A DNA stretch of 64,000 nucleotides from Candidatus Pacearchaeota archaeon (GTDB lineage: Archaea > Nanobdellota > Nanobdellia > Pacearchaeales > GW2011-AR1). The stretch spans positions 465-64,464 of the forward strand of contig JAFCFJ010000008.1 of assembly GCA_017608705.1 (NCBI GenBank). Direction: 5' to 3'. Both the position numbers and the translations under genes were made by a program. Under the pieces are notes generated by a model. It was not told the origin of the DNA. It saw only the letters and a program-made list of their open reading frames with translations, and made no database searches. This document shows, piece by piece, positions 1 to 64,000 of the stretch; position 1 is the first letter of the stretch, and every line of letters starts with the position of its first letter.

Positions 1-414
1 CCAGTCAAAGCTGTGACCAAGACGTCTGAAAACACGGTCAGCATAGAGCTTCTCTACTTCTTGACTTTCTTTCATGCAAAGCTTTCGGAATTCTTCACGC
101 GATATTTTGCTCTTATCTATGTTATACTTTTCCTCCACATACTTTTCAGTTGGCAATCCATTGTCGTCGAAGCCAGGCGGAAAATAAACATTGTAGCCGA
201 GTTGTCTCATAATTCGTGCTATAATCTCAAATTGCGTGTAACTTAGGGCATGCCCAACATGCAAGTGACCTGCTGACGCATATGGTGGCGGGGTATCAAT
301 GCTATAAACAGGTTTCTCACTTTTTGTATCAAATTTATAAATCTCGTGTTCTTCCCAAAACTTCCTTATGCGTTCTTCTACTTCTTTAGCATTATATTCT
401 TTTGGCAGTTGCAT
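1..414 (-). CDS. valS: Valyl-tRNA synthetase, N-terminal part. The gene runs off the left edge of the window.
   Basis: Minus-strand translation from the ATG at 412-414 gives MQLPKEYNAKEVEERIRKFWEEHEIYKFDTKSEKPVYSIDTPPPYASAGHLHVGHALSYTQFEIIARIMRQLGYNVYFPPGFDDNGLPTE. The HxGH motif and GxDDNGLPTE are characteristic of archaeal class I ValRS. It is absent from the ORF track because it is truncated by the window edge. Confidence 0.8.
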   Translation of the reverse strand, partial: MQLPKEYNAKEVEERIRKFWEEHEIYKFDTKSEKPVYSIDTPPPYASAGHLHVGHALSYTQFEIIARIMRQLGYNVYFPPGFDDNGLPTEKYVEEKYNIDKSKISREEFRKLCMKESQEVEKLYADRVFRRLGHSFDW

Positions 415-506
415 GCTTTTTCCATAGCGTGATGGTTTAAAATTTTTATGATACTTACCTTCCTGGTTTCAACAAATTTATAATCTTCAAATATGGGATT
501 TTTGCT

Positions 507-1103
507 ATGGTTACAAAGCAAGAAAAAGCCTTGCTTGCGCTCACACGTTTGTATCGTTATTATGGCAAGAGAAAGCGGTTGGTTGCTCAACAGCACGAGC
601 TATGGAAGGTTGTCATAGCCACGATTCTTAGCGCAAGAACTCGCGATGAAACTACCGCTGTTGTTTGGCCCTCACTCACAGATTTGGCAAGAGCAAAACC
701 GCGAGAGGTGATGAAAGTGATAAGGCCTATTGGTTTCTACAGGCAGAAGGCACGCTATGTCCTAGAGGTTGCGAGGCTCATTGCTGAGCAAGGAGTGCCA
801 CAAACCCGCGACCAGCTGATGAAATTGCCTGGTGTTGGGCGCAAGACTGCAAACATAATTCTCTCAGCAATGGGCAAGCCAGCTATTGCTGTTGATACAC
901 ATGTCCATAAGATCGCGAATAGGCTTGGTCTGGCTGACACGAGAAAACCTGTTGAGACAGAGACACAGCTTATGAAATTATTGCCAAAGCGCTACTGGAA
1001 TAAAATTAACTACATTTTTGTGATTCATGGCAAAACACTCTGCAAGAGAAAGCCAAGATGCGATGTTTGTCCTTTACACGACATATGTGATTTTGCCAGC
1101 TAA
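507..1103 (+). CDS. nth: Endonuclease III (HhH-GPD DNA glycosylase with a 4Fe-4S cluster)
   Basis: 198-aa ORF. HhH motif LPGVGRKTANIIL, and a C-terminal Cys cluster CKRKPRCDVCPLHDIC (C-x6-C-x2-C-x5-C). Confidence 0.9.
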   Translation: MVTKQEKALLALTRLYRYYGKRKRLVAQQHELWKVVIATILSARTRDETTAVVWPSLTDLARAKPREVMKVIRPIGFYRQKARYVLEVARLIAEQGVPQTRDQLMKLPGVGRKTANIILSAMGKPAIAVDTHVHKIANRLGLADTRKPVETETQLMKLLPKRYWNKINYIFVIHGKTLCKRKPRCDVCPLHDICDFAS

Positions 1104-1620
1104 GTTTCTTCAGCCTCCCCACGCTTCTTAGCAGTTCTTCTTGGTTGCCTGATGGCAAATCTGCACGACCTACTGAGTTGTTGCCAAACCACGTATCGCC
1201 AGAAAATAAAATCTTTTGTTTTGGCTCAAAAATAGCAATAGAGCCGTCTGTATGGCCTGGCACTTCAATGATTTCCAGCATGAATTTGCCTGTGCTTAGC
1301 CTATCGCCATCTTTTAGTGTGGCATCAATATTGCAAGGCAGAATTTTCTTTGGCGAGAGCCACGAAAGTGTTTTTTCACTCAGGGTTTCTACAGCTTCAC
1401 GCTCGTTTGCATGGCACAAAACCTTACAGCCATACCTCTGCTTGAGCTCGTGAAGATACATGATGTGATCAAAATGACAGTGCGTTAATATGATAAGATC
1501 AACATGCTTGTTGATGAGAGTGCCAGCATCTATCAAAACCTTCACCTTGTCATCTATGTAATATGTCAGAGCACCGCTCTCGCTCTGGAGGCAAAATATT
1601 CTATCTGTTATTTTTCTCAT
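1006..1620 (-). CDS. Metallo-beta-lactamase fold hydrolase
   Basis: THCHFDH (HxHxDH) motif, and downstream GHTDGS and SGDT. Start taken at MRKITDRIF. The 3' end overlaps nth convergently by about 100 nt, and the C-terminus is divergent. Confidence 0.7.
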   Translation of the reverse strand: MRKITDRIFCLQSESGALTYYIDDKVKVLIDAGTLINKHVDLIILTHCHFDHIMYLHELKQRYGCKVLCHANEREAVETLSEKTLSWLSPKKILPCNIDATLKDGDRLSTGKFMLEIIEVPGHTDGSIAIFEPKQKILFSGDTWFGNNSVGRADLPSGNQEELLRSVGRLKKLSWQNHICRVKDKHRILAFSCRVFCHESQKCS

Positions 1621-1670
1621 AACCGCTAGAAAGAGCAAAACTTTTTATACTCTTCTCTCTGCCTGTTTGT

Positions 1671-1829
1671 ATGGCAGAAAGAATAAGTATGCCAGCAGGT
1701 TTTGGCGGCCTGCTTCGTTATGATGAGGAGTACCGCAGCAAATTCTTGCTGAAGCCAGCACATGTTATAGGATTTGTCATAGCTGTAATCTTGTTTGTTA
1801 GCTTACTAAGAATTTTTAGGCCAGTCTAA
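1671..1829 (+). CDS. Preprotein translocase Sec61 beta subunit. This is a small 52-aa ORF that is not in the ORF track.
   Basis: Translation is MAERISMPAGFGGLLRYDEEYRSKFLLKPAHVIGFVIAVILFVSLLRIFRPV. The conserved GGLxRYxEE motif followed by a single C-terminal TM helix is typical of archaeal Sec61-beta. It sits directly upstream of the NAC-alpha gene, with its stop adjacent to that ATG. Confidence 0.7.
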   Translation: MAERISMPAGFGGLLRYDEEYRSKFLLKPAHVIGFVIAVILFVSLLRIFRPV

Positions 1830-1830
1830 G

Positions 1831-2178
1831 ATGTTTCTTCCAGGAATAGATCCGCGTAGGATGCAAGATATGCTCAGGAAGCTCGGCATAAAGCAGGAGC
1901 CTGTTGATGCAGAACGTGTAATTATCGAAAAGAGTGATGGCAGACTCGTGATTGAAAAACCACAAGTTTTTCGGGTGATGATGCAAGGACAGGAGAGTTG
2001 GCAGATCACCGGCGAGGTAAGAGAAGAAACAAAAGAAGAGGCTGAGGAAGAGCAAGTAAGCGAGCAAGATATAAAGCTTGTTATGGGGAAAACAGGCAAA
2101 TCACGTGAGGAAGCGTTGCGCGCGTTGAAAAAGCATGGTGGTGATATAGCAAGCGCAATTCTCGAGCTTTCTTCTTAG
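1831..2178 (+). CDS. nac: Nascent polypeptide-associated complex alpha subunit (NAC domain plus C-terminal UBA)
   Basis: 115 aa. NAC domain VIIEKSDGRLVIEKPQVFRV, and a C-terminal UBA-like segment EEALRALKKHGGDIASAILEL. Confidence 0.9.
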   Translation: MFLPGIDPRRMQDMLRKLGIKQEPVDAERVIIEKSDGRLVIEKPQVFRVMMQGQESWQITGEVREETKEEAEEEQVSEQDIKLVMGKTGKSREEALRALKKHGGDIASAILELSS

Positions 2179-2263
2179 CTGAATTTTTATAGCTTTAACA
2201 GTTTATGAAACAGAAATTTTATTAATCCCGCTTTCTTCCTTTGCTCAGACTAAGGGAAAGCAA

Positions 2264-2740
2264 ATGGTAGAAAAATTTGTGGAATATCTGAGTAAAGCTT
2301 CTCAGCTGCTGCATCGCGCAGATCACATGCTCTATATGACCTATCCACTTGTGAAAGATAAGCGTTTACTGCTTAAAATTATCGAGGATCTTGGAGAAGC
2401 TATGGTTAGCATGATAAACTCTGTCTTGCAATATGACTATTTATACAAGAGGATAGAGCTTTACAAGAATGCGAGGGAAAATTTCGAAACTTTCAGGCAA
2501 AACTGCGCGCCACGTTACGGAATTACTTCTGAGGAGGTAAATAAAATTACAGAGTTGCTAAAAATAATGCAAAGGCACAGAGAGAGTCCAATGGAATTCA
2601 TGAAGAAGGACCATCTTGTTATAATGTCAAACAATAGCGCGAGGACAGAAGTGATAACTGTGGATAAGATCAAAGAGTTCTTGCTTGTTGCCAAGGATGT
2701 GCTTGGTAAGGTGGAGAGAAAAATTATGAAAAGAAGTTAG
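2264..2740 (+). CDS. Hypothetical protein, paralog A of the 3694-4134 ORF
   Basis: 158-aa ORF. Shares an ADH(M/L)(L/F)Y...LLKII/VILNLI N-terminal block and a C-terminal EF(M/R)KK..L(V/K)..... block with the ORF at 3694. Confidence 0.5.
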   Translation: MVEKFVEYLSKASQLLHRADHMLYMTYPLVKDKRLLLKIIEDLGEAMVSMINSVLQYDYLYKRIELYKNARENFETFRQNCAPRYGITSEEVNKITELLKIMQRHRESPMEFMKKDHLVIMSNNSARTEVITVDKIKEFLLVAKDVLGKVERKIMKRS

Positions 2741-3576
2741 GATGTCCAGAAAATATTGCCTTTGAGTTCCTCATAGAGCGCACCGCTACATACCTTTTCA
2801 TGGTTCTGTTCTATGTAATTTTCAAAATTTTCAAGTTCGTTGAGCGGAACAGCACATTCCATTTCTTTTCCTTCCCATGACTTAAGGAGGTTGTTTTTTG
2901 TGCAGACCAGTGTTATGATACATTTATCATCCATCTTGCCCTCTACACTCTCTACATATTCTATGTTTATGAAAATTTCAGTTTTGCCAAATAGCAATTT
3001 TTGCGTCACATTTATCGTTGCCATTGCAGGACTACACGTCTTTACCTTCTCTAAGAAACATTCGTGTGAGCCATCACAATCGTAATAGCTTACATTCTCT
3101 TGTGGTAATTCTTGTGGAGGGGTTGTTATATTGGTTTCATTCATCGCCGGCATGGTTGTTTTGTTTTTTTCATTATCGTTCTGTTTACTGGTCGGTACTG
3201 TTGTTTTGGCAGAGCCACTGGCAGGAACCTTCATCGCGTTTCCGCTAGCATTCTTTATTGGCTCGTTCTCCCCTCTCTTGTTTTCCTCTTGTAAGAGCAA
3301 TAATGCTATGGTCCCCGCCGTGAATACGAGAAAAACAAGAATTAGTGTGATGAATAGTGGGGCTTTCTTTCTCCTTATTGTTATGTCATCAAACTCTTTG
3401 GTTGTCTTTTCATGATCCTCTGCCTTTTCCTTACTCTCGCTTGTTACGGCAGAAAACGCAGCTTCGATCTCAGCTTCGGGCTAGCCTATGGAAAGAAGAG
3501 CATTCTTTATCTTGGCTGGAGGCACACCACGAGCAAGGTTTGTTTTTATATATCTGATTAGCCTCGAGTTTGTCAT
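2737..3576 (-). pseudogene. Membrane-anchored Cys-rich protein interrupted by an in-frame TAG at 3481-3483
   Basis: ATG at 3574-3576 gives MTNSRLIRYIKTNLARGVPPAKIKNALLSIG, then TAG, then in the same frame PEAEIEAAF...KKAPLFITLILVFLVFTAGTIALLLLQEENKRG (a TM helix) followed by a Cys-rich ectodomain. The ORF track only shows the downstream part (2737..3300), starting from a TTG inside the TM helix. Confidence 0.6.
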
Positions 3577-3693
3577 TCTGATGGGCTAGCTATGTGAGGG
3601 TGGTATAAAAAGTTTATTTTGATGAAAAAAATTTAAAAAGAGTAATAACATAAGATATAAAAATCTCAGCTCCTTAAGAATTCTTGCCCAAAA

Positions 3694-4134
3694 ATGTTGG
3701 AAGAAATAATAAAGCAGAAGACAAGTGCTGATCATCTATTTTATGTTAGCCTTAAGTATACAAAGACATGTGATGTCATTCTTAACCTTATCGCAAGGTG
3801 GCGGAGCATGATAGAATTATGCATAGATGCTTTGCTTGAAAAGGCTAAGAAAAAAAAGAAGATAAAGGAAATTCCAATGGCACCACGTTTGAAGATAAAT
3901 CTTGTGAGAGAAATTTACAAAAAAGATCAGGTTGTTCAAGACACATTAGAACTTTTTGAATTTTTTCGCAGAATCGAGGGGCTTGAAAAAGCAAAAGAAA
4001 ATGAATTTAGGAAAAATGTAACGCTCAAAGTTTTTGATAAAGATAGGGTAGTTTTGATAAATATGGAAAAATTGGAGGAATATGCTGAGCTGCTAGAAAA
4101 ATTTATAAGAGTGGTTAAGCAAGAACTCACGTAG
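3694..4134 (+). CDS. Hypothetical protein, paralog B, immediately upstream of MinD
   Basis: 146 aa. Paralogous to the 2264-2740 ORF. Its stop lies 6 nt before the minD ATG, which suggests co-transcription. Confidence 0.5.
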   Translation: MLEEIIKQKTSADHLFYVSLKYTKTCDVILNLIARWRSMIELCIDALLEKAKKKKKIKEIPMAPRLKINLVREIYKKDQVVQDTLELFEFFRRIEGLEKAKENEFRKNVTLKVFDKDRVVLINMEKLEEYAELLEKFIRVVKQELT

Positions 4135-4139
4135 CTGAA

Positions 4140-4925
4140 ATGGGAAAAGTATACACGATAACGTCTGGTAAGGGTGGGGTTGGCAAAACCACTACTGCCA
4201 TAAATCTTGCTGCTGTTATCAATGAGCTTGGTCATGATGTTTTGCTTATAGACGCTAATCTCGAGACACCAAATGTCGGATTACATTTCGGTGCTCCAGT
4301 TGTACCCGTTTCTCTTAATCATGTGCTGAGTGGCGAGGCAGAGTTGCATGATGCTATATATGAACATGATAGTGGTGTTAAGGTTATGCCCGCCTCAATC
4401 TCGTTGCATGACTTGAAGGATTTGGAAATTGGAGAAATAGGGGAAATAATAAAGAAGGTAAGAAAGCATGCTGAATATGTAATCGTGGATTCTGCCCCTG
4501 GGCTTGGTGATGGGGTTCTGGCTGCAATGAAGCGGAGTGATGAAGTGCTTGTTGTTACAAATCCAAACATACTATCTGTGACTGATGCGCTCAAGGTTGT
4601 CAAGTTAGCTGAGGAGCTTGGGGCCAATGTTTGTGGAACAGTTGTTAATCGTGTTAAGAGAAGCAAAAATGAGATGTCCATAGACAATATAAAAGAGATG
4701 CTTGAGAGGCCAATTGTGGGTGTGGTGCCTGAGGATAGGTGTGTGGAGCATGCACTGGCAAAGAAAGAGGCTGTTGTGCACGCATTTCCAAAGAGCAGAG
4801 CGACAAGAGCATATTATGAGATCGTTTCAAAACTTCTTGGTAGGAGGTATGCAAAGAAACTTGCAGAAGAAGAAAAGCAAGGCATGTTTAGGCGTGTGCT
4901 CAGAGCATTCGGATTTGGACATTAA
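4140..4925 (+). CDS. minD: MinD/ParA-family P-loop ATPase (archaeal MinD-like)
   Basis: Deviant Walker A TSGKGGVGKTTTAINLA, and a Walker B hydrophobic stretch ending in D (VIVDSAPG). 261 aa. Confidence 0.85.
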   Translation: MGKVYTITSGKGGVGKTTTAINLAAVINELGHDVLLIDANLETPNVGLHFGAPVVPVSLNHVLSGEAELHDAIYEHDSGVKVMPASISLHDLKDLEIGEIGEIIKKVRKHAEYVIVDSAPGLGDGVLAAMKRSDEVLVVTNPNILSVTDALKVVKLAEELGANVCGTVVNRVKRSKNEMSIDNIKEMLERPIVGVVPEDRCVEHALAKKEAVVHAFPKSRATRAYYEIVSKLLGRRYAKKLAEEEKQGMFRRVLRAFGFGH

Positions 4926-4972
4926 GCTTTTTTCTTACGCCTCTCATGTTTAGCTTGATATTAGAATTCTGA

Positions 4973-5045
4973 TGGGCCCGCCAGGATTCGAACCTGGGAC
5001 CTTCGCCACGTCAAGGCGACGTCATAGCCACTAGACCACGGGCCC
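4973..5045 (-). tRNA. tRNA-Val (anticodon GAC)
   Basis: Reverse complement GGGCCCGTGGTCTAGTGGCTATGACGTCGCCTTGACGTGGCGAAGGTCCCAGGTTCGAATCCTGGCGGGCCCA. The cloverleaf has a 7-bp acceptor stem and a GGTTCGAATCC T-arm. Anticodon loop is TTGACGT. Confidence 0.85.
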
Positions 5046-5098
5046 TTTTTACAGGCAGATATGATAGAAATTTAAAGTTTGCGTTTTTGGTTTTCCTG

Positions 5099-5548
5099 CT
5101 ATTGCTCTAGTGTCTCCTGTTCAGCTGGTTCAAAAGCTATGAGGTTTAAACCTATCTCTTCAGAGAACTCGCGTTCTGCTTGCATCTCAAATACGAGAAT
5201 TATGATTTCTGTTGTGGCTCCAACTATAGCTTCGACAAGATGACCAGCATAACTTCCGAAGTTTCGTGTGCCAAGCACGACATGAATATGCAAATAGACT
5301 TCTCCGTCTTTTGTTGTTACATTACCATTCAGACTCGCGATCTCACAGGGTTCATCAACAATTTTTTCCTCCGCCCTTTTCTCTTGCTGGTTGAAATAGT
5401 AGAGCTTTGCCCTCGCGACCGCGCCAACACCGCTTACGAGACCGGTTTTTATTTGCTCTTTCTCACACACCTCTTTGATCTTGGCTATAATTTCTTCTCC
5501 TTTATCTATCCTTACTATCACAACATTTCCTTCGCGTTTGTATTCCAT
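5099..5548 (-). CDS. PPC-domain (DUF296) DNA-binding protein
   Basis: 149 aa. The LHIHVVLG...GHL pattern is typical of the PPC/DUF296 fold. Confidence 0.6.
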   Translation of the reverse strand: MEYKREGNVVIVRIDKGEEIIAKIKEVCEKEQIKTGLVSGVGAVARAKLYYFNQQEKRAEEKIVDEPCEIASLNGNVTTKDGEVYLHIHVVLGTRNFGSYAGHLVEAIVGATTEIIILVFEMQAEREFSEEIGLNLIAFEPAEQETLEQ

Positions 5549-5575
5549 TTTCTAGGACTGGATTGCGTTCGTTAG

Positions 5576-7402
5576 CTATGCTATTTTGCTTCCTAGCTCG
5601 ATATCCTTTTCAGGCTGGAGCAACACTACATGCTTGCTGTCTTCACTTACAGCAGCCAAAATCATGCCTTCGCTCTTCACACCACGGATCACTGCTGGCT
5701 CAAGATTGCAAAACACAACACACAGCTTGCCGAGTAGTTCTTCAGGTTTGTAGTATGGTTTCAGTCCTGCAACAAGCTTCCGCCTTTCACTGCCTAGGTC
5801 TACTTCAAGTATGTAGAGTTTGTCTGCATTCTCATGCTCTTGCACATTTATGATCTTACCAACTCGCAAATCCAGCTTTTGCCATTCCTTAAATTTTATT
5901 GTTTCACCCATTTTCTTGTTTTTCACCTCGCTTTGTTTTTCTTTATTAGTCTCCGAAGGAAGATTATAAATTTTTTTGAACAATACAGCTGTCTTTTTAA
6001 TTTTTACCTTATCGCTTAGCATGCTGTTCAGCTGTTTATATGTGATTTCGAATCCGAAGGCATGAGCTATTTTCTCTGACGTGGCAGGCAGGAATGGCCA
6101 CAACAATATGGCTATAGCCTTGATGCTGTCCGCAAGCTCGTAGAGAACGCAAGCATCATGTGTTTCCCATGGTTTCTTCTCTTGGATGTAAAGATTGCAT
6201 TCATCTACGAAGTTGAATATCTTTGCTAGGGCTTTATCAATTCTGAACTCTTCCATATCTTTTTCTATTCCAGCAATATCGAGCTTTTTTACCAGTTTGT
6301 TTTCACATTGTTTCATTCCGTATCTCTCTATCATGGCTGAGACACGCGAGATGAGATTACCAAGCTTATCCGCGAGCTCATCATTGTGTCTTGCAATAAG
6401 CTCTTGCTCGCTGAAATCGCTGTCCTTGTCATAGGGCATTTTTGCCAGATAATAGCGTAGAGTTTCTGTACCGTACTTGTCAATTATCTCGAAGGGAGAA
6501 ACCACATTACCCTCGGTTTTGCTCATCTTCGCCCCTTTTATGTTTATATAGCCATGCACGAGCACTCTCTTCGGCAATTCTATTCCTGCAGCAAGGAGCA
6601 AGGCAGGCCATATTACGCTGTGAAACCAGTTTATGCCCTTACCTATCACATGCAGGTCTGCTGGCCAATACTTCTTGAATTTATCGTTGTTAGGCCAGCC
6701 AAGTGCAGAAATATAATTAGAGAGAGCATCAATCCACACATATATCCTATGCTCAGAATCGAAAGGCACAGGAATTCCCCACGTTGCTTTGTAACGACTT
6801 ACGCATAGATCCTTCAGCGGTTCGTTGAGTCTTGCCAACATCTCGTTAGCTTTTTCTCTTGGCACAACAAATCCTTTCTTAAGCAATTCCTTAATTTTGT
6901 CCTGGAACTCGCTGAGCCTGAAAAAATATGCTGGCTCCTCGATGTAGTCTGGCTTTGTCTTGTGTTCAGGGCATTTGCCATCAACAAGGTCTTTTTCTGT
7001 TAGATAGGCTTCACAGCCATAGCAGTAGAGGCCACGGTATGTGCCCTTGTAAATATAGCCTTTCTCGTGCAATAGCTTGAAAAGTTCCTGCGCAGCTTTT
7101 ACATGTCTTTCCTCTGTAGTTCGTATGAAATCATTATTGCTTAGGTTTAGCTTTTTTGCCAGCTCGAGAAATCGCATTGCGTTACTATCCACAAAACTTC
7201 GGACGTCTTTACCAGCTTGTTCAGCAGCTTTTACATTTTTCTGCGCGTTTTCGTCTGTGCCTGTAAGGAAAAATACATCCTCGCCACGAAGTCTGTGCCA
7301 TCTTGCTATGATATCGGCAAAAATTTTTTCATAGGCATGGCCAATATGGGGCTCTGCATTGACATAGTCTATTGCTGTTGTTATGTAAAACTTGCTTGTC
7401 AT
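5576..7402 (-). CDS. metG: Methionyl-tRNA synthetase with a C-terminal tRNA-binding (EMAP/Trbp111-like) domain
   Basis: 608 aa. HIGH motif (PHIGHAYE), KMSKS motif (AKMSKTEGN), and a C-terminal OB domain LDLRVGKIINVQEHENADKLYILEVDLG. Confidence 0.95.
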   Translation of the reverse strand: MTSKFYITTAIDYVNAEPHIGHAYEKIFADIIARWHRLRGEDVFFLTGTDENAQKNVKAAEQAGKDVRSFVDSNAMRFLELAKKLNLSNNDFIRTTEERHVKAAQELFKLLHEKGYIYKGTYRGLYCYGCEAYLTEKDLVDGKCPEHKTKPDYIEEPAYFFRLSEFQDKIKELLKKGFVVPREKANEMLARLNEPLKDLCVSRYKATWGIPVPFDSEHRIYVWIDALSNYISALGWPNNDKFKKYWPADLHVIGKGINWFHSVIWPALLLAAGIELPKRVLVHGYINIKGAKMSKTEGNVVSPFEIIDKYGTETLRYYLAKMPYDKDSDFSEQELIARHNDELADKLGNLISRVSAMIERYGMKQCENKLVKKLDIAGIEKDMEEFRIDKALAKIFNFVDECNLYIQEKKPWETHDACVLYELADSIKAIAILLWPFLPATSEKIAHAFGFEITYKQLNSMLSDKVKIKKTAVLFKKIYNLPSETNKEKQSEVKNKKMGETIKFKEWQKLDLRVGKIINVQEHENADKLYILEVDLGSERRKLVAGLKPYYKPEELLGKLCVVFCNLEPAVIRGVKSEGMILAAVSEDSKHVVLLQPEKDIELGSKIA

Positions 7403-7443
7403 AACTATGCATAGAGTTGCTTTGGTTAAAAATCTTTCCTAAA

Positions 7444-7926
7444 CTAGTCCTTAAGAAAAATGCTATGCTCTTCATACAGCGGAAATCTCTTTAGCCTGTC
7501 CCCTATTTCGAACAAATGCGGATAGATGGCGCTGGCTTGCTCTGGGCTGAAACCAAGCTCTTCAAGCACCTTGATGAAGTATTCATGCGGAATAGTTTCT
7601 TCAATCTGGACTACAAGATAGCTTGCTGTTTTTGTTTTCTCATTCTTAAGCATCTCATCAAGAATTTTGCTTTCTTTAGGGTAATTTTCTCTGAATTTAG
7701 CTATTGCACTTGCCTGTGCTGTTTGGTGATGAACACGCTTTCTGACTACTCTGATTTTTATTCCGTCGGTTTCCATCTTTCTCTTTACTATTTCAGCAAG
7801 AGATCTAGCTCTGTTTTTGACATTTGTGTAAAGTTTGTTACTTAGCGTTTCTGATGTAGCTTTGAATGTGTTGCCTACAGCCAATAACAATGCTATTTCT
7901 CTCGCATCTTTCGTCTCTTTCTCCAT
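7444..7926 (-). CDS. Hypothetical protein
   Basis: 160-aa ORF with no overlap on a better gene. No motif recognised. Confidence 0.4.
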   Translation of the reverse strand: MEKETKDAREIALLLAVGNTFKATSETLSNKLYTNVKNRARSLAEIVKRKMETDGIKIRVVRKRVHHQTAQASAIAKFRENYPKESKILDEMLKNEKTKTASYLVVQIEETIPHEYFIKVLEELGFSPEQASAIYPHLFEIGDRLKRFPLYEEHSIFLKD

Positions 7927-7996
7927 GCTTACATAATGCTGTGATTGTATAAAAATCTACCGACAAGTGAATAGTGAAATTATCGTGACAAATGAT

Positions 7997-8560
7997 TCAT
8001 TCGAGAAATGGCAATACTCTTACTTCCTCTATATCCTGGCCTATATGAAGCGTGTCGATCTCTATGGCTTCGTTTTCGAATAATTTCCTTATCTCCTCTA
8101 TAGCCTCTCTAACTTCGTGTTCGCCTTTATGGAAAAAGTTGAGAATACAGTGTGGCTTGTGTAAGTTGATCATTAGGCTGTTTATGTTCATTGATTTTTT
8201 GGCAAACTCTCTTATTTTTCTCTTGTTTTTTTCAGAGAACGTTCTGAAATTTATGAGAATATGCGTAATAAAGTAGCCTAGAGCAGACATATTGAATTGT
8301 ATTCTGTTTCCTAAGATAACCTTTTCTGCTTTCAGTTTTTTCAGTCTGTAGTGGGCAAGTTCTGCTGAGATACCAAGTTTTGTTGCGATATCTATAAGTT
8401 TTGTTCTTGCATCATCAGCCAGAATTTTCAGGATTCCTAAATCAATCTTGTCTAACTTTGCCTTTTTCCTTGTCTCTGGCGACACGACTATGTAGTCTTC
8501 CTTGCCTTGGTAGTTGAAGAACTTGAGAGGGTAAACCTCAATAAACTGGGGTTTTATCAA
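7997..8560 (-). CDS. lrp: Lrp/AsnC-family transcriptional regulator (HTH plus RAM domain). The intact C-terminal module of a tandem Lrp.
   Basis: HTH LDKIDLGILKILADDARTKLIDIATKLGISAELAHYRLKKL, then a RAM-like domain. There is no ATG near the N-terminus. The track start is a TTG, and a GTG at VVSPETRKKAK is also possible. The reading frame continues upstream into a decayed second Lrp module. Confidence 0.75.
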   Translation of the reverse strand: MIKPQFIEVYPLKFFNYQGKEDYIVVSPETRKKAKLDKIDLGILKILADDARTKLIDIATKLGISAELAHYRLKKLKAEKVILGNRIQFNMSALGYFITHILINFRTFSEKNKRKIREFAKKSMNINSLMINLHKPHCILNFFHKGEHEVREAIEEIRKLFENEAIEIDTLHIGQDIEEVRVLPFLE

Positions 8561-8923
8561 GAGGTAGTCTGTGATAAAACAATCCTCGTTTTCAAAAAGC
8601 CTGCTTATGAATTCGTTAAGTTGCTTCTCACTTTTGAATATACATTCTAGCCATAGATCATATTTTCCATAGACTTTTCCGTAACTTTTGGCAAATCTTC
8701 AGAAAATTTTTGCGCCATGCTTGGCTTTTCAAATTTCAGAAAGAGAGCAGCATAGCAATTATAGCCGAGCTTGCTCCAGTCCACAAGAGGGAAGAATTTT
8801 CTTATAAGTCCTTCTTTAAGATATTTTTTTATTCTGTATTCAACCTGGTTTCTCGATAGTTTTGTAGCCTTTGCTATGATAAAGATAGCACAATAGTCTT
8901 ATGTCTGTTTCTTTTAGTTTCAT
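8561..8923 (-). pseudogene. Degenerate N-terminal Lrp/AsnC module (HTH plus RAM) with two frameshifts, in frame with the downstream Lrp
   Basis: ATG at 8921-8923 gives MKLKETDIRLLCYLYHSKG, then stop. A +1 frame gives AIFIIAKATKLSRNQVEYRIKKYLKEGLIRKFFPLVDWSKLGYNCYAALFLKFEKPSMAQKFSEDLPKVTEKS. A third frame gives YGKVYGKYDLWLECIFKSEKQLNEFISRLFENEDCFITDYLLIKPQF, which runs into the 7997-8560 ORF. Confidence 0.55.
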
Positions 8924-9031
8924 TTTAACCTGAAATTTTAGATATATTTAAATTTTTCTATTTTAATTTTAATATTTTAGTAATTTTTTGAAGAAAAATT
9001 TAGATACTTCTTTGGGCTCATTCGTAGCAAG

Positions 9032-9247
9032 ATGGAAACCAAAAAATACCAGATTGAGGATATCACACCTGAAGAATACAGATGTGCAGTAGGAGCTTGC
9101 CAAGTAATCTATGAAGTGCTGAATGAGGATAAGCTAGTTATAGTAGGGAAGAGGGCAGATATCAGTGAGCTCGAAGGAAGAATTAATGAGGATGAGGCAG
9201 CAGTGGTTATAGATAAGGAGTTGATTTACAAAGCTCTTCGGGGGTAA
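9032..9247 (+). CDS. Small hypothetical protein (71 aa)
   Basis: Stand-alone ORF preceded by an AT-rich promoter-like region. No motif recognised. Confidence 0.35.
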   Translation: METKKYQIEDITPEEYRCAVGACQVIYEVLNEDKLVIVGKRADISELEGRINEDEAAVVIDKELIYKALRG

Positions 9248-9300
9248 ACAAGAATTCTTGCTGTGAGAAAACTTATATATCTTGGCAGTTATCGTAGGAG

Positions 9301-9864
9301 ATGGTTTCGCTTTTGGAGAAAATAGATGATATTTTAGGATGGTATCTTTATAGCTCTTTCTATAAGGATTATGTCGAGAAAATGAATCTTCGCGGGCAGG
9401 AAAAAGTTCTTGAGGTTGGGTGTGGGGGTGGTTGTCTTTCAAGGTTCCTCGCTCCAAAGGTCCAGAAGTTTGTGTGCGTGGATCGTTCAGCTTACTGGAT
9501 AAGGAAAGCAAGGAAACGGCTCCTGAGATATGAGAATATAGGACTCTATGTATGTGATATTACAGAATTTCAAGCAGAGGAATCTTTCGATGCTATAGTT
9601 ATGCATTATGTTTTGCATGATATCGCTGAAGATAAAAGATTGAAAACCCTTGCCTTGCTCTACCGTTATCTCAAAGAAGGAGGCCTGCTTTACATCAGAG
9701 AACCTACAAGGGAAAGGCACGGCATGCCCGCGCAAGAGATAAAAGAATTGATGGCGAGCGCAGGCTTTATTGAATATTCTGGTTATGAAACTAGTGTATT
9801 TCCATTCGGTAGATTTTATGATGGAACTTACCAAAAAGTTAGGGAGAGATTAACTACTGATTAG
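9301..9864 (+). CDS. Class I SAM-dependent methyltransferase
   Basis: Motif I VLEVGCGGGCLSRFLA. Post-I acidic VCVD. Motif II/III FDAIVMHYVLHDI...LKEGGLLYIREP. Confidence 0.8.
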   Translation: MVSLLEKIDDILGWYLYSSFYKDYVEKMNLRGQEKVLEVGCGGGCLSRFLAPKVQKFVCVDRSAYWIRKARKRLLRYENIGLYVCDITEFQAEESFDAIVMHYVLHDIAEDKRLKTLALLYRYLKEGGLLYIREPTRERHGMPAQEIKELMASAGFIEYSGYETSVFPFGRFYDGTYQKVRERLTTD

Positions 9865-9915
9865 TGTAACTACTTGTGAGTAAGTTTTAAATATAGGAGA
9901 AGCAATAGTAAATAT

Positions 9916-10477
9916 ATGAAGAGAATTAACTCCTTAGAGAATAGTCTGCAAGGTAACGAAACCAAAACTGTGGCGGATTATATTCAGGGTAAGCCACGCG
10001 GAACTTTACATGGCGAAATAATTATAGGAGAGCTTATTTGGGGGAAACAAAATCAATCCGAATTTTATGTAGGGCTCTCACATTTTTATTCTGATAGATG
10101 AAAAACCACGCGATGTGGGTGAACCACTTATTAAATATAGGAAAGTTCTTGCAAGAAAATTTGTTGGCAGACTTTATCAATATCTTGAGAAAACTGCTAG
10201 GAAAGGTAAGGAAGCTGTATTACGTGAGGTGGAGAAAAAAATTTCAACCACAGCGAGGGTGCCGAAACCGGAAAACAGGAAAACTTTGTTCGAGAATCTG
10301 AAATATGTATTTGCAGATTTGGAAAAAATAGGTTATAACGAGGCTGAGGTTCTTGAACAGCTGAAAGTTGCATGTGAGATTAGCAAGAAATATGGCCATA
10401 CTGAGGAATGGCAGTATAGCGAGTTCTTAACCAGGCTTGCATCTATCATACAGAAGTATTGGCAGCAGAAAAAGTAG
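9916..10477 (+). CDS. Hypothetical protein, possibly a single gene split by a +1 frameshift near a T5 run (~10083-10087) into 61-aa and 120-aa ORFs
   Basis: The frame of the 120-aa ORF (GTG start at 10115) stays open upstream to 10073, overlapping the end of the 61-aa ORF (stop at 10099-10101). No recognisable domains. Confidence 0.35.
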
Positions 10478-10524
10478 AGGTGGAAAGATAAGATTTTTTA
10501 ACTTATACGATATTAGCCTGGAGT

Positions 10525-10595
10525 GCGCCAGTAGTCCAGTGGTAAGATACGGCCCTCCCAAGGCCGTGACCCGGGTTCGAATCCCGGCTGGCGCA
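10525..10595 (+). tRNA. tRNA-Gly (anticodon CCC)
   Basis: GCGCCAGTAGTCCAGTGGTAAGATACGGCCCTCCCAAGGCCGTGACCCGGGTTCGAATCCCGGCTGGCGCA. Anticodon stem CGGCC/GGCCG with loop CTCCCAA. Confidence 0.8.
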
Positions 10596-10614
10596 TTTTT
10601 TGAACACTAAGTTA

Positions 10615-11118
10615 TTACACGACCCAAATTCTATGCCTTGTCCCAAAAGCAACAGCCTTGCCTTTAGCATAAGCAAGAGCTACGAGACGGCAAACAACAG
10701 CATCCTTTTCATGTTTTGTGCCGTTCGTGGCATGAAAAATTTTCCTTGCTCTTGCGCTCAGCTTCATCACAGCATGCGGGTATGTTTCAATTGTTTCAAT
10801 ACCAAGTTTGCCAAGTTTTCTCTTTAGCCTCTTGCCACGTCTTGCCAGCAAGCGTAATGCTGGAAGATTGAAAGAAAAAATCTTTATGCCTGCTTTTCGT
10901 ATCGCGATATCGCAGTCCCTATAGTGGTATTTTCTTGGCATGCTCAGAGGCGCATCAATTGCCACAAGCTTTATTCCCTGTTTTCTCATCTCATGTATTA
11001 TCTCGTCATCACTATACAGAATCTTTGTTCCTCGCGCGGATGCATAGCCACTCTGCCTGTTTTCGAGGGCAGCGAGGTCAAGACCAGCTATTTCTTGTGC
11101 CTTTATCTTTTTAGACAT
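10615..11118 (-). CDS. Predicted RNase H-fold nuclease (DUF429/COG2410-like)
   Basis: 167 aa. N-terminal IAGLDLAA...GYA resembles the first strand and Asp of RNase H-like or YqgF-like folds. Basic C-terminal region. Confidence 0.4.
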   Translation of the reverse strand: MSKKIKAQEIAGLDLAALENRQSGYASARGTKILYSDDEIIHEMRKQGIKLVAIDAPLSMPRKYHYRDCDIAIRKAGIKIFSFNLPALRLLARRGKRLKRKLGKLGIETIETYPHAVMKLSARARKIFHATNGTKHEKDAVVCRLVALAYAKGKAVAFGTRHRIWVV

Positions 11119-11155
11119 GCAAGTACGAAGTTTAGGGCACTTAATAATTTTATCC

Positions 11156-12079
11156 TCATTGATGAATATAATTCAGTCCTAGTTTTTCTGCATAAGAAAC
11201 TACGCATGCAAATTCTTGCTCGCCAACAGGCCTGCTTATTTCTTTATACATATAAGCTTTGAATTCTGGCCTGTATTGTTTCATGATGTTAAGCACAACT
11301 GAGCCTCTGTGCATGGCCTCGTGAAGATTTGCAGAGAGCCATTCCAGTACTGGCTTTGAACAGCACATGACATGACTTGGTAGCACAAGATGTCTTACCA
11401 GTACCTCTGCATGCTTTGTGGCATGCAGCAGATTCCTGCTGACAACAGAAAAATAGTTTTTTGCTTTGCTTAACTTAAAGGCACAGTCGTCGTTTCCATA
11501 TTTGAAATCAGCGAGATAAACGTCTATAATCTTATTGAGCATAGCCATACTTTCTTTTGTCATATAGAAATTGCTGTTCCACACTACTGGCAATTCCACC
11601 TTTAATCTTTTCAGCTCTCTCAGCATGGCGATTATAAATGGCAGATATGGTGTGGGCTCACCACCTACAAGATTTATATTTTTGCATGCGTCGCTTTGTG
11701 AAATTTTTGTTATGATCATAGCGAGCTCTCTTGCCGTAAGCTCTTGCGGTGTTTCAAGTCTATGGCTTATTGCATAGTTTTGGCAATATATACATGAGAG
11801 ATTGCAACTCCAGAAAAAGACGGTGAGGCTAGGCACGAGAAAGCTTTCTTCACCATAATGTGTGAAACAACTTGATACCAAGAGCTTGTCAGGAACTTTG
11901 CAATAGCCAAGCTCTCTGTTTATACGGTTGACATGACATTTTCTCTCGCAAAGCTCACAGCTTTCGAGCATAGTTCTTGCTTTATCTTCTAGTTGTTTGA
12001 GCTCTTTGCTAGTCAGCTTCGTAAATTTTGGTTTTTCTTTTCCGCTAACTATCTTGGTATATCTTGGTAGGATTTCCAT
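11156..12079 (-). CDS. Radical SAM protein, PflX-like (pyruvate formate-lyase activating enzyme homolog, COG1313)
   Basis: 307 aa. CNLSCIYCQN (CxxxCxxC) radical SAM motif, plus an N-terminal extra Cys cluster CELCERKCHVNR. Confidence 0.8.
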   Translation of the reverse strand: MEILPRYTKIVSGKEKPKFTKLTSKELKQLEDKARTMLESCELCERKCHVNRINRELGYCKVPDKLLVSSCFTHYGEESFLVPSLTVFFWSCNLSCIYCQNYAISHRLETPQELTARELAMIITKISQSDACKNINLVGGEPTPYLPFIIAMLRELKRLKVELPVVWNSNFYMTKESMAMLNKIIDVYLADFKYGNDDCAFKLSKAKNYFSVVSRNLLHATKHAEVLVRHLVLPSHVMCCSKPVLEWLSANLHEAMHRGSVVLNIMKQYRPEFKAYMYKEISRPVGEQEFACVVSYAEKLGLNYIHQ

Positions 12080-12131
12080 GCAAGAACGAGGTAGAAAAAA
12101 TATAAAAATCTCGTTATTAGTATGGTGGCGA

Positions 12132-12203
12132 GGGGCTGTGGGCTAGTGGTTAGGCTTCCGGCTTAGGGAGCCGGCGACCCCGGTTCAAATCCGGGCAGCC
12201 CCA
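12132..12203 (+). tRNA. tRNA-Pro paralog whose canonical fold gives an unusual anticodon AGG (A34)
   Basis: GGGGCTGTGGGCTAGTGGTTAGGCTTCCGGCTTAGGGAGCCGGCGACCCCGGTTCAAATCCGGGCAGCCCCA. Anticodon stem CCGGC/GCCGG with loop TTAGGGA. Acceptor and T-arm are identical to the tRNA-Pro(CGG) at 50788. Confidence 0.7.
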
Positions 12204-12220
12204 TACCACGGAATTAGAAA

Positions 12221-13636
12221 ATGACCAGGAAAAAGGAGAAACATGAAAATAGAAAAGAGGCAAGGCAGGATGAAGAAAGCCTTAAAGCCAAGGCAAGAGA
12301 GATAAGTGTCAAGGAAGGGATCTTTGCTTCGGTGCAGAGTGGTTTTGGTGACAGCTATGTAAGTGCTTATGCTATAGGCCTGAATGCAAGCAATATGCAT
12401 ATGGCTATGCTTAGTTCTTTTCCTGGCTTACTCGGGCCCGTATTTCAGTTTATAGGTTCAAGATTGATGGAGAAATATTCACGTAAGTACATTATTCTCC
12501 GGACAGTATTGCTTCAGGCATTAATGTGGCTTCCGATTTTATCACTTGGTGTATTATTCTGGCTGGGCGTATGGCAAAGCGCTTTACCTCTTATTCTGAT
12601 TTTTTTCTTTTCTCTCTATGTGATTTTTGGCTCTCTTGGGGCTCCTGCCTGGTTCTCGTGGATGGGTGATATTGTTGATGAAAAACACAGAGGTAGATAT
12701 TTCAGCATGCGCAACCGCATTTGTGGCTTCGTGGCTTTAGTGTCAAGTGTGACAGCAGCCTTTGCCCTCGATTTTTTCAAAAGACATAGTTTTATCCCTT
12801 TGGGTTTTTCCTTGCTATTCTTTATTGCTATGATTGGCAGATTAATCTCTTGGAATTTGTTCAAGCAACAATATGAGCCAAGGCTTAAACTGGAAAAGGG
12901 CTACTATTTTAGTTTTTTCCAGTTTATTTCTCGCGGTAGGAAAACGAATTTCGGTCGCTTCGTGATTTATACAACAGCTCTTGGCTTTGCTACTTCTATT
13001 GCTGGCCCTTTCTTCGCGGTTTTCATGCTTCGTGAGTTGCAATTTAGCTATGTGCAGTTCATGCTTGTGAGCGTTGCTATGAGCCTCTATTCTCTTATGG
13101 CTTTGCCACTCTGGGGTAAGTTTTCTGATATCTATGGCAATTACGAGCTTATCCGCCTTACCTCAGTGCTTATTTCTATCGTGCCATTTTTATGGATTTT
13201 TATGCATACTCCTCTCGCGTTAATCTTATTCGTGCAGTTCATAGCAGGAGTTGCGTGGGGCGGTTTCAACCTCGCGACCTCAAACTACATATATGATGCT
13301 GTTTCCCCACAGAGACGTGCCCTATGCGTCTCATACAAGAATATTCTTGGTGGTGCTGGAGGGATGCTCGGCGCATTTCTTGGGGGTATATTGACAAAAA
13401 CTGGTTTTGAATTCGGCAATAGTGTTTATCTTGGTGTTTTCTTTGTTTCAGGTATTATGCGTATTGTGGTGAATATGCTTCTTATTCATAGATTTAGGGA
13501 AGTGAGGCAGGTGAGAAGGCCTAGGATAAGAACGCTGGAGCATCTTGCTTTTAAGATAGTAACCTTGCCGTTTTATGAAATAAGCCATGAAATTGTATCA
13601 GTCAGACGTATGATGAAAAGGAGAAGGCATCACTGA
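12221..13636 (+). CDS. Major facilitator superfamily transporter
   Basis: 471 aa with about 12 predicted hydrophobic helices. Lys/Glu-rich N-terminal tail. Confidence 0.75.
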   Translation: MTRKKEKHENRKEARQDEESLKAKAREISVKEGIFASVQSGFGDSYVSAYAIGLNASNMHMAMLSSFPGLLGPVFQFIGSRLMEKYSRKYIILRTVLLQALMWLPILSLGVLFWLGVWQSALPLILIFFFSLYVIFGSLGAPAWFSWMGDIVDEKHRGRYFSMRNRICGFVALVSSVTAAFALDFFKRHSFIPLGFSLLFFIAMIGRLISWNLFKQQYEPRLKLEKGYYFSFFQFISRGRKTNFGRFVIYTTALGFATSIAGPFFAVFMLRELQFSYVQFMLVSVAMSLYSLMALPLWGKFSDIYGNYELIRLTSVLISIVPFLWIFMHTPLALILFVQFIAGVAWGGFNLATSNYIYDAVSPQRRALCVSYKNILGGAGGMLGAFLGGILTKTGFEFGNSVYLGVFFVSGIMRIVVNMLLIHRFREVRQVRRPRIRTLEHLAFKIVTLPFYEISHEIVSVRRMMKRRRHH

Positions 13637-13643
13637 TACCAAA

Positions 13644-14363
13644 CTATTGTTGTGGAAAAAGTTCTTTCCTAAGTTTTTTGGCGAATTTTCCAGCCGCATG
13701 GAGCGGTTCTGGAAGTTTATGGGGTTCGCGTGTAAATCTTTTGACAAGTTCCAAGGCTGTGTCTGGTGTGATCATATTTCCTGGGCTTATCAACAATGGT
13801 CTGCTTCCTTTTTTGCTTTGCCATACTTTGCCAACAATCTTACCATCTAAAATAATATTCTCTCCTTGTATCTCGCCGACAATGAGTTCATCAGCTATAC
13901 CGACTGTAGGAATATTTGTGGCAAGTGATAGGTGGCTTGCAATGCCAAGTCGTGGATGGGCTATGCCATGGCCCTTTACAAAAATTACATCAGGTTTTGT
14001 TTCTAAGTTGTTGATAGCGTGAACCATTGCCGGAAGCTCTCGATATGCGCGAAAGCCTGGAATGTATGGGAATGTTGTTTTATCTTCGTGAAATGCTTGC
14101 TCTATGATTTCAAGCTCAGGGTTCATTACAACAACAGCGCTAACAATTCTGTTCTTGAAGAAGCTATTATCAATTCCTGCTACACTATCCACAAGGCTGA
14201 AATCTATAGCATCCTTTATGCTGAGATGCTTTGCGAGTTTTCTTTGCTCTCGCTCCAGTCTAAATAACTCTTCGCGAGGAATTCCAAATTTTCTTGCGAT
14301 TTGCTCAGGGGTTTGCTTTGTCATTTCACCCTTTTTATTATCTCCAAGGAATAAATATCTCAA
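13644..14363 (-). CDS. nfi: Endonuclease V (deoxyinosine 3'-endonuclease)
   Basis: VAGIDNSF, PYIPGFRAYRELP, and FVKGHGIAHPRLGIASHLSLATNIPTVGIA, which are EndoV signature blocks. The real start may be the internal M at MTKQTPEQ (~14324). Confidence 0.85.
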   Translation of the reverse strand: MRYLFLGDNKKGEMTKQTPEQIARKFGIPREELFRLEREQRKLAKHLSIKDAIDFSLVDSVAGIDNSFFKNRIVSAVVVMNPELEIIEQAFHEDKTTFPYIPGFRAYRELPAMVHAINNLETKPDVIFVKGHGIAHPRLGIASHLSLATNIPTVGIADELIVGEIQGENIILDGKIVGKVWQSKKGSRPLLISPGNMITPDTALELVKRFTREPHKLPEPLHAAGKFAKKLRKELFPQQ

Positions 14364-14446
14364 ATTTATAAATCTTTCGTTTTGTTGCCACTTTTCAGAT
14401 ATAACTCGGTAGAAAAATTTATAAAGTATATATTTGCTGAAGTGCT

Positions 14447-14728
14447 ATGGAAGGAAGAATAAAGATGCTGGAAACAAAAGTGGCCAAGTTGTATGAAGAG
14501 AAAATTGCCAGCAAGGGCAAGGAAGAAGAGTGCGTGTTTGATTTTGCTTTTAACGATTTACGCAATGATAGGTGGTGGTGCAAAGATCACGGGATTGACT
14601 ACGTGAATGTTGATAGCAAAGAAAACATACTTAAGGCAGCCTATGCTTTATTACAGGAATGGTCGCCTGCTTTAAGTAGGTTCTATCGTGAATGGTATTA
14701 TGAGCATATAGCAAGAAGAACGAGATAA
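14447..14728 (+). CDS. Hypothetical protein (93 aa)
   Basis: Clean ORF with no strong motif. Confidence 0.35.
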   Translation: MEGRIKMLETKVAKLYEEKIASKGKEEECVFDFAFNDLRNDRWWCKDHGIDYVNVDSKENILKAAYALLQEWSPALSRFYREWYYEHIARRTR

Positions 14729-14748
14729 CACAAAATATTTAAAGCTGA

Positions 14749-15438
14749 ATGCCTGGAAAAGAAGACATGTTCTCGAGAAAACGTTGCAAGAAGTGTGGTA
14801 AGTGGCTTAGCGGTGACTATGCTTACTGCCCTTACTGCGGTGTCAAGCTTTATGATGAGAGAGATTATGGTTTGCTTGGCAAAAATGACGAAGTAGAAAT
14901 GTTTGAAACTAGCGAGCGAATAAGCGACACATTTGATTTCTTTGGTTTGCCAGGCTTCGACAGGCTTTTCAAGAGGCTTTTCATAGAGCTTGAGAAACAG
15001 TTTCGCGAACTAGATAAGCAGTTCAGAGAGAGGCCAGAGGCAAGAGGTGGAATAAGCATCAGTATTTCTTCCATAGATGATAAACCCATCATAAAAGTTA
15101 AGACAGGTGGTGATTTTGGCAAGAAACCAAGGAAAGGGCGGCAGAAGATGAAAAGCTCTGCTCATGTTGAGGAAGAGCTTGCTAAAAAACTTGCAAAGCT
15201 TCCGCGTGAAGAACCGAGCTCAAGTGTAAGGCGGCTAGGTAGTAAGGTGGTGTATGAGATTGACTTGCCAGGTGTGAAGAGCTTGCGCGATGTTATTGTT
15301 AACAAGCTAGAAAACTCGATAGAGATAAAGGCTGTAGGGAAAGATAAGGCATATTTCAAGCTTATTCCTATAGATTTACCGATTAAGCGCTACATGCTGC
15401 GAAACGGTAAGCTAGTGCTAGAGCTTGAAGCTTTGTAA
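14749..15438 (+). CDS. Zinc-ribbon plus Hsp20/alpha-crystallin-like domain protein
   Basis: N-terminal CKKCGKW...CPYCG zinc ribbon. C-terminal VVYEIDLPGVKSLRDVIVNKLENSIEIKAVGKDKAYFKLIPIDLPIKRYMLRNGKLVLEL matches the sHSP ACD pattern (xDLPGVxxEDIxV...L.I.G.R...F.R...LP..V......NGVL.I.L). Confidence 0.55.
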   Translation: MPGKEDMFSRKRCKKCGKWLSGDYAYCPYCGVKLYDERDYGLLGKNDEVEMFETSERISDTFDFFGLPGFDRLFKRLFIELEKQFRELDKQFRERPEARGGISISISSIDDKPIIKVKTGGDFGKKPRKGRQKMKSSAHVEEELAKKLAKLPREEPSSSVRRLGSKVVYEIDLPGVKSLRDVIVNKLENSIEIKAVGKDKAYFKLIPIDLPIKRYMLRNGKLVLELEAL

Positions 15439-15449
15439 GTTTTTCTTTT

Positions 15450-16253
15450 TTATTCCCTGTTTCCGAAGAAATATTGCATGGCCTCTCTCACATCGCCAAC
15501 TTCTATAACCTCAATTCCAACTTTTTCACCAACACTTATTTTCTTTGGCCTCGTTTCTGTAGTGCATATTCTTGCATTGCCAAATGTTTCACAATGCTGG
15601 CTTGTCTCATAGACAACATCTTTGGACTGCAAGAGAGGAACAAGGAATATTGTAGCATTGGCCTGTTTTGCAGCTTCCGCCTTTTCAAGGATTGCGGAGA
15701 CAGGCCCGATTGTGCCATCATGGTTTATCGTGCCTGTAATCATAACATCATCTCTTGGCTTTTTGCCTTCGAGCGCGGCTATTGTTGCTATGGTTATGGC
15801 AGCACCGGCACTTGGTCCTCCAATTATCGAGGCAGGTGCATGAATAGAATAGACAAGATCATAATGGCTGAGATTCTTGCCTGTGATGTTGCCGGCCACA
15901 AGCCTTGCCATTCTTATGCTATGTTGGGTATCAGCCCAGAACAATATATTATCTATGTCTACAAGGGTGCGTCCAGTTCCAGGTACAGCCTCAACCACAA
16001 GCGTTGTTGTCACGCCGTTCCCTTCAGAATCAACGGCAGGCAGTTTTAGGGTTACCAAAGTGGCATTTTCCGTCGAGAAGAATTTTGGGCCATGATAATA
16101 TTTAATCTCTTTCTGCTTTTCAGTCTCCTGTTTCATGGAAAAATAGAGCGCAAGTTCTGAGACAATGATAATGGCTAGGATTATGATAGCGATGTTGAGA
16201 ATTCGTTTTTTTCTATCCTCCATACCTTTTCCTCTTTTCATTCTAAGATTCAT
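15450..16253 (-). CDS. Membrane-anchored Lon-like S16 serine peptidase (proteolytic domain only, no AAA module)
   Basis: N-terminal TM helix ILNIAIIILAIIIV. Lon protease domain with catalytic Ser in GGPSAGAAI and Lys in EKAEAAK. Confidence 0.7.
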   Translation of the reverse strand: MNLRMKRGKGMEDRKKRILNIAIIILAIIIVSELALYFSMKQETEKQKEIKYYHGPKFFSTENATLVTLKLPAVDSEGNGVTTTLVVEAVPGTGRTLVDIDNILFWADTQHSIRMARLVAGNITGKNLSHYDLVYSIHAPASIIGGPSAGAAITIATIAALEGKKPRDDVMITGTINHDGTIGPVSAILEKAEAAKQANATIFLVPLLQSKDVVYETSQHCETFGNARICTTETRPKKISVGEKVGIEVIEVGDVREAMQYFFGNRE

Positions 16254-16280
16254 ATTTTCTGAGTTTAAAAATTTAAGGAG

Positions 16281-16355
16281 TGAGCCCGCGCGGATTTGAA
16301 CCGCGGACCTCCACGTTATCAGCGTGGCGCTCTAACCTGGCTGAGCTACGGGCTC
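16281..16355 (-). tRNA. tRNA-Ile (anticodon GAT)
   Basis: Reverse complement GAGCCCGTAGCTCAGCCAGGTTAGAGCGCCACGCTGATAACGTGGAGGTCCGCGGTTCAAATCCGCGCGGGCTCA. Anticodon loop CTGATAA. A TATA-like box lies ~25 nt upstream on the minus strand. Confidence 0.85.
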
Positions 16356-16473
16356 ACATTAGTGCTATGCCTTAGGCTTTTTAAAAATTTCCGCATCTCT
16401 TCGTTAAAGCAAGTTTTCATGATATTCGCAAGCTTTAAAAACCAGTTTTTTCTTGGCTTAGCATCTTGTTAAA

Positions 16474-17052
16474 ATGGTAAGGGGTTTGTATCATGTATTG
16501 CGCGAACTTTGGAAAAAGCCAGAGGAGCGTGTGCCTGATTACAAGACAAGGCTTATAGAGTGGCGAAAGGGACCGGCAATTGTTAAGCTAGAAAAGCCGA
16601 CAAGGCTGGATAGGGCACGTAGCCTTGGCTATAAGGCAAAGAAGGGTATTATCGTGGTTCGTGTTCGCGTGAGGCGTGGAGGTAGGAAGAGAACAAGGCC
16701 TAAGGCTGGGAGAAGAAGTAAGCGTATGACAGCACGCAAAACACTCAAAATGAGTTATCAGTGGGTGGCTGAGATGCGGGCTGCACGCAAATACAGGAAT
16801 CTTGAGGTGCTTAACTCATATTGGGTAGGGAAGGATGGTCAATACTATTATTATGAGGTCATTCTTGTTGATCCGAATAGACCTGAGATAAAAGCTGATA
16901 AGGAACTTAGCTGGCTGGCAAGCGGTAAGCATAAAGGCCGTGTTTTCCGTGGGCTTACATCAGCGGCAAAGAAATCGCGAGGCTTGCGCAAGAAATCGAG
17001 AGAGATGAAAGTGAGGCCAAGCTTGCGCGCGCATAGAAGGCGCGGAAAATAA
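16474..17052 (+). CDS. rpl15e: 50S ribosomal protein L15e
   Basis: 192 aa. Highly basic, with the conserved WRKxPxxVKxEKPTRxDRARSLGYKAKxGxxVxRVRVRRGGRKR pattern of L15e. Confidence 0.9.
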   Translation: MVRGLYHVLRELWKKPEERVPDYKTRLIEWRKGPAIVKLEKPTRLDRARSLGYKAKKGIIVVRVRVRRGGRKRTRPKAGRRSKRMTARKTLKMSYQWVAEMRAARKYRNLEVLNSYWVGKDGQYYYYEVILVDPNRPEIKADKELSWLASGKHKGRVFRGLTSAAKKSRGLRKKSREMKVRPSLRAHRRRGK

Positions 17053-17123
17053 TTTCTTAGCTTTTTCCTGTTCTCTTAGGCTTGATTGTAAAACTTTTTA
17101 TATTCTCTCTTCCTCGATGATGC

Positions 17124-18464
17124 ATGAAACACAGGATAGAGAGTGATGGGGAGGGCAATGCAAAGAGCAAGGGGAAGGATGATGCCAGGAGGAAGGAAGC
17201 AAAACCCGGCGACAAAGTATGCGTTATAACACCGAAAGAAGAGATCGAGGGCTTGCTTCTCGAGAGTTTCGAGCCTGGCATAACTCTTGTCAAGCTTCCA
17301 TCTGGCTACAATATCGGGCTAAGGAATGAAGATATACTTGAGATCAAAGTTCTTGAGGGGCGAGAGAAGCGAGAGGAAAAAATCGAAAAGTTGAGTCGCA
17401 GGAAAGGTTTGGCTAATGTAGCTATGATCGCTACAGGTGGCACAATCTCATCGAGACTTGATCCAGCTACAGGTGGAGTTAAATGGCTGACCTCACCGCA
17501 AGAACTGATAAGGCTTTTTCCGGAAATTGCAGAGAGTGTTAATATTGTTAGCATAGAGAGCCCGTTCAGGCTTGCATCAGAGAATATGTCGCCTGATGAA
17601 TGGAAAGTTCTGGCTGAAAAAACCGCTTTATTGCTTAATAAGCAAGATGTTGATGGCGTGATCATTACGCATGGAACAGATTTTTTGCATTACAGCTCTG
17701 CAGCTCTTTCGTTCATGCTTCGTAATCTTAACAAACCCGTCGTCTTTACATATGCGCAAAGGAGTATAGATAGAGGGAGTTCTGACGCTAAGCTTAACCT
17801 ATTATGCTCGGCAAGAGTTGCATGCAGTAATATTGCCGAGGTTGTGTTGGTTGGTCATGCGACTCTTTCAGATGATTATTGTTATGCAATCTTTGGCACC
17901 AAAGCAAGAAAAATGCATTCTTCACGGCGGGACGCATTTCAAAGCATTAATGCTCAGCCTCTTGCAAGGGTATGGCCTGACAAGCTTGAGATTTTACAAG
18001 CTTACAGAAAGAAAGATGTGAGCAAAGAGGTTAAGGCTGATACCTCGTTTTGTAAGAAAATAGCTCTGGTTAAATTTTACCCAGGACAAAAGCCAGACAT
18101 TCTTGAGTATTATTTTGCTGAGGGCTATCGTGGTGTAGTTATCGAGGGTAGTGGGCTTGGTCATGTTGCGTCGAGCGAGGTTAAGCATAGTTGGTTGCCA
18201 GCAATACGCAAGCTGGTCAGGGATGGTGTGGTTGTATGTATGACAACGCAAACAATTTATGGCAGGGTTGATCCTTATGTGTATAGTCCTGGTCGCGAAC
18301 TGCTCAAGGCTGGTGTGCTTTACCTTAATGACATGCTTCCAGAGACAGCATTTGTCAAGCTGGGCTGGGTTCTTGGTCATAAGCAATGGCGCACTCCTGA
18401 GAAGGCAAGAGAAATGATGCTTCATAATTTTGCGCATGAGTTTAGTGATAGGCTTGTTCCCTGA
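17124..18464 (+). CDS. gatD: Glu-tRNA(Gln) amidotransferase subunit D (asparaginase-like)
   Basis: 446 aa. GatD N-terminal domain (KVCVITPKEEIEGLLLE), then an L-asparaginase fold with IATGGTISS and HGTDF motifs. Confidence 0.9.
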   Translation: MKHRIESDGEGNAKSKGKDDARRKEAKPGDKVCVITPKEEIEGLLLESFEPGITLVKLPSGYNIGLRNEDILEIKVLEGREKREEKIEKLSRRKGLANVAMIATGGTISSRLDPATGGVKWLTSPQELIRLFPEIAESVNIVSIESPFRLASENMSPDEWKVLAEKTALLLNKQDVDGVIITHGTDFLHYSSAALSFMLRNLNKPVVFTYAQRSIDRGSSDAKLNLLCSARVACSNIAEVVLVGHATLSDDYCYAIFGTKARKMHSSRRDAFQSINAQPLARVWPDKLEILQAYRKKDVSKEVKADTSFCKKIALVKFYPGQKPDILEYYFAEGYRGVVIEGSGLGHVASSEVKHSWLPAIRKLVRDGVVVCMTTQTIYGRVDPYVYSPGRELLKAGVLYLNDMLPETAFVKLGWVLGHKQWRTPEKAREMMLHNFAHEFSDRLVP

Positions 18465-18471
18465 TTCTGGG

Positions 18472-18984
18472 TCACAATCTAAGCTTTGTCAAATAGAAGC
18501 CAGAGCTGTGTGGAATCATGAGCAAGCGCATGCCAAGAATATCGATCTCTTTTCCGCATGGCATATATTTTATACCTTTCTTTTCGAGCTGTTTTTTATT
18601 TCTTACAATTAGCATTCCGAGGGCTTCATATTCGGCATCTATCAATTCAATTCCTCTCCTCAGTCTGAAATATGGATGGTAATCCACAATTATCGTTTCG
18701 TCTTCACTTTGAATTTCGAGCCATGAGTGCAGGACAGCTTTATGTGTTGCTGCGAGATATTCTTTCAAGTACTTTTCTGCTTCCTTTTGTTTTTGGCATA
18801 TTATGTGCAAGAGAGAAGAGAGCTTGTATATCGTTATGCCATCTTTCACTTCCACATTTTCATAGCCAGCTCTTTTCAAATATGGCTGTAGTATTCTTGC
18901 AGCCTCGTGACATCTCAACCCATCATCCAGAGATGCTGTAGCCTTCTTGACCAGATTTTCCAATCTTTCATATTTCTTTGCCAT
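18472..18984 (-). CDS. Hypothetical protein (170 aa)
   Basis: Clean ORF convergent with gatD. No motif recognised. Confidence 0.4.
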   Translation of the reverse strand: MAKKYERLENLVKKATASLDDGLRCHEAARILQPYLKRAGYENVEVKDGITIYKLSSLLHIICQKQKEAEKYLKEYLAATHKAVLHSWLEIQSEDETIIVDYHPYFRLRRGIELIDAEYEALGMLIVRNKKQLEKKGIKYMPCGKEIDILGMRLLMIPHSSGFYLTKLRL

Positions 18985-19027
18985 TTTGCCTTAATTTTGT
19001 AGTGATAACATAAACCATAAATATTTT

Positions 19028-19393
19028 GTGCTGTTTAAAAATATTATGCATGGCAAGAGTATCGCTATCATTATATTTGTGCTTTTCGTGCTTCTTGTGG
19101 TGGGGGTAGTTGCCTTTATGTTTCACCGAGCAGAGCCAGAGAATTTTGAACAACAAATTATTCAGTCAGCCCTCAAGCTTTACAATCAGGCCAAGGCCCA
19201 GGGCATAAATTTTTCGAGCCAGTGTTTGGGCACAATAGAGGTGCAAGGTATAAGCTATGCTGTTGATATCGTGCATGTTCCGCGTAGCCCTATAGATAAT
19301 CTGCCAGAAAATCAATGTAAGGAGTATAGGGAAGGCAAGGTCAGACATTTTATCGAGCTGGATAAAGAAGGCAATGTGGTAAGAATAGTTTAG
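19028..19393 (+). CDS. Small membrane-anchored hypothetical protein
   Basis: N-terminal TM helix IAIIIFVLFVLLVVGVVAF, followed by a ~90-aa soluble domain. Confidence 0.4.
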   Translation: MLFKNIMHGKSIAIIIFVLFVLLVVGVVAFMFHRAEPENFEQQIIQSALKLYNQAKAQGINFSSQCLGTIEVQGISYAVDIVHVPRSPIDNLPENQCKEYREGKVRHFIELDKEGNVVRIV

Positions 19394-19413
19394 TCGTCTG
19401 TAACTTTTAAGTA

Positions 19414-20199
19414 GTGAAAAATAGAAAGATTTATAAATTTGAAATATGTTTGATTATCATGCCTACAAAAGCTTTTGAGGAGCGGTTTTACGGTTGTTTG
19501 TCGAAAAAATGTAAAATATTAAATACGAATTTGGAGGATGCTATATTCGTATTTGATACTAGTGCTTTTGTTTTATTGGATAGGGAGCTAAAGAACAAAT
19601 GCCCTGATTTCCTGGATACTTTCTATACTCAAACTAACAATATATTTATTCCTCGTCCGGTAATAGACGAATTGGTTTACCATAACGGTAGGGGTAAGAG
19701 TAATCCAGGAATTCAAAAGATCCGCGATGATACCTTGGTTTATGTTTGTGGAATAACTGGAACTTCTAGCCACAAAAATCTCGAAAAAGAAATAGAAGCG
19801 GTCTATGACGAAATGTGTAAGATCCATTTTAGCATATGCTTACTTTTGCCTACAATAGCAAAAGAATATGAGAGAAGAAATGTTTCTCATGTCGCCTATC
19901 GCCATAAAACTATCGTCGGGAGATTTGGTGATAGAAAGTCTTTAAGGACAGATATAGAAGTGGTATTTTCCGCATATCTTCTAAAATCTGTGTATCCTGA
20001 TAGGCATGTTTTACTTGTCACAGGCGATCAGCACCTGCTTTGCACAGTTCATCATCTTAATGAGGAGGGCAGATTCAAAAAGAAATATAATGGAGACGAA
20101 GTGAAGATTACTGTGGAGCGTGTTGATATAAAAACATTAGATCCAAATAATCCTTGTCATCAAAATAAATGCTATTTTAAGTTCGAGCGTGATGAATAA
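19414..20199 (+). CDS. PIN-domain nuclease with a large internal insertion (AT-rich islet, gene 1)
   Basis: IFVFDTSAFVLL (first PIN Asp), PVIDEL, TDIEVV, and LLVTGDQHLL (distal PIN Asp motif). GC is visibly lower than the flanks. A more likely start is the internal ATG at MPTKAFEE (~19462). Confidence 0.6.
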   Translation: MKNRKIYKFEICLIIMPTKAFEERFYGCLSKKCKILNTNLEDAIFVFDTSAFVLLDRELKNKCPDFLDTFYTQTNNIFIPRPVIDELVYHNGRGKSNPGIQKIRDDTLVYVCGITGTSSHKNLEKEIEAVYDEMCKIHFSICLLLPTIAKEYERRNVSHVAYRHKTIVGRFGDRKSLRTDIEVVFSAYLLKSVYPDRHVLLVTGDQHLLCTVHHLNEEGRFKKKYNGDEVKITVERVDIKTLDPNNPCHQNKCYFKFERDE

Positions 20200-20202
20200 A
20201 AA

Positions 20203-21093
20203 ATGAGAAAACCAACTCTTGAAGACAAAGTAGAGTTTGTAGATTATGGGAAGATTCCTTATCTAGAGACTTCTCTGGAAATATTAGATAATCCTGTTGT
20301 TATATTTGAGAAGCTTGATGGCTCAAATGTTCAGGTCAGAAAATATGGCGAGAAGGTTTTGCTTGGAACAAGAAGCAATTTTCTGAATGAGAAGAATATA
20401 AGAGCTATATGGATGTGGGATTTTTTAAGATGGGGGAGAAAATACAAAGATATTCTTTCCAGAATTCCGGACAATGTTATTATTTTCGGTGAGTGGGTAG
20501 CAAATCAGCATGTTTTGGATTATGATTGGGACAAGATAAATAAATTCTATTTTATCGATATTGCTTATGTTGGCTCAAATGGTAAGTTAATCTTTTATGA
20601 TTACTCTGAAGCTAAAGATTATCTTTCTTTTTGGGGAATGAACGAAATTATGGAGATTCTTTCTCCGATTGCAAAAGGTAAGTTTTCGTTTGATGAAATA
20701 AAAAAATTAGCTAACCAGAGAAGTCAATTAGTTAAAAGGGAAAAGAATTTACTCTATGATGGGAAGATGGAGGGAGTAGTGATTAAAGATTATATAAACC
20801 AGAGATTCGTTAAGTACCTTAATCCAGAATTTTCAGAGATTAGGATCGAAGAAAATAAAGCACATCGATATTTGAATGAAAATCGATTTAGGAAAGTAGC
20901 AGCCAAAATTTTTGAAAAATACGGAAAGGTTGTTTTGAATGATCTTATTGCGGCTCTTAGAAGTGATATTTATGAAGAAACAGGAGAATGTATCAGTATT
21001 GGGGCTATTCTTGGAGAAATTAGAATAAATGACTGGCATAAGAAGTACGAGAAGAAGTATAATATTCAGAGATGGTACAATCCTCAGATTTAA
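20203..21093 (+). CDS. ATP-dependent RNA ligase, Rnl2-like nucleotidyltransferase (AT-rich islet, gene 2)
   Basis: Motif I at IFEKLDGSNVQV (K37, as for T4 Rnl2 K35). Motif III IIFGEWVANQHVLDY. Motif IIIa YFIDIAYV. Motif IV EGVVIKDY. Motif V FVKYLN. There is no N-terminal OB domain. 296 aa. Starts 4 nt after the PIN gene stop. Confidence 0.65.
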   Translation: MRKPTLEDKVEFVDYGKIPYLETSLEILDNPVVIFEKLDGSNVQVRKYGEKVLLGTRSNFLNEKNIRAIWMWDFLRWGRKYKDILSRIPDNVIIFGEWVANQHVLDYDWDKINKFYFIDIAYVGSNGKLIFYDYSEAKDYLSFWGMNEIMEILSPIAKGKFSFDEIKKLANQRSQLVKREKNLLYDGKMEGVVIKDYINQRFVKYLNPEFSEIRIEENKAHRYLNENRFRKVAAKIFEKYGKVVLNDLIAALRSDIYEETGECISIGAILGEIRINDWHKKYEKKYNIQRWYNPQI

Positions 21094-21117
21094 AAATCTT
21101 AGTTTCTCTTTGTTTTC

Positions 21118-22554
21118 ATGCCAAACATAAAGCTGAAAGCCGGCTTGGAGATACATCAGCAGCTCGATACAGGAAAGCTTTTCTGCCGTTGTAAGAGCAT
21201 TTTACGTAAGGACAAGCCAGATTTTATCGTGACACGCAAGTTGCACGCTGTTCCTGGCGAGACTGGCGAGATCGATGAAGCTGCATTGTTTGAGCATCTC
21301 CGTGACCGAGAGTTTGTATATGAAGGTTACTATGATAACACCTGCCTGGTTGAGCTTGATGAAGAACCGCCGCGTGAAATAAATAAGGAGGCGTTGGAGA
21401 TAGCATTACAAATTGCTTTGTTACTTAACTGCAAGATTCTGCCTGTGACACAGATAATGCGTAAGACAGTGCTTGATGGAAGCAATGTTTCTGGCTTTCA
21501 GCGTACTGTTTTGATAGCTAAGGATGGCTATGTAGAGACAAGCTATGGCAAGATTGGTATCGCTACTATTTGCCTAGAGGAAGATGCGGCAAGAATCGTG
21601 AGGCGTGAGGACAAGCGTGTTGTGTATAGGCTTGACAGGCTTGGCATACCACTTGTGGAGATAGCTACAAAGCCAGAAATAAAATATGCAAGACAGGCGA
21701 GAGAAGTTGCATTGCATATAGGTGAAGTGCTGCGTGCCTGCAAGGTGCGTCGCGGTATTGGAACGATACGGCAGGATGTTAATCTTTCCGTTAATGTTGA
21801 TGGTAAGCAAGGCGCAAGAATAGAGATCAAGGGTGTGCAAGAGCCAAGGCTTATAGAAAAGACAATAGAAACTGAGGTAAGAAGGCAGGTGGAGCTTATC
21901 GCAAAGGGGGAGAGCAAGCCAGAAGTGCGGAAAGCATTGCCGGATGGCACAACAGAATTTCTTAGGCCTTTGCCCGGTGCCGCGAGAATGTACCCAGAGA
22001 CAGACTTGCCATTGTTGAAAATACCTAGAGAGTTAGTAGACAGCATAAGACATGCGCTGCCGAGACTAAAGCATGAGATGAGGCAAGAGCTTGAGAAGCA
22101 AGGCCTGAATAAGGAACTAATTAAGGTGTTGCTTGATAGCGGAAAGCTTGATGATTATAAGGAATTACTGCGTGTGTATAATAAACCAGACTTCGTGGCC
22201 AAGCTCGTGGCTCTCTGGCCACGCGAATTAGCGAGCCAGGCCAGCATTTCAGTAGAGGACGTTGAGAGTAAGATTAATAATGATATCAAAGCAAAATTGC
22301 TCGAGACAGTGAAGCAAGGAAAGCTTGATGAAAGTCTTGTCAAGCAGGTCATGCAGGCTGTGCTTGATGGCAAACCTCTGGAGGAAGCTATGAAAATTGA
22401 AAAGCCAGAAAACCTCGAGGAAGAAATTATGAAGCTTGTTAAGGAAAAGCCAGGTCTTAGCATTAATGCTTACATGGGCCTTATTATGTCAAGATTCAGG
22501 GGAAAGGTTAGTGGCAAGGAAGCTGCAGAAATTCTTAAAAAGATCCTTTCATAG
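21118..22554 (+). CDS. gatE: Glu-tRNA(Gln) amidotransferase subunit E (GatB/GatE family). At 478 aa it is shorter than the ~620-aa GatE from memory.
   Basis: GLEIHQQLDTGKLFCRC, CLVELDEEPP, GAARMYPETDLP (GatE-type, where GatB has ADYRYFPEPDLP), and a C-terminal GatB/YqeY-like tail. It is the partner of gatD, 2.6 kb upstream. Confidence 0.75.
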   Translation: MPNIKLKAGLEIHQQLDTGKLFCRCKSILRKDKPDFIVTRKLHAVPGETGEIDEAALFEHLRDREFVYEGYYDNTCLVELDEEPPREINKEALEIALQIALLLNCKILPVTQIMRKTVLDGSNVSGFQRTVLIAKDGYVETSYGKIGIATICLEEDAARIVRREDKRVVYRLDRLGIPLVEIATKPEIKYARQAREVALHIGEVLRACKVRRGIGTIRQDVNLSVNVDGKQGARIEIKGVQEPRLIEKTIETEVRRQVELIAKGESKPEVRKALPDGTTEFLRPLPGAARMYPETDLPLLKIPRELVDSIRHALPRLKHEMRQELEKQGLNKELIKVLLDSGKLDDYKELLRVYNKPDFVAKLVALWPRELASQASISVEDVESKINNDIKAKLLETVKQGKLDESLVKQVMQAVLDGKPLEEAMKIEKPENLEEEIMKLVKEKPGLSINAYMGLIMSRFRGKVSGKEAAEILKKILS

Positions 22555-22563
22555 GCTTGAAAA

Positions 22564-23904
22564 ATGGCAAAAGAAAAAGCAAGCAAGAAGCACGAGGCAG
22601 AGAGAAGATTCTTTACAGCAGAGATAACTCCAGCTATGGATGGCCAGAGCGTGTTGTTGAAAGGCTGGCTTTACGATTTGCGCGATATAGGCAAAATCAG
22701 ATTTTTGATTTTGCGCGATAAGGAAGGTTTTATACAAGTTACTGCAAAGAAAGGCTTAACGAGTGATGCTGTGCTTGAACTTATGAAAGAAATTCCCAGA
22801 GAGAGCGTTATAGCTGTGCGCGGTGTTGTAAAAAAAAGTGAGCAAGCGCCTGGTGGTGTGGAAATAGTTCCAGAGAGTGTTGAGATTATAAACAAGGCGT
22901 TGGAAGTGCCGCCGATAGATCTTACGGAAAGAAGCAAAACAGATTTGAGCAAGAGGCTGGATTGGCGTTTTCTTGACACGAGGCGCAAGAATATAGCACC
23001 CATCTTCAAGGTTCGCTCCAAAATTTACAAAGCTATCGTAAATTTCTTTGATAGTAAGGGCTTTATCAATATCAACACACCAAAACTGACAACACTTGGC
23101 CTTGAGTCGGGGGCAGAGAGCTTTGCTGTTGAGTACTTCGATAAGAAAGCGTGGCTTGCGCAGAGTCCACAGTTCTATAAACAGATGTTTGTTATCGGCG
23201 GTTTCGAGCGTGTTTATGAGATTGCTCCTGTGTTCCGCGCAGAGAAATCACACACAACAAGACATCTCACGGAATTTACCGGCGTAGATTTTGAGATGGG
23301 CTTTATCGAGAGCGAGCATGATGTTATGGATGTAATTGAGGAGATGATGAAGTATGTGATAGAGAGAGTGAGCAAGGAGGCATCGAGAGAGCTTGAGCAA
23401 CTCAATGTTAAGCTGAAAGTGCCAGATAAGATACCGAGGATAAGCATGAAAGAGGCAAAGGAAATGCTCGCCGAGAGAGGTAAAGAGCTTGACGAGGACG
23501 ATGATCTTGATGCTGAAGCAGAGAAACTTTTATGCGAGATCGTTAAGGAAAAATACAATGAGGAGCTTGTTTTTGTCACATTGTTCCCTTGGAGCAAAAG
23601 ACCTTTTTATCATATGAGGCCAGAAAACAACCCTAATGTGACGAAAAGCTTCGATTTGCTTTGGAACGGTCTCGAGGTCTCGACAGGTTCGCAACGTGAG
23701 CATAGGCTTGAGGTCTTGCGGAAACAAGCAGAGGAAAAAGGTGTGAAACTCGATAGCATTTATGCTGCATTGTTCAAATACGGGGCACCGCCACATGGGG
23801 GTGCAGGCTTCGGGCTTGACAGGCTTACACAATCAATGCTAAGACTTGAGAATGTTCGCGAAGCCCTACTTTTGCCTCGTGACCCTGAGAGAATTAGACC
23901 ATAG
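22564..23904 (+). CDS. aspS: Aspartyl-tRNA synthetase, archaeal type
   Basis: 446 aa. N-terminal OB anticodon-binding domain. Class II motifs FRAE (PVFRAEKSHTTRHLTEFTGVDFEM) and GGAGFGLDRL. Confidence 0.95.
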   Translation: MAKEKASKKHEAERRFFTAEITPAMDGQSVLLKGWLYDLRDIGKIRFLILRDKEGFIQVTAKKGLTSDAVLELMKEIPRESVIAVRGVVKKSEQAPGGVEIVPESVEIINKALEVPPIDLTERSKTDLSKRLDWRFLDTRRKNIAPIFKVRSKIYKAIVNFFDSKGFININTPKLTTLGLESGAESFAVEYFDKKAWLAQSPQFYKQMFVIGGFERVYEIAPVFRAEKSHTTRHLTEFTGVDFEMGFIESEHDVMDVIEEMMKYVIERVSKEASRELEQLNVKLKVPDKIPRISMKEAKEMLAERGKELDEDDDLDAEAEKLLCEIVKEKYNEELVFVTLFPWSKRPFYHMRPENNPNVTKSFDLLWNGLEVSTGSQREHRLEVLRKQAEEKGVKLDSIYAALFKYGAPPHGGAGFGLDRLTQSMLRLENVREALLLPRDPERIRP

Positions 23905-23959
23905 TTAGAGATGCTTGCAAGCAAGAAATCTTTTTAAATTGCCCTTCTTTTAGCTTAGT

Positions 23960-24403
23960 ATGAAGGTTAAAGAGGTGATGAAGAAACGCGTTGTATATGT
24001 TAAGCCAGAAGATAATCTACGCAAGGCTATGAAGCTAATGACGAAAAACGGTGTGAGTGGTTTGGCTGTGATAGAAGACAAACGCATCATAGGTGTGCTG
24101 AGCATAAGCGATATTCTCAACGCAACAAGGCTCAAGTTCAGTAAGTCAAGTGATCCACTTTTTGCCTTGCTCGTTGCTACAATAAAGAAAAAGGACATAG
24201 AGAAGAAAATGCGATATCTCGAGAGTTTGAAAGTAGCTGATGTTATGGTAAAAAAGCCGATAACTATAAATGAGGATGAGAATGTAGAAAAAGCGATTGA
24301 AAAAATGTGTAAGGAAGATATTAACAGAGTGTTCGTGGTGAACAAGAGGAATGAGCTTGTTGGTGTTGTGGCAAGAATTGACATAATAAAGGCTCTTGCT
24401 TGA
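23960..24403 (+). CDS. CBS-domain pair protein
   Basis: 147 aa. Two CBS repeats (VMKKRVVYVKPEDNL...GLAVIED, and VMVKKPITINEDENV...RVFVVNK). Confidence 0.8.
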   Translation: MKVKEVMKKRVVYVKPEDNLRKAMKLMTKNGVSGLAVIEDKRIIGVLSISDILNATRLKFSKSSDPLFALLVATIKKKDIEKKMRYLESLKVADVMVKKPITINEDENVEKAIEKMCKEDINRVFVVNKRNELVGVVARIDIIKALA

Positions 24404-26255
24404 AATGGCATCATTGAAGCGCGAGATAGGTTTTGCTGCTCTGCTTTTAATAAGTATTAATGCTGTTATGGGTACCGGGTTATTTTTTCAGCCAGCTATA
24501 GCTGCCAGGATCGCTGGTTTGGCTTCATTGTTTTCATGGATTTTTATCGGGATTGTTGCCTTGCTTATGGCTCACTATCTTGCATGTCTTGCAGGCATGT
24601 TTCCTCGTGCAGGTGGTATCTATGAGTATGTAAAGCAAGCTTTCTCACAGCGTGAAGCCTTTCTTGCTGGGTGGTCTGCTTGGATCGTGGCTAACATAAC
24701 AATTGCCATGCTTATCGTTGGCTCCCTTATGTATGTCATGCCAAATGCAAGCCAGCTTGTCCGCTTGCTCACTGCTTTTTCTTTTGTTGCTTTGTTTAGT
24801 GTTGTGAGCTATTTTGGTATAAGGCAAAGTACAAAGTTAATGCTATTTTTTGGCATAATTACGCTTACAGCCATATTCTTTGTTGTTGTGATAAATTTAC
24901 CTTCTGTTGATTTTTCGCAAGTAAGAAATATTTTCTCAACATCTTTTTCCCGAATTTTCCTTGCTATGTTTTTCATAGTGGAGAGTTTTTTTGGCTGGGA
25001 AACTCTTACATTCTTGGCTGAAGAAATCAAAGGGTCGAGAAAAAACCTTCCGCGTGCTCTTATGATCTCGACAGTTATTGTTGTTTTGATAGCTTGGCTT
25101 TATGTTGCTTCTACTTTACTTAGTATTAATCTCGAAACTTTTTCGTTGCAGAACGCACCCGTTAATTTTGTTGTTGCTCAAAGGCTAGGTGCAAGAATTG
25201 CAAAGCTATTTTCTTTTTTCCTTTTCATACCTTTGGTTGGCACGGCAGCAAGCTGGATTGTTTCCTCGCCTCGCTTACTTTTAGCAATGGCACGCGATAA
25301 TTTGTTTGTTCCTGGCCTCGAGAAAATACATCCTAAGTACAAGACACCATACCGGGCTATTTTGTTTCAGGCGATAGCGTCATGTTTGATCATAGCCTTG
25401 GGTTTTGCTAATTACGTACTTATTTTGCAACTTTTGCTTCCTCTTGCTCTTTTCACTTATTCTTTTGCTCTACTTGCTTTGCTTAAAATAAGGCTGGCTA
25501 GGAACAGAAAATTTGACAAAATAAGGAAGGCGGCAGGACCATCGTTTCTTATTATTTTCTTTTTTACAGTAATTGTATTTTGGCTTTTTTACGAGAACTC
25601 ATGGAGTATTTTCGCTTTGAGCACAGTACTTATTTTGTTGGGCTATCCTGCCTATACTGTTGTCAAGCTTCAGGATTTTAGGTTCAGGGAAAGATTTTTC
25701 GAGCGCATCTCCTTTGTATATCCGGTCTTGAGCAAAATTTTTTACAGCAAAGCTGATGTGGGCATGATGATAGAGAACGCAAGCATAAAATCAAGCGATG
25801 TGGTGCTTGATTATGGTTTTGCTGGCTTGAACATAGATGAGCTGAGCAAAAAACTTAGCAAGGGGATGCTTGTTATCGCTGATGTTTCCATGCGCAGAAT
25901 TGCCGAAGCTATAAGGATTGCGGAAAAAAAGAAGCTCGAGAATGTGTTTTTCATAAAAGAGGACAAGCTATTGGAGCTTGATAATGCCTTCGACTGTATT
26001 CTTTCGATTGGCATTCTTTCATATTACAGGAATCCAGGAGAAATCCTTGAATTTTTCAGAAAAATTGCTAAAAAAGGCGCACGCATTAGCTTGATAGATT
26101 TTGGCCGGAGCTTCATATGGCCAGCCCCACCACAACTTTCTTCGAGAGAAAAGCTGAGGCGTTTGCTCAAAAAAGCAAGTTTTAGCGAGATAAAGATTTT
26201 CGAAAAAAATAAATTTTTTACGCACTATTATTTTGTTAGCGCGGTGGTAAAATGA
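24396..26255 (+). CDS. APC-family amino-acid permease fused to a C-terminal methyltransferase-like (degenerate Rossmann) domain
   Basis: 619 aa. About 12 TM helices at the N-terminus (~430 aa). The C-terminal ~190 aa has VLDYGFAG (motif I-like), IADVSMRR, FDCILSIGILSY, and AKKGARISLIDF. Confidence 0.7.
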   Translation: MLEMASLKREIGFAALLLISINAVMGTGLFFQPAIAARIAGLASLFSWIFIGIVALLMAHYLACLAGMFPRAGGIYEYVKQAFSQREAFLAGWSAWIVANITIAMLIVGSLMYVMPNASQLVRLLTAFSFVALFSVVSYFGIRQSTKLMLFFGIITLTAIFFVVVINLPSVDFSQVRNIFSTSFSRIFLAMFFIVESFFGWETLTFLAEEIKGSRKNLPRALMISTVIVVLIAWLYVASTLLSINLETFSLQNAPVNFVVAQRLGARIAKLFSFFLFIPLVGTAASWIVSSPRLLLAMARDNLFVPGLEKIHPKYKTPYRAILFQAIASCLIIALGFANYVLILQLLLPLALFTYSFALLALLKIRLARNRKFDKIRKAAGPSFLIIFFFTVIVFWLFYENSWSIFALSTVLILLGYPAYTVVKLQDFRFRERFFERISFVYPVLSKIFYSKADVGMMIENASIKSSDVVLDYGFAGLNIDELSKKLSKGMLVIADVSMRRIAEAIRIAEKKKLENVFFIKEDKLLELDNAFDCILSIGILSYYRNPGEILEFFRKIAKKGARISLIDFGRSFIWPAPPQLSSREKLRRLLKKASFSEIKIFEKNKFFTHYYFVSAVVK

Positions 26256-26449
26256 TGCACATATGGCATGGTGTGAAAACAAGAACGAGGAAAGCGGTTT
26301 CGCCAGTTGTTGGTTTCATAACCACGCTTATGTTGCTTGCCATTATCGCATTGCTTGCTTTCGTTTTCCTTGTGTTTTCTCGTGTTGTGGCTCACTGAGC
26401 AAAGCAGGATGTTGGCAAGCTTTATAAATTTCTTTCTCCTGCTCTGAAC

Positions 26450-26743
26450 ATGGACTTTCTATGGCATAGAGTTAGCAAGGAAGAGCGAGAAGAAATAAAG
26501 CAAGAGGCAAAGGCTATTATGGACAGGTTTGTTAATGCACTGGAGAGAGCGGGTATCAGCGATATTGCTGAGGAAGGCTTTCTGGAGCGCGAGAGCTTTG
26601 AGCGTGATGAAATGCATACGGAAAAGAGACGCGAGGAAGAAAAGGACAGGGGTAAGCGCGAGAACGGGTTTCGTGATTTAATGTTCCAGAATGCTAAAAA
26701 AGTTAAAGATGGCTTCATCGTGGCTGAGAAGAAAAAATGGTAA
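26450..26743 (+). CDS. gatC: Glu/Asp-tRNA amidotransferase subunit C, putative
   Basis: 97 aa. VSKEEREEIKQEAKAI N-terminal helix, and a C-terminal NAKKVKDGFIVAEKK resembling the GatC NAP..dGyfkVP end. Its 3' end overlaps the gatA start by 7 nt. Confidence 0.55.
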   Translation: MDFLWHRVSKEEREEIKQEAKAIMDRFVNALERAGISDIAEEGFLERESFERDEMHTEKRREEEKDRGKRENGFRDLMFQNAKKVKDGFIVAEKKKW

Positions 26744-28065
26744 ATCTAGCCAAGGTTTCAGCTGTGGAGAAGCTGAAATTATTGCAGGCAGGAGAGCTAA
26801 CTGCGGAAGAGAACATAGAGTTTTTTCTTCAGCAAATTAATCCTAATGCGCTGGAGCAAGCCAAAGCAATAGACAGAAAGCTGAGAGAAGGCAAGGCAGG
26901 AAAACTGGCAGGCTTGGCTATTGCTGTAAAGGCAAATATAAACGTTAGAGGGCTTAACGCTAACTGCGCGAGCTTGACGCTCAAGGACTATATTAGCCCG
27001 TATGATGCGAGTGTTATAGAGGCCATAAGACGTGAAGATGGCATAGTGATTGGCATCACAAACATGGATGAATTTGCCTGCGGGTCAAGTGGCGAGACCT
27101 CTGCTTTCGGCCCAACAAAGAATCCGCACCGGCATGAGCTTATTCCTGGTGGCTCGTCAAGTGGTTCTGCTGTCGCTGTCGCTGCTTGTCTCAGTGATTT
27201 GGCCTTAGGAAGTGATACGGGCGGAAGCATAAGGAATCCTGCAAGCCATTGCGGTGTTGTTGGTGTAAAACCAAGCTACGGCATGGTATCGCGTTACGGC
27301 CTTATAGATCTGAGTATGAGTCTTGACCAAATCGGGCCTATTGCAAGACACGTAGATGACGCAAGACTCTTGTTTGATGTCATCGCTGGCAAGGACGAGA
27401 GAGATGCCACGACCTTGCACGATAAGCATGATGAAGCCAGGAAAGCAAGGCTAGCCAAGAGGCCGAAGATAGCCTTGCCTGTTGTTCAGGCTGATGAAAA
27501 AATAATAACGGCTGTGCAAGAGAATGTGTATAGAATCGCACAAGAAGTTGAGGCTGAGATTAGCGAAATAAAGATTGACCATATAGATCTTGCTGTCCAA
27601 ACATATTATCCATTGGTCTATGTAGAATTTTTTTCAGCCACACGTCGTTTTGATGGCAGACGTTACGGCGAGCGTATAGAGGAGGTGGCTGGACCTGAAG
27701 TTTTACGTAGAATTCTTGGTGGTAGCGAGATAAGTAAGGCAGAGTATGCTGGCCGTTACTATAGGCGCGCGCTTGCTGCACGTGCTTTGATAAGGCAAGA
27801 GCTTGATAAAATCTTTGAGAAATTTGATTTCATCATAATGCCTACTGTACCGCGATTGCCACACAAGATTGGTCAGGCGCTTAGCGTTGAGGAAATGTAT
27901 GCATACGATTCGCTTACCGTTCTCGCCAATCTGGCAGAATTGCCTGCAATAAGCATTCCTGTAGCGAAAATCAATGGTATTCCAGTTGGAATGCAAATTC
28001 TTGCAAGCCGGTATGGTGATGGCAGGCTCTTTGCATTTGCGAAAAGGTGCGAAGAAATCCTGTAG
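26737..28065 (+). CDS. gatA: Glu/Asp-tRNA amidotransferase subunit A (amidase signature family)
   Basis: 442 aa. Amidase signature GGSSSGSAVAVAA...GSDTGGSIRNPAS, with Ser-cisSer-Lys triad context. Confidence 0.9.
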   Translation: MVNLAKVSAVEKLKLLQAGELTAEENIEFFLQQINPNALEQAKAIDRKLREGKAGKLAGLAIAVKANINVRGLNANCASLTLKDYISPYDASVIEAIRREDGIVIGITNMDEFACGSSGETSAFGPTKNPHRHELIPGGSSSGSAVAVAACLSDLALGSDTGGSIRNPASHCGVVGVKPSYGMVSRYGLIDLSMSLDQIGPIARHVDDARLLFDVIAGKDERDATTLHDKHDEARKARLAKRPKIALPVVQADEKIITAVQENVYRIAQEVEAEISEIKIDHIDLAVQTYYPLVYVEFFSATRRFDGRRYGERIEEVAGPEVLRRILGGSEISKAEYAGRYYRRALAARALIRQELDKIFEKFDFIIMPTVPRLPHKIGQALSVEEMYAYDSLTVLANLAELPAISIPVAKINGIPVGMQILASRYGDGRLFAFAKRCEEIL

Positions 28066-28105
28066 AAAGACAGGAAAAAATCTTGATGATTAAATTTTTA
28101 AACTC

Positions 28106-28792
28106 ATGCCACAAATTTTGATTATGGAAATAAACGGCGTAACAATAGAGTGGCTTGGGCATGCTTCTTTTAGGATTACTAACCAGGATGTCGTGATTTA
28201 TATAGACCCTTATGAAATAGATAGTGAGGAACCAAAAGCGGATATAATCCTAATTACACACAGTCATTATGACCACTGTAGCTCACAAGACGTAGAGAAA
28301 ATAGCCAAGGATGGTACTATAGTACTTTTACCTGCTGATGCGCAAAGCAAGCTCTCGAGGATTAGCAAAGAGCTTAGGCTTGAGCTCGCACGGCCAGGTT
28401 TTACTCGTGATATTGGTGGTGTGACAGTTGTAGCTGTTCCTGCTTACAACACAGATAAGGATTTTCATCCACGAGACGAGGAGTGGCTCGGCTATATAGT
28501 CAAGCTTGGTAATGTCGCAGTATATCATGCTGGCGACACGGATGTTATTGATGAGATGCAAAATATTTCCTCATTGGCTAAGGCAGAGAAACTTATTGCT
28601 TTACTACCTGTTGGAGGAACTTACACCATGAACGCTGATGAAGCAGCAAGGGCAGCAAGTATTATCAAGCCAACAATTGCGGTACCCATGCACTACGGGA
28701 GTATTGTAGGCACGCGAGACGATGCAGAACGTTTTAGGCAACTGTGTGAGGAGCAAGGAATCCAGGCTGTGGTGATGGAGCCCCCTCGTTAG
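28106..28792 (+). CDS. Metal-dependent hydrolase, MBL fold (UPF0173-like)
   Basis: ITHSHYDH, YHAGDTD, and VPMHYG motifs. 228 aa. Confidence 0.75.
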   Translation: MPQILIMEINGVTIEWLGHASFRITNQDVVIYIDPYEIDSEEPKADIILITHSHYDHCSSQDVEKIAKDGTIVLLPADAQSKLSRISKELRLELARPGFTRDIGGVTVVAVPAYNTDKDFHPRDEEWLGYIVKLGNVAVYHAGDTDVIDEMQNISSLAKAEKLIALLPVGGTYTMNADEAARAASIIKPTIAVPMHYGSIVGTRDDAERFRQLCEEQGIQAVVMEPPR

Positions 28793-28838
28793 TAGCGAGC
28801 ATAAAAAAGATTAAAAGTATTGTATCTGTTTCTTTATT

Positions 28839-29435
28839 ATGGCAAATGGCTCGGACGTGATAATGAAAAGATTCCAGCATAGGAAACAACATGTGTTGCA
28901 AAGAATGGACAAGAGTAGTAAAGGAGACATAGACAGGGATATTGTAGGGTTGTGCAATAAAATCAATGCTATGGATGATTACTTTACCACCAGCTCTTGC
29001 TCTGGCCGTATTTTGCTCTTGAAAGCAAGCGAAAAAAAGGAGCCTGGCTTATTCTTGGCAGTATGGCACAAAAATGTGGATGTTGGTTCCTTCAAGAAGT
29101 CTCTAGCTAGAGTTCTCGCTAGGGAAAAAGCAGTTGTGTATTTCAAGCTCGATCCATGTATTTTGCATGTTGCTTGCAAGAACCTTGATAGCGCGGTGAG
29201 ATTGCTTGACAAAGCCAAGCTTGCTGGCTGGAAGAAAAGCGGGATTATGGCTAATTCTGACAAGGGTGTAATGCTCGAGCTCATGTCTACAGAAAGATTG
29301 GAATTGCCAATAGCTAGAGATGGCAAGCTGCTTGTCAGCGATGCATATTTAGACTTGTTGCTCGAAGAAGCTAACAAAAAATTGAGAAGGACAAAGGAAA
29401 AGATTAAAAAGCTAGAAAATATGCTGAATATGTAA
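28839..29435 (+). CDS. taw3: tRNA wybutosine-synthesizing protein 3 homolog (TYW3/Taw3 family)
   Basis: DIDRDIVGLCNKINAMDDYFTTSSCSGRILL, where YFTTSSCSGRI is the TYW3 hallmark. 198 aa. Confidence 0.75.
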   Translation: MANGSDVIMKRFQHRKQHVLQRMDKSSKGDIDRDIVGLCNKINAMDDYFTTSSCSGRILLLKASEKKEPGLFLAVWHKNVDVGSFKKSLARVLAREKAVVYFKLDPCILHVACKNLDSAVRLLDKAKLAGWKKSGIMANSDKGVMLELMSTERLELPIARDGKLLVSDAYLDLLLEEANKKLRRTKEKIKKLENMLNM

Positions 29436-29450
29436 TTTTATAGTGGTAAA

Positions 29451-29789
29451 ATGGAGATCGGCAAGAATTATGAGGCTATGCTGGGTGCGCTTGAGAAAAT
29501 GATACGTAACGCTATAGGAAAAAGGCAAGATATGCCTTACCATTACAAGACGCTTCCTGGTGTTTATAGTATAGTTCTTGGTATTTCACAGGAAAAAGCT
29601 CTATGTTATAAATGCAGAAAGCCAATTTCTGGCGAACTTACCGAGCAAGGCCTTGGTCTGAGGCTTGTTATGCGCTACTCGGTGGATGGCAAGCCAGCTG
29701 CCCAGATGTTTTGGTTTCATGCTCATCATTATCTCGATGTTTCTTCAGTGCTTGAAACTCTCGAGAATAGCAAGAACTTTAGGCGTTAA
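29451..29789 (+). CDS. Hypothetical protein (112 aa)
   Basis: Clean ORF with no motif. Confidence 0.35.
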   Translation: MEIGKNYEAMLGALEKMIRNAIGKRQDMPYHYKTLPGVYSIVLGISQEKALCYKCRKPISGELTEQGLGLRLVMRYSVDGKPAAQMFWFHAHHYLDVSSVLETLENSKNFRR

Positions 29790-30038
29790 CAGCGTTAACT
29801 TTATTATGATATTGTGGAATTCTGGCCAAAATTAAATATAAAAAATATATTCTGGCTTAGCAAAAAATTTATAAAGAATTAGAACTTGCTTTTCTTATCA
29901 TATTAACTTGAATTCAATCTGGGGGGATTGGATTCAAGGCCTTTGGGGGATTTATCGAGGCAAGCTGTTCCGGACAGCTTGAAAGTTTGGCCTTATCGGA
30001 GGGTATGTTTCTTAGCTTGAAAATTATAGGCGAGAGAG

Positions 30039-30048
30039 CTTTATAAAT
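30039..30048 (+). promoter_or_regulatory. TATA box (CTTTATAAAT) of the ftsZ promoter, embedded in a GAGAGC/GCTCTC inverted repeat. An AGGAGG RBS lies at ~30073.
   Basis: TTTATAAA lies ~50 nt upstream of the ftsZ ATG. A purine-rich BRE-like stretch sits upstream, and the Shine-Dalgarno AGGAGGT is 14 nt before the ATG. Confidence 0.4.
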
Positions 30049-30093
30049 CTTTCGCTCTCTTGCCTATAAGAAAAGGAGGTAGAAAATAGAAAA

Positions 30094-31086
30094 ATGGTGC
30101 TTGATATTGCAAAAGAGGCCATAGAAAATGCAGAAAATTATAGCATAAATTTTGACGAGCTTAAGGCTGGCAAAGCCAACATCAAGGTTTTTGGTGTTGG
30201 TGGTGCGGGATGTAATGCAGTGACGTGGCTTTTCAACAAAGGCATCAATGGCGCAACAGTGTATGGTGTAAATACAGATGCGTTGCATCTTAGCATAACA
30301 AAGGCTGACGAGAAGATACTGATTGGCAGAGAACTTACGAGAGGTCTAGGTTGCGGTGGCTATCCTCAAAAAGGCAGAGAGGCTGCGAAGGAATCTATTC
30401 AAGAGATAAAGAAGTGTGTGAGCGGTGCTGATATGGTGTTTGTTGTTGCAGGAATGGGTGGCGGAACGAAAGCAAGGATCGATAAGGCAGAATTTGGTTT
30501 GCAAGAGCTTCGTGAAGTTACAGACACAGTAATAGTAATAGACAACAACAGGCTTGTGGATATAGCTGGCAACTTGCCGATAGAGCAAGCTTTCGCGGTG
30601 GCGAATGAATTGATCAGTACAATGATTAAGGGTATTGTAGAGACAATAACCTTGCCGAGCTTGATTAACCTTGACTATGCAGATGTGCAAGCGATTATGA
30701 AGAGGGGCGACGTTGCTGTAATAGGTATTGGCGAAAGTGATACACAAAATAGAGTAGAGGAGGCTGTTAGGCAGGCATTGACACATCCATTGCTTGATGT
30801 GGACTACCGTGGCGCTACAGGCGCGTTGATCCATGTGACATGTGGTCCTGACCTACGCTTGGAAGAGTTTGACGGTATCGGCAAGCTAGTGACAGAGAAC
30901 ATCTCGCCAGACGCGCAGGTGATTATTGGTGCAAGAATCAACAAGGAATTTGAGGGTAAAGTTAGGGTTATAACTATTATGACCGGTGTTAAAAGTCCAT
31001 ACATCTTAGGCAAGCCGGGGGAGCCAGAGGCAAGTGGCGTGACAACGAGTGAGATCTCGGATTTGGGTATAGAGGTGTTGAAATAA
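30094..31086 (+). CDS. ftsZ: Cell division GTPase FtsZ homolog carrying an in-frame ~31-aa deletion after GGGT (T4 loop, S5 and H5 missing)
   Basis: IKVFGVGGAGCNAV, TKADEKILIGRELTRGLGCGG, and DMVFVVAGMGGGT, then directly KARIDKAEFG, where canonical FtsZ has GGGTGTGAAPV(V/I)AE...VVTKPFxFEG. The rest (NLDYADV T7 loop, and a C-terminal domain ending VRVITIMTGV) is well conserved. From memory, it is close to methanogen FtsZ1. Confidence 0.8.
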   Translation: MVLDIAKEAIENAENYSINFDELKAGKANIKVFGVGGAGCNAVTWLFNKGINGATVYGVNTDALHLSITKADEKILIGRELTRGLGCGGYPQKGREAAKESIQEIKKCVSGADMVFVVAGMGGGTKARIDKAEFGLQELREVTDTVIVIDNNRLVDIAGNLPIEQAFAVANELISTMIKGIVETITLPSLINLDYADVQAIMKRGDVAVIGIGESDTQNRVEEAVRQALTHPLLDVDYRGATGALIHVTCGPDLRLEEFDGIGKLVTENISPDAQVIIGARINKEFEGKVRVITIMTGVKSPYILGKPGEPEASGVTTSEISDLGIEVLK

Positions 31087-31173
31087 ACTGAGTAAGCAGA
31101 TGGCCTCAATGCAACCAGCAGTATTCATGAGAAAAAGAGAGTCATGATTGCTTTCCCTTAGTCTTTGATTTCT

Positions 31174-31196
31174 GCCCCGCTTCGCGGGGCTTTTTT
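31174..31196 (+). terminator. Stem-loop GCCCCGC-TTC-GCGGGGC followed by a T6 run, downstream of ftsZ
   Basis: A perfect 7-bp GC-rich hairpin immediately followed by TTTTTT. Archaeal termination at oligo-T after a structure. Confidence 0.5.
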
Positions 31197-31277
31197 ATTT
31201 TTAATTTTTGATAGGGTCTAGGAGCTGAATTCTGGGACTTACGTTAGGAAGAAAATTTTCATAGATGGCAGGTTTTG

Positions 31278-31835
31278 CTACGGAACCTCAACACTTGGTG
31301 GGTTTTTCATGCGTTTGTTTCCCCATTCCTCAAAGTAAAGGATATTATCGAGCTCTGGTTTGCTCCTTTGCTTTCCTTTGCCAAACTCTTTACCTACAGG
31401 AAATAAAGCTTCTACCACGATATCATCAGGAATATGCAGTATGCGTTTTACAGCCATATCATCGAATGCGCCTATCCAGCATGTCGCTAGGCCAAGATCA
31501 ACAAGCTTGAGCCAGAAATTTTCGATTGCTGCTCCGATTTGTTGTCTGCTATACATTAGTCCGCGCTCGCCATACACACGCTTTACTTGTTCATTGCTTG
31601 AGCAAAATACAACAACATACGGCGCCTGAGCAATAAAATCCTGGCCCGCTGCCTCAGCAAGCTTTGCGATTTTTTCTGCATCATGAACAAGGATCACGCG
31701 TAACGTGCATATGTTGCCTGCGAATGGCGCGACTCTTGCCGCGTCAATAGCTTCAAGCAACAAACGCCAATCCACACGCTCGCTTGTAAAATGCCTCACG
31801 CTGTGTCTTGTTTCTATCGCTTTGTCAAGTTCCAT
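31278..31835 (-). CDS. Nitroreductase-family protein
   Basis: 185 aa. RHSVRHF N-terminal FMN-binding motif and typical nitroreductase fold blocks. Confidence 0.8.
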   Translation of the reverse strand: MELDKAIETRHSVRHFTSERVDWRLLLEAIDAARVAPFAGNICTLRVILVHDAEKIAKLAEAAGQDFIAQAPYVVVFCSSNEQVKRVYGERGLMYSRQQIGAAIENFWLKLVDLGLATCWIGAFDDMAVKRILHIPDDIVVEALFPVGKEFGKGKQRSKPELDNILYFEEWGNKRMKNPPSVEVP

Positions 31836-31884
31836 GCTAGAGCAAGATAGTTATGGTATAAAAATTTATCTTAACTAACAGGCT

Positions 31885-32271
31885 CTAGCGAAACCTCCTT
31901 GGAATACGCAAACTAAAAAGCCCGGCTATGAAATCTGCGATGCCGTCATGCCTATAACTTTTTTCAGCCACGCGCTCACAAAAATCTTCATCACTTGTGT
32001 CATAAATAATATGGGCAAGCTCGTGCAATATCGTTTTGTAGAACTCTTCTTTATTTTCTATGTTGTAATAAAATATCTTAATTTTCGGTGGCCAGCCAGG
32101 ATCGATTTCCCCCTTTACGTATCTTTTTCCTATATAGCAAAGAGGGTTTCTTACGAGTAGTATTTCGAGACCATCATTGAACAATTCTATTATCCTTTGC
32201 TCTTTTATTATTTCGCTTTTTTCTTTGATAATTGATTTTTCATTCGTTTTATATTCCCACGATATCCTCAT
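31885..32271 (-). CDS. Putative HExxH zinc metallopeptidase (SprT/WLM-like small protein)
   Basis: ILHELAHIIYD contains HELAH. 128 aa. Confidence 0.45.
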   Translation of the reverse strand: MRISWEYKTNEKSIIKEKSEIIKEQRIIELFNDGLEILLVRNPLCYIGKRYVKGEIDPGWPPKIKIFYYNIENKEEFYKTILHELAHIIYDTSDEDFCERVAEKSYRHDGIADFIAGLFSLRIPRRFR

Positions 32272-32381
32272 TATTTTTTGCTTCTTCTATTATCTTAAAA
32301 ATTTTATTATGGTTTTTTATCGAGAAATAGTAGCGAAATTCTTTGGAAATCTTACCAGCTTAATGAGGGTAAAAAGAAGAG

Positions 32382-32454
32382 CGTCCCGGGGAGGACTCGA
32401 ACCTCCGACCTTCTGGTTAACAGCCAGACGCTCTACCTGCTGAGCTACCGGGAC
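32382..32454 (-). tRNA. tRNA-Asn (anticodon GTT)
   Basis: Reverse complement GTCCCGGTAGCTCAGCAGGTAGAGCGTCTGGCTGTTAACCAGAAGGTCGGAGGTTCGAGTCCTCCCCGGGACG. Anticodon loop CTGTTAA. Discriminator G. TATA-like TTTATATA ~25 nt upstream on the minus strand. Confidence 0.85.
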
Positions 32455-32522
32455 ACAACCTAACCTTTGACGCAAGGAATATATAAAGTTTTTGCAGATG
32501 AAGTTCATATAAAATTTAGTTT

Positions 32523-33029
32523 TTATCGTTTCAGACCTAAGTCATAATCTCGTTTCCTCCTTGCTCTTGCCTGCTCCAGGCCATAGAAAACAGTCGAAAA
32601 TTTGCTTCCTTGGTCTATTGCCGTTACAGCTTGCACAGCCGCTTTTACATTCTCTGCTGGCCCTATTATACCTACAGTGTTATCCTTTATTACGATATAG
32701 CAGTCGCTTAGTTCTTCTATAATTCGCCTAACACGGCCATATGTTCCTATCAACCTGCCACGAATTTCTGCTGCTCTCTTGTGGCTTTTTCTCTTTTTTA
32801 GCCATACTTTTTCCAGCACATAGTCTTCTTGGGCAAGAAGCAAGGCATGCTTTAACTTGAAACCCAGCTCGAGAGCTTCGATAATCTGGCTCGCAATGTA
32901 TTCATTTTCAGCATTTCCACTTATCACAACAACATCGTCTTGACACAGAATCTTTACATTGGCAGCCTTTTCGATCTTGGCACGATTTTTTGCAATCCTT
33001 CCCACAATTTCTGTCCTTATGATCTTCAT
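32523..33029 (-). CDS. KH-domain RNA-binding protein (aDim2/Pno1-like, two KH domains)
   Basis: GxxG loops in IIGPAENVKAAVQ and a second KH-like block. Start taken at MKIIRTEIVG to avoid overlap with the aIF1A stop. Confidence 0.7.
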   Translation of the reverse strand: MKIIRTEIVGRIAKNRAKIEKAANVKILCQDDVVVISGNAENEYIASQIIEALELGFKLKHALLLAQEDYVLEKVWLKKRKSHKRAAEIRGRLIGTYGRVRRIIEELSDCYIVIKDNTVGIIGPAENVKAAVQAVTAIDQGSKFSTVFYGLEQARARRKRDYDLGLKR

Positions 33030-33030
33030 T

Positions 33031-33336
33031 TCAGAATTCTTCGATCTCGTCAAGATAACCTTTTCTTTTTAGCCATTCTACGGCTGTTGGGCTATACTTA
33101 TACAGTATGTCCCCTTTTTCATCATCAAATTCCCATGGTTCAACTATAACAACATCACCCTCCCGTAGCCATAGCTTGCGTCGTAATCTGCCTGGGACCC
33201 TGCAGTTTCGTGTCTTGCCGTCAAGACACCTTACAAGCATTCTTAAGCCACCGACTCGTTGTTCTATTATGCCAATTATTTCCCTGCCTTGCGGTAGCCT
33301 CACGCGCCCAATTTCCTCGCTGTTTGTTTCTTCCAT
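33031..33336 (-). CDS. eif1a: Translation initiation factor 1A (aIF-1A)
   Basis: 101 aa. S1-like OB with [21 protein letters not shown]...[31 protein letters not shown]. Confidence 0.9.
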
Positions 33337-33397
33337 TTTATACTTCTTTTCTTTATGAATTTATAAATCTTACACAAATTCAAGAATAATTGGGGAG

Positions 33398-33904
33398 CTA
33401 TTCAAGCTCTTCAAATCCACGGCCCGTAGCAAACAGAATCTTGCCCTTACCCTGATATGCAGCTAATACCTTGGCAATGAAGAGTGTGTGATCACCAGCA
33501 TCAACAGCTTTTTGTTTTTCACATTCAAAATTATAAGCTGCATCAGCCAGTAGAGGCAAGCCAGTAATATTGCCCTCTACAATCTCGAGGTTGAGCTCAG
33601 CAAATTTATCCACGTTACGTCCAGAGCAAGAGCCAGCAACTCTTACAGCATGCTCCAATTTTTTACTTGGCACAGCAATAACAAAATATTTGCTATTTTT
33701 CAAAAGCTCATGGGTGTAGCGTGTTTTGCCTATACTCACCATAACAAGCGGTGGCTCAAAAGAAACACGCGTGAACCAGCATGCAGGCATTAGATTGTGC
33801 CTACCATGTTTCTTATCTTGGGTGATAATCAAGGTTACACGTTCTGGTTTCAAACTGCGTAATGCAACATCTACGCTTAGCTCTTGCATTTTACAACAAG
33901 ACAA
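33398..33904 (-). CDS. Flavin reductase-like FMN-binding split-barrel protein
   Basis: 168 aa. Pattern typical of the flavin reductase / DIM6 family (LMPACWFTRVSFEPPLVMVSIG). Confidence 0.65.
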   Translation of the reverse strand: MSCCKMQELSVDVALRSLKPERVTLIITQDKKHGRHNLMPACWFTRVSFEPPLVMVSIGKTRYTHELLKNSKYFVIAVPSKKLEHAVRVAGSCSGRNVDKFAELNLEIVEGNITGLPLLADAAYNFECEKQKAVDAGDHTLFIAKVLAAYQGKGKILFATGRGFEELE

Positions 33905-34187
33905 GCGCTACAGGAACATTAGCAACATATTTTATTCCTTCCTCATTGATTATTCCAGCTTTCAGCGCAACCTCACAAGCTTGCTTACCAACAATATTAA
34001 ACGTCGCGTCTTCGAGCGCGTAGTGTTGTATTATTTCGAGCACTTCTTCCTTACTCTTGTCTTCTCCATCAAAAAATGTTCCAATCTCGAGTTTCATGTT
34101 TTCATTTTCAAATTTTTTGCCTATGAGAGAAGCGTCACATATAGCTACGACATAGCGGTAGGCTTGATGTATTTTTACTTTCAACAT
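33891..34187 (-). CDS. Hypothetical conserved archaeal protein
   Basis: Start taken at MLKVKIHQ. Ends adjacent to the aIF2-beta stop. No motif recognised. Confidence 0.4.
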   Translation of the reverse strand: MLKVKIHQAYRYVVAICDASLIGKKFENENMKLEIGTFFDGEDKSKEEVLEIIQHYALEDATFNIVGKQACEVALKAGIINEEGIKYVANVPVALVLL

Positions 34188-34188
34188 T

Positions 34189-34599
34189 TTATATTTTGCC
34201 TTTTGCGGGTTCTTTTGCTCCGCATGCAAGACAATGCAAGAACAAAATCCGGTCTTGTTTTATCAACTCCGTATCTGGTTTACCGCACATAGGACATATA
34301 ACATAATTCTTTACGTATGATTCTATTTTCTGATTGATTCTTCCTGCAGGAATCTTTCTGTTGAGCACAAGCCTCTCGTTGTCTACTTGTGCAGGCGCTG
34401 CTAATTCTTTCATCAAGAATTTTGCCAAATGTTGCGGCTCCCGTCTGAGTTTCGAGGCTATCGCAAGAAAATTTGTTATTATTGTTCTGTTTCCTGCCAC
34501 CGCAATACTTGCTTTCGGTACTTCAAAACGTTCGCTACTTTTCTCTACTACCTTCACCTTTCTGTAAGCTTCCTCAAGCAGTTCTTCATAATCTTCCAT
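34189..34599 (-). CDS. eif2b: Translation initiation factor 2 beta subunit (aIF-2 beta)
   Basis: 136 aa. C-terminal C4 zinc finger VICPMCGKPDT...LHCLACGA, and a central helix-turn-helix core typical of aIF2-beta. Confidence 0.9.
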   Translation of the reverse strand: MEDYEELLEEAYRKVKVVEKSSERFEVPKASIAVAGNRTIITNFLAIASKLRREPQHLAKFLMKELAAPAQVDNERLVLNRKIPAGRINQKIESYVKNYVICPMCGKPDTELIKQDRILFLHCLACGAKEPAKGKI

Positions 34600-34640
34600 G
34601 GCTATCTTATGTCAGAGAGGTTTAAAAATATTCACCAAAT

Positions 34641-35255
34641 CTAACCCAAATATCTAACGCGGCCAGGTCTTGGCTCAAAGATTATTCCTTCCTCGAGTAA
34701 CTTGGTGATTTCCTCATTTATGAGTTCTGGCGGTGCATCTGTTTCGAGGATCAGCTTTTCCGTCTCGATCCCCTCTGGCTCTGCTGCTTTTATTTTCTCA
34801 AGCAGTACATCACGTAAAGCTTTTTTTTCTTCTTTTGTTGTTTCTCTTGTCATGTGATGGTTTGCTTCTAATTCTAGCTTGCGCACAAGTAAGTAACGAG
34901 GATCAACTTTCTTTATTATTTCTGGCAATATGTAAAGTTCGTTGTTGAAAAATCTTAGCATCCCAATCACCTTTACGGTGTCGCCCTCAACAATGTTACG
35001 TAGTTTTTCTATGTCATCACCAAAAGCTCTCACACGGATTTGTCCTGATGCATCATCGAGCGTGAGACTTGCAAATTTTCTCTCGTTTTCTTCCATAAAA
35101 AATCTCTCAACTACATTAGCTATCACGTTTACCCTTGCTATTTGTCTATTTCCAAGCTCAAGAAAATTGAACCGCTCGCCGTCAGTTACAGGCTTACCGC
35201 TGAGTAGATGTTCTATTCTCAGCTTATACGCAATAAATCTTTTCGGCTTTTCCAT
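34641..35255 (-). CDS. RPA32-like ssDNA-binding protein (OB fold plus C-terminal winged helix), adjacent to MCM
   Basis: OB fold ARVNVIANVVERF...ASLTLDDASGQIRVRAFGD...GDTVKVIG. C-terminal wH EEITKLLEEGIIFEPRPGRVRYL. Confidence 0.55.
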   Translation of the reverse strand: MEKPKRFIAYKLRIEHLLSGKPVTDGERFNFLELGNRQIARVNVIANVVERFFMEENERKFASLTLDDASGQIRVRAFGDDIEKLRNIVEGDTVKVIGMLRFFNNELYILPEIIKKVDPRYLLVRKLELEANHHMTRETTKEEKKALRDVLLEKIKAAEPEGIETEKLILETDAPPELINEEITKLLEEGIIFEPRPGRVRYLG

Positions 35256-35261
35256 CTTGGC

Positions 35262-37274
35262 TTAGACTGTTCTTTGTATATGTCCTTTCCTTGGTTCGAA
35301 TATATCTCCTATCTGTTTTAATTTCTCGAGAGCTTCTTCTATGTCCGCTCTTGTCATCTTGTCCTCGAGCTCTTTTATCAGCTCTTCAACAGGAATAAGC
35401 TTCCCGAGCCTGTCTTCGAGCCTTGCGATAGCCTCTCTTACAAGAATAACCTTACCGCGCTGACTCGAGGCTATGCCAGTTGCGATGCGGTCTATATCAA
35501 AAGTTTTTGTTTCATAATCATAACCAACCTGCATCAATGAAAATTTGAGAAGTTCTATTGCACGTTTTGCATCCTCGCGTGTCACTTTGTTGCTGAGTCT
35601 TGTTCTTGCGCTTGCCTCAGCAAGCCTTACAAGCGCTTCAAGCTGTCTTGCTGAAATTGGTATGGGCCTCGTGACATCTGCAGCTACAGGAGCATTTCTC
35701 AACTCTACATAGAAACTCTTTATCTCTTGGATCGCTTCGTTCGTTAATTTTGGAAAAACACGTTGTTTTGCATATGCTATGTATTTTCTGAATAATGTTT
35801 TGTCTATTACTTCTCGTATTCCTTCTCTTTTATGCTCAAGCAATACATGTGTGGCTATTGCTTCATCACGTGCCCTATCAGGTAAGTCGCGCAAGGCAAA
35901 TATTATATCGAAACGGTTGAGCAGTGTTGGCGGAATATCAATCTGCTGTGCTATTGGCTGATAAGGATCAAACCTGCCGAGTTTTGGATTGGCCGCGGCA
36001 AGCACACTTGTTTCTGCACGTAATGTGGCCTGTACATTAGCCTTGCTTACAGTTACTGTTTGTTGTTCCATAGCTTCATGCATTGCTGTTCTGTCTTGCG
36101 GATCCATCTTTTCTAGTTCATCTATGCATACAATACCCTTATTGCTTAATACCATAGCTCCGGCCTCGAGGGACCAACCACGCAAGAACTCGTCTCGTAC
36201 GACAGTAGCGGTAAGGCCTGCTCCTGTCGCAGATTTGCCGACAACATATCTACCACGTGGTGCAATGCTTGCGATAAATTTCAATATTACGGATTTAGCT
36301 ACGCCGGGATCGCCCACTAGCAGTATATGAATATCTCCTCTTGATTCTGTGCCGTCGCTTTTTATTTTTTTGACACCGCCAAAAAGTTGCAAAACAAGCG
36401 CTTTCTTTATTTCTTCATACCCCCATATACTCGGTGCTATGCTTGACGCAAGTTTCTCGAATATATTCTTGTCTGCTGCCAGTTCTTGGATCTCACGTTC
36501 ATCTTCTTCGCTTATTTCAAGCTCTTCGAAAGTTTCTTCTAGGGGTATGATATTATTGGCTTCGATGGCCCAGTCAAATCTTGTGGAGATGGCACCTGTT
36601 TTGAGAGGAATTGGCACTTCTTTCAATACGCCAATAATTTTTACCTTGCTTCCTGGCGTTGTTCTTTCTTCCATTTTTGGCTCTACTAAATCTTCCTGTA
36701 AGAACACGCTAATGCGTCTTGGTTGCTCACCGCCAACAAGTGTTTCTGGTGCTTCTTCTATGACAAGTCTTTGCGCATCTACCATCTCCTTGCTCAAAAG
36801 CCTAAAACCACCACGCCTGCCACATGAACAACGAGATGGCTCCCGAAACTTGCGTTCCATCTGTAATACAGAAACTACCGTGCCGCAACTCGGACATTCA
36901 AATTTTGCATTTACTACTTGTGGCCTTACATCTGAGGCCTGCCTTACCAAACCCTCTACAGCCAGCATCTGGCCTAAATGTCTTGCGCGAATATTTCTTA
37001 TCCTTACGTGTTGTGTCTCGGGCAAGTCCAAGAGCCTGATTCTAGGCCTTGTTACGAGACCTGACTCTTCCAGAGCAAGCTCCATAAGCTGTAAGGTTTC
37101 TTCAGGATAGAATATTATGTGCTCGGCCAAGACATGAGAATAACTTGCTATATCTTCAAAATTTACGTATATCACATTTTTTCCTTCTCTTATACTTTTA
37201 CCTATCTTCTTCTTGTAAGAATTCAGAAATCCTTTAGCCTCTGTCATCAACTCTTCAGTATCTAACTTTTCCAT
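35262..37274 (-). CDS. mcm: MCM replicative helicase
   Basis: 670 aa. Zn finger CPSCG...CSCG. Walker A ILLVGDPGVAKS. Walker B and arginine finger (CIDELEKM...SVLAAANP). C-terminal wH. The length argues against an intein. Confidence 0.95.
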   Translation of the reverse strand: MEKLDTEELMTEAKGFLNSYKKKIGKSIREGKNVIYVNFEDIASYSHVLAEHIIFYPEETLQLMELALEESGLVTRPRIRLLDLPETQHVRIRNIRARHLGQMLAVEGLVRQASDVRPQVVNAKFECPSCGTVVSVLQMERKFREPSRCSCGRRGGFRLLSKEMVDAQRLVIEEAPETLVGGEQPRRISVFLQEDLVEPKMEERTTPGSKVKIIGVLKEVPIPLKTGAISTRFDWAIEANNIIPLEETFEELEISEEDEREIQELAADKNIFEKLASSIAPSIWGYEEIKKALVLQLFGGVKKIKSDGTESRGDIHILLVGDPGVAKSVILKFIASIAPRGRYVVGKSATGAGLTATVVRDEFLRGWSLEAGAMVLSNKGIVCIDELEKMDPQDRTAMHEAMEQQTVTVSKANVQATLRAETSVLAAANPKLGRFDPYQPIAQQIDIPPTLLNRFDIIFALRDLPDRARDEAIATHVLLEHKREGIREVIDKTLFRKYIAYAKQRVFPKLTNEAIQEIKSFYVELRNAPVAADVTRPIPISARQLEALVRLAEASARTRLSNKVTREDAKRAIELLKFSLMQVGYDYETKTFDIDRIATGIASSQRGKVILVREAIARLEDRLGKLIPVEELIKELEDKMTRADIEEALEKLKQIGDIFEPRKGHIQRTV

Positions 37275-37351
37275 GCAACAAGAACGTGGACATATTTTTT
37301 ATTCTTTTCTATAATCAAAAACTGTATAATAAAAGAAGATTTATTGCTGGC

Positions 37352-37897
37352 CTAAGATTTCATAGCTTCCTTTATATTTTTTATCAGCTGTTTCATTGCT
37401 TCTTCCAGCTGTTTTCTATTCTTGGTGCCTGTACATACTAGCTTACCATTAGTAAAAAGCAAAAATGTGGCTGTTGGTTTCTCGAGCTTGTAAACAAGGC
37501 CGGGAAATTGTTCCGGCTCGTACTCAGTGTTTTCCAGGGTGAGCGAGAGAATGTTAAGGTTAAGTGTCATGTTTATGTTTCCGCTTGCAACTATATTTTG
37601 CACGTTTATTTTTGGCTTTTCTGTGATTTTTATGTTGATCTTTCTCAGTTGTTTTATTACTATGTCTATAACTTGCCTTACTTGTCCTATACTTTTCGTG
37701 CCTGTACATACAAGATTACCGCTTGAGAAAACAAGAACAGCAGATTTCGGTTTCTTCACCCGCAATACGAGACCTGGGAAGGTTTCAGGGTTGTATTCCG
37801 TATTTGGTAATGTTTTTGCTAATTTTGTTAGTGGAATTTCTTTGCCCAAACTTGTTGTAGCCACTATATTTTGAACTTTCAGAGAAGTTTTTGCCAT
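37352..37897 (-). CDS. tbp: TATA-box binding protein
   Basis: 181 aa. Two direct repeats (QNIVATTSLGKEIPL...LVCTGTKS, and QNIVASGNINMTLNL...LVCTGTKN). Confidence 0.95.
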   Translation of the reverse strand: MAKTSLKVQNIVATTSLGKEIPLTKLAKTLPNTEYNPETFPGLVLRVKKPKSAVLVFSSGNLVCTGTKSIGQVRQVIDIVIKQLRKINIKITEKPKINVQNIVASGNINMTLNLNILSLTLENTEYEPEQFPGLVYKLEKPTATFLLFTNGKLVCTGTKNRKQLEEAMKQLIKNIKEAMKS

Positions 37898-37995
37898 AAG
37901 AATATTTAAAAATAAGTTATTTATAAAGCTTTTCCTCTTTTTGCCTCGTATTCTCCTATCAGTATGTCACAACACCGATAAATTTAAAATCAATA

Positions 37996-39234
37996 GTGCA
38001 AAAAGTTTTCACTAGTGTTAAAATGAGGCACGATTGGGAGCGCGATGCTAGGGAAAGAATAGAAAAAGTTGCACATCTGGTTGGAATGGGAAGAAAGGAA
38101 ATTGAAACGTTGTTTTCATTCAAGAGAGTTAGTCACGCAAAGCTTGAAGTTAATGGTAAGGTCTACGATGCTTGGCGTATTTTGCATAATGATTGGCTTG
38201 GGCCTGGTAAGGGAGGTATAAGATATCATCCTTCCGTGAGCGAGAACGAAGTTAAGATGCTTTCTTTTCTCATGACTATCAAAAACTCATTGATGGGTCT
38301 GCCGTTTGGCGGGGCCAAGGGCGGTGTGCAGGTTGATGTAAAACAACTTTCGAGGCAAGAGCTGGAGAAGCTTAGTCGTGCTTATGTGCATGCTTTCCAC
38401 GAAGTGCTTGGGCAAGACAAAGACATTCCAGCCCCTGATATGTACACAGATGCTGAGATAATGGGCTGGATGCTTGATGAATTTGAAAAGATAGAGCAGA
38501 GGCACGAGCCAGGGATGATTACTGGCAAGCCGCTTGTGTTGCAAGGTTGCAAATTGCGTGAGAAAGCTACAGCTAAGGGCGGATTTGTATTGCTTAACGA
38601 GCTTATTGGGCGAAAGGAAGCAAGCGTAGCTGTCCATGGTTTTGGCAATGCAGGAAAGAACGTGGCTTTGATGCTTCACGATTCTGGCTTTAGGGTCGTG
38701 GGTGTTGGTGACAGTAAGGGTGCAATTTATGATAGTAATGGTTTGGATATTATTGCAGTTGCAGATACAAAGGACAAGGCCGGTACTGTGGTTTCCTATG
38801 GGAAAGCTGAAAAAATAAGCAATGACCAACTGTTAAGCCTGGACGTAGATATTCTTGTGCTTGCAGCATTAGAAAATACTATCACTGGAGAAAATGCCAG
38901 GAATGTAAAAGCAAAATACATTCTCGAGCTTGCCAATAATCCTGTAACGCTCGATGCAGACAACATCCTTAATGAGGCTGGCGTAGTGCTAGTGCCAGAC
39001 ATACTTGCAAATGCAGGGGGTGTTGTGGTTAGTTATCTGGAGTGGGTTCAAAACGAGACAGGAAATATTTTTGATAGCCGTTTTTTAGAAGATAAATTCA
39101 AAAATATTATGCTGAATACCCTTGGACATGTTCTTGAGACAGCAAGGAAATATGATCTTAGCTTGCGAAATGCTGCCTATTTTGTTTCCCTGAGTCGTTT
39201 GTTCGAGGCTGGGAGAGCCAGAGGCAAGATATAA
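37996..39234 (+). CDS. gdhA: Glutamate dehydrogenase (Glu/Leu/Phe/Val dehydrogenase family)
   Basis: 412 aa. GGxKGG substrate motif (PFGGAKGGV) and the NAD(P) fold GFGNAGKN. Confidence 0.9.
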   Translation: MQKVFTSVKMRHDWERDARERIEKVAHLVGMGRKEIETLFSFKRVSHAKLEVNGKVYDAWRILHNDWLGPGKGGIRYHPSVSENEVKMLSFLMTIKNSLMGLPFGGAKGGVQVDVKQLSRQELEKLSRAYVHAFHEVLGQDKDIPAPDMYTDAEIMGWMLDEFEKIEQRHEPGMITGKPLVLQGCKLREKATAKGGFVLLNELIGRKEASVAVHGFGNAGKNVALMLHDSGFRVVGVGDSKGAIYDSNGLDIIAVADTKDKAGTVVSYGKAEKISNDQLLSLDVDILVLAALENTITGENARNVKAKYILELANNPVTLDADNILNEAGVVLVPDILANAGGVVVSYLEWVQNETGNIFDSRFLEDKFKNIMLNTLGHVLETARKYDLSLRNAAYFVSLSRLFEAGRARGKI

Positions 39235-39266
39235 TTTTTTAAACTAAGTTTCTAGACTAAGTTGGC

Positions 39267-40031
39267 ATGAAAGGTATATGGATGGGTGGCATGCTGTATT
39301 CTGACCTTAAGAGAGTCTTGGAGGAAATTGACAATTACGAAAAATATAGAAGTAGTCCAGTTAGCGAAGTTTTTGCATTTAGTGAGTGGAGACGATATGC
39401 TAGCATGTCTTTTTGGTATAAATATAAGAGTCTTTCTAAGAGACTTGGTAGAATGCTTGCTTCTCTTGAGGAGAATAAGGCAAAAGAAATTTTTGCAACA
39501 GCAGACATTCTGGACAGCTTCAATTTTAATGTTATGAGTTTTTTCATGGATTATTTTCCTAATAGTCTCGAAGATATTGTGGAATCATTGGAAAGGAATG
39601 TGCTAGAGAGGAGTTTGTTAGAGGTGGTATTTTATGGAAGTTACGGGGATTTTGATTGGTTCGAGAAGTATGGCGGGAATGTTATCAGAATATACATGGC
39701 TCCTGATTTTTTTGGTATGGATTATAAGGAAGGAAAGCGTGAGATAGTATTGGCGTGGAGTTCTGCTTCAATTCAAGACTTTATTTCACAGCTGAGAGAT
39801 AAGCAAACTGGAAAATTTGATGTTATGATTGTGCGAGAAGGAAAAACACATTTTTTCGATGCACTGTTCCCTTTACTTTATTCACAGGGTTTTTTAGGAA
39901 AAGATGCTTTGTTGTTATGGCACCGGAACTCTATTTCTGTAGGCAAAATTTTTGTGAAAGCAAAATTTTTGCCAAGGTATCCTGGAAAAGAGATAATGCC
40001 ATGTCTCACACCAGGAATACTTTGTAGTTAA
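39267..40031 (+). CDS. Hypothetical protein (254 aa), AT-rich, immediately upstream of reverse gyrase
   Basis: Clean ORF. Aromatic-rich. No motif recognised. Confidence 0.4.
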   Translation: MKGIWMGGMLYSDLKRVLEEIDNYEKYRSSPVSEVFAFSEWRRYASMSFWYKYKSLSKRLGRMLASLEENKAKEIFATADILDSFNFNVMSFFMDYFPNSLEDIVESLERNVLERSLLEVVFYGSYGDFDWFEKYGGNVIRIYMAPDFFGMDYKEGKREIVLAWSSASIQDFISQLRDKQTGKFDVMIVREGKTHFFDALFPLLYSQGFLGKDALLLWHRNSISVGKIFVKAKFLPRYPGKEIMPCLTPGILCS

Positions 40032-40062
40032 TTTTTTCAAGCTTCTTATTTTAATTTTCATA

Positions 40063-43000
40063 ATGGAAAAGGTAAAGGCAATATTCCTGCGTGCCTGTCC
40101 TAATTGTGGTAGGGCTATTTCAGATGTTAGGCTAAGAGAAGGGAGCGTTTGTGTTAAATGTTTGGAGAGGAAGATTGCTTATAAGCAAGAACGTGACGTG
40201 GAAAAAATTTACAATGCACTCAGGAAAAATAATAGGTTGGAATCCTATGGTGAAATTTACAATTTTTATGATGCGGTGAAGCGCATTGAGGAATTTTTCA
40301 AACAAACTACTGGCGTATTACCTTGGAGCTCCCAGCTTGCGTGGATGAAGCGCATTATTCGTGGCGAAAGTTTCTCTATTGTCGCAAGCACAGGCATGGG
40401 TAAGACAACCTTTTGCTTAGTCGCAGCACTTTACTTTGCTTTACAAGGCAAAAAATGTTATCTGGTTTTTCCCACTTCTGTGTTGGTAGAGCAGGCAAGC
40501 GAAAAAATAAGAAATTTTGCTGAGAAAATAAATGCGAGCCTGTCAATCTTATCTTATTCTGCAAAGAGTAAGAATAAGAATGAGATCAAGAAAAAAATTG
40601 CAAGTGGAAATTTTGATATCTTTTTGAGTTCAACACAATTCCTTGCGAGGAACTTCCAGATTCTTGGTGACAAGCGTTTTGATTTTATTTTTGTCGATGA
40701 TGCTGACTCGCTCCTGAGATCATCAAGGAATATAGAGAGAGTGATCAAATTATTGGGCTTTACAGATAAAGCTATGGAAGTTGCATACAGGATTGCGCAA
40801 GAGAGAGTTAGGGGTAATGAGGCTGTTGTGAGAAAACTTGAAAGAAGAATAGAGAAAATGAAGCAAGACCACGGAATTCTTATCGTGTCTAGTGCTACAG
40901 GAAGGGCAAAAGGTAAGAAAATTGTTTTATATCGGGAGCTTCTTGACTTCGAGATAGGTAGTTCGGCAGAGAGCCTAAGGAATGTTCAGGATGCATACAC
41001 GCATGGGGATATTGTCAGGATTGTCAAGGAATTAGGTAGGGGAGGTTTGGTTTTCGTTTCGCAAGAGTTAGGGCTAGAGAAGGCAAAAGAAATTTGCAAA
41101 AGGCTAAGAACTGAGGGCGTGCGTTGTGGTGTTGTTCATGCACAAGACAAGAGCGGGATAGAGAAGCTGAGAGATGGCGAGCTTGATGTTCTTGTTGGTG
41201 TGGCTAGTTACTATGGTGTTCTTGTTAGAGGCCTGGACTTTCCGCATATTATACGTTATGCTGTGTTTTACGGCGTGCCAAAATTTAGGTTCTCTCTCTC
41301 GCTTGAGAATCCTACCATTTACAGCGTTATAGCGATACTTGATTTACTTGCAGATGTTCTTGAGGGAAATGAAAAAGAAATAGCCCAGGGCCTTGCCCTA
41401 AAACTTAGGCGTGCTGTATCGAGAATTCCAGTAGAGGTTATACGTGCTATCGAAAGGAATGAGAGCAGCGAGAGGTATAGCGGTCTCAGCAAATTGTTTA
41501 GCCAAGCTACAGATTTTGTCAGGAAGGTAATGGCAAGCCAAAATGTGGTGGAGAAACTTGCTAGCCATGAATATGCAAATGTGGTTAAAGAGCAAGATCG
41601 CTTGTTTGTTGAAATTCCTGATGTACGAACATATATTCAGGCAAGTGGCCGCACGTCTCGTTTGTATGCTGGCGGAATCACGCGTGGCCTGAGCGTGGTT
41701 GTTGTTGATAATGAAAAACTTTTTCACGCACTGATGGCTGGCTTAAGATGGCGTTATCCAGAAGCAAAATTTGTTGAGTTCGAGAAGCTGAAACTTGACA
41801 AGCTTCTCAAAGAAATTGATGAGGACAGGGAAAAGGTGAGACGGATTCTTGAAGGCAGAGCAGACATAAAAGGCACGAGAGAGCTGGTAAAGATAGCGTT
41901 GATGATAGTGGAGTCACCAAATAAGGCAAAGACCATTGCTAACTTTTTTGGGAAACCGAGCAAGAGAAAATACGGCAAACTGGTTGCCTACGAGGTTTCT
42001 ACAGGCAAGCTTTTACTGACGATTGTTGCTACTGTAGGACATGTTTTTGATTTGGTAACGAGAATAGGGAAAGATGGTGTTTTCGTGAATAGCAGGTTTG
42101 TTCCTGTCTATGATACCCTGAAAAAAACTGCAAGGGGTGAACAGTTTGTTGATCAACTTTCGCTTGAAAATGCAGAGAATGACAAACTTGAAACGCTTAA
42201 GTCTATTGTAAAACTAGCCCAGGAAGTCGATGAAGTCTACATAGCCACGGATCCAGATGTTGAGGGAGAAAAAATAGCATGGGATGTTTCTCTTTTTCTT
42301 AGACCATATATTACCAAAATTTACAGGACAGAGTTTCATGAGGTTACGAGGCATGCTATAGAAGAGGCCATAGAAAAGAAGAGAGCACTGAACGAGAAAC
42401 TTGTTGAGGCTCAGATTGTAAGAAGAATAGAAGATAGATGGCTCGGCTTTGGTCTTAGTCGTTTCTTGCAGAGACATTTCAGAAAAAAAGGTTTGTCTGC
42501 AGGCCGTGTCCAAACCCCTGTTCTCGGCTGGATTATAAACAGAACAGAAAAACATAAGAAAAGCCTTTCTAAGTTTACTAGGCTTATACTCGAGAATGGT
42601 CTTGAAATTGTTATCCGGGGCATAGTTGATGCACAGCATGTTACAGTTAGAAGCGTGCATGTTGAAACAAGAGAGCTGAAGCCACGAGCACCTTATGTTA
42701 CACATTCTATGATAAGAGATGCCTCTGCGATACTTGGTTTTTCTGCCAGCTACACAATGAAGCTAGCGCAAGAATTGTTTGAAAGTGCACTTATCACGTA
42801 TCACAGAACAGACTCCACGCGTGTTTCGCTTACAGGCATTGCCATTGCCAAGCAATACATCGGGGATAAGTTTGGCAGGAAGATGTTCGTAGGGAGAAGA
42901 TGGCAAACATCTTCTGGCGGAGCTCATGAGTGTATAAGGCCAACACGTGCTGTTGATGGAAGACATCTTGAGCGTTTGATTGCAGAAAACATTATCACGC

Positions 43001-43578
43001 CTGCGGTTAGGATAACAAAACACCATCTCTTGCTTTATGATATGATCTTCAAAAGATTTGTTGCTAGCCAGATGAAACCTGCGAAGGTGAAAATACAGAA
43101 AGCTATCTTGCAATGTGGGAATGAGCAAGTGGAGATAGAAAATTTTATCGAGATTGTGGAAGCAGGATGGATGCAGCTTTATCCAACAAAACTTGTACAA
43201 GAGTTAAAGGCAGGACAGGAGCTTCGCGTTGTGAAACATGAAACTTTCTCTGCTCATACCATACCGTTATATACAGAGGGCGAAGTTGTAGAGGAGATGC
43301 AGAAGAGAGGCATAGGCAGACCATCTACATATGCCCAAATAATTTCCGTTTTACTTAGGCGCGGATATGTTATCAAAAAAGGAAAATATTTATTTGCAAC
43401 TAGACTTGGATCATTTGTGCATGCTTTTCTTGTAAGGAGATTTCCAAAAATGGTTTCTGAGGAACGCACGAGAAGACTTGAGCAAGAGATGAGGTATGTG
43501 GAAGAGGGAAAGATGCATTACCAGGATGTGCTTAAAAAAATTTATAATGAGTTGAGAAGAGAGGCGATAATTTTTTAA
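40063..43578 (+). CDS. rgy: Reverse gyrase (SF2 helicase-like domain fused to a type IA topoisomerase)
   Basis: 1171 aa. N-terminal Zn finger CPNCG...CVKC. Helicase Walker A ASTGMGKTTF and DDAD. TOPRIM IVESPNKAKTI. Topo IA active-site Tyr in LITYHRTDSTRVS. The length is consistent with an uninterrupted single-chain enzyme. Confidence 0.95.
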   Translation: MEKVKAIFLRACPNCGRAISDVRLREGSVCVKCLERKIAYKQERDVEKIYNALRKNNRLESYGEIYNFYDAVKRIEEFFKQTTGVLPWSSQLAWMKRIIRGESFSIVASTGMGKTTFCLVAALYFALQGKKCYLVFPTSVLVEQASEKIRNFAEKINASLSILSYSAKSKNKNEIKKKIASGNFDIFLSSTQFLARNFQILGDKRFDFIFVDDADSLLRSSRNIERVIKLLGFTDKAMEVAYRIAQERVRGNEAVVRKLERRIEKMKQDHGILIVSSATGRAKGKKIVLYRELLDFEIGSSAESLRNVQDAYTHGDIVRIVKELGRGGLVFVSQELGLEKAKEICKRLRTEGVRCGVVHAQDKSGIEKLRDGELDVLVGVASYYGVLVRGLDFPHIIRYAVFYGVPKFRFSLSLENPTIYSVIAILDLLADVLEGNEKEIAQGLALKLRRAVSRIPVEVIRAIERNESSERYSGLSKLFSQATDFVRKVMASQNVVEKLASHEYANVVKEQDRLFVEIPDVRTYIQASGRTSRLYAGGITRGLSVVVVDNEKLFHALMAGLRWRYPEAKFVEFEKLKLDKLLKEIDEDREKVRRILEGRADIKGTRELVKIALMIVESPNKAKTIANFFGKPSKRKYGKLVAYEVSTGKLLLTIVATVGHVFDLVTRIGKDGVFVNSRFVPVYDTLKKTARGEQFVDQLSLENAENDKLETLKSIVKLAQEVDEVYIATDPDVEGEKIAWDVSLFLRPYITKIYRTEFHEVTRHAIEEAIEKKRALNEKLVEAQIVRRIEDRWLGFGLSRFLQRHFRKKGLSAGRVQTPVLGWIINRTEKHKKSLSKFTRLILENGLEIVIRGIVDAQHVTVRSVHVETRELKPRAPYVTHSMIRDASAILGFSASYTMKLAQELFESALITYHRTDSTRVSLTGIAIAKQYIGDKFGRKMFVGRRWQTSSGGAHECIRPTRAVDGRHLERLIAENIITPAVRITKHHLLLYDMIFKRFVASQMKPAKVKIQKAILQCGNEQVEIENFIEIVEAGWMQLYPTKLVQELKAGQELRVVKHETFSAHTIPLYTEGEVVEEMQKRGIGRPSTYAQIISVLLRRGYVIKKGKYLFATRLGSFVHAFLVRRFPKMVSEERTRRLEQEMRYVEEGKMHYQDVLKKIYNELRREAIIF

Positions 43579-43626
43579 TTAACATCTTTATTTTTATTAT
43601 GTTAGTTTTGATCTTGTGGTGTTAAG

Positions 43627-44379
43627 ATGAAAATCAAAGAGGGCATGCTTGTATTGCTTCTCGGCAAGGAAGGTAGCTATCTTGTGCATGCGCGCAAGGA
43701 AAAATTCAATGTTTCAGAAGGTATTGTAGATTTGGGTGAGCTTATAGGTAAGAATTTCGGCACAAAAATAAAAACACACAAGGGTTACGAGTTTGCTGTT
43801 GTTAAGCCGAGCATTGTGGATTTTCTTATGAAAAAAGCAAAGATGATGCCTCAGGCAGTAAGGCCAAAAGATAGTGCTTTGATTTTGGCTTACACAGGAC
43901 TCAGGAATAATGCCAGAATTGTCGAGGCTGGAACAGGAAGTGCATGGCTCACACTGTTTTTAGCGAGCGCGTGTTCGAAAGGCAAGATTTACAGCTACGA
44001 GATGCGGAGAGATTTTTATCTTAATGCAAAGAAGAATATTGAGGCAAGCGGAATGAAAAATATCGTGTTGAAAAACAAGAATATTCTCGATGGTATTGAT
44101 GAGAGGAATGTGGATGCTGTTATTTTGGATATGTTGCATGCAGAAAAGGCCATACCTTTGGCGTACAAAACATTGAAACCTGGTGGCTGGCTTGTTGTTT
44201 ACTCACCATATATCGAGCAGGTAAAGGCTGTTAATGAGGAAATAGCCAAATATAATTTTACTCAGGTCAGCACTGTGGAGAATATCCTTAGGGCATGGGA
44301 TGTGCGCGAGCATACACTGCCACGACGTCATGGTTTGATGCATACAGGTTTCCTTACATTTGCGAGAAAGGTTTTCTGA
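43627..44379 (+). CDS. trmI: tRNA (adenine57/58-N1)-methyltransferase TrmI (Gcd14 family)
   Basis: 250 aa. N-terminal beta-barrel, then a Rossmann motif VEAGTGSAWLTLFLA. Confidence 0.8.
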   Translation: MKIKEGMLVLLLGKEGSYLVHARKEKFNVSEGIVDLGELIGKNFGTKIKTHKGYEFAVVKPSIVDFLMKKAKMMPQAVRPKDSALILAYTGLRNNARIVEAGTGSAWLTLFLASACSKGKIYSYEMRRDFYLNAKKNIEASGMKNIVLKNKNILDGIDERNVDAVILDMLHAEKAIPLAYKTLKPGGWLVVYSPYIEQVKAVNEEIAKYNFTQVSTVENILRAWDVREHTLPRRHGLMHTGFLTFARKVF

Positions 44380-44394
44380 TGTTTCAGCTATATA

Positions 44395-46110
44395 TCAAGA
44401 TTTTTTCCTGCCTGTTTCCTTTTCCCACTCCTCTCTTATTTCACTCAGCGTTGCTATATCACTCGGAGAGCGATCGGGTCTTAGTCTTGTTATTCTTGGG
44501 AATCTCAGAGCAAAGCCGGAAGCATATTTTGGACTTTTTTGGATGTTCTGATAAACTACGGTAACCACGATTTTTGGCTTTATCCTGACATCTCTGCCGT
44601 GTTCTTCTACGATCAAGGGTTTCAACATTTTTGTTAGTTCATCAAAGCTTAAACCAACCTCTTGCTTTTCCTTTATTCCTGTCCCGACCTTACCAACCTC
44701 GAGGAAGTTTCCTGTTTTTTCATCACGACAAGCAATAACAAAACTTGAGAGCCAGCCTCCGCGTTTCCCTGTGCCATACTCCGCGCCCACGATCACGAGA
44801 TCAAATTCCTTTTCCTCAGGCTTAATCTTGAGCATATAACCAACACGGGCTCCAGGTTTATAAGGCGCATCAAGATTTTTTGCCATAAGCCCTTCGTGTC
44901 CTGCTTTCAACGCTTTCCTGAAAAAACTCTCTGCTTTGCTCTCACTATCGGTGATCAATTGTTCTGCTGGTTTTAGCTCGAGTTTCTTGCCTTTTACTAT
45001 TTTCCTCAAAAGCTCACTTCTTTTCCTGAAAGGCTCGTTGAGCAGAGATTTGCCATTGTAGTATATTATATCGAAGACATTCACCTCTACTGGCAATTCC
45101 TTGCTCAGCTTTTCTATGTCATATTTCCTCTTTATTCTTTGGCTTATTTCTTGGAATGGCCTGTACTTCTTTGTACGTGGCGAGTAACCTACAGCTTCGC
45201 TATCTATGATAAAACTCTTAGCCTTGATATACTTCTTAACATACTCTACAACTTCAGGAAATTGTTTTGTTACATCCTCGAGCCGTCTCGTGAATATTGT
45301 AATCTTGCCATCCTCGCTCTTGTTGAGCATCATTCGAAAGCCATCATACTTGAATTCAAAAGCAGCAGGCTTGCCAACCTGCTCAAAAGCATCAGCAATA
45401 TTTTTTGCTTTCAATGCGAGCATCACCTTTACAGGCTTTCCTGGCACGAGCATAATCTCCTCTAATTTTTTTACACCATGACATGCGGCCTCAAACACAG
45501 CAGCAAAATCATTAGCTTTGTCATAAGCTGCTTCAACGCTTGCTACATATTCTTTTGCCTTTTCTCTCCCGAAGCAAGCCCATGTTATAGCATCCCGCAT
45601 TATGCCCTCGCCTGTCCCTACACGGAGTTCGCCGAGAACCGTCCTGATAAGGTAGCGTGCCTCTATTGGCTTGGCCGCGGAAAGCAATTCAGCAAGCAAG
45701 CTTATCTTTTTCTCTATTGTGCCCGGTCCTTCGAGCTCTGCTGCTTTACGCAAATTTTCTAAGACCTTCTCCGTGGTAAGCTCTTTTTGGAAAAGTGTGA
45801 TTTGCTTTTTTTTCTTAACCAGCTTTTCCGCTGTTTTACCAAGATCTCCTGATTTTTTCCATTCCTCTACTACATCTTCTGCTGGTATGCCTGTCGCTTT
45901 GCTTATCGCTTTTATCGCGAGCTGTGCTGAAATGCCAACTTCTTTCTGCGAATAATCTGGAAACACACTTCCGCGAAGCAGATAAATGATTTCTTTGTTC
46001 TTTTCCTTCTTGAGCTTGTGGAGAAAGTTTGCGAGAATCTCTGTTTTATCAAGCCTGCTGCTTGTGGCCTCAAGCCTCTCATAAATTTTGCACAGTTCCT
46101 CATATTTCAT
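44395..46110 (-). CDS. lig: ATP-dependent DNA ligase
   Basis: 571 aa. Motif I FEFKYDGFR (KxDG). Motifs III-VI and a C-terminal OB domain present. Confidence 0.95.
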   Translation of the reverse strand: MKYEELCKIYERLEATSSRLDKTEILANFLHKLKKEKNKEIIYLLRGSVFPDYSQKEVGISAQLAIKAISKATGIPAEDVVEEWKKSGDLGKTAEKLVKKKKQITLFQKELTTEKVLENLRKAAELEGPGTIEKKISLLAELLSAAKPIEARYLIRTVLGELRVGTGEGIMRDAITWACFGREKAKEYVASVEAAYDKANDFAAVFEAACHGVKKLEEIMLVPGKPVKVMLALKAKNIADAFEQVGKPAAFEFKYDGFRMMLNKSEDGKITIFTRRLEDVTKQFPEVVEYVKKYIKAKSFIIDSEAVGYSPRTKKYRPFQEISQRIKRKYDIEKLSKELPVEVNVFDIIYYNGKSLLNEPFRKRSELLRKIVKGKKLELKPAEQLITDSESKAESFFRKALKAGHEGLMAKNLDAPYKPGARVGYMLKIKPEEKEFDLVIVGAEYGTGKRGGWLSSFVIACRDEKTGNFLEVGKVGTGIKEKQEVGLSFDELTKMLKPLIVEEHGRDVRIKPKIVVTVVYQNIQKSPKYASGFALRFPRITRLRPDRSPSDIATLSEIREEWEKETGRKKS

Positions 46111-46190
46111 GTAACCAAAAGGAAGAAGGATTATTTAAGATTTCTGTTTTATTCCTGGCTGTGGATGAAAATAAGGAAGAAAAATAAGAA

Positions 46191-46478
46191 TCAGTCCCAA
46201 AACACGATTTTGCCTTCAAGACCATGTTCTCTTATCAGCTGTGCTATATTCCTTCTTTCGCTCTCCGTTCCGATCGTTTCCACATACGCTGTTTTGTTTT
46301 CTCCTATTATTGTTTTTTGCACTCTTCCTGGAATGATTAGATACCGACCTTTTTTTGGAATCGATGTTTCCTCCACAAGAATTGTGCAACCACGCTCACA
46401 CTTGTCACAATGTAAATACTCTATCTTTCCGCCACTTCCACGGGCTCTCTCTTCGAAGCAGTAAGCCCTAATTCCCAT
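46191..46478 (-). CDS. Small hypothetical protein with a CxxC...C metal-binding knuckle (95 aa)
   Basis: HCDKCERGC. Convergent with the ligase neighbourhood. No family recognised. Confidence 0.4.
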   Translation of the reverse strand: MGIRAYCFEERARGSGGKIEYLHCDKCERGCTILVEETSIPKKGRYLIIPGRVQKTIIGENKTAYVETIGTESERRNIAQLIREHGLEGKIVFWD

Positions 46479-46653
46479 TTGAGGTGAAAACGCAAATGAA
46501 AATTGTTTTTTAAATATTTCTTAATTTTTGTAATATTCATAATTCTGATATATGCTTTATGGCTGAGTAAAAATTTAGGTGTTTAACTTGCTTTCGCAAA
46601 AAAACGAAAGATATAAAAAGCATTTTTGTGTTCTCAATAGAGAAAAGGGGAAA

Positions 46654-47430
46654 ATGCTAGGAGCAAAATTTGGGAAAAAGCATACTCTTGCATTGGTTCT
46701 TGTGCTTGTGGCTATTACCGCGATTTTTGTTGTACGTGCCATCAATGGCAATACTGTTGATACAAGCAAACCATGGCATCCGCTTCAGCAAATAGCAAAG
46801 GATGAGACGAGTTTTGAGAGTGTGGATGCTAATGCTAACGGTATCATAGATGAGGCTGAAAATGCAAGTTATGCTGAAAGAGCAGGAACTTGCGATAGTT
46901 GTGGTGCTGGTGTGAAAAGTGGTGATGTTGTAGCTGGTTATCTTTTGCTGTATGCTTCATATACAGATTCTAGAGGATTAAGAGAAGGAGTGACAGGGGC
47001 AGACTTTGTCTCTCCGACGATGTATCTTGGTTCTTCTAAAGATGCATGGATGGAGATGATAAAATTGGAGTATTCAGCTTACGAGCGCTTGCAACATCCA
47101 TGGCTTTTGCAATGGGCGCCTATAGCGTTGCGTGGAGACGAGTTTGATAAAGATTTTGTTAATGTGCCATGCTACTTCCCAGAAGCCGGAAAATACAAGA
47201 TTGTAATAAGGGTCAAGAACGCGAATGAGAACGGTTATAAGTTCTGGATAGATGGTAAGGAAGAAAACTGGGGATATCCTACATATTATGTACAGTCATT
47301 TGGAGATGGGTCAAAACTTTACGAGCTTTCTTGGGATATAAACACTCCTGGAGTAAAAACATGTAGGTTCCGAACAAATTTAGATAGTGATCCTGATTTA
47401 TTTTATGGCTTCTTCATCTATAAGGCTTGA
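46654..47430 (+). CDS. Secreted or membrane-anchored hypothetical protein with an EF-hand/dockerin-like Ca-binding loop
   Basis: Start taken at the ATG at 46654 (MLGAKFGKK...). N-terminal TM/signal LALVLVLVAITAIFVV. DANANGIIDEAE matches the DxNxDGxIDxxE calcium-binding loop. Confidence 0.5.
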   Translation: MLGAKFGKKHTLALVLVLVAITAIFVVRAINGNTVDTSKPWHPLQQIAKDETSFESVDANANGIIDEAENASYAERAGTCDSCGAGVKSGDVVAGYLLLYASYTDSRGLREGVTGADFVSPTMYLGSSKDAWMEMIKLEYSAYERLQHPWLLQWAPIALRGDEFDKDFVNVPCYFPEAGKYKIVIRVKNANENGYKFWIDGKEENWGYPTYYVQSFGDGSKLYELSWDINTPGVKTCRFRTNLDSDPDLFYGFFIYKA

Positions 47431-47543
47431 GCGTGATGGTTGAGTAACCAAAGGGGATGGGCTGGTGAGAGCCAGGATTTTAGCATCTGGAATCGATTTG
47501 AAAACTAAGAAAGAATTAAAAATCCATTTCTCTGTATTGTTTT

Positions 47544-48980
47544 ATGACAATGCCTGTGGCTGGACAAAAGACTGAAGATAGGTCTGTGAAGGCAAGAGCA
47601 CGTATAGGCTTAGAGATTCATGTTTATTTGCTCACGCGGGAAAAGCTATTCTGCCGTTGTAAGGCTGAACATGGTAAGAAGCTTACTGAGCCAAATACAA
47701 ACATATGTCCTATATGCACAGGGCAGCCAGGAGCCAAGCCAATGTTGCCCAATAAGGAAGCTATAGACAAAGCACTGAAAATCGCATTAATGCTGAACTG
47801 CAAGATAAATACTGGCAAGGATGGTAAGGTTGTGGTATGGCAGAGGAAACACTATGATTGGCCAGACTTGCCAAAAGGCTATCAGGACACGCAGAGCGGA
47901 GCATACAGCGTGCCTCTTGCCATCAACGGGAAGTTTGAGGGTATAAGGATAAAAGAATTACATGTAGAAGAAGATCCTGCTTCATGGAATCCAGAAACAG
48001 GAGCAATAGATTATAACCGTAGTGGCATACCTCTTGTAGAAATTGTTACCGAGCCTGATTTTAGCAGTGGCGAGCAGGTTGTTGAATGGCTGAAGAAACT
48101 TATGCTTGTTCTTGCATATGTTAAGGCAATAGATAAGACCGCAGGATTGAAAGCTGATGTTAATATTTCTCTTGTAGGCGCGAACGATGATGCGAGAGTA
48201 GAAGTTCTGAACAGTCTTGAGGCAATAGAAAAAGCGATAGCTTACGAGATCAGGAGACAGGAGCAAGAAGGCACATCACGCGAGACAAGACGTTATGATT
48301 CAGCTAAAGGCAAGACCGTGAAGATGCGTGAAAAAGAAACGCAAGCAGATTATCGGTTTATTCCTGATCCTGACTTGCCCATGCTGAAGATTAGCCAGGC
48401 CCGTGTGGAGAAATTGAAAAAAGAGTTGCCAGAGGCACCACAGAAAAAACTTGAAAAGCTTCTCTCGGAGCATGGCATAGATAAAAAAGCAGCGGATGTG
48501 CTTGCTAACGACGTAGATTTAGTTATGCTCTTCGAGAGGGTCGTTGGTCTTGGCATAAAACCTGCAACCGCGGTCAAGTGGCTCACCATAGAGCTGTTGC
48601 GTGTTCTTAACTATAACAAGCTAACTCTCGACGAATGCGAGATCAAGCCAGAGCATGTAGCAGAACTTATCAGGCTTGTTGAGGAAGGCAAGATTACAGA
48701 GCTTAAGGCAAAACAAATTCTTAACGAGTTTGTGCCACGATCGTTTTCACCAAGACAAAAGCTGAAAGAGGCAAAGAAGATTACAAGCGTTGCTGTTTTG
48801 GAAGGAATTATCGATAACGTGCTGGCAAGTAATGAGAAAGCTGTCCAAGACTATATGAGTGGTAAGGAAGAAGCATTCAATTTTCTGCTTGGCCAGATTA
48901 TGAAGGCAAGCGAAAGGCGTGCTGACTATAGGCTTGCATCTAAGCTATTAAGAAAAAAGCTTGATGCAAGAAGCGCTTAG
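47544..48980 (+). CDS. gatB: Asp/Glu-tRNA amidotransferase subunit B
   Basis: 478 aa. IGLEIHVYL...KLFCRC. ADYRFIPDPDLP (GatB-type). C-terminal GatB/YqeY domain. Confidence 0.9.
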   Translation: MTMPVAGQKTEDRSVKARARIGLEIHVYLLTREKLFCRCKAEHGKKLTEPNTNICPICTGQPGAKPMLPNKEAIDKALKIALMLNCKINTGKDGKVVVWQRKHYDWPDLPKGYQDTQSGAYSVPLAINGKFEGIRIKELHVEEDPASWNPETGAIDYNRSGIPLVEIVTEPDFSSGEQVVEWLKKLMLVLAYVKAIDKTAGLKADVNISLVGANDDARVEVLNSLEAIEKAIAYEIRRQEQEGTSRETRRYDSAKGKTVKMREKETQADYRFIPDPDLPMLKISQARVEKLKKELPEAPQKKLEKLLSEHGIDKKAADVLANDVDLVMLFERVVGLGIKPATAVKWLTIELLRVLNYNKLTLDECEIKPEHVAELIRLVEEGKITELKAKQILNEFVPRSFSPRQKLKEAKKITSVAVLEGIIDNVLASNEKAVQDYMSGKEEAFNFLLGQIMKASERRADYRLASKLLRKKLDARSA

Positions 48981-50152
48981 CTAAAAATAAATTTGCTGCT
49001 TACTGCAACTAAAAATATAAGCAAGAGCAAAGCGAGAAGTGGCCACGAGATAGGCATGCTATATTCTGGTTCTCTATTGCCAAGTTTTTTTGCACGTATG
49101 ATCATGAGAAGCACGAGCAAGCCAGTGATGCCGCCTGATATATTTCCAGCGAGAGCAAGCAACTGTGAAAAACTTGCAAGACCAAATTTTTTCAATGCCA
49201 GGAAGATAAGCAAGGTAGGAACTATGACAAGTAATGTAGCTTTTTTCTTTCTCATCCCGAAATCAAACATATACATGTCACGCAAAGCTATGCTCAGAGC
49301 AAAGAATGCGGTAAACATTGTTATTACACCAAGAAAAACAAAGATGCGGGCAAGCGAAAGCGTGGCAATCTCGTTGATGGCTTTGCCGGCATAACCAAGC
49401 ACCACGAATGTGAAAACAGCATATACGGTGAGAGGTATTAACATGCCGATAATTATAGCTTTTTTCATCAAACTTTCCTGGCCATGCAAAACGCGTTCGA
49501 GTTCTGGCAAAGCTGAAAAGCCGAGAAATGCAAACAAAATAACGCCGAGAGGCATGAACACCTGTTTTGCGCTTGAATATGCAAGATTACTTAGCTCGAT
49601 TTTTGGCCCGTAATAAACAACAATTGACAAAAGCATAAAAAGCACGAGCACGAGGCCAATGCTCTCGCCCTTTTTCATCGTGCGGAAACCACGTGCTATC
49701 AATAATGACATGAAGAGCCAGAATGTAAGGCTGAAGGCTAGGCCATAGTTCGTGTTGGCAAAGAAGATCATACTAAGGCTTTCACCTTCTGCGAGCATGT
49801 ATGCGATGAGTGCAGAGTAAATACCGAAAATCATGGAGAAAAGCATGATCATACGGCCAAAAGCCCCGAGATACCGTTTTGCATAACCAGGCAATTGGTG
49901 TTCGCCTTTGGTTCGTAATGCTATTTCGCCGAGATAGAGGTTTATCATCAGCATGACGAACCATAACAAAACTATGTATGCAAGGCCTATAAGAAATCCT
50001 GTTCTTGCCACAGCATATGGAATTCCGAGAAAACCGGCACCAATAATCGTGCCTGTTAATGTGGCCACAGCAGGAAACAGCTTGTTCCTCTTTTTTTGCA
50101 TACAGAAAATTGTTACTAGACTTATTAAAAACTTTTGTATCCCTGCCGACAT
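48977..50152 (-). CDS. Amino-acid permease (aromatic/neutral amino acid transporter family, ~11 TM)
   Basis: 391 aa, highly hydrophobic. N-terminal GTIIGAGFLGIPYA is typical of the Aa_trans / Trp-Tyr permease fold. Confidence 0.65.
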   Translation of the reverse strand: MSAGIQKFLISLVTIFCMQKKRNKLFPAVATLTGTIIGAGFLGIPYAVARTGFLIGLAYIVLLWFVMLMINLYLGEIALRTKGEHQLPGYAKRYLGAFGRMIMLFSMIFGIYSALIAYMLAEGESLSMIFFANTNYGLAFSLTFWLFMSLLIARGFRTMKKGESIGLVLVLFMLLSIVVYYGPKIELSNLAYSSAKQVFMPLGVILFAFLGFSALPELERVLHGQESLMKKAIIIGMLIPLTVYAVFTFVVLGYAGKAINEIATLSLARIFVFLGVITMFTAFFALSIALRDMYMFDFGMRKKKATLLVIVPTLLIFLALKKFGLASFSQLLALAGNISGGITGLLVLLMIIRAKKLGNREPEYSMPISWPLLALLLLIFLVAVSSKFIFS

Positions 50153-50194
50153 AGGTTATAAAAAATATTTTAAATTGCCCAGCCATATAATAAC

Positions 50195-50266
50195 GGGCCC
50201 GTCGGCTAGTGGATAGGCCACCCGGCTTCGGACCGGGTAACAGGGGTTCGAATCCTCTCGGGCCCG
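50195..50266 (+). tRNA. tRNA-Arg (anticodon TCG)
   Basis: GGGCCCGTCGGCTAGTGGATAGGCCACCCGGCTTCGGACCGGGTAACAGGGGTTCGAATCCTCTCGGGCCCG. Anticodon loop CTTCGGA. Confidence 0.8.
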
Positions 50267-50283
50267 CTAACAATAAACAGAAA

Positions 50284-50802
50284 ATGAAAATCGCTGTTAT
50301 GTCTGACACGCACGAGCAAGAAGGGTTAGTGAGGAAAGCCCTTTCCATGATAAAGGAGCAAGGCATAAACAAGATTTATCATTGTGGCGACATCATATCG
50401 CCATTGCTGCTTGATAGCTTCCGTGGTTTTGATGTTAGCTTTGTTTATGGCAATAATGATGGTGAGCGTCGTGGCTTGGCGAGTAAGGCAAGAGAGCTTG
50501 GTTTCAAGATCGCAGACGGGCTTGTTGTCAAGCATGCGGGGAAGAGCATCTTGGTTCTGCATGGCCACAACAGAGTAAGCCTTATGAAAGCTATACACCT
50601 GCAAAGATTTGATTTTATTTTTACTGGCCATACACATAGAGCTCACATAGAGAGGATAGGAAAAACATTGCTTGTGAACCCAGGGGCATTATTTCATGCC
50701 AAGCCGAGTTTTGCTATTGTTGATCTTGCAAGAGAAAATGCAGAATTGGTTTGGCTTAACGAGCAACATGCTGGTGAGGATGCTCATGGGGCTGTCGGCT
50801 AG
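50284..50802 (+). CDS. Metallophosphoesterase (YfcE/MJ0936-like phosphodiesterase)
   Basis: IAVMSDTHE, HCGDI, GNND, LHGH, GHTH. The last 15 nt overlap the 5' end of tRNA-Pro(CGG). Confidence 0.8.
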   Translation: MKIAVMSDTHEQEGLVRKALSMIKEQGINKIYHCGDIISPLLLDSFRGFDVSFVYGNNDGERRGLASKARELGFKIADGLVVKHAGKSILVLHGHNRVSLMKAIHLQRFDFIFTGHTHRAHIERIGKTLLVNPGALFHAKPSFAIVDLARENAELVWLNEQHAGEDAHGAVG

Positions 50803-50861
50803 TCTGGTTAGGCTTCAGCCTTCGGGAGGCTGCGACCCCGGTTCAAATCCGGGCAGCCCCA
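50788..50861 (+). tRNA. tRNA-Pro (anticodon CGG)
   Basis: GGGGCTGTCGGCTAGTCTGGTTAGGCTTCAGCCTTCGGGAGGCTGCGACCCCGGTTCAAATCCGGGCAGCCCCA. Anticodon loop TTCGGGA. Confidence 0.85.
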
Positions 50862-50923
50862 TTTTCAAATTATCTTTGTTTTATCATAATTAAATTTTTA
50901 AATTCCTTCTGCAGGAATGTCTC

Positions 50924-52108
50924 ATGCGTGATATAGTGATCGAGAAAGCAAAGCGCTTGCCAATAGAGAAGCAAGCGGTAGAGATTGTGGAAAGGAAAGG
51001 TCTCGGGCATCCAGACACAATTTGCGATGCTGTTTGCGAGGCTGTAAGCCGCAAGCTGAGCAAGTATTATCTTGAGCATTTCGGTAAGGTTTTGCATCAT
51101 AATGTTGATAAGGGTTTGCTTGTTGCTGGCAAGAGCATGCCGAAGTTTGGTGGCGGTTCTGTTGTTAAACCTTTCAAGATCATCGTTGCCGGCCGTGCAA
51201 CTAGCCAGCTAGGTAAAGAAAAAATCAATGTTGGCAAGATTGCTATAGAGGCTGTAAGAGATGTTATGAAAAATTTTCACATGCTCGAGCAAGAGCATTA
51301 TAAAATAGAAATAGAGATCGAGGAAGGTGCAGGTAATCTGCAGGAAGTGTTCAGGAGCAATGTTGAGTTAGCAAATGACACAAGCTTTGGTGTGGGCTAT
51401 GCCCCATATTCACGCACAGAGAACCTTGTTCTTGCTATTTCTGATATGCTGAACTCCAAGGCTTTTATCAAGAAGTTTCCTGCTGTCGGCGAAGATATCA
51501 AGGTTATGGCGCTAAGGGAAAGAGACGAAATAAAGGTGACTGTGGCTGTAGCGTTCATTGATAAATATATTAGTGGTATTGAAGAATATTATGAGGTGAA
51601 GGAAAAAATAAGAGAAGAAATCAAGAGAAAAGCGAAAAAGTATGGAGAATGTGATGTTATTGTTAATGCGCTTGACAAACCTGCTTTTGAGGCTAAAAGC
51701 ATAGATGATGTGTATCTGACTGTCACGGGATTGTCTGCTGAGATGGGTGATGATGGTCAGGTCGGTCGCGGAAATAGGGTTAACGGACTTATCACTCCAT
51801 GCCGTGAAATGTCTCTTGAGGCAGCAGCCGGTAAAAACCCTACGAGGCATGTAGGCAAGCTTTACAATGTACTCGCTAATATTATAGCTTCAGATATAGT
51901 TAAGCAAGGGCTTGCGAATGAATGCTACGTCAAGATCTTAAGCAGGATAGGCTCGCCTGTGAATGAACCTCAAGCAGTGAGTGTGCAGATTGTTGATGGG
52001 TTTACCCTTGGCAAGAAAAATGAAATTAAGGCAGTGGTTGAATCATGGCTTGATAGGATCAATGAGGTAATTCCTCTGATTGTGGATGGCAAGTTAAGGA
52101 TTTATTAG
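50924..52108 (+). CDS. mat: S-adenosylmethionine synthetase, archaeal type
   Basis: 394 aa. N-terminal IVERKGLGHPDTICD is the hallmark of archaeal MAT (MJ1208 family). Confidence 0.9.
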   Translation: MRDIVIEKAKRLPIEKQAVEIVERKGLGHPDTICDAVCEAVSRKLSKYYLEHFGKVLHHNVDKGLLVAGKSMPKFGGGSVVKPFKIIVAGRATSQLGKEKINVGKIAIEAVRDVMKNFHMLEQEHYKIEIEIEEGAGNLQEVFRSNVELANDTSFGVGYAPYSRTENLVLAISDMLNSKAFIKKFPAVGEDIKVMALRERDEIKVTVAVAFIDKYISGIEEYYEVKEKIREEIKRKAKKYGECDVIVNALDKPAFEAKSIDDVYLTVTGLSAEMGDDGQVGRGNRVNGLITPCREMSLEAAAGKNPTRHVGKLYNVLANIIASDIVKQGLANECYVKILSRIGSPVNEPQAVSVQIVDGFTLGKKNEIKAVVESWLDRINEVIPLIVDGKLRIY

Positions 52109-52157
52109 CACCCTTGCTCTTGTAAAAATTTATTAAGCTGTTCTTGGTAGCTGTTCT

Positions 52158-52859
52158 ATGGTATCAGCGCTGAGCATGAAAAAAAAGCATGCTGGAAGAA
52201 AAAAAGGCAAGAAAGATAAGCAGGAGGTAGCGAAAAGCACAGGAAAGAGAAAGCTGAAAATTCTTGCAGTTGGCGATATACACGGCGATACATCTCTAGT
52301 GAAAAAATTGGCAAGGAAAGCAAGAGAAGAGAATGTTGATTTGGTTATTCTTGCCGGTGACTTAACAATGTTCGAGACAAGCACAGAGAATATTGTTGGA
52401 CCTTTTATCAAGTATGGTAAGCAAGTGTTGCTTATACCAGGAAATCACGAAACACTGGCTACCGCAAATTTTCTTGCCGAGCTTTATCCGAACACAAAGA
52501 ATATTCATGGTTATGCTATCAAGATAGGCGATGTTGGAATTTTTGGTGCAGGCTCAGGCAATATAGGGCTGTTCCAGCTTAGCGAGAAAGAGCTTTTTTC
52601 TTTGCTCAAGCAAGGTTTTGAACGTGTTAAGGATGCAAAGAAAAAAATCATGGTTACACATGTACATCCTGCTGGAAGTAAGATAGAGAACTTCTCTGCA
52701 TTCGTGCCTGGAAGTGAAGCTGTGATGAAAGCCATAAAGCGTTTCAAGCCAGATATAGCGATATGCAGTCATGTGCATGAGGCATCTGGTCTCGAGGAAA
52801 AAATAGGAAATACAAGAGTTATCAATGTCAGCCGGGTAGGTAAGATTATCGAAATTTAA
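52158..52859 (+). CDS. Calcineurin-like metallophosphoesterase
   Basis: ILAVGDIHGD, LAGDL, GNHE, VTHVHP, CSHVHE. Lys-rich N-terminal tail. Confidence 0.75.
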   Translation: MVSALSMKKKHAGRKKGKKDKQEVAKSTGKRKLKILAVGDIHGDTSLVKKLARKAREENVDLVILAGDLTMFETSTENIVGPFIKYGKQVLLIPGNHETLATANFLAELYPNTKNIHGYAIKIGDVGIFGAGSGNIGLFQLSEKELFSLLKQGFERVKDAKKKIMVTHVHPAGSKIENFSAFVPGSEAVMKAIKRFKPDIAICSHVHEASGLEEKIGNTRVINVSRVGKIIEI

Positions 52860-55097
52860 ATGGCTGTAAAAGATTTTGTGGAGATAGACCCAAGGCAAGT
52901 AAGGAAAAGCACAGAGATAGTTGAGAAGCCAAAACCTGTGTTGGAGCGTGTAGAGAAGGAGGGAACAAGAGATGAAAGAGCAGGGAAGAAAAATCACAAG
53001 AATGAGAGCAAAGCAAGAAGAGAGGAAAAAAGAGCAAGAAGTAAGGAAGGGTATGTGCTTATTATCACAGAAAAGCCCCAGGCAGCGTTGAAGATAGCAA
53101 GCGCATTAGGCAAGCCTGTTAGGCACATTGAAAAGGGTGTTCCATACTATGAATTGGAGCGAGATGGAAAGCGTGTAATTGTCGCTGCTGCTGTGGGCCA
53201 TCTTTTTACTCTTGATGAAAAGCAGAAATCGCGAGAATGGCCTGTGTTTGAGCTTGAATGGAAACCCGCCTTCTTGAATAAACGGAGCGCATTTACCAAA
53301 CGTTACTATGACGTACTCGCGAAGTTATGCAAGAATGCTGAGAGCTTTATTATTGCCACAGACTATGATGTAGAAGGCGAGGTTATTGGACTTAACATTT
53401 TGCGTTTTATTGCAAAACAGCAAGACGCAAAACGTATGAAATTTTCAACACTTACGAAGGAAGAGCTTGAGAAAGCTTACGAGGAGGCGAGGCAAACTAT
53501 AGATTGGGGGCAAGCATTAGCTGGCGAGGCACGACATTACCTTGACTGGCTATACGGCATAAATCTGAGCAGAGCATTGATGAACGCTATACGCAAAGCA
53601 GGGCGTTTCAAGATCATGTCTATAGGACGCGTCCAGGGACCGGCCTTACATCTTGTTGTTGAGCGCGAACTTGCGATAAGGAATTTCAAGCCAGAGCCGT
53701 ATTGGCGAATTTATATCTTGACAGATAAAACTGGAAAGCTATTGCTGAAATATCCAAAAGATATAAAGGAAAAGCAAGAGCTGGAAAAATTCGAGGCTCT
53801 CAAGGGCAAAACTTGTGAGCTAACAACGGTAAAGAGAGAGCAAGCAATAAGGCCACCAGTACCGTTTGACTTAACAACCTTGCAAACAGAGGCCTATAAA
53901 TTTTACAAAATAACGCCGGCCAGGGTGTTGCAGATTGCACAACAACTTTATCTTGCGGGTCTTATCAGCTACCCGAGGACAAGCAGCCAAAAATTGCCAG
54001 CAAGTATTCAAGCGAGAAAAATACTTGAGAAGCTCGGCAAGCTCTTTTCCTTCGTTGAGCATGCAACAAGAAGCAAACCTGTAGAGGGAAAGAAAAGCGA
54101 TCCTGCACATCCAGCCATATATCCGACCGGCGAAACTGCTGGGCTGGAAAAGCTAAGCAAGGATGAGGAAAAAATCTATGAGCTTATTGTAAGGCGTTTC
54201 GTGGCTTGCTTTTCCCCTGACGCGATTGTTGAGCAGAAGAAGCTCATTGCTGATGTTGGCGGTTTGAAATTTACAGCTACGGGAGTATGTGTGAAAGAGA
54301 AAGGCTGGATTAATGTGTATCCAACAAGCCTACAGGAGAAAGAATTACCTGATGTGGAAGGAAAAGCAAAGATTACAGATGTGAAGGTTGAGGAGAAGGA
54401 AACACAGCCACCAAAGCGCTATACGCCTGCGAGTCTTGTGCGCGAGCTTGCAAAAAGAAACCTTGGTACGAAGGCTACGAGAGCCATGATTGTGGAAACT
54501 CTCTATGACCGTGGCTATATTGAGGGGCAGCAGATACATGCTACGGAACTCGGCATAAAACTTGTGAGCGCACTGAAAAAGCATTCTCCGATTATCATAG
54601 ATGAGAACTTGACAAGGAACTTTGAAGAAAAGATGGAGGCAATACAGCTGGCAAGGCAGGGGAAAGAAAAACAGCAAGAAATTATAGCTGAAGCGAAAAA
54701 TATTATAGCAAAAATTTCAGAACAGTTCAGGGAAAAGGAGGAGGAGATTGGCAAAGAATTACTTTCTTCGCTTGAGGAGATGAACAAGAGAGAGCGGGAA
54801 GAAAGCAAGCTTATGCAGTGTCCTGCTTGTCAGAAGGGAGCACTTAGGTTGATTTATTCCAAGAAAACAAAGCGATATTTTGTTGCCTGCGATTCATATC
54901 CGGAATGCAAAACAACATTCACGCTTCCGAGAGGCATGATAAAAAAAGCAGGAAAGAAATGTGAAAAATGTGGCTGGCCCATGCTAATGCTTGTAAAGCG
55001 TGGCAAGAGACCGTGGTATTTCTGTTTCAACCCTGCATGTGACAGCAGAAAGAATAGCAACGAAATGAGCAATAATGTTGGAGAAACACATGGCTAG
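52860..55097 (+). CDS. topA: DNA topoisomerase I (type IA) with C-terminal zinc ribbons
   Basis: 745 aa. TOPRIM LIITEKPQAALKIA. Active-site Tyr in LISYPRTSS. C-terminal CPACQ...CDSYPEC and CEKCGW...C zinc ribbons. Lys/Glu-rich N-terminal extension. Confidence 0.9.
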   Translation: MAVKDFVEIDPRQVRKSTEIVEKPKPVLERVEKEGTRDERAGKKNHKNESKARREEKRARSKEGYVLIITEKPQAALKIASALGKPVRHIEKGVPYYELERDGKRVIVAAAVGHLFTLDEKQKSREWPVFELEWKPAFLNKRSAFTKRYYDVLAKLCKNAESFIIATDYDVEGEVIGLNILRFIAKQQDAKRMKFSTLTKEELEKAYEEARQTIDWGQALAGEARHYLDWLYGINLSRALMNAIRKAGRFKIMSIGRVQGPALHLVVERELAIRNFKPEPYWRIYILTDKTGKLLLKYPKDIKEKQELEKFEALKGKTCELTTVKREQAIRPPVPFDLTTLQTEAYKFYKITPARVLQIAQQLYLAGLISYPRTSSQKLPASIQARKILEKLGKLFSFVEHATRSKPVEGKKSDPAHPAIYPTGETAGLEKLSKDEEKIYELIVRRFVACFSPDAIVEQKKLIADVGGLKFTATGVCVKEKGWINVYPTSLQEKELPDVEGKAKITDVKVEEKETQPPKRYTPASLVRELAKRNLGTKATRAMIVETLYDRGYIEGQQIHATELGIKLVSALKKHSPIIIDENLTRNFEEKMEAIQLARQGKEKQQEIIAEAKNIIAKISEQFREKEEEIGKELLSSLEEMNKREREESKLMQCPACQKGALRLIYSKKTKRYFVACDSYPECKTTFTLPRGMIKKAGKKCEKCGWPMLMLVKRGKRPWYFCFNPACDSRKNSNEMSNNVGETHG

Positions 55098-55840
55098 AAA
55101 AACCTTTTTCGTCTTATCCCATCATCAACTATTTCAAATCTTAGTTCCTTCTCACGCAAGCTTCTGTGTTTTCGTAATATTGCTTTCCTTTTGCCACGCT
55201 CATTTTGGAGCTCGATGATACATTTGCTCCAATACTTCAAGATATCACCGCCAACCATATGCACGCCTTTGGTTTTTCCTTCTCTCAGTTCCTGCTCGCT
55301 CAGAAAATCACTATAAACCTGATTTGTTACAAGCACTGGAATATTCTTTTTTCTTGCGATTTCTGCAAGAATGCGTAACTGCTTAGCCAGTTCGCTATTC
55401 ACTTCTCGAACTTTTTCATCATTTTTTTCCTTGTGCGCCTCTCCTAATTCGAGCCTGTAAAGCATGGTAATTCCATCAACGATTATGAGGCCTATATTTG
55501 CTTCAGATTTTTTTAACTCAGTCAGCATTTTTTCAAATGCTTTACATTGCTCCTGGAAGTTTGTCGGTTTCAGCAGTATAATATTTTTCAGCACCTCCTC
55601 AGTCTTATCTTTGGCAAGCTGTTTTACACGCTCTATAGAGAAGCCACCTTCTGTATCGATATAGATTACCTTGTTTCCTTTTTTTGCCTGACTGACAGCA
55701 GCAAGCAAACAAAAATTTGTCTTGCCAGAGCCGGCAGGACCATAGATTGTTGTTATTATGTCACGTTCATAACCTCCATGAAGCCACCTGTTTAAATCAT
55801 AACTTCCTGCAGAAATCTTGTTGCGCCAGCTTTTTTTCAT
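55094..55840 (-). CDS. radB: DNA repair and recombination protein RadB (RecA/Rad51 paralog)
   Basis: 248 aa. Walker A GPAGSGKT. Walker B LIIVDGI. No N-terminal HhH domain, and a short length typical of RadB. Confidence 0.8.
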   Translation of the reverse strand: MKKSWRNKISAGSYDLNRWLHGGYERDIITTIYGPAGSGKTNFCLLAAVSQAKKGNKVIYIDTEGGFSIERVKQLAKDKTEEVLKNIILLKPTNFQEQCKAFEKMLTELKKSEANIGLIIVDGITMLYRLELGEAHKEKNDEKVREVNSELAKQLRILAEIARKKNIPVLVTNQVYSDFLSEQELREGKTKGVHMVGGDILKYWSKCIIELQNERGKRKAILRKHRSLREKELRFEIVDDGIRRKRFF

Positions 55841-55912
55841 GGTTGAATCAAGACTTGATGATTAATAAAATTTGTTCTTCGTGGAGAAATATTTTTAAGC
55901 TACCTGGATATC

Positions 55913-56392
55913 TTGTTTTCTACAATGCTTCCAGGGTTGGAAAATCTTGTGGAGTGGCTCAATAACACCTCTGTCTGGGCTAGCGATTTGATTGAGCATG
56001 CAAAGAATCTTTGTTATAGAATTTGTGAACAGAAAGAAAGCGCTGAGATGCTATTGGCTACGCTGGTAGGTTATATAAGCAGGTATGTGAAAAGCGGAAA
56101 TCGAGTAACGAGGAGCAAGGTACAGAATTTCAAGAATGAGGTGGAACATTTTGTTTCTTGCATGGAGCGAGGCTGTTATCTTATCAGTATTGGGTATGAT
56201 AGCGTGGTGAGTTGGTTGCATGGTACACCAACAGAGGTGAGGGTTAGTAACGGAAAGGAAGAATACATTAGTATAAGACTGAGTGAGATCTACAAGACAG
56301 GATATTACAGCGTGCAAGTTCCTGAGGAATTGCCTGTAACAACGAAAGAGGAAGTTAGGAGATTGTTCAGCGAGGACTACAAGATAATATAG
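55913..56392 (+). CDS. Hypothetical protein (159 aa)
   Basis: Clean ORF with no motif. Confidence 0.35.
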   Translation: MFSTMLPGLENLVEWLNNTSVWASDLIEHAKNLCYRICEQKESAEMLLATLVGYISRYVKSGNRVTRSKVQNFKNEVEHFVSCMERGCYLISIGYDSVVSWLHGTPTEVRVSNGKEEYISIRLSEIYKTGYYSVQVPEELPVTTKEEVRRLFSEDYKII

Positions 56393-56428
56393 GAAAATTT
56401 ATATTTTTGATTTTTTCTTTAATTTTTT

Positions 56429-57010
56429 ATGAAGCTTGAAACAGCAGCGGAACTTGTAAGGCTAGCTAGAGAAAGTATAGCTAAGGGGTTTGAGGGCGAA
56501 CGACCCGTCTTGCCTGCTCATAGAGAACTCGGAGAAAAGCGTGGCGTTTTTGTTACACTACTTACATGGCCTTCCAGAGAGCTTCGTGGTTGCATAGGTT
56601 TTCCCTTGCCTGTGTTGCCTCTTGCCGAAGCTGTTGTTGAGGCAGCGCGACATGCAGCTTTCAATGATCCACGTTTTATGCCTTTGAGCAAAGAAGAGCT
56701 GGATAAAATTGTTATTGAAGTCTCGGTTTTAACCGTTCCTCATGAAACCAAGGATGTAATGCAGGAACTTGTGATAGGCAAGCATGGCATTATTTGTGAA
56801 TGGAATGGCTTCAGTGGTTTGCTATTGCCACAAGTAGCTGTAGAGCATAATATGAGTAAAGAAGAGTTTGTAAGCGCGGTATGTGAAAAAGCAGGATTGC
56901 CACGGGATGCATGGAAAAAGCATGATGTGAAGTTCAGTTTGTTCGAAGCAGAGATTTTTGCTGAAAAAGAACCCGGTGGTGAAGTAATGAAAGTTGCGCT
57001 CGGAAAATAG
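56429..57010 (+). CDS. AMMECR1-domain protein
   Basis: LRGCIGFPLPVLPLAEAV...AAFNDPRF is the AMMECR1 core motif. Confidence 0.85.
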   Translation: MKLETAAELVRLARESIAKGFEGERPVLPAHRELGEKRGVFVTLLTWPSRELRGCIGFPLPVLPLAEAVVEAARHAAFNDPRFMPLSKEELDKIVIEVSVLTVPHETKDVMQELVIGKHGIICEWNGFSGLLLPQVAVEHNMSKEEFVSAVCEKAGLPRDAWKKHDVKFSLFEAEIFAEKEPGGEVMKVALGK

Positions 57011-57019
57011 GCCTGATAG

Positions 57020-57283
57020 TTATTTGGTTTTGCTGAATTTTGTGTCAAGCCCTGCCAATTCTTTATCTAGTTTGGCTATTTCCTCCTTCACTATCTTGCT
57101 TACCTCTTTGTCTTTTGTTTTGATAAGCATTATTGGGTTTTTCGTAGGATGTTCGCGTCGCCAAGCAACAAAACTAATATTCGGATTTTCAGCTAACCTT
57201 ACACGCAAGATTTCAGCTATTGTTATGTTATCAATTTCCATTTCTAGTTCATTCTTTTCCTGCTTTCTTATTGTGATTTGCAT
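57020..57283 (-). CDS. rpoL: DNA-directed RNA polymerase subunit L (Rpb11 homolog)
   Basis: 87 aa. LEMEIDNITIAEILRVRLAENPNISFVAWRREHPTKNPIMLIKT matches the RpoL pattern (hTlgN.LR..L...p.V.FAaYk.eHPl...p.L.I.T). Confidence 0.8.
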   Translation of the reverse strand: MQITIRKQEKNELEMEIDNITIAEILRVRLAENPNISFVAWRREHPTKNPIMLIKTKDKEVSKIVKEEIAKLDKELAGLDTKFSKTK

Positions 57284-57357
57284 GTTCTTCCTTTTGTTGA
57301 TAGCTTTATAAATTTTGTTGTCTGCTCTGTCACTCTACTTAACTTGTCTACTGGAAC

Positions 57358-57999
57358 TCAGGCGAGTCCAAATAGCTTTGCAAAGATGAGTTTGAGCCAG
57401 CCCAGTTTTGGTATTCTCGCAATTGCCTTGCCATAAATTTTATTCTCTGGTATGTTTCTTTCAAAACTTAGCTGTCCTGGGTTGGCATCACCTTTTGTTT
57501 CATAATAGGTTTTGTCGTTTTTATGTTTTATAGCCACAACCCTATGGATTACCGGGTGTCTTTGGCCTGCGTCAAAAACTATGACATCACCAACTCGATA
57601 GTAGTTTGCTTTTTTTACTATAACAATATCACCACGTTCCATTCCTGCTTTGAAAGGCCATAGTTTTGCCTGCTCATAATCTATGCTGTGCTTTTCATAC
57701 CACGCGCCTGCATGGTCCCACCATTTCTTGAATTTTTCCTCATTTATGAGCCCAAGCGGTCCAGTAACCTCAGTAGAGATGACTTTTTGTGGCCATTTGA
57801 AATTATGGTTCATGCTTCCTGATTCCACTACCACCAACGGTAGGCTTGTTCCAAGCACGAAGCCAATGAAAGGGAAGAAAATAAATTTCACGAGAATGAA
57901 AATTATCAACAAGGCCACGAACCAACTTGCCAAACTATCAGAGTGCCATATCCAGTTCCATGCCTGTTTTATTTTCTCACCAAAAGATTTTTTCTGCAT
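57358..57999 (-). CDS. Signal peptidase I (archaeal Sec11/S26B type)
   Basis: Start at MQKKSFGEK. TM helix. VVESGSMNH (catalytic Ser box). GDANPGQ box near the C-terminus. Confidence 0.8.
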   Translation of the reverse strand: MQKKSFGEKIKQAWNWIWHSDSLASWFVALLIIFILVKFIFFPFIGFVLGTSLPLVVVESGSMNHNFKWPQKVISTEVTGPLGLINEEKFKKWWDHAGAWYEKHSIDYEQAKLWPFKAGMERGDIVIVKKANYYRVGDVIVFDAGQRHPVIHRVVAIKHKNDKTYYETKGDANPGQLSFERNIPENKIYGKAIARIPKLGWLKLIFAKLFGLA

Positions 58000-58117
58000 T
58001 CTTGCCACTCCTGATTGTTTCCATAACAATATCCTAAGTTAAAAGCAAAGGAAAGATTTATAAAGTTATGGTATATACACTTTGTATATACATAAAAATG
58101 ATACTGGCAGGAATAAA

Positions 58118-58471
58118 ATGTCTGACATCTTCAATGAGCGTGTGATGTGTAGCAAGTGTGGAAAAGAAATGACAAAGCGTGTATTTGAGCGTGACGGCTT
58201 TAAGCTTAGGGGATGGCAATGTGAGTGTTGCGGAAAGAGGATTTTGCATCCGGCGGACGAGGAAAAATATAAGGATTTCAAGAGAATAAAGAACAAGATT
58301 TTTAAAGTAAAGCTGCGTATGGTTGGAAACAGCTACGCGGTGAGCATTCCAAAAGAGGTTATAAGTTTTATGCGGGAACAAGAAAGACTGGCAAGCCGGA
58401 TAGTAAAGCTATGCATAGAGGAAGCAAAAAAGCTTGCCCTTATATTCAACGAGTTTGATGAGGCAAAATGA
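58118..58471 (+). CDS. Zinc-ribbon plus AbrB/SpoVT (swapped-hairpin) domain protein, translationally coupled to cdc48
   Basis: CSKCGK...CECCGK ribbon. [23 protein letters not shown] swapped-hairpin motif. Its stop overlaps the cdc48 ATG (ATGA). Confidence 0.55.
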
Positions 58472-60698
58472 AGAAAGTAAAGCTTAAGGTTGTTGAAGCA
58501 TTGCAGGATGATGCATACAAAGGCATAGCAAGGATAGACAGCGAAATCATGAGAGAGCTTGGTGTTAGACGTGGTGATGTTATTTCTATCAAAGGCGAAA
58601 GAGAAACTGTTGCTATTGTTGACAGAGCATATCCGGCAGACGTTGGCGAGGGTATAATAAGGATAGATGGAATCATACGTAGGAATGCAAAGACAGGGAT
58701 TGGGGAGTATGTAGAGGTAAGCAAGGCGGATGTCAAGGAAGCGAAGAAAGTTATGATCGCTCCTGCCCAGCAAGGTGTTGTCGTGCAAGCAGATCCGGAA
58801 ATTTTCAAGCGCGGATTACTTGGCAGAGCTGTTGTTAAAGGCGACATAGTTGTTCTTGGCGGTGCAAGACGGAGACGGGACATAATGGAGGAAAGCTTCC
58901 AGGATATATTCGATATTTTTGGTGATGCTATTAGTGGGTTTATGCCTACCCTCAGCCAGATGAGGTTTGTTGTTGTTCAGCTAACACCAAACCAGCCTTG
59001 CATTATCACAGAAAATACCGACATTGTTGTGTCGCCGAAAGCTGTTGAGATAAGCGAGGAGAAGGTGCCTGAAGTGACATATGAGGATATTGGTGGCCTG
59101 GACGAGGAGATAAAGAAGATAAGAGAAATGGTAGAGTTACCGCTTAAACATCCTGAGATATTCTCACGACTTGGAATTGAACCTCCTAAAGGCGTGCTCT
59201 TGTACGGCCCTCCTGGCACAGGCAAGACCTTGCTTGCTAAGGCAGTAGCCAATGAAAGCGAAGCTAATTTCATAGCTCTGAATGGCCCAGAGATTATGAG
59301 TAAATACTACGGTGAAAGCGAAAAGAGGATATCATATTCATTGATGAAATAGATGCGATAGCGCCGAAACGTGAGGAGGCATATGGTGAAGTAGAAAGGC
59401 GTGTGGTATCTCAGCTTTTAACCATGATGGACGGCCTGAAATCGAGGGGCAAGGTGATAGTGATAGGCGCTACTAATAGGCCAAATGCTCTCGATCCCGC
59501 CTTACGAAGGCCTGGAAGGTTTGACAGAGAGATAGCAATTAATGTTCCGGACAAGAAAGGAAGACTTGCTATACTCAAGATCCACACACGCAACATGCCT
59601 CTGGCCAAAGATGTGAATCTTGAGGAGATAGCTGCCATAACACATGGTTTTGTCGGTGCCGACCTTGCAAGTTTATGTAAAGAAGCTGCGATGGCTGCTT
59701 TACGTCGTATTTTGCCTAAGCTAAAACTTGATGAGATGGAGGAAGTTCCGAGAGAAGTATTAGAGCAACTTATTATAACACGACGAGATTTCTTTGAAGC
59801 CTTGAAGGTTGTTAGGCCAAGTGCCATGCGCGAAGTTTTAGTTGAAACTCCTAATGTTAAATGGAGTGATGTAGGCGATTTAGAAAAAGTGAAACAGGAG
59901 CTAAGAGAGGCGGTAGAGTGGCCACTTAAATATCCTGATGCTTTCAAGCGTATGGGTATTACACCTCCGAAAGGTATATTGCTGTACGGCCCTCCTGGCA
60001 CAGGCAAGACCTTGCTTGCTAAGGCTGTAGCTACAGAGAGCGAGGCTAACTTCATCCAGGTTAAGGGTCCTAGCTTGCTTAGTATGTGGGTAGGCAAGAG
60101 CGAAGAGGGTGTAAGGAAAACTTTTGAGAGGGCAAGACAGGTTGCTCCTTGCATTATCTTTTTCGATGAAATAGATGCGTTGGCAGCGAGACGTGGCCTT
60201 GAGACAGGTACCAAGGTTACAGAGCGCGTGCTTAATCAGTTGCTTGCGGAGATGGATGGTATAGAAGAGTTAACTAATGTTGTAGTTATCGGAGCCACTA
60301 ATAGGCCAGACATGCTTGATCCTGCTATCCTAAGGCCTGGCAGATTCGACCGCGTGCTACTTGTTCCGCCACCAGACAAAAAAGGTAGGCTGGAGATACT
60401 CAAGATCCACACACGCAACATGCCTCTGGCCAAAGATGTGAATCTTGAGGAGCTTGCAGAAAAAACAGAGGGCTATGTTGGTGCTGATCTTGAGGCATTG
60501 GCAAGGGAAGCGGCAATGCTTGCACTAAGGAGAAGTAAGATGAAGGCAAAGGAAGTTAAGATGAAGGATTTTGAGGAGGCGATGAAAAAGATTAAGCCAA
60601 GTGTGACAAAGGCTGATATAGAACGCTACAAGAAGCTAGAAGAACAATACCTGAAATCAGCAAGAGCGGCATTGGAGTCGCCGTGGTATACGGGTTAA
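58468..60698 (+). pseudogene. cdc48: Cdc48/VCP-like AAA+ ATPase (N domain, D1, D2) disrupted by a ~43-nt deletion and frameshift between the D1 Walker A and Walker B
   Basis: ORF 58468-59352 encodes the N-domain and D1 Walker A ([26 protein letters not shown]...YGESEKR), then runs ISYSLMK and stops. A different frame continues from ~59330 with [16 protein letters not shown]...[11 protein letters not shown]...D2 ([22 protein letters not shown]...[10 protein letters not shown]) to 60698. The expected ~14 residues (LREIFEEAE.NAPS) are absent. Confidence 0.85.
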
Positions 60699-61609
60699 TC
60701 TTTCTCCTCTTTTGATTTTGTTGTTATAATCTTTCTGTTCTTGGATAATATAATTGTGTGTTCTGTTTGGGCCACAGGTTGCTTGGATTTTTCTATTAGG
60801 AGAGGGTAATGATAGAGTAAACGGTTTTTTTCTAATAGGTGCAAGGCATAGGTTGCCCTCGGCCCGAACTCATGAGTAAGCCACCTTTCACAGAATGGTA
60901 ATGTTTTGTACTTGTGCTTTATAAAGGTGAGAAGCTGTCTCGCTAAACTGTCTCTTACCGGAGCATCTTTTATAAGCGCATATATCCCTGAACCTTTGCC
61001 TTCATAAACACTGCCAGCACCGTGGGCTGTTGTTACAAAAGGCTCTATGGCATAAGCACCTTCGCCTAGTTGCAGCTCATTACCATTGTCAAAGTTCGGA
61101 ATAGTCATGCCCGCATGTAGTTTGTAGCGGGAAATGCTATGGCCAGATAAATTAGTAACAGGTATAAAACCCTCTTTTTTGATAACTTCTTCTATTATTT
61201 TGCCGACATTTCTTAGTTTTGTGCCTTCACTAAAAATTTCAATAGCCTTCATGACAGCATTTTCTGCTGCACTTATCATTAGATCATATTCCTTATTCTC
61301 ATCCAAGTTTAGCGTAAATGCTGTATCTGCTATACACCCATCTATATGCACACCAATATCAACCTTTATCATTCCTGTTGCAATTTTTTCATCCTGCCAT
61401 TTCGGTGTAAAATGTGCTGCAATCTCGTTTATGCTGAGATTTACTGGAAATGCGGGCTCCGCATGCATTTGTTTTATTTTTGCCTCGATTTTTTCCGCTA
61501 TCTCAAATAGATTTTTTTCAGGTTCTATGATTCTCTTTGCATAGCGCGTTACAGAAGCAGCAATTTCACCTGCCTTGATCCATTTTTTGATTTCTGCTTC
61601 TTGGATCAT
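60695..61609 (-). CDS. map: Methionine aminopeptidase, type 2 (archaeal)
   Basis: 304 aa. Pita-bread fold metal ligands in [16 protein letters not shown] and [15 protein letters not shown] blocks. The insertion domain is typical of MetAP2. Confidence 0.85.
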
Positions 61610-61650
61610 TTCAACTATGTCATAACAAAATATTCTTTTATAAATCTATT

Positions 61651-62310
61651 TTGGTTCTGAGCAATGCTATTAAATACAGTTTTGCTTTCGATCATATGTT
61701 TGACTTTTTTCAGAGATATTACGAGAATAAAAATTTGAAAAAGAATTTGGAGCAAGCGAATGCGAAAATTGCATCATTAGAGTCAAGACTTAACATAGCA
61801 AAAGTTGAATTGAAGAAGAAGGATGGTCTGATAGCATATTTGAAACAAGAAAATGCTATGCTGGGTTCTGGGATAGAGAAGATAAGTGATGTTTTCTTGT
61901 CTGAAATATTTCCAAATCTGACCAAGTATATTCATGAAGATATTGCTTTTCTTATTTTGAATTCCAAGTATGAGGTTGCATACATGAATAGCAAAGCAGA
62001 AGAGATTTTAGGCATGGCTTATGGCGAGCCGTTTGCCAATTTTTTGTATGGCAAGAACTCACTTGAAAAAATTTCTTATGGGAGAGGGCGTGTTAGTGTT
62101 TATATAAAAGAGGCAACCGGGACAAAGCTTCCAGCTTTGCTTGAGTTCCATAATTATTGTTGTCACGTAGAGCGGAAAGGAAAACGGCACAGCATACATG
62201 TTGCCACATGCTTGCTTGTGTATACAGATAGAAGATTTCTTAGGGGGATGGTGAAAAGTAAACTTGCTAGAATCAAGCAACTTCTCAGAGATCTCATCGG
62301 CGGGGAATAG
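61651..62310 (+). CDS. Hypothetical protein with an N-terminal coiled coil and a PAS-like domain
   Basis: Heptad-rich LKKNLEQANAKIASLESRLNIAKVELKKKDGLIAYLKQ. Then DIAFLILNSKYEVAYMNSKAEEILGM, resembling a PAS core. Confidence 0.4.
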   Translation: MVLSNAIKYSFAFDHMFDFFQRYYENKNLKKNLEQANAKIASLESRLNIAKVELKKKDGLIAYLKQENAMLGSGIEKISDVFLSEIFPNLTKYIHEDIAFLILNSKYEVAYMNSKAEEILGMAYGEPFANFLYGKNSLEKISYGRGRVSVYIKEATGTKLPALLEFHNYCCHVERKGKRHSIHVATCLLVYTDRRFLRGMVKSKLARIKQLLRDLIGGE

Positions 62311-62313
62311 CAG

Positions 62314-62835
62314 TTACAATAACGTGCTTCTCACTTGTTTCGGTACAAAATTAGTAATTTTCACGAGTTTCTTGCCGTCCTTTTCTTGTATTGAGAATTT
62401 TCCGCAACCAATTAAATCGTTTTTGTATTTCAACACAAGCAGGCCAACATTTTCATCGATACCTTGAGCTTTTGTCATTTCGATTATAAGGCTTTCACCT
62501 TTGAGCCATTTTTTTGCCTGCTTCTCATCAAGCTCTATAACTTGTTTTTTTATTTTATTCCGGAGCAGGCTTACAGCATCGAAGCTGAGCCTTGGTCTTA
62601 GCTCGCCGTGAAAATTTTCGAGCGCTATGATATACATGCCTATTGTGTCTATATTCAGCTCTTGGGCCAGCCCAGCGAGCTCCTCGCGTGGCAACGAGCC
62701 TGTAAAATATCTTATCTTGCGTTTGCCACTTTCTATGAACATCCCTTTCATCTCATTAGCAGTTATGCCATATATCTTGCTGAGTTTTTCGAAAAGTTGT
62801 TTTCTTTCTCTTGTATTGAGAATTTTTGTTTTCAT
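62314..62835 (-). CDS. PUA-domain RNA-binding protein (Nip7-like)
   Basis: 173 aa. C-terminal NVGLLVLKYKNDLIGCGKF...LVKITNF resembles a PUA beta-sandwich, as in archaeal Nip7. Confidence 0.4.
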   Translation of the reverse strand: MKTKILNTRERKQLFEKLSKIYGITANEMKGMFIESGKRKIRYFTGSLPREELAGLAQELNIDTIGMYIIALENFHGELRPRLSFDAVSLLRNKIKKQVIELDEKQAKKWLKGESLIIEMTKAQGIDENVGLLVLKYKNDLIGCGKFSIQEKDGKKLVKITNFVPKQVRSTLL

Positions 62836-62850
62836 TTTTCCTATGACAAG

Positions 62851-63840
62851 CTAAACAAAGCCGAGATCATTGAGCACTTTTGTCATAATTAACGGGAACA
62901 AGATGCTGGCTTCACCTATCACAGTTACTGCATTCTCACTCCTTAGTTTTCCCCATGATAATGCCTCGCGTGTAGTTGCGCCTGAAAGCGAACCGCTGTA
63001 TTCTCTTGCTGTGGTTATGTAAACAGCATAATCCATACCTTCATTTATTAGGTTAGCTATGAGCGCATGGTGCTTTGCAACACCACCACCGAGAATAATC
63101 ACCCCTTTCTTCTCGCGCGGACTGCTCTCCAGGATAAGTTTTTTGAAATCATCAATCACATCCAGCTCGAAGTCAGGGTGCTTATCTTTGAAAAGCATGA
63201 GCTGGTAGCCAAGAGAACCATCGGTTATTGCAGGACAATAAATAGGAATGTTGTTTTTTGCTGCCTGATACACAAAAGAGCTTTCGTCTTGCAATCTTTT
63301 ACCTATTTCATACACAAGCTGGGAAGGCGTAAGTTTCTTTTTTTCTTGATAGATATCTTCTAGCAATTCTTGTATGATCTCTTCGAATTTAACATAGCTT
63401 GTGTCTTTGACAAAAATATTACCTATCCTGTTGATCCCTTGCTTCCGTAGCTCTAGATCGTTAGCATCAAAGCTCCCAACATAGAATTTCTCTTTTGTTT
63501 TTATTATATCCTCTTCTATTGCGCCTACAGTAGTTATTGCAATATCAACAAATCTGAGGCTGAAAAGCTGGGCAAAGAGACCACGCATTCCTGAAGAGCC
63601 CATATTTGATGTAAACGTAAGGAAAATTTTTGCGTTGTCTTGTTTCATTCTTTTTATTATATCTACAGCCTTGCCCAAATGTACTGACTGGAAACCAACA
63701 TGACGCACTTTATCGATGAAACGCGAAACAGTCATGTTTGGCTCTGCATGAAAATCCTGAATTGGCTCAAGTTCTGCTTTATGTTGTTCTTGCCTTTCGC
63801 TTTTACTTGCTTTCTTCTCAGCATTATCGTATTTATTCAT
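62851..63840 (-). CDS. dys: Deoxyhypusine synthase
   Basis: NAD-binding and spermidine site blocks FTSNMGSSGMRG and ILGGGVAKHH. The start is probably the second ATG (63838-63840), which forms an ATGA overlap with the upstream gene stop. The track ORF extends to 63849. Confidence 0.9.
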   Translation of the reverse strand: MNKYDNAEKKASKSERQEQHKAELEPIQDFHAEPNMTVSRFIDKVRHVGFQSVHLGKAVDIIKRMKQDNAKIFLTFTSNMGSSGMRGLFAQLFSLRFVDIAITTVGAIEEDIIKTKEKFYVGSFDANDLELRKQGINRIGNIFVKDTSYVKFEEIIQELLEDIYQEKKKLTPSQLVYEIGKRLQDESSFVYQAAKNNIPIYCPAITDGSLGYQLMLFKDKHPDFELDVIDDFKKLILESSPREKKGVIILGGGVAKHHALIANLINEGMDYAVYITTAREYSGSLSGATTREALSWGKLRSENAVTVIGEASILFPLIMTKVLNDLGFV

Positions 63841-64000
63841 TTTATCCATTCAGGAAAACTTTTTACTATTTTATATCTTACCTTCGGCATCCTGAAAAGT
63901 TCTGTGTGGAACTGGTATGCGCCTGCATCTAGAACAGCTACGAGATCATTAGGCGAGAGCTTGCGATTTACAATGCCGAAATAATCCAACGCGTCTATGC
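63837..64000 (-). CDS. C-terminal fragment of a fold-III PLP-dependent decarboxylase (Orn/DAP/Arg decarboxylase family). The gene enters from beyond the right edge of the window.
   Basis: Minus-strand translation gives DALDYFGIVNRKLSPNDLVAVLDAGAYQFHTELFRMPKVRYKIVKSFPEWIK*. The (D/G)AGAY motif is the conserved C-terminal barrel motif of this family. Confidence 0.55.
   Translation of the reverse strand, partial: IDALDYFGIVNRKLSPNDLVAVLDAGAYQFHTELFRMPKVRYKIVKSFPEWIK

Follow-up and report, generated by a model that had tools for sequence, protein, structure and literature searches.

Nucleases are repeatedly found paired with RNA ligases, a theme which is poorly understood. In archaea such pairing is represented by HARP (PIN_5, PF08745/TIGR03875), a protein-only RNase P enzyme whose co-occurrence and co-localisation with the RNA ligase Rnl3 (TIGR01209, Pab1020 type) have been reported from Euryarchaeota as well as from some Sulfolobales and a few bacteria (Matelska 2017, PMC5499597; Seshadri & Gopalan 2025, PMC12153264). 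The HARP and Rnl3 genes are typically divergent and are co-localised in only one-third of archaeal genomes carrying the two, and the Rnl3 ligase has been reported to circularise C/D-box RNAs (PMC12153264). The HARP-Rnl3 link was proposed in 2025 and the function of the pairing has so far been hypothesised only (PMC5499597, PMC12153264). HARP has been reported to be absent from all DPANN archaea (PMC6380272). On a nuclease-ligase pair in DPANN or in association with GatDE, the literature searched, outside the RNA-repair operon survey of Burroughs & Aravind 2016 (NAR 44:8525), yielded nothing relevant.

In this work we have analysed two linked genes encoding a PIN-like protein and an ATP-dependent RNA ligase, located within the window, i.e. 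the whole 64-kb stretch of DNA under study. We establish the identities of the two genes, the predicted folds of their products, the conservation of the catalytic residues, and the adjacency, genomic position and co-divergence of the pair. A preceding inspection of the same DNA, referred to below as the sequence-only reading, had stated that it knew of no described PIN-Rnl2 operon of this architecture in archaea. The association of PIN proteins with RNA ligases is in fact known there from HARP/PIN_5 and Rnl3 (PMC5499597, PMC12153264), but not for the present PIN family and not in DPANN.

The coordinates of the locus are collected in Table 1. Both ORFs are present and as tightly linked as had been claimed: the stop codon of the PIN-like gene (TAA, 20197-20199) is separated by 3 nt from the ATG of the ligase gene at 20203. 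In the window the ligase stop precedes the gatE start by 24 nt, and 9 nt separate gatE from the AspRS-like gene. The profile search placed both gatD and gatE above the NCBIfam equivalog cut-offs. The pair does lie between these two genes, but "wedged" is too strong a word for it, since gatD is not adjacent: the 170-aa minus-strand ORF and the 121-aa membrane-protein ORF, both kept in the nearest relative (L001), intervene. Neither has a family match in Pfam, NCBIfam, PADLOC or PHROGs. The antisense ORF splits gatD from the downstream transcription unit. The PIN-like protein most likely starts at the ATG (19459) and not at the GTG (19414), the public gene call being the 246-aa form. Judged by the known layout of archaeal promoters, TTTATAAA is a putative promoter of a leaderless PIN-ligase transcript which may extend into gatE and aspS. 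A search for tRNA and Rfam RNA genes inside the islet found none.

Table 1 Features of the locus (positions in the window)
Feature	Coordinates	Strand	Remarks
gatD, anchoring the conserved cluster at its upstream end	17124..18464	+	NF003217, 463 bits vs cut-off 310
170-aa ORF, lineage-specific	18472..18984	-	between gatD and the pair; 90% identity over 125 aa to L001 counterpart
Predicted membrane protein, 121 aa, lineage-specific	19028..19393	+	ORF between gatD and the pair; 82% identity to L001 counterpart
Low-GC and divergence island, coextensive with the PIN-like and ligase genes	19400..21117		GC 0.336; identity profile vs L001
TATA-box-like element TTTATAAA	19431..19438	+	~25 nt 5' of ATG 19459; read from sequence
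Predicted PIN-like metallonuclease gene, 246 aa	19459..20199	+	alternative GTG start 19414 gives 261 aa
ATP-dependent RNA ligase gene, 296 aa	20203..21093	+	N-terminal nucleotidyltransferase domain, motif I Lys37; C-terminal helical domain; PF09414
gatE, short 478-aa form	21118..22554	+	NF003107, 498 bits vs cut-off 456, two matched stretches
AspRS-like class II aminoacyl-tRNA synthetase gene	22564..23904	+	ORF; L001 orthologue with tRNA_anti-codon and tRNA-synt_2 domains

The product of the second gene falls within the nucleotidyltransferase superfamily, as the sequence-only reading had proposed. It matches PF09414 RNA_ligase in Pfam with 63.4 bits (cut-off 27) and also PHROG 548 RNA ligase. 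The nucleotidyltransferase motifs (I, III, IIIa, IV, V) comprise EKLDGxN (K37), GE97, F115..D119, E190-GVVIK195 and K204; K37, E97 and E190 were found in all 44 ligase homologues and K204 in 43 of them, with G191 invariant or nearly so. No domain is found upstream of motif I, the claimed lack of an N-terminal OB domain thus being borne out, and the C-terminal domain is all-helical. In the AF2 model (pLDDT 80) helices occupy residues 208-286 after the nucleotidyltransferase domain, and a Foldseek search of the PDB libraries returned full-length T4 Rnl2 as the top ligase match (E 9e-12, 333 aligned columns). When the ligase profile was compared with PDB sequences, the best scores were those of Rnl3 Pab1020 (9.9e-10), Rnl3 of P. 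pacificus (4.6e-7), the Naegleria ligase (6e-7) and T4 Rnl2 (1.2e-4). The Rnl3 model TIGR01209 scored 17.5 bits, far under its cut-off of 136.9, and the motif I lysine is at residue 37 in the window ligase, whereas motif I aligns from about residue 95 in the Pab1020 chain. The architecture is Rnl2-like and the nucleotidyltransferase domain is nearest in sequence to archaeal Rnl3; the assignment to the Rnl2 family therefore stands for motifs, architecture and best-matching fold, but not for sequence. Family members are 255-296 aa long. Related PF09414 ligases are present in viruses. A PIN partner was found beside none of 26 viral relatives, nor beside the PF09414 ligases of Thermofilaceae and bacteria, the upstream gene in one of these loci (L052) encoding an AsnC-type regulator.

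The model supports the view of the upstream protein as a metallonuclease of the PIN fold whose acidic tetrad is intact, in broad agreement with the earlier description as a PIN nuclease. The assignment rests on the predicted alpha/beta/alpha PIN fold and the conserved acidic residues. At the sequence level it is borderline: PIN_4 reached 21.5 bits with the window protein, below the curated Pfam threshold of 21.9, and matched at all in just four of 25 family members. D33, E71 and D165 (246-aa numbering) are invariant, and D190 is present in 44 of 45 distinct members. The HARP protein-only RNase P enzymes headed the matches of the model in the Foldseek search of the PDB libraries, weakly. The family gave no significant sequence match in Pfam, NCBIfam or PDB, and neither single sequences nor 25- and 70-sequence profiles nor consensus sequences linked it to any solved PIN or HARP; PDB PINs were not recovered by the 70-sequence profile. 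PF08745 and TIGR03875 remained without a match at E<=1 (25 members, Pfam) and at E<=10 (the family consensus against Pfam; this consensus plus seven members against NCBIfam), and PHROGs and PADLOC returned nothing for this protein. As judged by these searches the PIN-like family, which is roughly 210-250 aa in length and comprises 176 clusters among 1.84 billion proteins, is a previously unclassified one outside current domain libraries.

An insertion of ~140 aa between the catalytic motifs, reported in the sequence-only reading, was overstated. The 132 residues from D33 to D165 (the first to the third acidic residue) take in the ordinary PIN core, with E71, also conserved, among them. In VapC-type PIN proteins the corresponding spacing is about 90 residues. 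The extra helical segment, located inside residues about 90-141, amounts to roughly 40-50 aa by an estimate using this VapC spacing, and only about 25 aa of it are lineage-specific.

The two genes are not an isolated co-occurrence. Among 48 species-representative ligase loci the PIN-like gene lies directly 5' of the ligase gene in 31, and four more were added by a broader profile (35 of 48); in a survey starting from the PIN-like gene the ligase gene came next in all 15 assessable metagenome loci. The spacing of the two varies between an overlap of 44 nt and a gap of 18 nt, and one copy of the pair per locus was found where both flanks were readable (5 kb on each side). GatE is encoded directly 3' of the pair in 22 of the 27 assessable loci and gatD 5' in 19. 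In most loci the ligase-gatE gaps are between -22 and +54 nt, which implies co-transcription. In the five remaining loci the pair is found by adenylate kinase and Dus, by Cdc6 and DNA ligase, or by other genes, and stays internally adjacent even away from gatDE. The Nanohaloarchaeal copies adjoin a gene with tail-fibre-like domains. The cluster otherwise consists of tRNA-acting enzymes (GatD, GatE, AspRS paralogues and, nearby, ProRS), often with a tRNA-Arg gene at its head. Pnkp-type or other end-healing genes were absent from the gene calls adjoining the pair. The PIN-like protein and the ligase form an obligate pair, which is probably ancestral to, and co-inherited with, the gatD-[PIN]-[ligase]-gatE-aspS cluster of Woesearchaeota/Pacearchaeota-type DPANN. 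Conserved synteny inside one phylum-level lineage could also represent an inherited gene order with no functional link to GatDE.

Pairwise identities of the PIN-like protein and the ligase are strongly correlated (Spearman 0.89), and gatD-PIN (0.73) and gatD-ligase (0.69) correlate no less well than gatD-gatE (0.60). The divergence of the pair tracks that of GatD and GatE, in line with vertical inheritance. Between close Pacearchaeal genomes the cassette shows the same divergence at 4-fold sites as gatD/gatE and a similar amino-acid identity. The dN/dS of the ligase is 0.07, and in the window's lineage the rate of evolution at the protein level is about 3 times higher for the PIN-like protein than for the ligase.

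The low GC content pointed out in the sequence-only reading was confirmed. No other 1.68-kb stretch of the 64 kb has a GC content as low as that of the pair (0.336 vs a mean of 0.414, z = -3.5), and the GC3 values of the PIN-like and ligase genes (0.304 and 0.314; mean 0.402) are the two lowest of 66 ORFs of >=100 aa. Of 32 loci, 30 have a pair with a GC below that of gatD/gatE, so that the dip belongs to the genes themselves. The flanks share 0.90-0.97 nucleotide identity with L001, the PIN-like gene 0.55-0.69 and the ligase gene 0.73-0.86, with a return to 0.96 at the gatE start, and identity at 4-fold sites is 0.42-0.44 in the cassette vs 0.74-0.87 in the flanks. This excess of synonymous divergence has sharp borders and is confined to the window's lineage. 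The PIN insert and the C-terminal extension which are specific to the subfamily occur in L001 too, and genomes of the window type and the L001 type co-occur in one sample. Likely, the cassette at the ancestral site has been swapped for a diverged allele in the window's lineage. L110, a candidate for a third allele, was rejected because it proved to be the window's own genome, differing only by a 38-nt gap. Hyper-divergence combined with odd composition is a behaviour commoner among conflict genes.

In the sequence-only reading the cassette was viewed as a novel islet acquired horizontally. A recent insertion between formerly adjacent gatD and gatE in this genome would agree with a GC and GC3 that are the lowest in the window, the sharp-edged excess divergence from L001 and the carriage of related PF09414 ligases by viruses, but we consider it very improbable. 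The same-order insertion is found in at least 22 other species-level lineages, some of those with the pair in the gatD-gatE gap having GatD and GatE only about 55% identical to those of the window; the window's pair is as far from the others as its GatD and GatE are, pair divergence correlates with that of GatD, the GC dip is repeated across loci, and L001 shares the insert and the extension. Integrase genes, a bordering tRNA gene, direct repeats and other mobile-element hallmarks were sought around the pair, and only short chance repeats were seen. Of the islet signals the sharply bordered synonymous divergence from L001 is real, but no empty site was found, the site being filled in 22 of 27 assessable loci, and the data fit allele replacement at an ancestral site instead of a new acquisition.

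The reading which we prefer, with a confidence that is evenly balanced, is that the two genes constitute a self-contained, co-evolving RNA cut-and-rejoin module, the DPANN counterpart of HARP-Rnl3. The activities of the nuclease and the ligase, the end chemistry, the substrate and a functional tie to GatDE are all inferred. The PIN enzyme, in a metal-dependent reaction, would hydrolyse a phosphodiester bond in a structured RNA to leave a 3'-OH and a 5'-phosphate, while the ligase would adenylylate itself on Lys37, pass the AMP to the RNA 5'-phosphate and close the 3'-OH/5'-phosphate break or circularise the RNA, an end-healing kinase/phosphatase being unnecessary. PIN-type metallonucleases are expected to yield 5'-phosphate and 3'-OH, as is established for the RNase P reaction. 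The analogy with PrrC versus Rnl1/Pnk, drawn in the sequence-only reading, is thus chemically off: the PIN ends are expected to be directly sealable and the module contains no end-healing gene. Because the module is inherited with the gatD-gatE-aspS cluster, its most likely substrates would be tRNAs or other small, structured RNAs that serve translation.

The cassette might instead be a toxin-repair or anti-virus conflict module, in which a VapC-like PIN ribotoxin cuts tRNA or rRNA and the ligase reseals it as an antidote or repairs damage done by an invader, the whole being lodged in the gatD-gatE gap and kept by addiction. Such a role would suit the lowest GC and GC3 of the window, the sharp-bordered synonymous hyper-divergence between genome types sharing one sample, the faster evolution of the PIN-like protein, the occasional relocation of the pair and the tail-fibre-like neighbour of its Nanohaloarchaeal copies, and ideas of nuclease-plus-ligase conflict or toxin-antitoxin systems have been put forward by Matelska et al. 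(PMC5499597) and Seshadri & Gopalan (PMC12153264). We nevertheless find it unlikely. PADLOC gave no match at E<=1 for either protein or for the two small neighbouring ORFs, so that membership of a known anti-phage system is not borne out; a small DNA-binding antitoxin gene, mobility genes and flanking repeats are absent, the PIN-like proteins have about 210-250 aa vs about 130, and a PIN partner is missing from all 26 viral relatives of the ligase. A single copy, in the loci with both flanks readable, at a fixed housekeeping-cluster site across deep divergence and with a vertical signal also speaks against conflict, as do the Pacearchaeal pairs, in which the cassette is conserved like gatD/gatE with no excess divergence. 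The pair could also be a working RNA nuclease-ligase module at a frozen-accident site, unrelated to GatDE, AspRS or tRNA and acting on other RNAs, e.g. in trimming and circularising C/D-box sRNA or rRNA intermediates. The adjacency of the pair away from gatDE, the antisense gene that parts it from gatD in the window and the reported circularisation of C/D-box RNAs by Rnl3 (PMC12153264) are in line with this possibility, which appears rather doubtful in view of the co-transcription implied by the short ligase-gatE gaps in most loci, the tRNA-acting enzymes making up the rest of the cluster and the tRNA-Arg gene often heading it. A more specific proposal, and a distinctly unlikely one, is that in DPANN the PIN-like protein takes the place of HARP, namely as a protein-only tRNA-processing endonuclease with a dedicated ligase, co-expressed with GatD, GatE and AspRS, so that tRNA cutting and resealing or circularisation would be integral to the indirect Gln/Asn-tRNA pathway or to quality control. 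The cut would then be RNase P-like or elsewhere in the tRNA. If true, this would mean that reduced archaea make tRNA cut-and-reseal part of that pathway or of quality control.

Under the preferred reading of an RNA cut-and-rejoin module, the DPANN pair adds a second, independent-looking PIN-ligase case, in a group reported to be free of HARP. Its genetic linkage is much tighter than that of HARP-Rnl3, its nuclease family goes undetected by current domain libraries, and its fixed home is among tRNA-acting enzymes. With about 540 aa in total it offers a small, tractable system for the study of PIN-plus-ligase function, and the unannotated family of about 176 clusters is flagged for curation. The locus also illustrates how two genes of ancient residence, and not a recent import, can lie behind a low-GC "islet".

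With the T4 Pnkp/Rnl1 response to PrrC, Pnkp-Hen1 and Pnkp1-Rnl-Hen1 the pair shares the answering of RNA breakage by an RNA ligase, but those systems mend 2',3'-cyclic-phosphate/5'-OH breaks with a kinase/phosphatase (and Hen1), none of which is encoded in the window module. It differs from VapBC type II toxin-antitoxin systems in having no upstream antitoxin, the upstream neighbour being the 121-aa membrane protein here and gatD elsewhere, in a PIN protein almost twice as long as the roughly 130-aa toxin, in a downstream enzyme (the 255-296-aa ligase) as the partner, and in its fixed, vertically inherited position. The ligase resembles T4 Rnl2 in opening with the nucleotidyltransferase domain, which no other domain precedes and whose motif I lysine lies near residue 35-37, in the C-terminal helical domain and in matching PF09414; unlike T4 Rnl2, which its profile ranks under Rnl3 and the Naegleria ligase, it is cellular, not viral, and has an obligate nuclease partner. 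HARP-Rnl3 likewise couples, in the neighbourhood of tRNA-related genes, an ATP-dependent RNA ligase with a PIN-fold nuclease of roughly 200 aa. In HARP, a homo-oligomer (dodecamer) removing the 5' leader of pre-tRNA, a two-helix "spike" domain is inserted ahead of the helix bearing the later catalytic Asp residues, and the extra helical segment of the window PIN may correspond to it. Rnl3 Pab1020 is the best solved sequence relative of the window ligase, and HARPs lead, weakly, the structural matches of the PIN model. The two systems differ in that the window PIN has no sequence match to PF08745 or TIGR03875 and its family carries D/E/D/D in place of the four Asp of HARP, and in that Rnl3, of roughly 380 aa and four domains, has an N-terminal domain which the shorter window-type ligase lacks. 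The DPANN pair, moreover, is always co-linear and abutting, inside the gatD-gatE cluster.

The sequence-only reading had described an AT-rich two-gene islet between gatD and gatE. Apart from minor corrections, that observation is upheld: no other part of the 64 kb is as poor in GC as this 1.68-kb stretch (0.336 versus 0.414, z = -3.5), and when the 66 ORFs of 100 aa or more are ranked by GC3, its two genes come last. Two starts are available for the PIN-like gene; ATG 19459 was adopted because a TTTATAAA box (19431-19438) lies about 25 nt upstream and the public gene call is also 246 aa, the form to which residue numbers refer. Its stop codon (TAA, 20197-20199) and the ATG of the ligase gene (20203) are separated by 3 nt, and 24 nt separate the ligase stop from the gatE ATG.

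Features of the window and of related loci (L numbers)
Feature	Sequence	Coordinates	Strand	Basis or remark
gatD	window	17124-18464	+	NCBIfam equivalog threshold passed
170-aa ORF	window	18472-18984	-	ORF
121-aa predicted membrane protein	window	19028-19393	+	ORF
PIN-like gene (flagged ORF 1)	window	19414/19459-20199	+	ORF, two candidate starts
PIN C-terminal extension	window	20137-20196		residues ~227-246
ligase gene (flagged ORF 2)	window	20203-21093	+	PF09414 match
gatE	window	21118-22554	+	NCBIfam equivalog threshold passed
AspRS-like gene	window	22564-23904	+	ORF
CBS-domain gene	window	23960-24403
reduced-identity stretch with parts of the amino-acid permease gene	window	24200-25700
second-lowest-GC segment	window	7601-9280		GC 0.354
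tRNA-Pro(AGG)	window	12132-12203		ARAGORN
tRNA-Arg(TCG)	window	50195-50267		distant from the pair
tRNA-Arg(TCG) upstream of gatD	L014	4577-4648	same strand
tRNA-Arg(TCG) upstream of gatD	L016	2774-2846	same strand
tRNA-Arg(TCG) upstream of gatD	L021	2185-2258	same strand
tRNA-Arg(TCG) upstream of gatD	L031	1028-1099	same strand
tRNA-Arg(TCG) upstream of gatD	L035	1995-2068	same strand
tRNA-Arg(TCG) upstream of gatD	L044	151-223	same strand
tRNA-Arg(TCG) upstream of gatD	L066	2572-2645	same strand
tRNA-Arg(TCG) upstream of gatD	L068	1896-1967	same strand
LAGLIDADG-like gene	L008	3540-4679		between ligase and gatE; also L009, L010
LAGLIDADG-like gene	L013	11616-12642		few kb downstream
200-aa ORF, unannotated	L007	5802-6404		between ligase and gatE; no family match
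99-aa ORF, unannotated	L013	7451-7750		between ligase and gatE; no Pfam hit recorded
diverged PIN-ligase pair	L048	3336-8447 (locus)		Nanoanaerosalina
diverged PIN-ligase pair	L046	1184-2784 (locus)		Nanoanaerosalina
RVT_1 gene	L017	526-1602		directly upstream of gatD
PemK-family toxin gene	L017	8174-8503		downstream of aspS

The second product is an RNA ligase, as had been proposed: it scores 63.4 bits against PF09414 (cut-off 27) and contains motifs I (EKLDGSN, K37), III (GE97), IIIa (F115...D119), IV (E190-GVVIK) and V (K204). Residues K37, E97, E190 and G191 are invariant across 44 distinct homologues, and K204 is present in 43. Its assignment to the Rnl2 family stands for the layout, as full-length T4 Rnl2 is the best match to the AlphaFold model (pLDDT 80) and aligns with it over both domains (E 9e-12), but not for the nucleotidyltransferase (NTase) sequence: the family profile ranks Pab1020, an archaeal Rnl3, first (9.9e-10), with P. 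pacificus Rnl3 and the Naegleria ligase next in order and T4 Rnl2 behind them (1.2e-4). The protein nevertheless fails the Rnl3 model TIGR01209 (17.5 versus 136.9 bits) and lacks the N-terminal domain of Rnl3. It is a minimal PF09414 ligase, Rnl2-like in layout and Rnl3-like in NTase sequence.

The PIN-like protein scores 21.5 bits against PIN_4, just under the cut-off of 21.9, and no library gives it a name. Its relatives came to light by way of the loci that encode ligase homologues: in each of L003, L007 and L008 the gene directly 5' of the ligase specifies a protein of 200-245 aa. These three are mutually homologous (E 1e-18 to 1e-21), and the window protein is weakly homologous to them. 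A profile search retrieved 35 proteins from Pacearchaeota and Nanoarchaeota MAGs, all unnamed or labelled only 'hypothetical protein'. When 1.84 billion representatives were searched exhaustively with an HMM, only 176 clusters reached E<=1e-3, all single-domain and of ~195-255 aa. D33, E71, D165 and D190 are invariant in 70 diverse members; among 45 sequences from paired loci the first three are invariant and D190 occurs in 44. The top Foldseek matches of the model, weak and near full length, are HARPs, the PIN_5 protein-only RNase P (7e8k_D, E 7.7e-3; 7e8j_A; 8kd9_L). Predicted fold and active site place the protein in the PIN superfamily, as the profile match places the ligase in PF09414. 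The ~140-aa insertion reported earlier turns out to be ordinary PIN core together with a helical insert of ~40-50 aa (residues ~90-141); ~25 aa of this insert and a Cys/His-containing C-terminal tail are specific to the window lineage. The C-terminal extension, a low-confidence part of the model, carries a conserved P-C-H-Q-N-K-C motif common to the window-type protein and that of L001, the nearest relative, and absent from the rest of the family.

The pairing of the two enzymes also holds. When the ligase alignment was scanned against one genome per GTDB species, 48 loci were found; with local HMMs built for GatD, GatE, AspRS, the PIN-like family and the ligase, the PIN-like gene lies directly 5' of the ligase in 31; with a broader profile, three loci from Nanohaloarchaeota and a fragment at a contig end join them. 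In metagenome loci found from the PIN side, the ligase comes next in all 15 with downstream sequence. Of 27 assessable loci, 22 have gatE as the next gene after the ligase, usually starting -22 to +54 nt from the ligase stop; gatD lies upstream of the pair in 19. On long contigs the called genes likewise run gatD-PIN-ligase-gatE; AspRS paralogues lie further downstream, and ProRS is close by. The two genes remain adjacent even outside this cluster, where the neighbours vary and include adenylate kinase with Dus, Cdc6 with DNA ligase, and genes for a PD-(D/E)XK or a radical SAM protein. No PIN partner was found with the PF09414 ligases of viral contigs (26 loci), Thermofilaceae or bacteria.

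Several further features of these loci were recorded. GatE is short, 478 aa in the window and 474-505 aa in L001, L007, L013, L014, L016 and L017, and aligns to the GatE model (630 positions) as two separate segments, the first of them at model positions 8-265; from the alignment, ~150 residues of canonical GatE seem to be absent, presumably the AspRS-like insertion domain. The contig L110, which comes from a different sample, matches the window exactly across 11.6 kb save for a gap of 38 nt towards the 5' end of gatE (window 21191-21228); the gap shifts the gene call to 441 aa and may reflect either strain variation or an artefact of assembly. Free-standing LAGLIDADG homing-endonuclease-like genes occur in one lineage and in L013. 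In Nanohaloarchaeota (Nanoanaerosalina) MAGs the diverged pair is flanked by an ATP-grasp gene and a 520-aa Peptidase_S74 and bactofilin-like (tail-fibre-like) protein, and may have a viral or proviral context. Reverse-transcriptase and toxin genes accompany the cluster on a groundwater Nanoarchaeota contig (L017). The A at position 34 of the window tRNA-Pro is unusual for an archaeal tRNA.

Recent horizontal acquisition is not borne out. The GC of the pair is below that of gatD/gatE in 30 of 32 loci. Across 22 non-redundant loci mean pairwise identity is 0.61 for GatD, 0.59 for GatE, 0.41 for the ligase and 0.30 for the PIN-like protein, and pairwise identities correlate between PIN and ligase (Spearman 0.89), PIN and GatD (0.73), ligase and GatD (0.69) and GatD and GatE (0.60). 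The window lineage is about equidistant from all others for every gene compared. In close Pacearchaeal genome pairs the 4-fold-site divergence of the cassette equals that of gatD/gatE and amino-acid identities are similar (L017 versus L044: PIN 0.83, ligase 0.82, gatD 0.88, gatE 0.85). At the pair in the window there is neither an integrase gene nor a bordering tRNA, and flanking repeats are lacking. Given the vertical correlations, the recurrent GC dip, the matching divergence and the lack of mobility signs, the pair is an ancient resident of the gatDE cluster.

The term islet can be retained only for the sharp-edged excess divergence of the cassette from L001. GatD and GatE are 92% and 96% identical between the two and flank nucleotide identity is 0.90-0.97, falling to 0.55-0.69 across the PIN gene and 0.73-0.86 across the ligase, and returning to 0.96 exactly at the gatE start. 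Identity at 4-fold degenerate sites is 0.74-0.87 in five flanking genes versus 0.42 (PIN) and 0.44 (ligase), chance being ~0.28; dS is 0.25-0.35 in the flanking genes, 1.4 in the ligase (dN/dS 0.07) and saturated in the PIN gene. Relaxed constraint cannot explain synonymous divergence this high; the history of the cassette is deeper than that of its flanks. The likeliest explanation is that recombination in the conserved flanks swapped the cassette for a diverged allele belonging to its own subfamily. Sample 3300033156 contains both genome types. The same excess keeps alive the rival view that the pair has a conflict-type role. Divergence from L001 is heterogeneous elsewhere in the region too, though milder than in the pair: dS reaches 0.95 in the CBS-domain gene, and parts of the permease gene drop to 0.71-0.77 nucleotide identity.

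Metallonucleases of the PIN type act by hydrolysing RNA; HARP and PRORP catalyse the RNase P reaction, whose products carry 5'-phosphate and 3'-OH ends, and ATP-dependent RNA ligases seal such ends via ligase-AMP and AppRNA intermediates. The PIN-like enzyme would by analogy cut RNA to 5'-phosphate and 3'-OH ends, which the ligase would rejoin by the same intermediates. The T4 and Pnkp-Hen1 repair systems include kinase, phosphatase or Hen1, whereas gene calls of related loci place none of these beside the pair, and the proposed PrrC-type logic fails on this point. The earlier interpretation is partly supported, in its enzymes and their pairing. At least 8 of the scanned loci (6 distinct) have a tRNA-Arg(TCG) gene at the head of the cluster; in many Pacearchaeota-type loci it lies directly upstream of gatD on the same strand, which suggests a tRNA-mRNA co-transcript. 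Since every operon partner works on tRNA and this gene heads the cluster, the most plausible substrate would be tRNA or another small structured RNA.

In the tests run, the pair and its proteins did not qualify as HARP, Rnl3, VapBC or any PADLOC system. The arrangement parallels the HARP-Rnl3 system. Matelska et al. (PMC5499597) observed that PIN_5 proteins occur together with three others: the TIGR01209 ligase, a tRNA methyltransferase and a tRNA synthetase. Rnl3 is found in 89% of HARP-positive genomes, often within 5 kb, and three roles have been proposed for the combination: RNA processing coupled to circularisation, a TA pair, or 5'-adenylation (Seshadri & Gopalan 2025, PMC12153264). No HARP has been found in any DPANN (Daniels et al., PMC6380272). 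Compared with HARP-Rnl3, the pair described here combines a PIN protein from a separate, unclassified family with a ligase of smaller size; its two genes are strictly linked, abut and run in the same direction, and they occupy a fixed place in the gatDE cluster.

Follow-up and report, generated by a model that had tools for sequence, protein, structure and literature searches.

FtsZ has the FtsZ/tubulin fold, in which GGGTG[ST]G is the phosphate-binding signature and S5 is one of the inner strands of the nucleotide-binding sheet. Its archaeal relatives with altered function, CetZ and the FtsZ-like proteins, are diverged throughout and have kept the nucleotide-binding core. Among solved structures, the closest to the protein considered here is M. 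jannaschii FtsZ1 (PDB 1FSZ, 1W5E, 1W58; E ∼2e–76), which aligns with it over S1–T4 and again from H5 to the C-terminal domain, while residues 136–166 of the M. jannaschii protein have no counterpart in our ORF. The ORF belongs to a 64,000-nucleotide stretch of archaeal DNA (the window; all positions are counted from its first letter). Local assembly errors in MAGs are a known source of incorrect protein sequences in public databases (PMC7111523). Our analysis shows that the 330-aa FtsZ recorded here is very probably an artefact of the same general kind, with 90 nt lost while the consensus was built.

The recorded gene and its missing segment

As deposited, the ftsZ ORF occupies 30094..31086 of the plus strand and encodes 330 aa; the true gene would encode 360. 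The recorded protein scores 320.2 bits against the FtsZ equivalog model TIGR00065 (cutoff 295.2) and so belongs to that family. It also matches the Pfam domains Tubulin (PF00091, 101 bits) and FtsZ_C (PF12327, 116 bits), the former match being broken into two pieces, the best of which covers profile positions 1–122 of 190. The N-terminal part (30094..30467, plus strand) retains S1–S4 and T4 up to GGGT, the first half of that loop, and the part from H5 onwards (30468..31086, plus strand) retains H5, S6, H6, H7, the T7 loop NLDYAD, the C-terminal domain and the C-terminal peptide. The T7 synergy motif NxDxxD is found at residues 192–197 of the recorded protein and the FtsZ_C domain at residues 207–300. 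What the ORF lacks is the complete T4 signature GGGTG[ST]G, in place of which it has GGGT-KAR, and the six-stranded nucleotide-binding sheet with H4, S5 and T5, as these elements are absent.

The size of the gap depends on the reference. HMMER splits the match to M. jannaschii FtsZ (1fsz/1w5e) so that query T125 corresponds to T135 and query K126 to K167, leaving 31 residues of the M. jannaschii protein unmatched. Measured against the organism's own lineage it is exactly 30 aa (90 nt), GTGAAPVVAQVAKESGAVVIGVVTMPFDCE, which is G126–E155 of the intact protein. In the DNA the junction is at 30467..30468 (plus strand), within codon 125; it is blunt, and the missing 90 nt run from AGGTACTGGC to GATTGTGA. 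In the window GGCGGAAC is followed directly by GAAAGCAAGG, while the intact version reads GGCGGAAC followed by AGGTACTGG at one end and GATTGTGA followed by GAAAGCAAGG at the other. Codon 125 has thereby become a hybrid (AC/A...GA/G to ACG) that still encodes Thr, a synonymous change.

Structural elements were assigned from a model of the intact protein (P0002), whose pLDDT is only 57 and whose element order is that of canonical FtsZ and 1FSZ. The model places S4 at residues 114–120, T4 at 121–128, H4 at 129–139, S5 at 143–150, T5 at 151–155 and H5 at 156–172. By these modelled boundaries the segment lost comprises the C-terminal half of T4 (GTG), H4, S5 and the T5 loop; H5 (KARIDKAEFGLQELREV) is present in the window ORF. 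Judging from the sequence, such a loss would deprive FtsZ of half of the phosphate-binding signature and of an internal strand of the sheet.

A first-pass annotation of this DNA had reported an in-frame deletion in FtsZ after GGGT. It is real in the deposited sequence, as the ORF, the HMM match and the M. jannaschii alignment all attest, and the accompanying statement that this is the sole FtsZ of the window agrees with our search, in which no second ftsZ was found within the 64 kb. Several details need adjustment. The junction, given as 30468/30469, was placed correctly to within 1 nt, and the estimate of ∼31 aa lost holds against M. jannaschii and becomes 30 aa against the organism's own lineage. 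S5 and half of T4 are indeed removed, as had been proposed; H5, listed with them, is kept, and H4 and T5 are lost as well.

An intact counterpart is available from two JGI samples, 3300033149 and 3300033156 (149 and 156 below), which contain assemblies of the same Pacearchaeota-like genome. Both siblings have a complete ftsZ of 360 aa, in which exactly 90 additional nt stand between positions 30467 and 30468; it is found on contig Ga0366834_1008447 in sample 149 (the source of P0002) and on contig Ga0366836_1001323 in sample 156. P0002 and the window protein (P0001) are identical at all 330 common residues, and the DNA flanking the window ftsZ matches both contigs at 100%. Over a longer distance, positions 20094–41136 of the window are ∼100% identical to Ga0366834_1008447, where the gene order (TYW3, a 112-aa ORF, ftsZ, nitroreductase) is also the same.

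No other record compared has this gap. A protein search retrieved P0001 itself once, and the best 119 other matches listed are ungapped at the site; one of them is P0002 with its 360 aa, and the remaining 118 are 347–378 aa long. We also collected 160 related loci from scans of GTDB species representatives and JGI metagenome contigs, ranging from Pacearchaeota-type relatives (≤86% identity) down to Nanohaloarchaea (∼55%), and residues 121–160 are ungapped in every one of them. Within the missing stretch, conservation among these relatives reaches 96% or more at 10 of 30 residues (G126, T127, G128, P131, I145, T149, M150, P151, F152 and E155, at 96–100%). The motif GGGTGTG occurs in the sibling allele and in the 160 relatives, with G126, T127 and G128 at 96–99% conservation. 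A search for more copies of the strain with an exact 32-nt pattern gave 0 matches in metagenome_contigs and genome_contigs, and protein-based scans for the same strain returned other species only (≤86% identity).

Blunt losses in the window and its siblings

Similar gaps occur elsewhere in the window and in its siblings. We compared the window with all sibling contigs over 57.1 kb, of which 46.7 kb are covered by both samples; the region 43090–48765 lies outside this comparison. Over ∼50 kb the window and its siblings differ by 0–5 SNPs (0–1 nucleotide differences from sample 156 and ∼5 from sample 149, besides a few at contig tips). Against this near-identical background the window has at least 8 blunt losses of 16–90 nt, five of them out of frame, and the siblings have at least 6 other losses of 9–50 nt, different from those of the window.

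In the window, 21 nt are missing before position 666 and 40 nt before position 1101 (665..1101, plus strand), in and just after an HhH-GPD gene whose product has 198 aa as recorded and 209 aa when repaired. Losses of 16 nt before 8688 and 26 nt before 8878 (8687..8878, minus strand) destroy the gene for a 322-aa HTH/AsnC-type regulator, and a loss of 35 nt before 10098 (10097..10098, plus strand) breaks a 198-aa ORF. A 48-nt loss before 26839 (26838..26839, plus strand) is in-frame, like the 90-nt loss before 30468 in ftsZ, and shortens the product of an amidase (GatA-like) gene at 26737–28065 to 442 aa from 458 aa in the intact version. Finally, 40 nt are missing before 59331 (59330..59331, plus strand), a frameshift in CDC48 (756 aa) that cuts within the first AAA domain and splits the gene into ORFs at 58468–59352 and 59403–60698. 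The losses of 48, 90 and 40 nt at 26839, 30468 and 59331 are contradicted by both siblings.

The siblings carry private losses of their own, located on L001, L002, L006, L008 and L010. Sample 149 lacks 48 nt at window positions 21447–21494 and 50 nt at 34360–34409, the latter frameshifting aIF2-beta and reducing it from 136 to 89 aa. Sample 156 lacks 9 nt at 543–551, 29 nt at 969–997, about 36–38 nt at 21193–21228 and 45 nt at 63200–63244. GatB accordingly comes in three lengths across the three assemblies, 478, 462 and 441 aa, owing to two different losses in samples 149 and 156. The siblings also disagree with each other beyond the window, where PolB has 819 versus 790 aa and deoxyhypusine synthase 314 versus 329 aa. 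When the missing segments were reinserted in silico, a single long ORF was obtained at every lesion, giving an HTH regulator of 322 aa, the 198-aa ORF, GatA of 458 aa, FtsZ of 360 aa and CDC48 of 756 aa.

Exact-protein look-ups are of little help in this setting. They returned 'not on record' for P0001 and for the ORFs at 47544–48980, 44395–46110 and 50924–52108, and such negatives are uninformative. The last of these ORFs (plus strand, 394 aa) encodes AdoMet synthase, and an identical gene is present in sibling locus L008 despite the negative look-up, for which reason we regard look-up negatives as unreliable.

Some other features of the window deserve mention. A reverse gyrase of 1171 aa with zinc finger, DEAD/ResIII helicase, Toprim and topoisomerase IA domains is encoded at 40063–43578 (plus strand), and its presence in a DPANN genome of 41% GC hints at a hot habitat. 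A separate topoisomerase IA of 745 aa lies at 52860–55097. A tRNA-Pro at 12132–12203 (plus strand) carries AGG as its anticodon (in the loop TTAGGGA), and A at position 34 of the anticodon is unusual in archaea. Another tRNA-Pro(CGG), at 50787–50862, is 89% similar to it.

Origin of the losses

The breakpoints of these lesions are blunt. Microhomology amounts to 0–3 nt across 13 lesions and to 0 at ftsZ, where the two breakpoints aligned to each other match at 4 of 24 bases. Paired breakpoints are 30% identical on average versus 27% for random positions with the same spacing (P = 0.12), and the flanking 16-mers show no repeats within the window. Lengths that are multiples of three were found in 6 of 13 lesions, with 4.3 expected by chance, so there is no frame bias and selection for reading frame was rejected as a factor. 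Hairpin skipping was likewise rejected, as the ftsZ segment has a DNA-fold z-score of –0.63, with no unusual hairpin potential, and the mean over 12 lesions is –0.57, a weak trend. It should be mentioned that lost segments taken with 12-nt flanks have a weak tendency to fold more stably than random windows, with 5 of 12 lesions at or below the 8% tail (for example those at window positions 1101, 8878, 26839, 21447–21494 and 34360–34409). N-runs are present neither in the window nor in any sibling locus, and stripping of Ns before deposition is conceivable.

Three ends of sibling contigs fall within 15 nt of window lesions (P ∼4e–5). In sample 156 one contig terminates in the middle of the 48-nt segment (window 26826–26862 area); the next begins 13 nt upstream of this segment and stops 5 nt before the 90-nt ftsZ segment; and a third begins 109 nt farther upstream and passes through the intact 90 nt. 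The contig ends at window positions 26826–26862 and 30354–30468 belong to L010, L004 and L003, and adjoining contigs overlap by 37 and 109 nt. Location of contig ends at lesion sites indicates local dropouts of read coverage. Lander–Waterman arithmetic matches eight gaps averaging 40 nt to uniform coverage of ∼5x by 150-nt reads. Uniformly low coverage is hard to reconcile with a contig of 74 kb, however, and the dropouts would therefore have to be local and sequence-dependent. We infer that lesion sites are poorly covered, possibly in a sequence-dependent manner and hence in common between libraries, and that reads spanning the ftsZ junction are absent. No paper mentioning 3300033149, 3300033156, Ga0366834 or Ga0366836 was found in a literature search for the samples and their pipeline.

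Loss during assembly most likely proceeded as follows. At poorly covered spots the flanks would be joined or abutted in the course of scaffolding, gap closing or consensus calling, and the uncovered bases would be omitted at the join without insertion of Ns, so that in one assembly the contig breaks at such a spot and in another the flanks are fused without the uncovered bases. The same process would have taken at least 7 other stretches (16–48 nt) from the window and different ones from the siblings, and the ftsZ of the organism would be an ordinary intact archaeal gene for 360 aa. Because 90 is a multiple of three, the gene caller delivered a clean-looking 330-aa protein that then passed into public databases. 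In favor of this account, the ftsZ gap is not reproduced in sibling assemblies of the same genome, and other lesions are also assembly-specific. Not everything speaks for it: besides the 74-kb contig, which is hard to obtain at uniformly low coverage, the ftsZ lesion and two more window lesions are in-frame, though no more often than by chance, and the coincidence of sibling contig breaks with lesions could also arise from two alleles coexisting in the reads.

That last possibility belongs to a biological reading, which we consider unlikely, namely that a genuine 90-nt ftsZ deletion allele was dominant in the sampled population. Going by its sequence, the FtsZ of such an allele would not bind GTP normally with half of the signature loop, H4, S5 and T5 gone, and would be non-functional or might even poison filaments. 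The in-frame length and the synonymous hybrid codon at the junction agree with a real deletion, as does the sibling contig that breaks 5 nt before the same breakpoint, since contig ends at lesions could be allele forks in the assembly graph. However, the overlaps and end positions described above do not coincide with the fork points that a bubble of two coexisting alleles, full and deleted, would produce; they agree with sites of sparse read overlap. Moreover, the same contig would then also hold true frameshifts in CDC48 and other genes, and each of three populations separated by 0–5 SNPs (∼50 kb) would have had to fix its own, different set of 5–8 blunt deletions of at least 9 nt, with core single-copy genes frameshifted and no accompanying small indels or substitutions. 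We know of no natural mutational spectrum that resembles such sets of blunt deletions at near-zero SNPs. The residues lost are nearly invariant in the 160 relatives and the stretch is among the most conserved of FtsZ, while the window offers no second ftsZ to compensate. A broader version of this reading, in which a near-clonal DPANN population carries sample-specific end-joined deletions of 9–90 nt (for example from error-prone double-strand break repair) and the in-frame ftsZ allele is at high frequency in one sample, seems to us a little less credible still. If the deletions were true, the mutational process behind them would appear to be an unusual one, and FtsZ would have a core-deletion allele in nature.

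Two further explanations can be put aside with greater confidence. Classical assembly collapse, or replication slippage between short flanking direct repeats, might have been expected from GGN-rich glycine codons near the T4 loop, which might form short repeats, but it is very improbable given the ftsZ breakpoints, their unrepeated flank k-mers and the similar character of the other 12 lesions; on the strength of blunt, non-repeated breakpoints, slippage, repeat-mediated recombination and de Bruijn repeat collapse are ruled out. A naturally degenerate non-GTPase paralog, or a lineage-specific short-loop FtsZ, is scarcely conceivable, even though the reading frame is uninterrupted and the rest of the ORF is well conserved. 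The ORF occupies the orthologous syntenic position, 100% identity of DNA and protein outside the gap leaves no divergence, and the gap occurs in 0 of the 119 other top homologs listed and 0 of the 160 related loci; a lineage-specific or paralogous FtsZ was rejected since its gap is unshared and its divergence from the intact allele is zero.

The first-pass annotation had left three origins side by side. Its degenerate paralog is refuted by the identity of 330 residues and the DNA to the intact gene and by 160 ungapped relatives out of 160. Its recent inactivating deletion appears unlikely, with other core genes frameshifted and near-zero-SNP siblings intact at ftsZ and bearing different lesions. 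Its 'assembly collapse' comes closest to the evidence as regards an assembly origin and fails as regards collapse, the junction being free of repeat or microhomology. Of the two outcomes it had named as decisive against it, a short loop shared by close relatives was seen in none of the 160 loci or 119 listed homologs, while a longer sequence at this position is supported by two independent assemblies.

Relation to known FtsZ systems and database records

The gap itself is biologically unimportant, as a normal FtsZ is almost certainly present in the organism. Its significance is that of a data-quality warning: a 330-aa protein stands in public databases as FtsZ, above the TIGR00065 cutoff, and the contig and its siblings contain about one silent dropout per 7 kb. 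Anyone relying on such records to study DPANN gene loss, pseudogenes or 'degenerate' core proteins would be misled.

Errors of this class were treated by Chen, Anantharaman, Shaiber, Eren and Banfield in 2020 (PMC7111523), and what their cases have in common with ours is a consensus that reads do not support and that leads to wrong proteins in databases. They report unsupported sequence, misplaced Ns and repeat miscounts, whereas N-free blunt dropouts of 9–90 nt are not specifically described; here, in addition, many lesions occur per contig and differ between assemblies of one genome. As for FtsZ, the sibling gene (Ga0366834_1008447, Ga0366836_1001323) lies at the same locus in the same gene order and adds the 30 aa that complete GGGTGTG, H4, S5 and T5. 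In contrast to CetZ and the FtsZ-like proteins, the window ORF has not diverged from FtsZ and instead lacks a piece of its core. What this Pacearchaeota-like DPANN archaeon has is almost certainly the standard FtsZ of archaea and not a new FtsZ variant.
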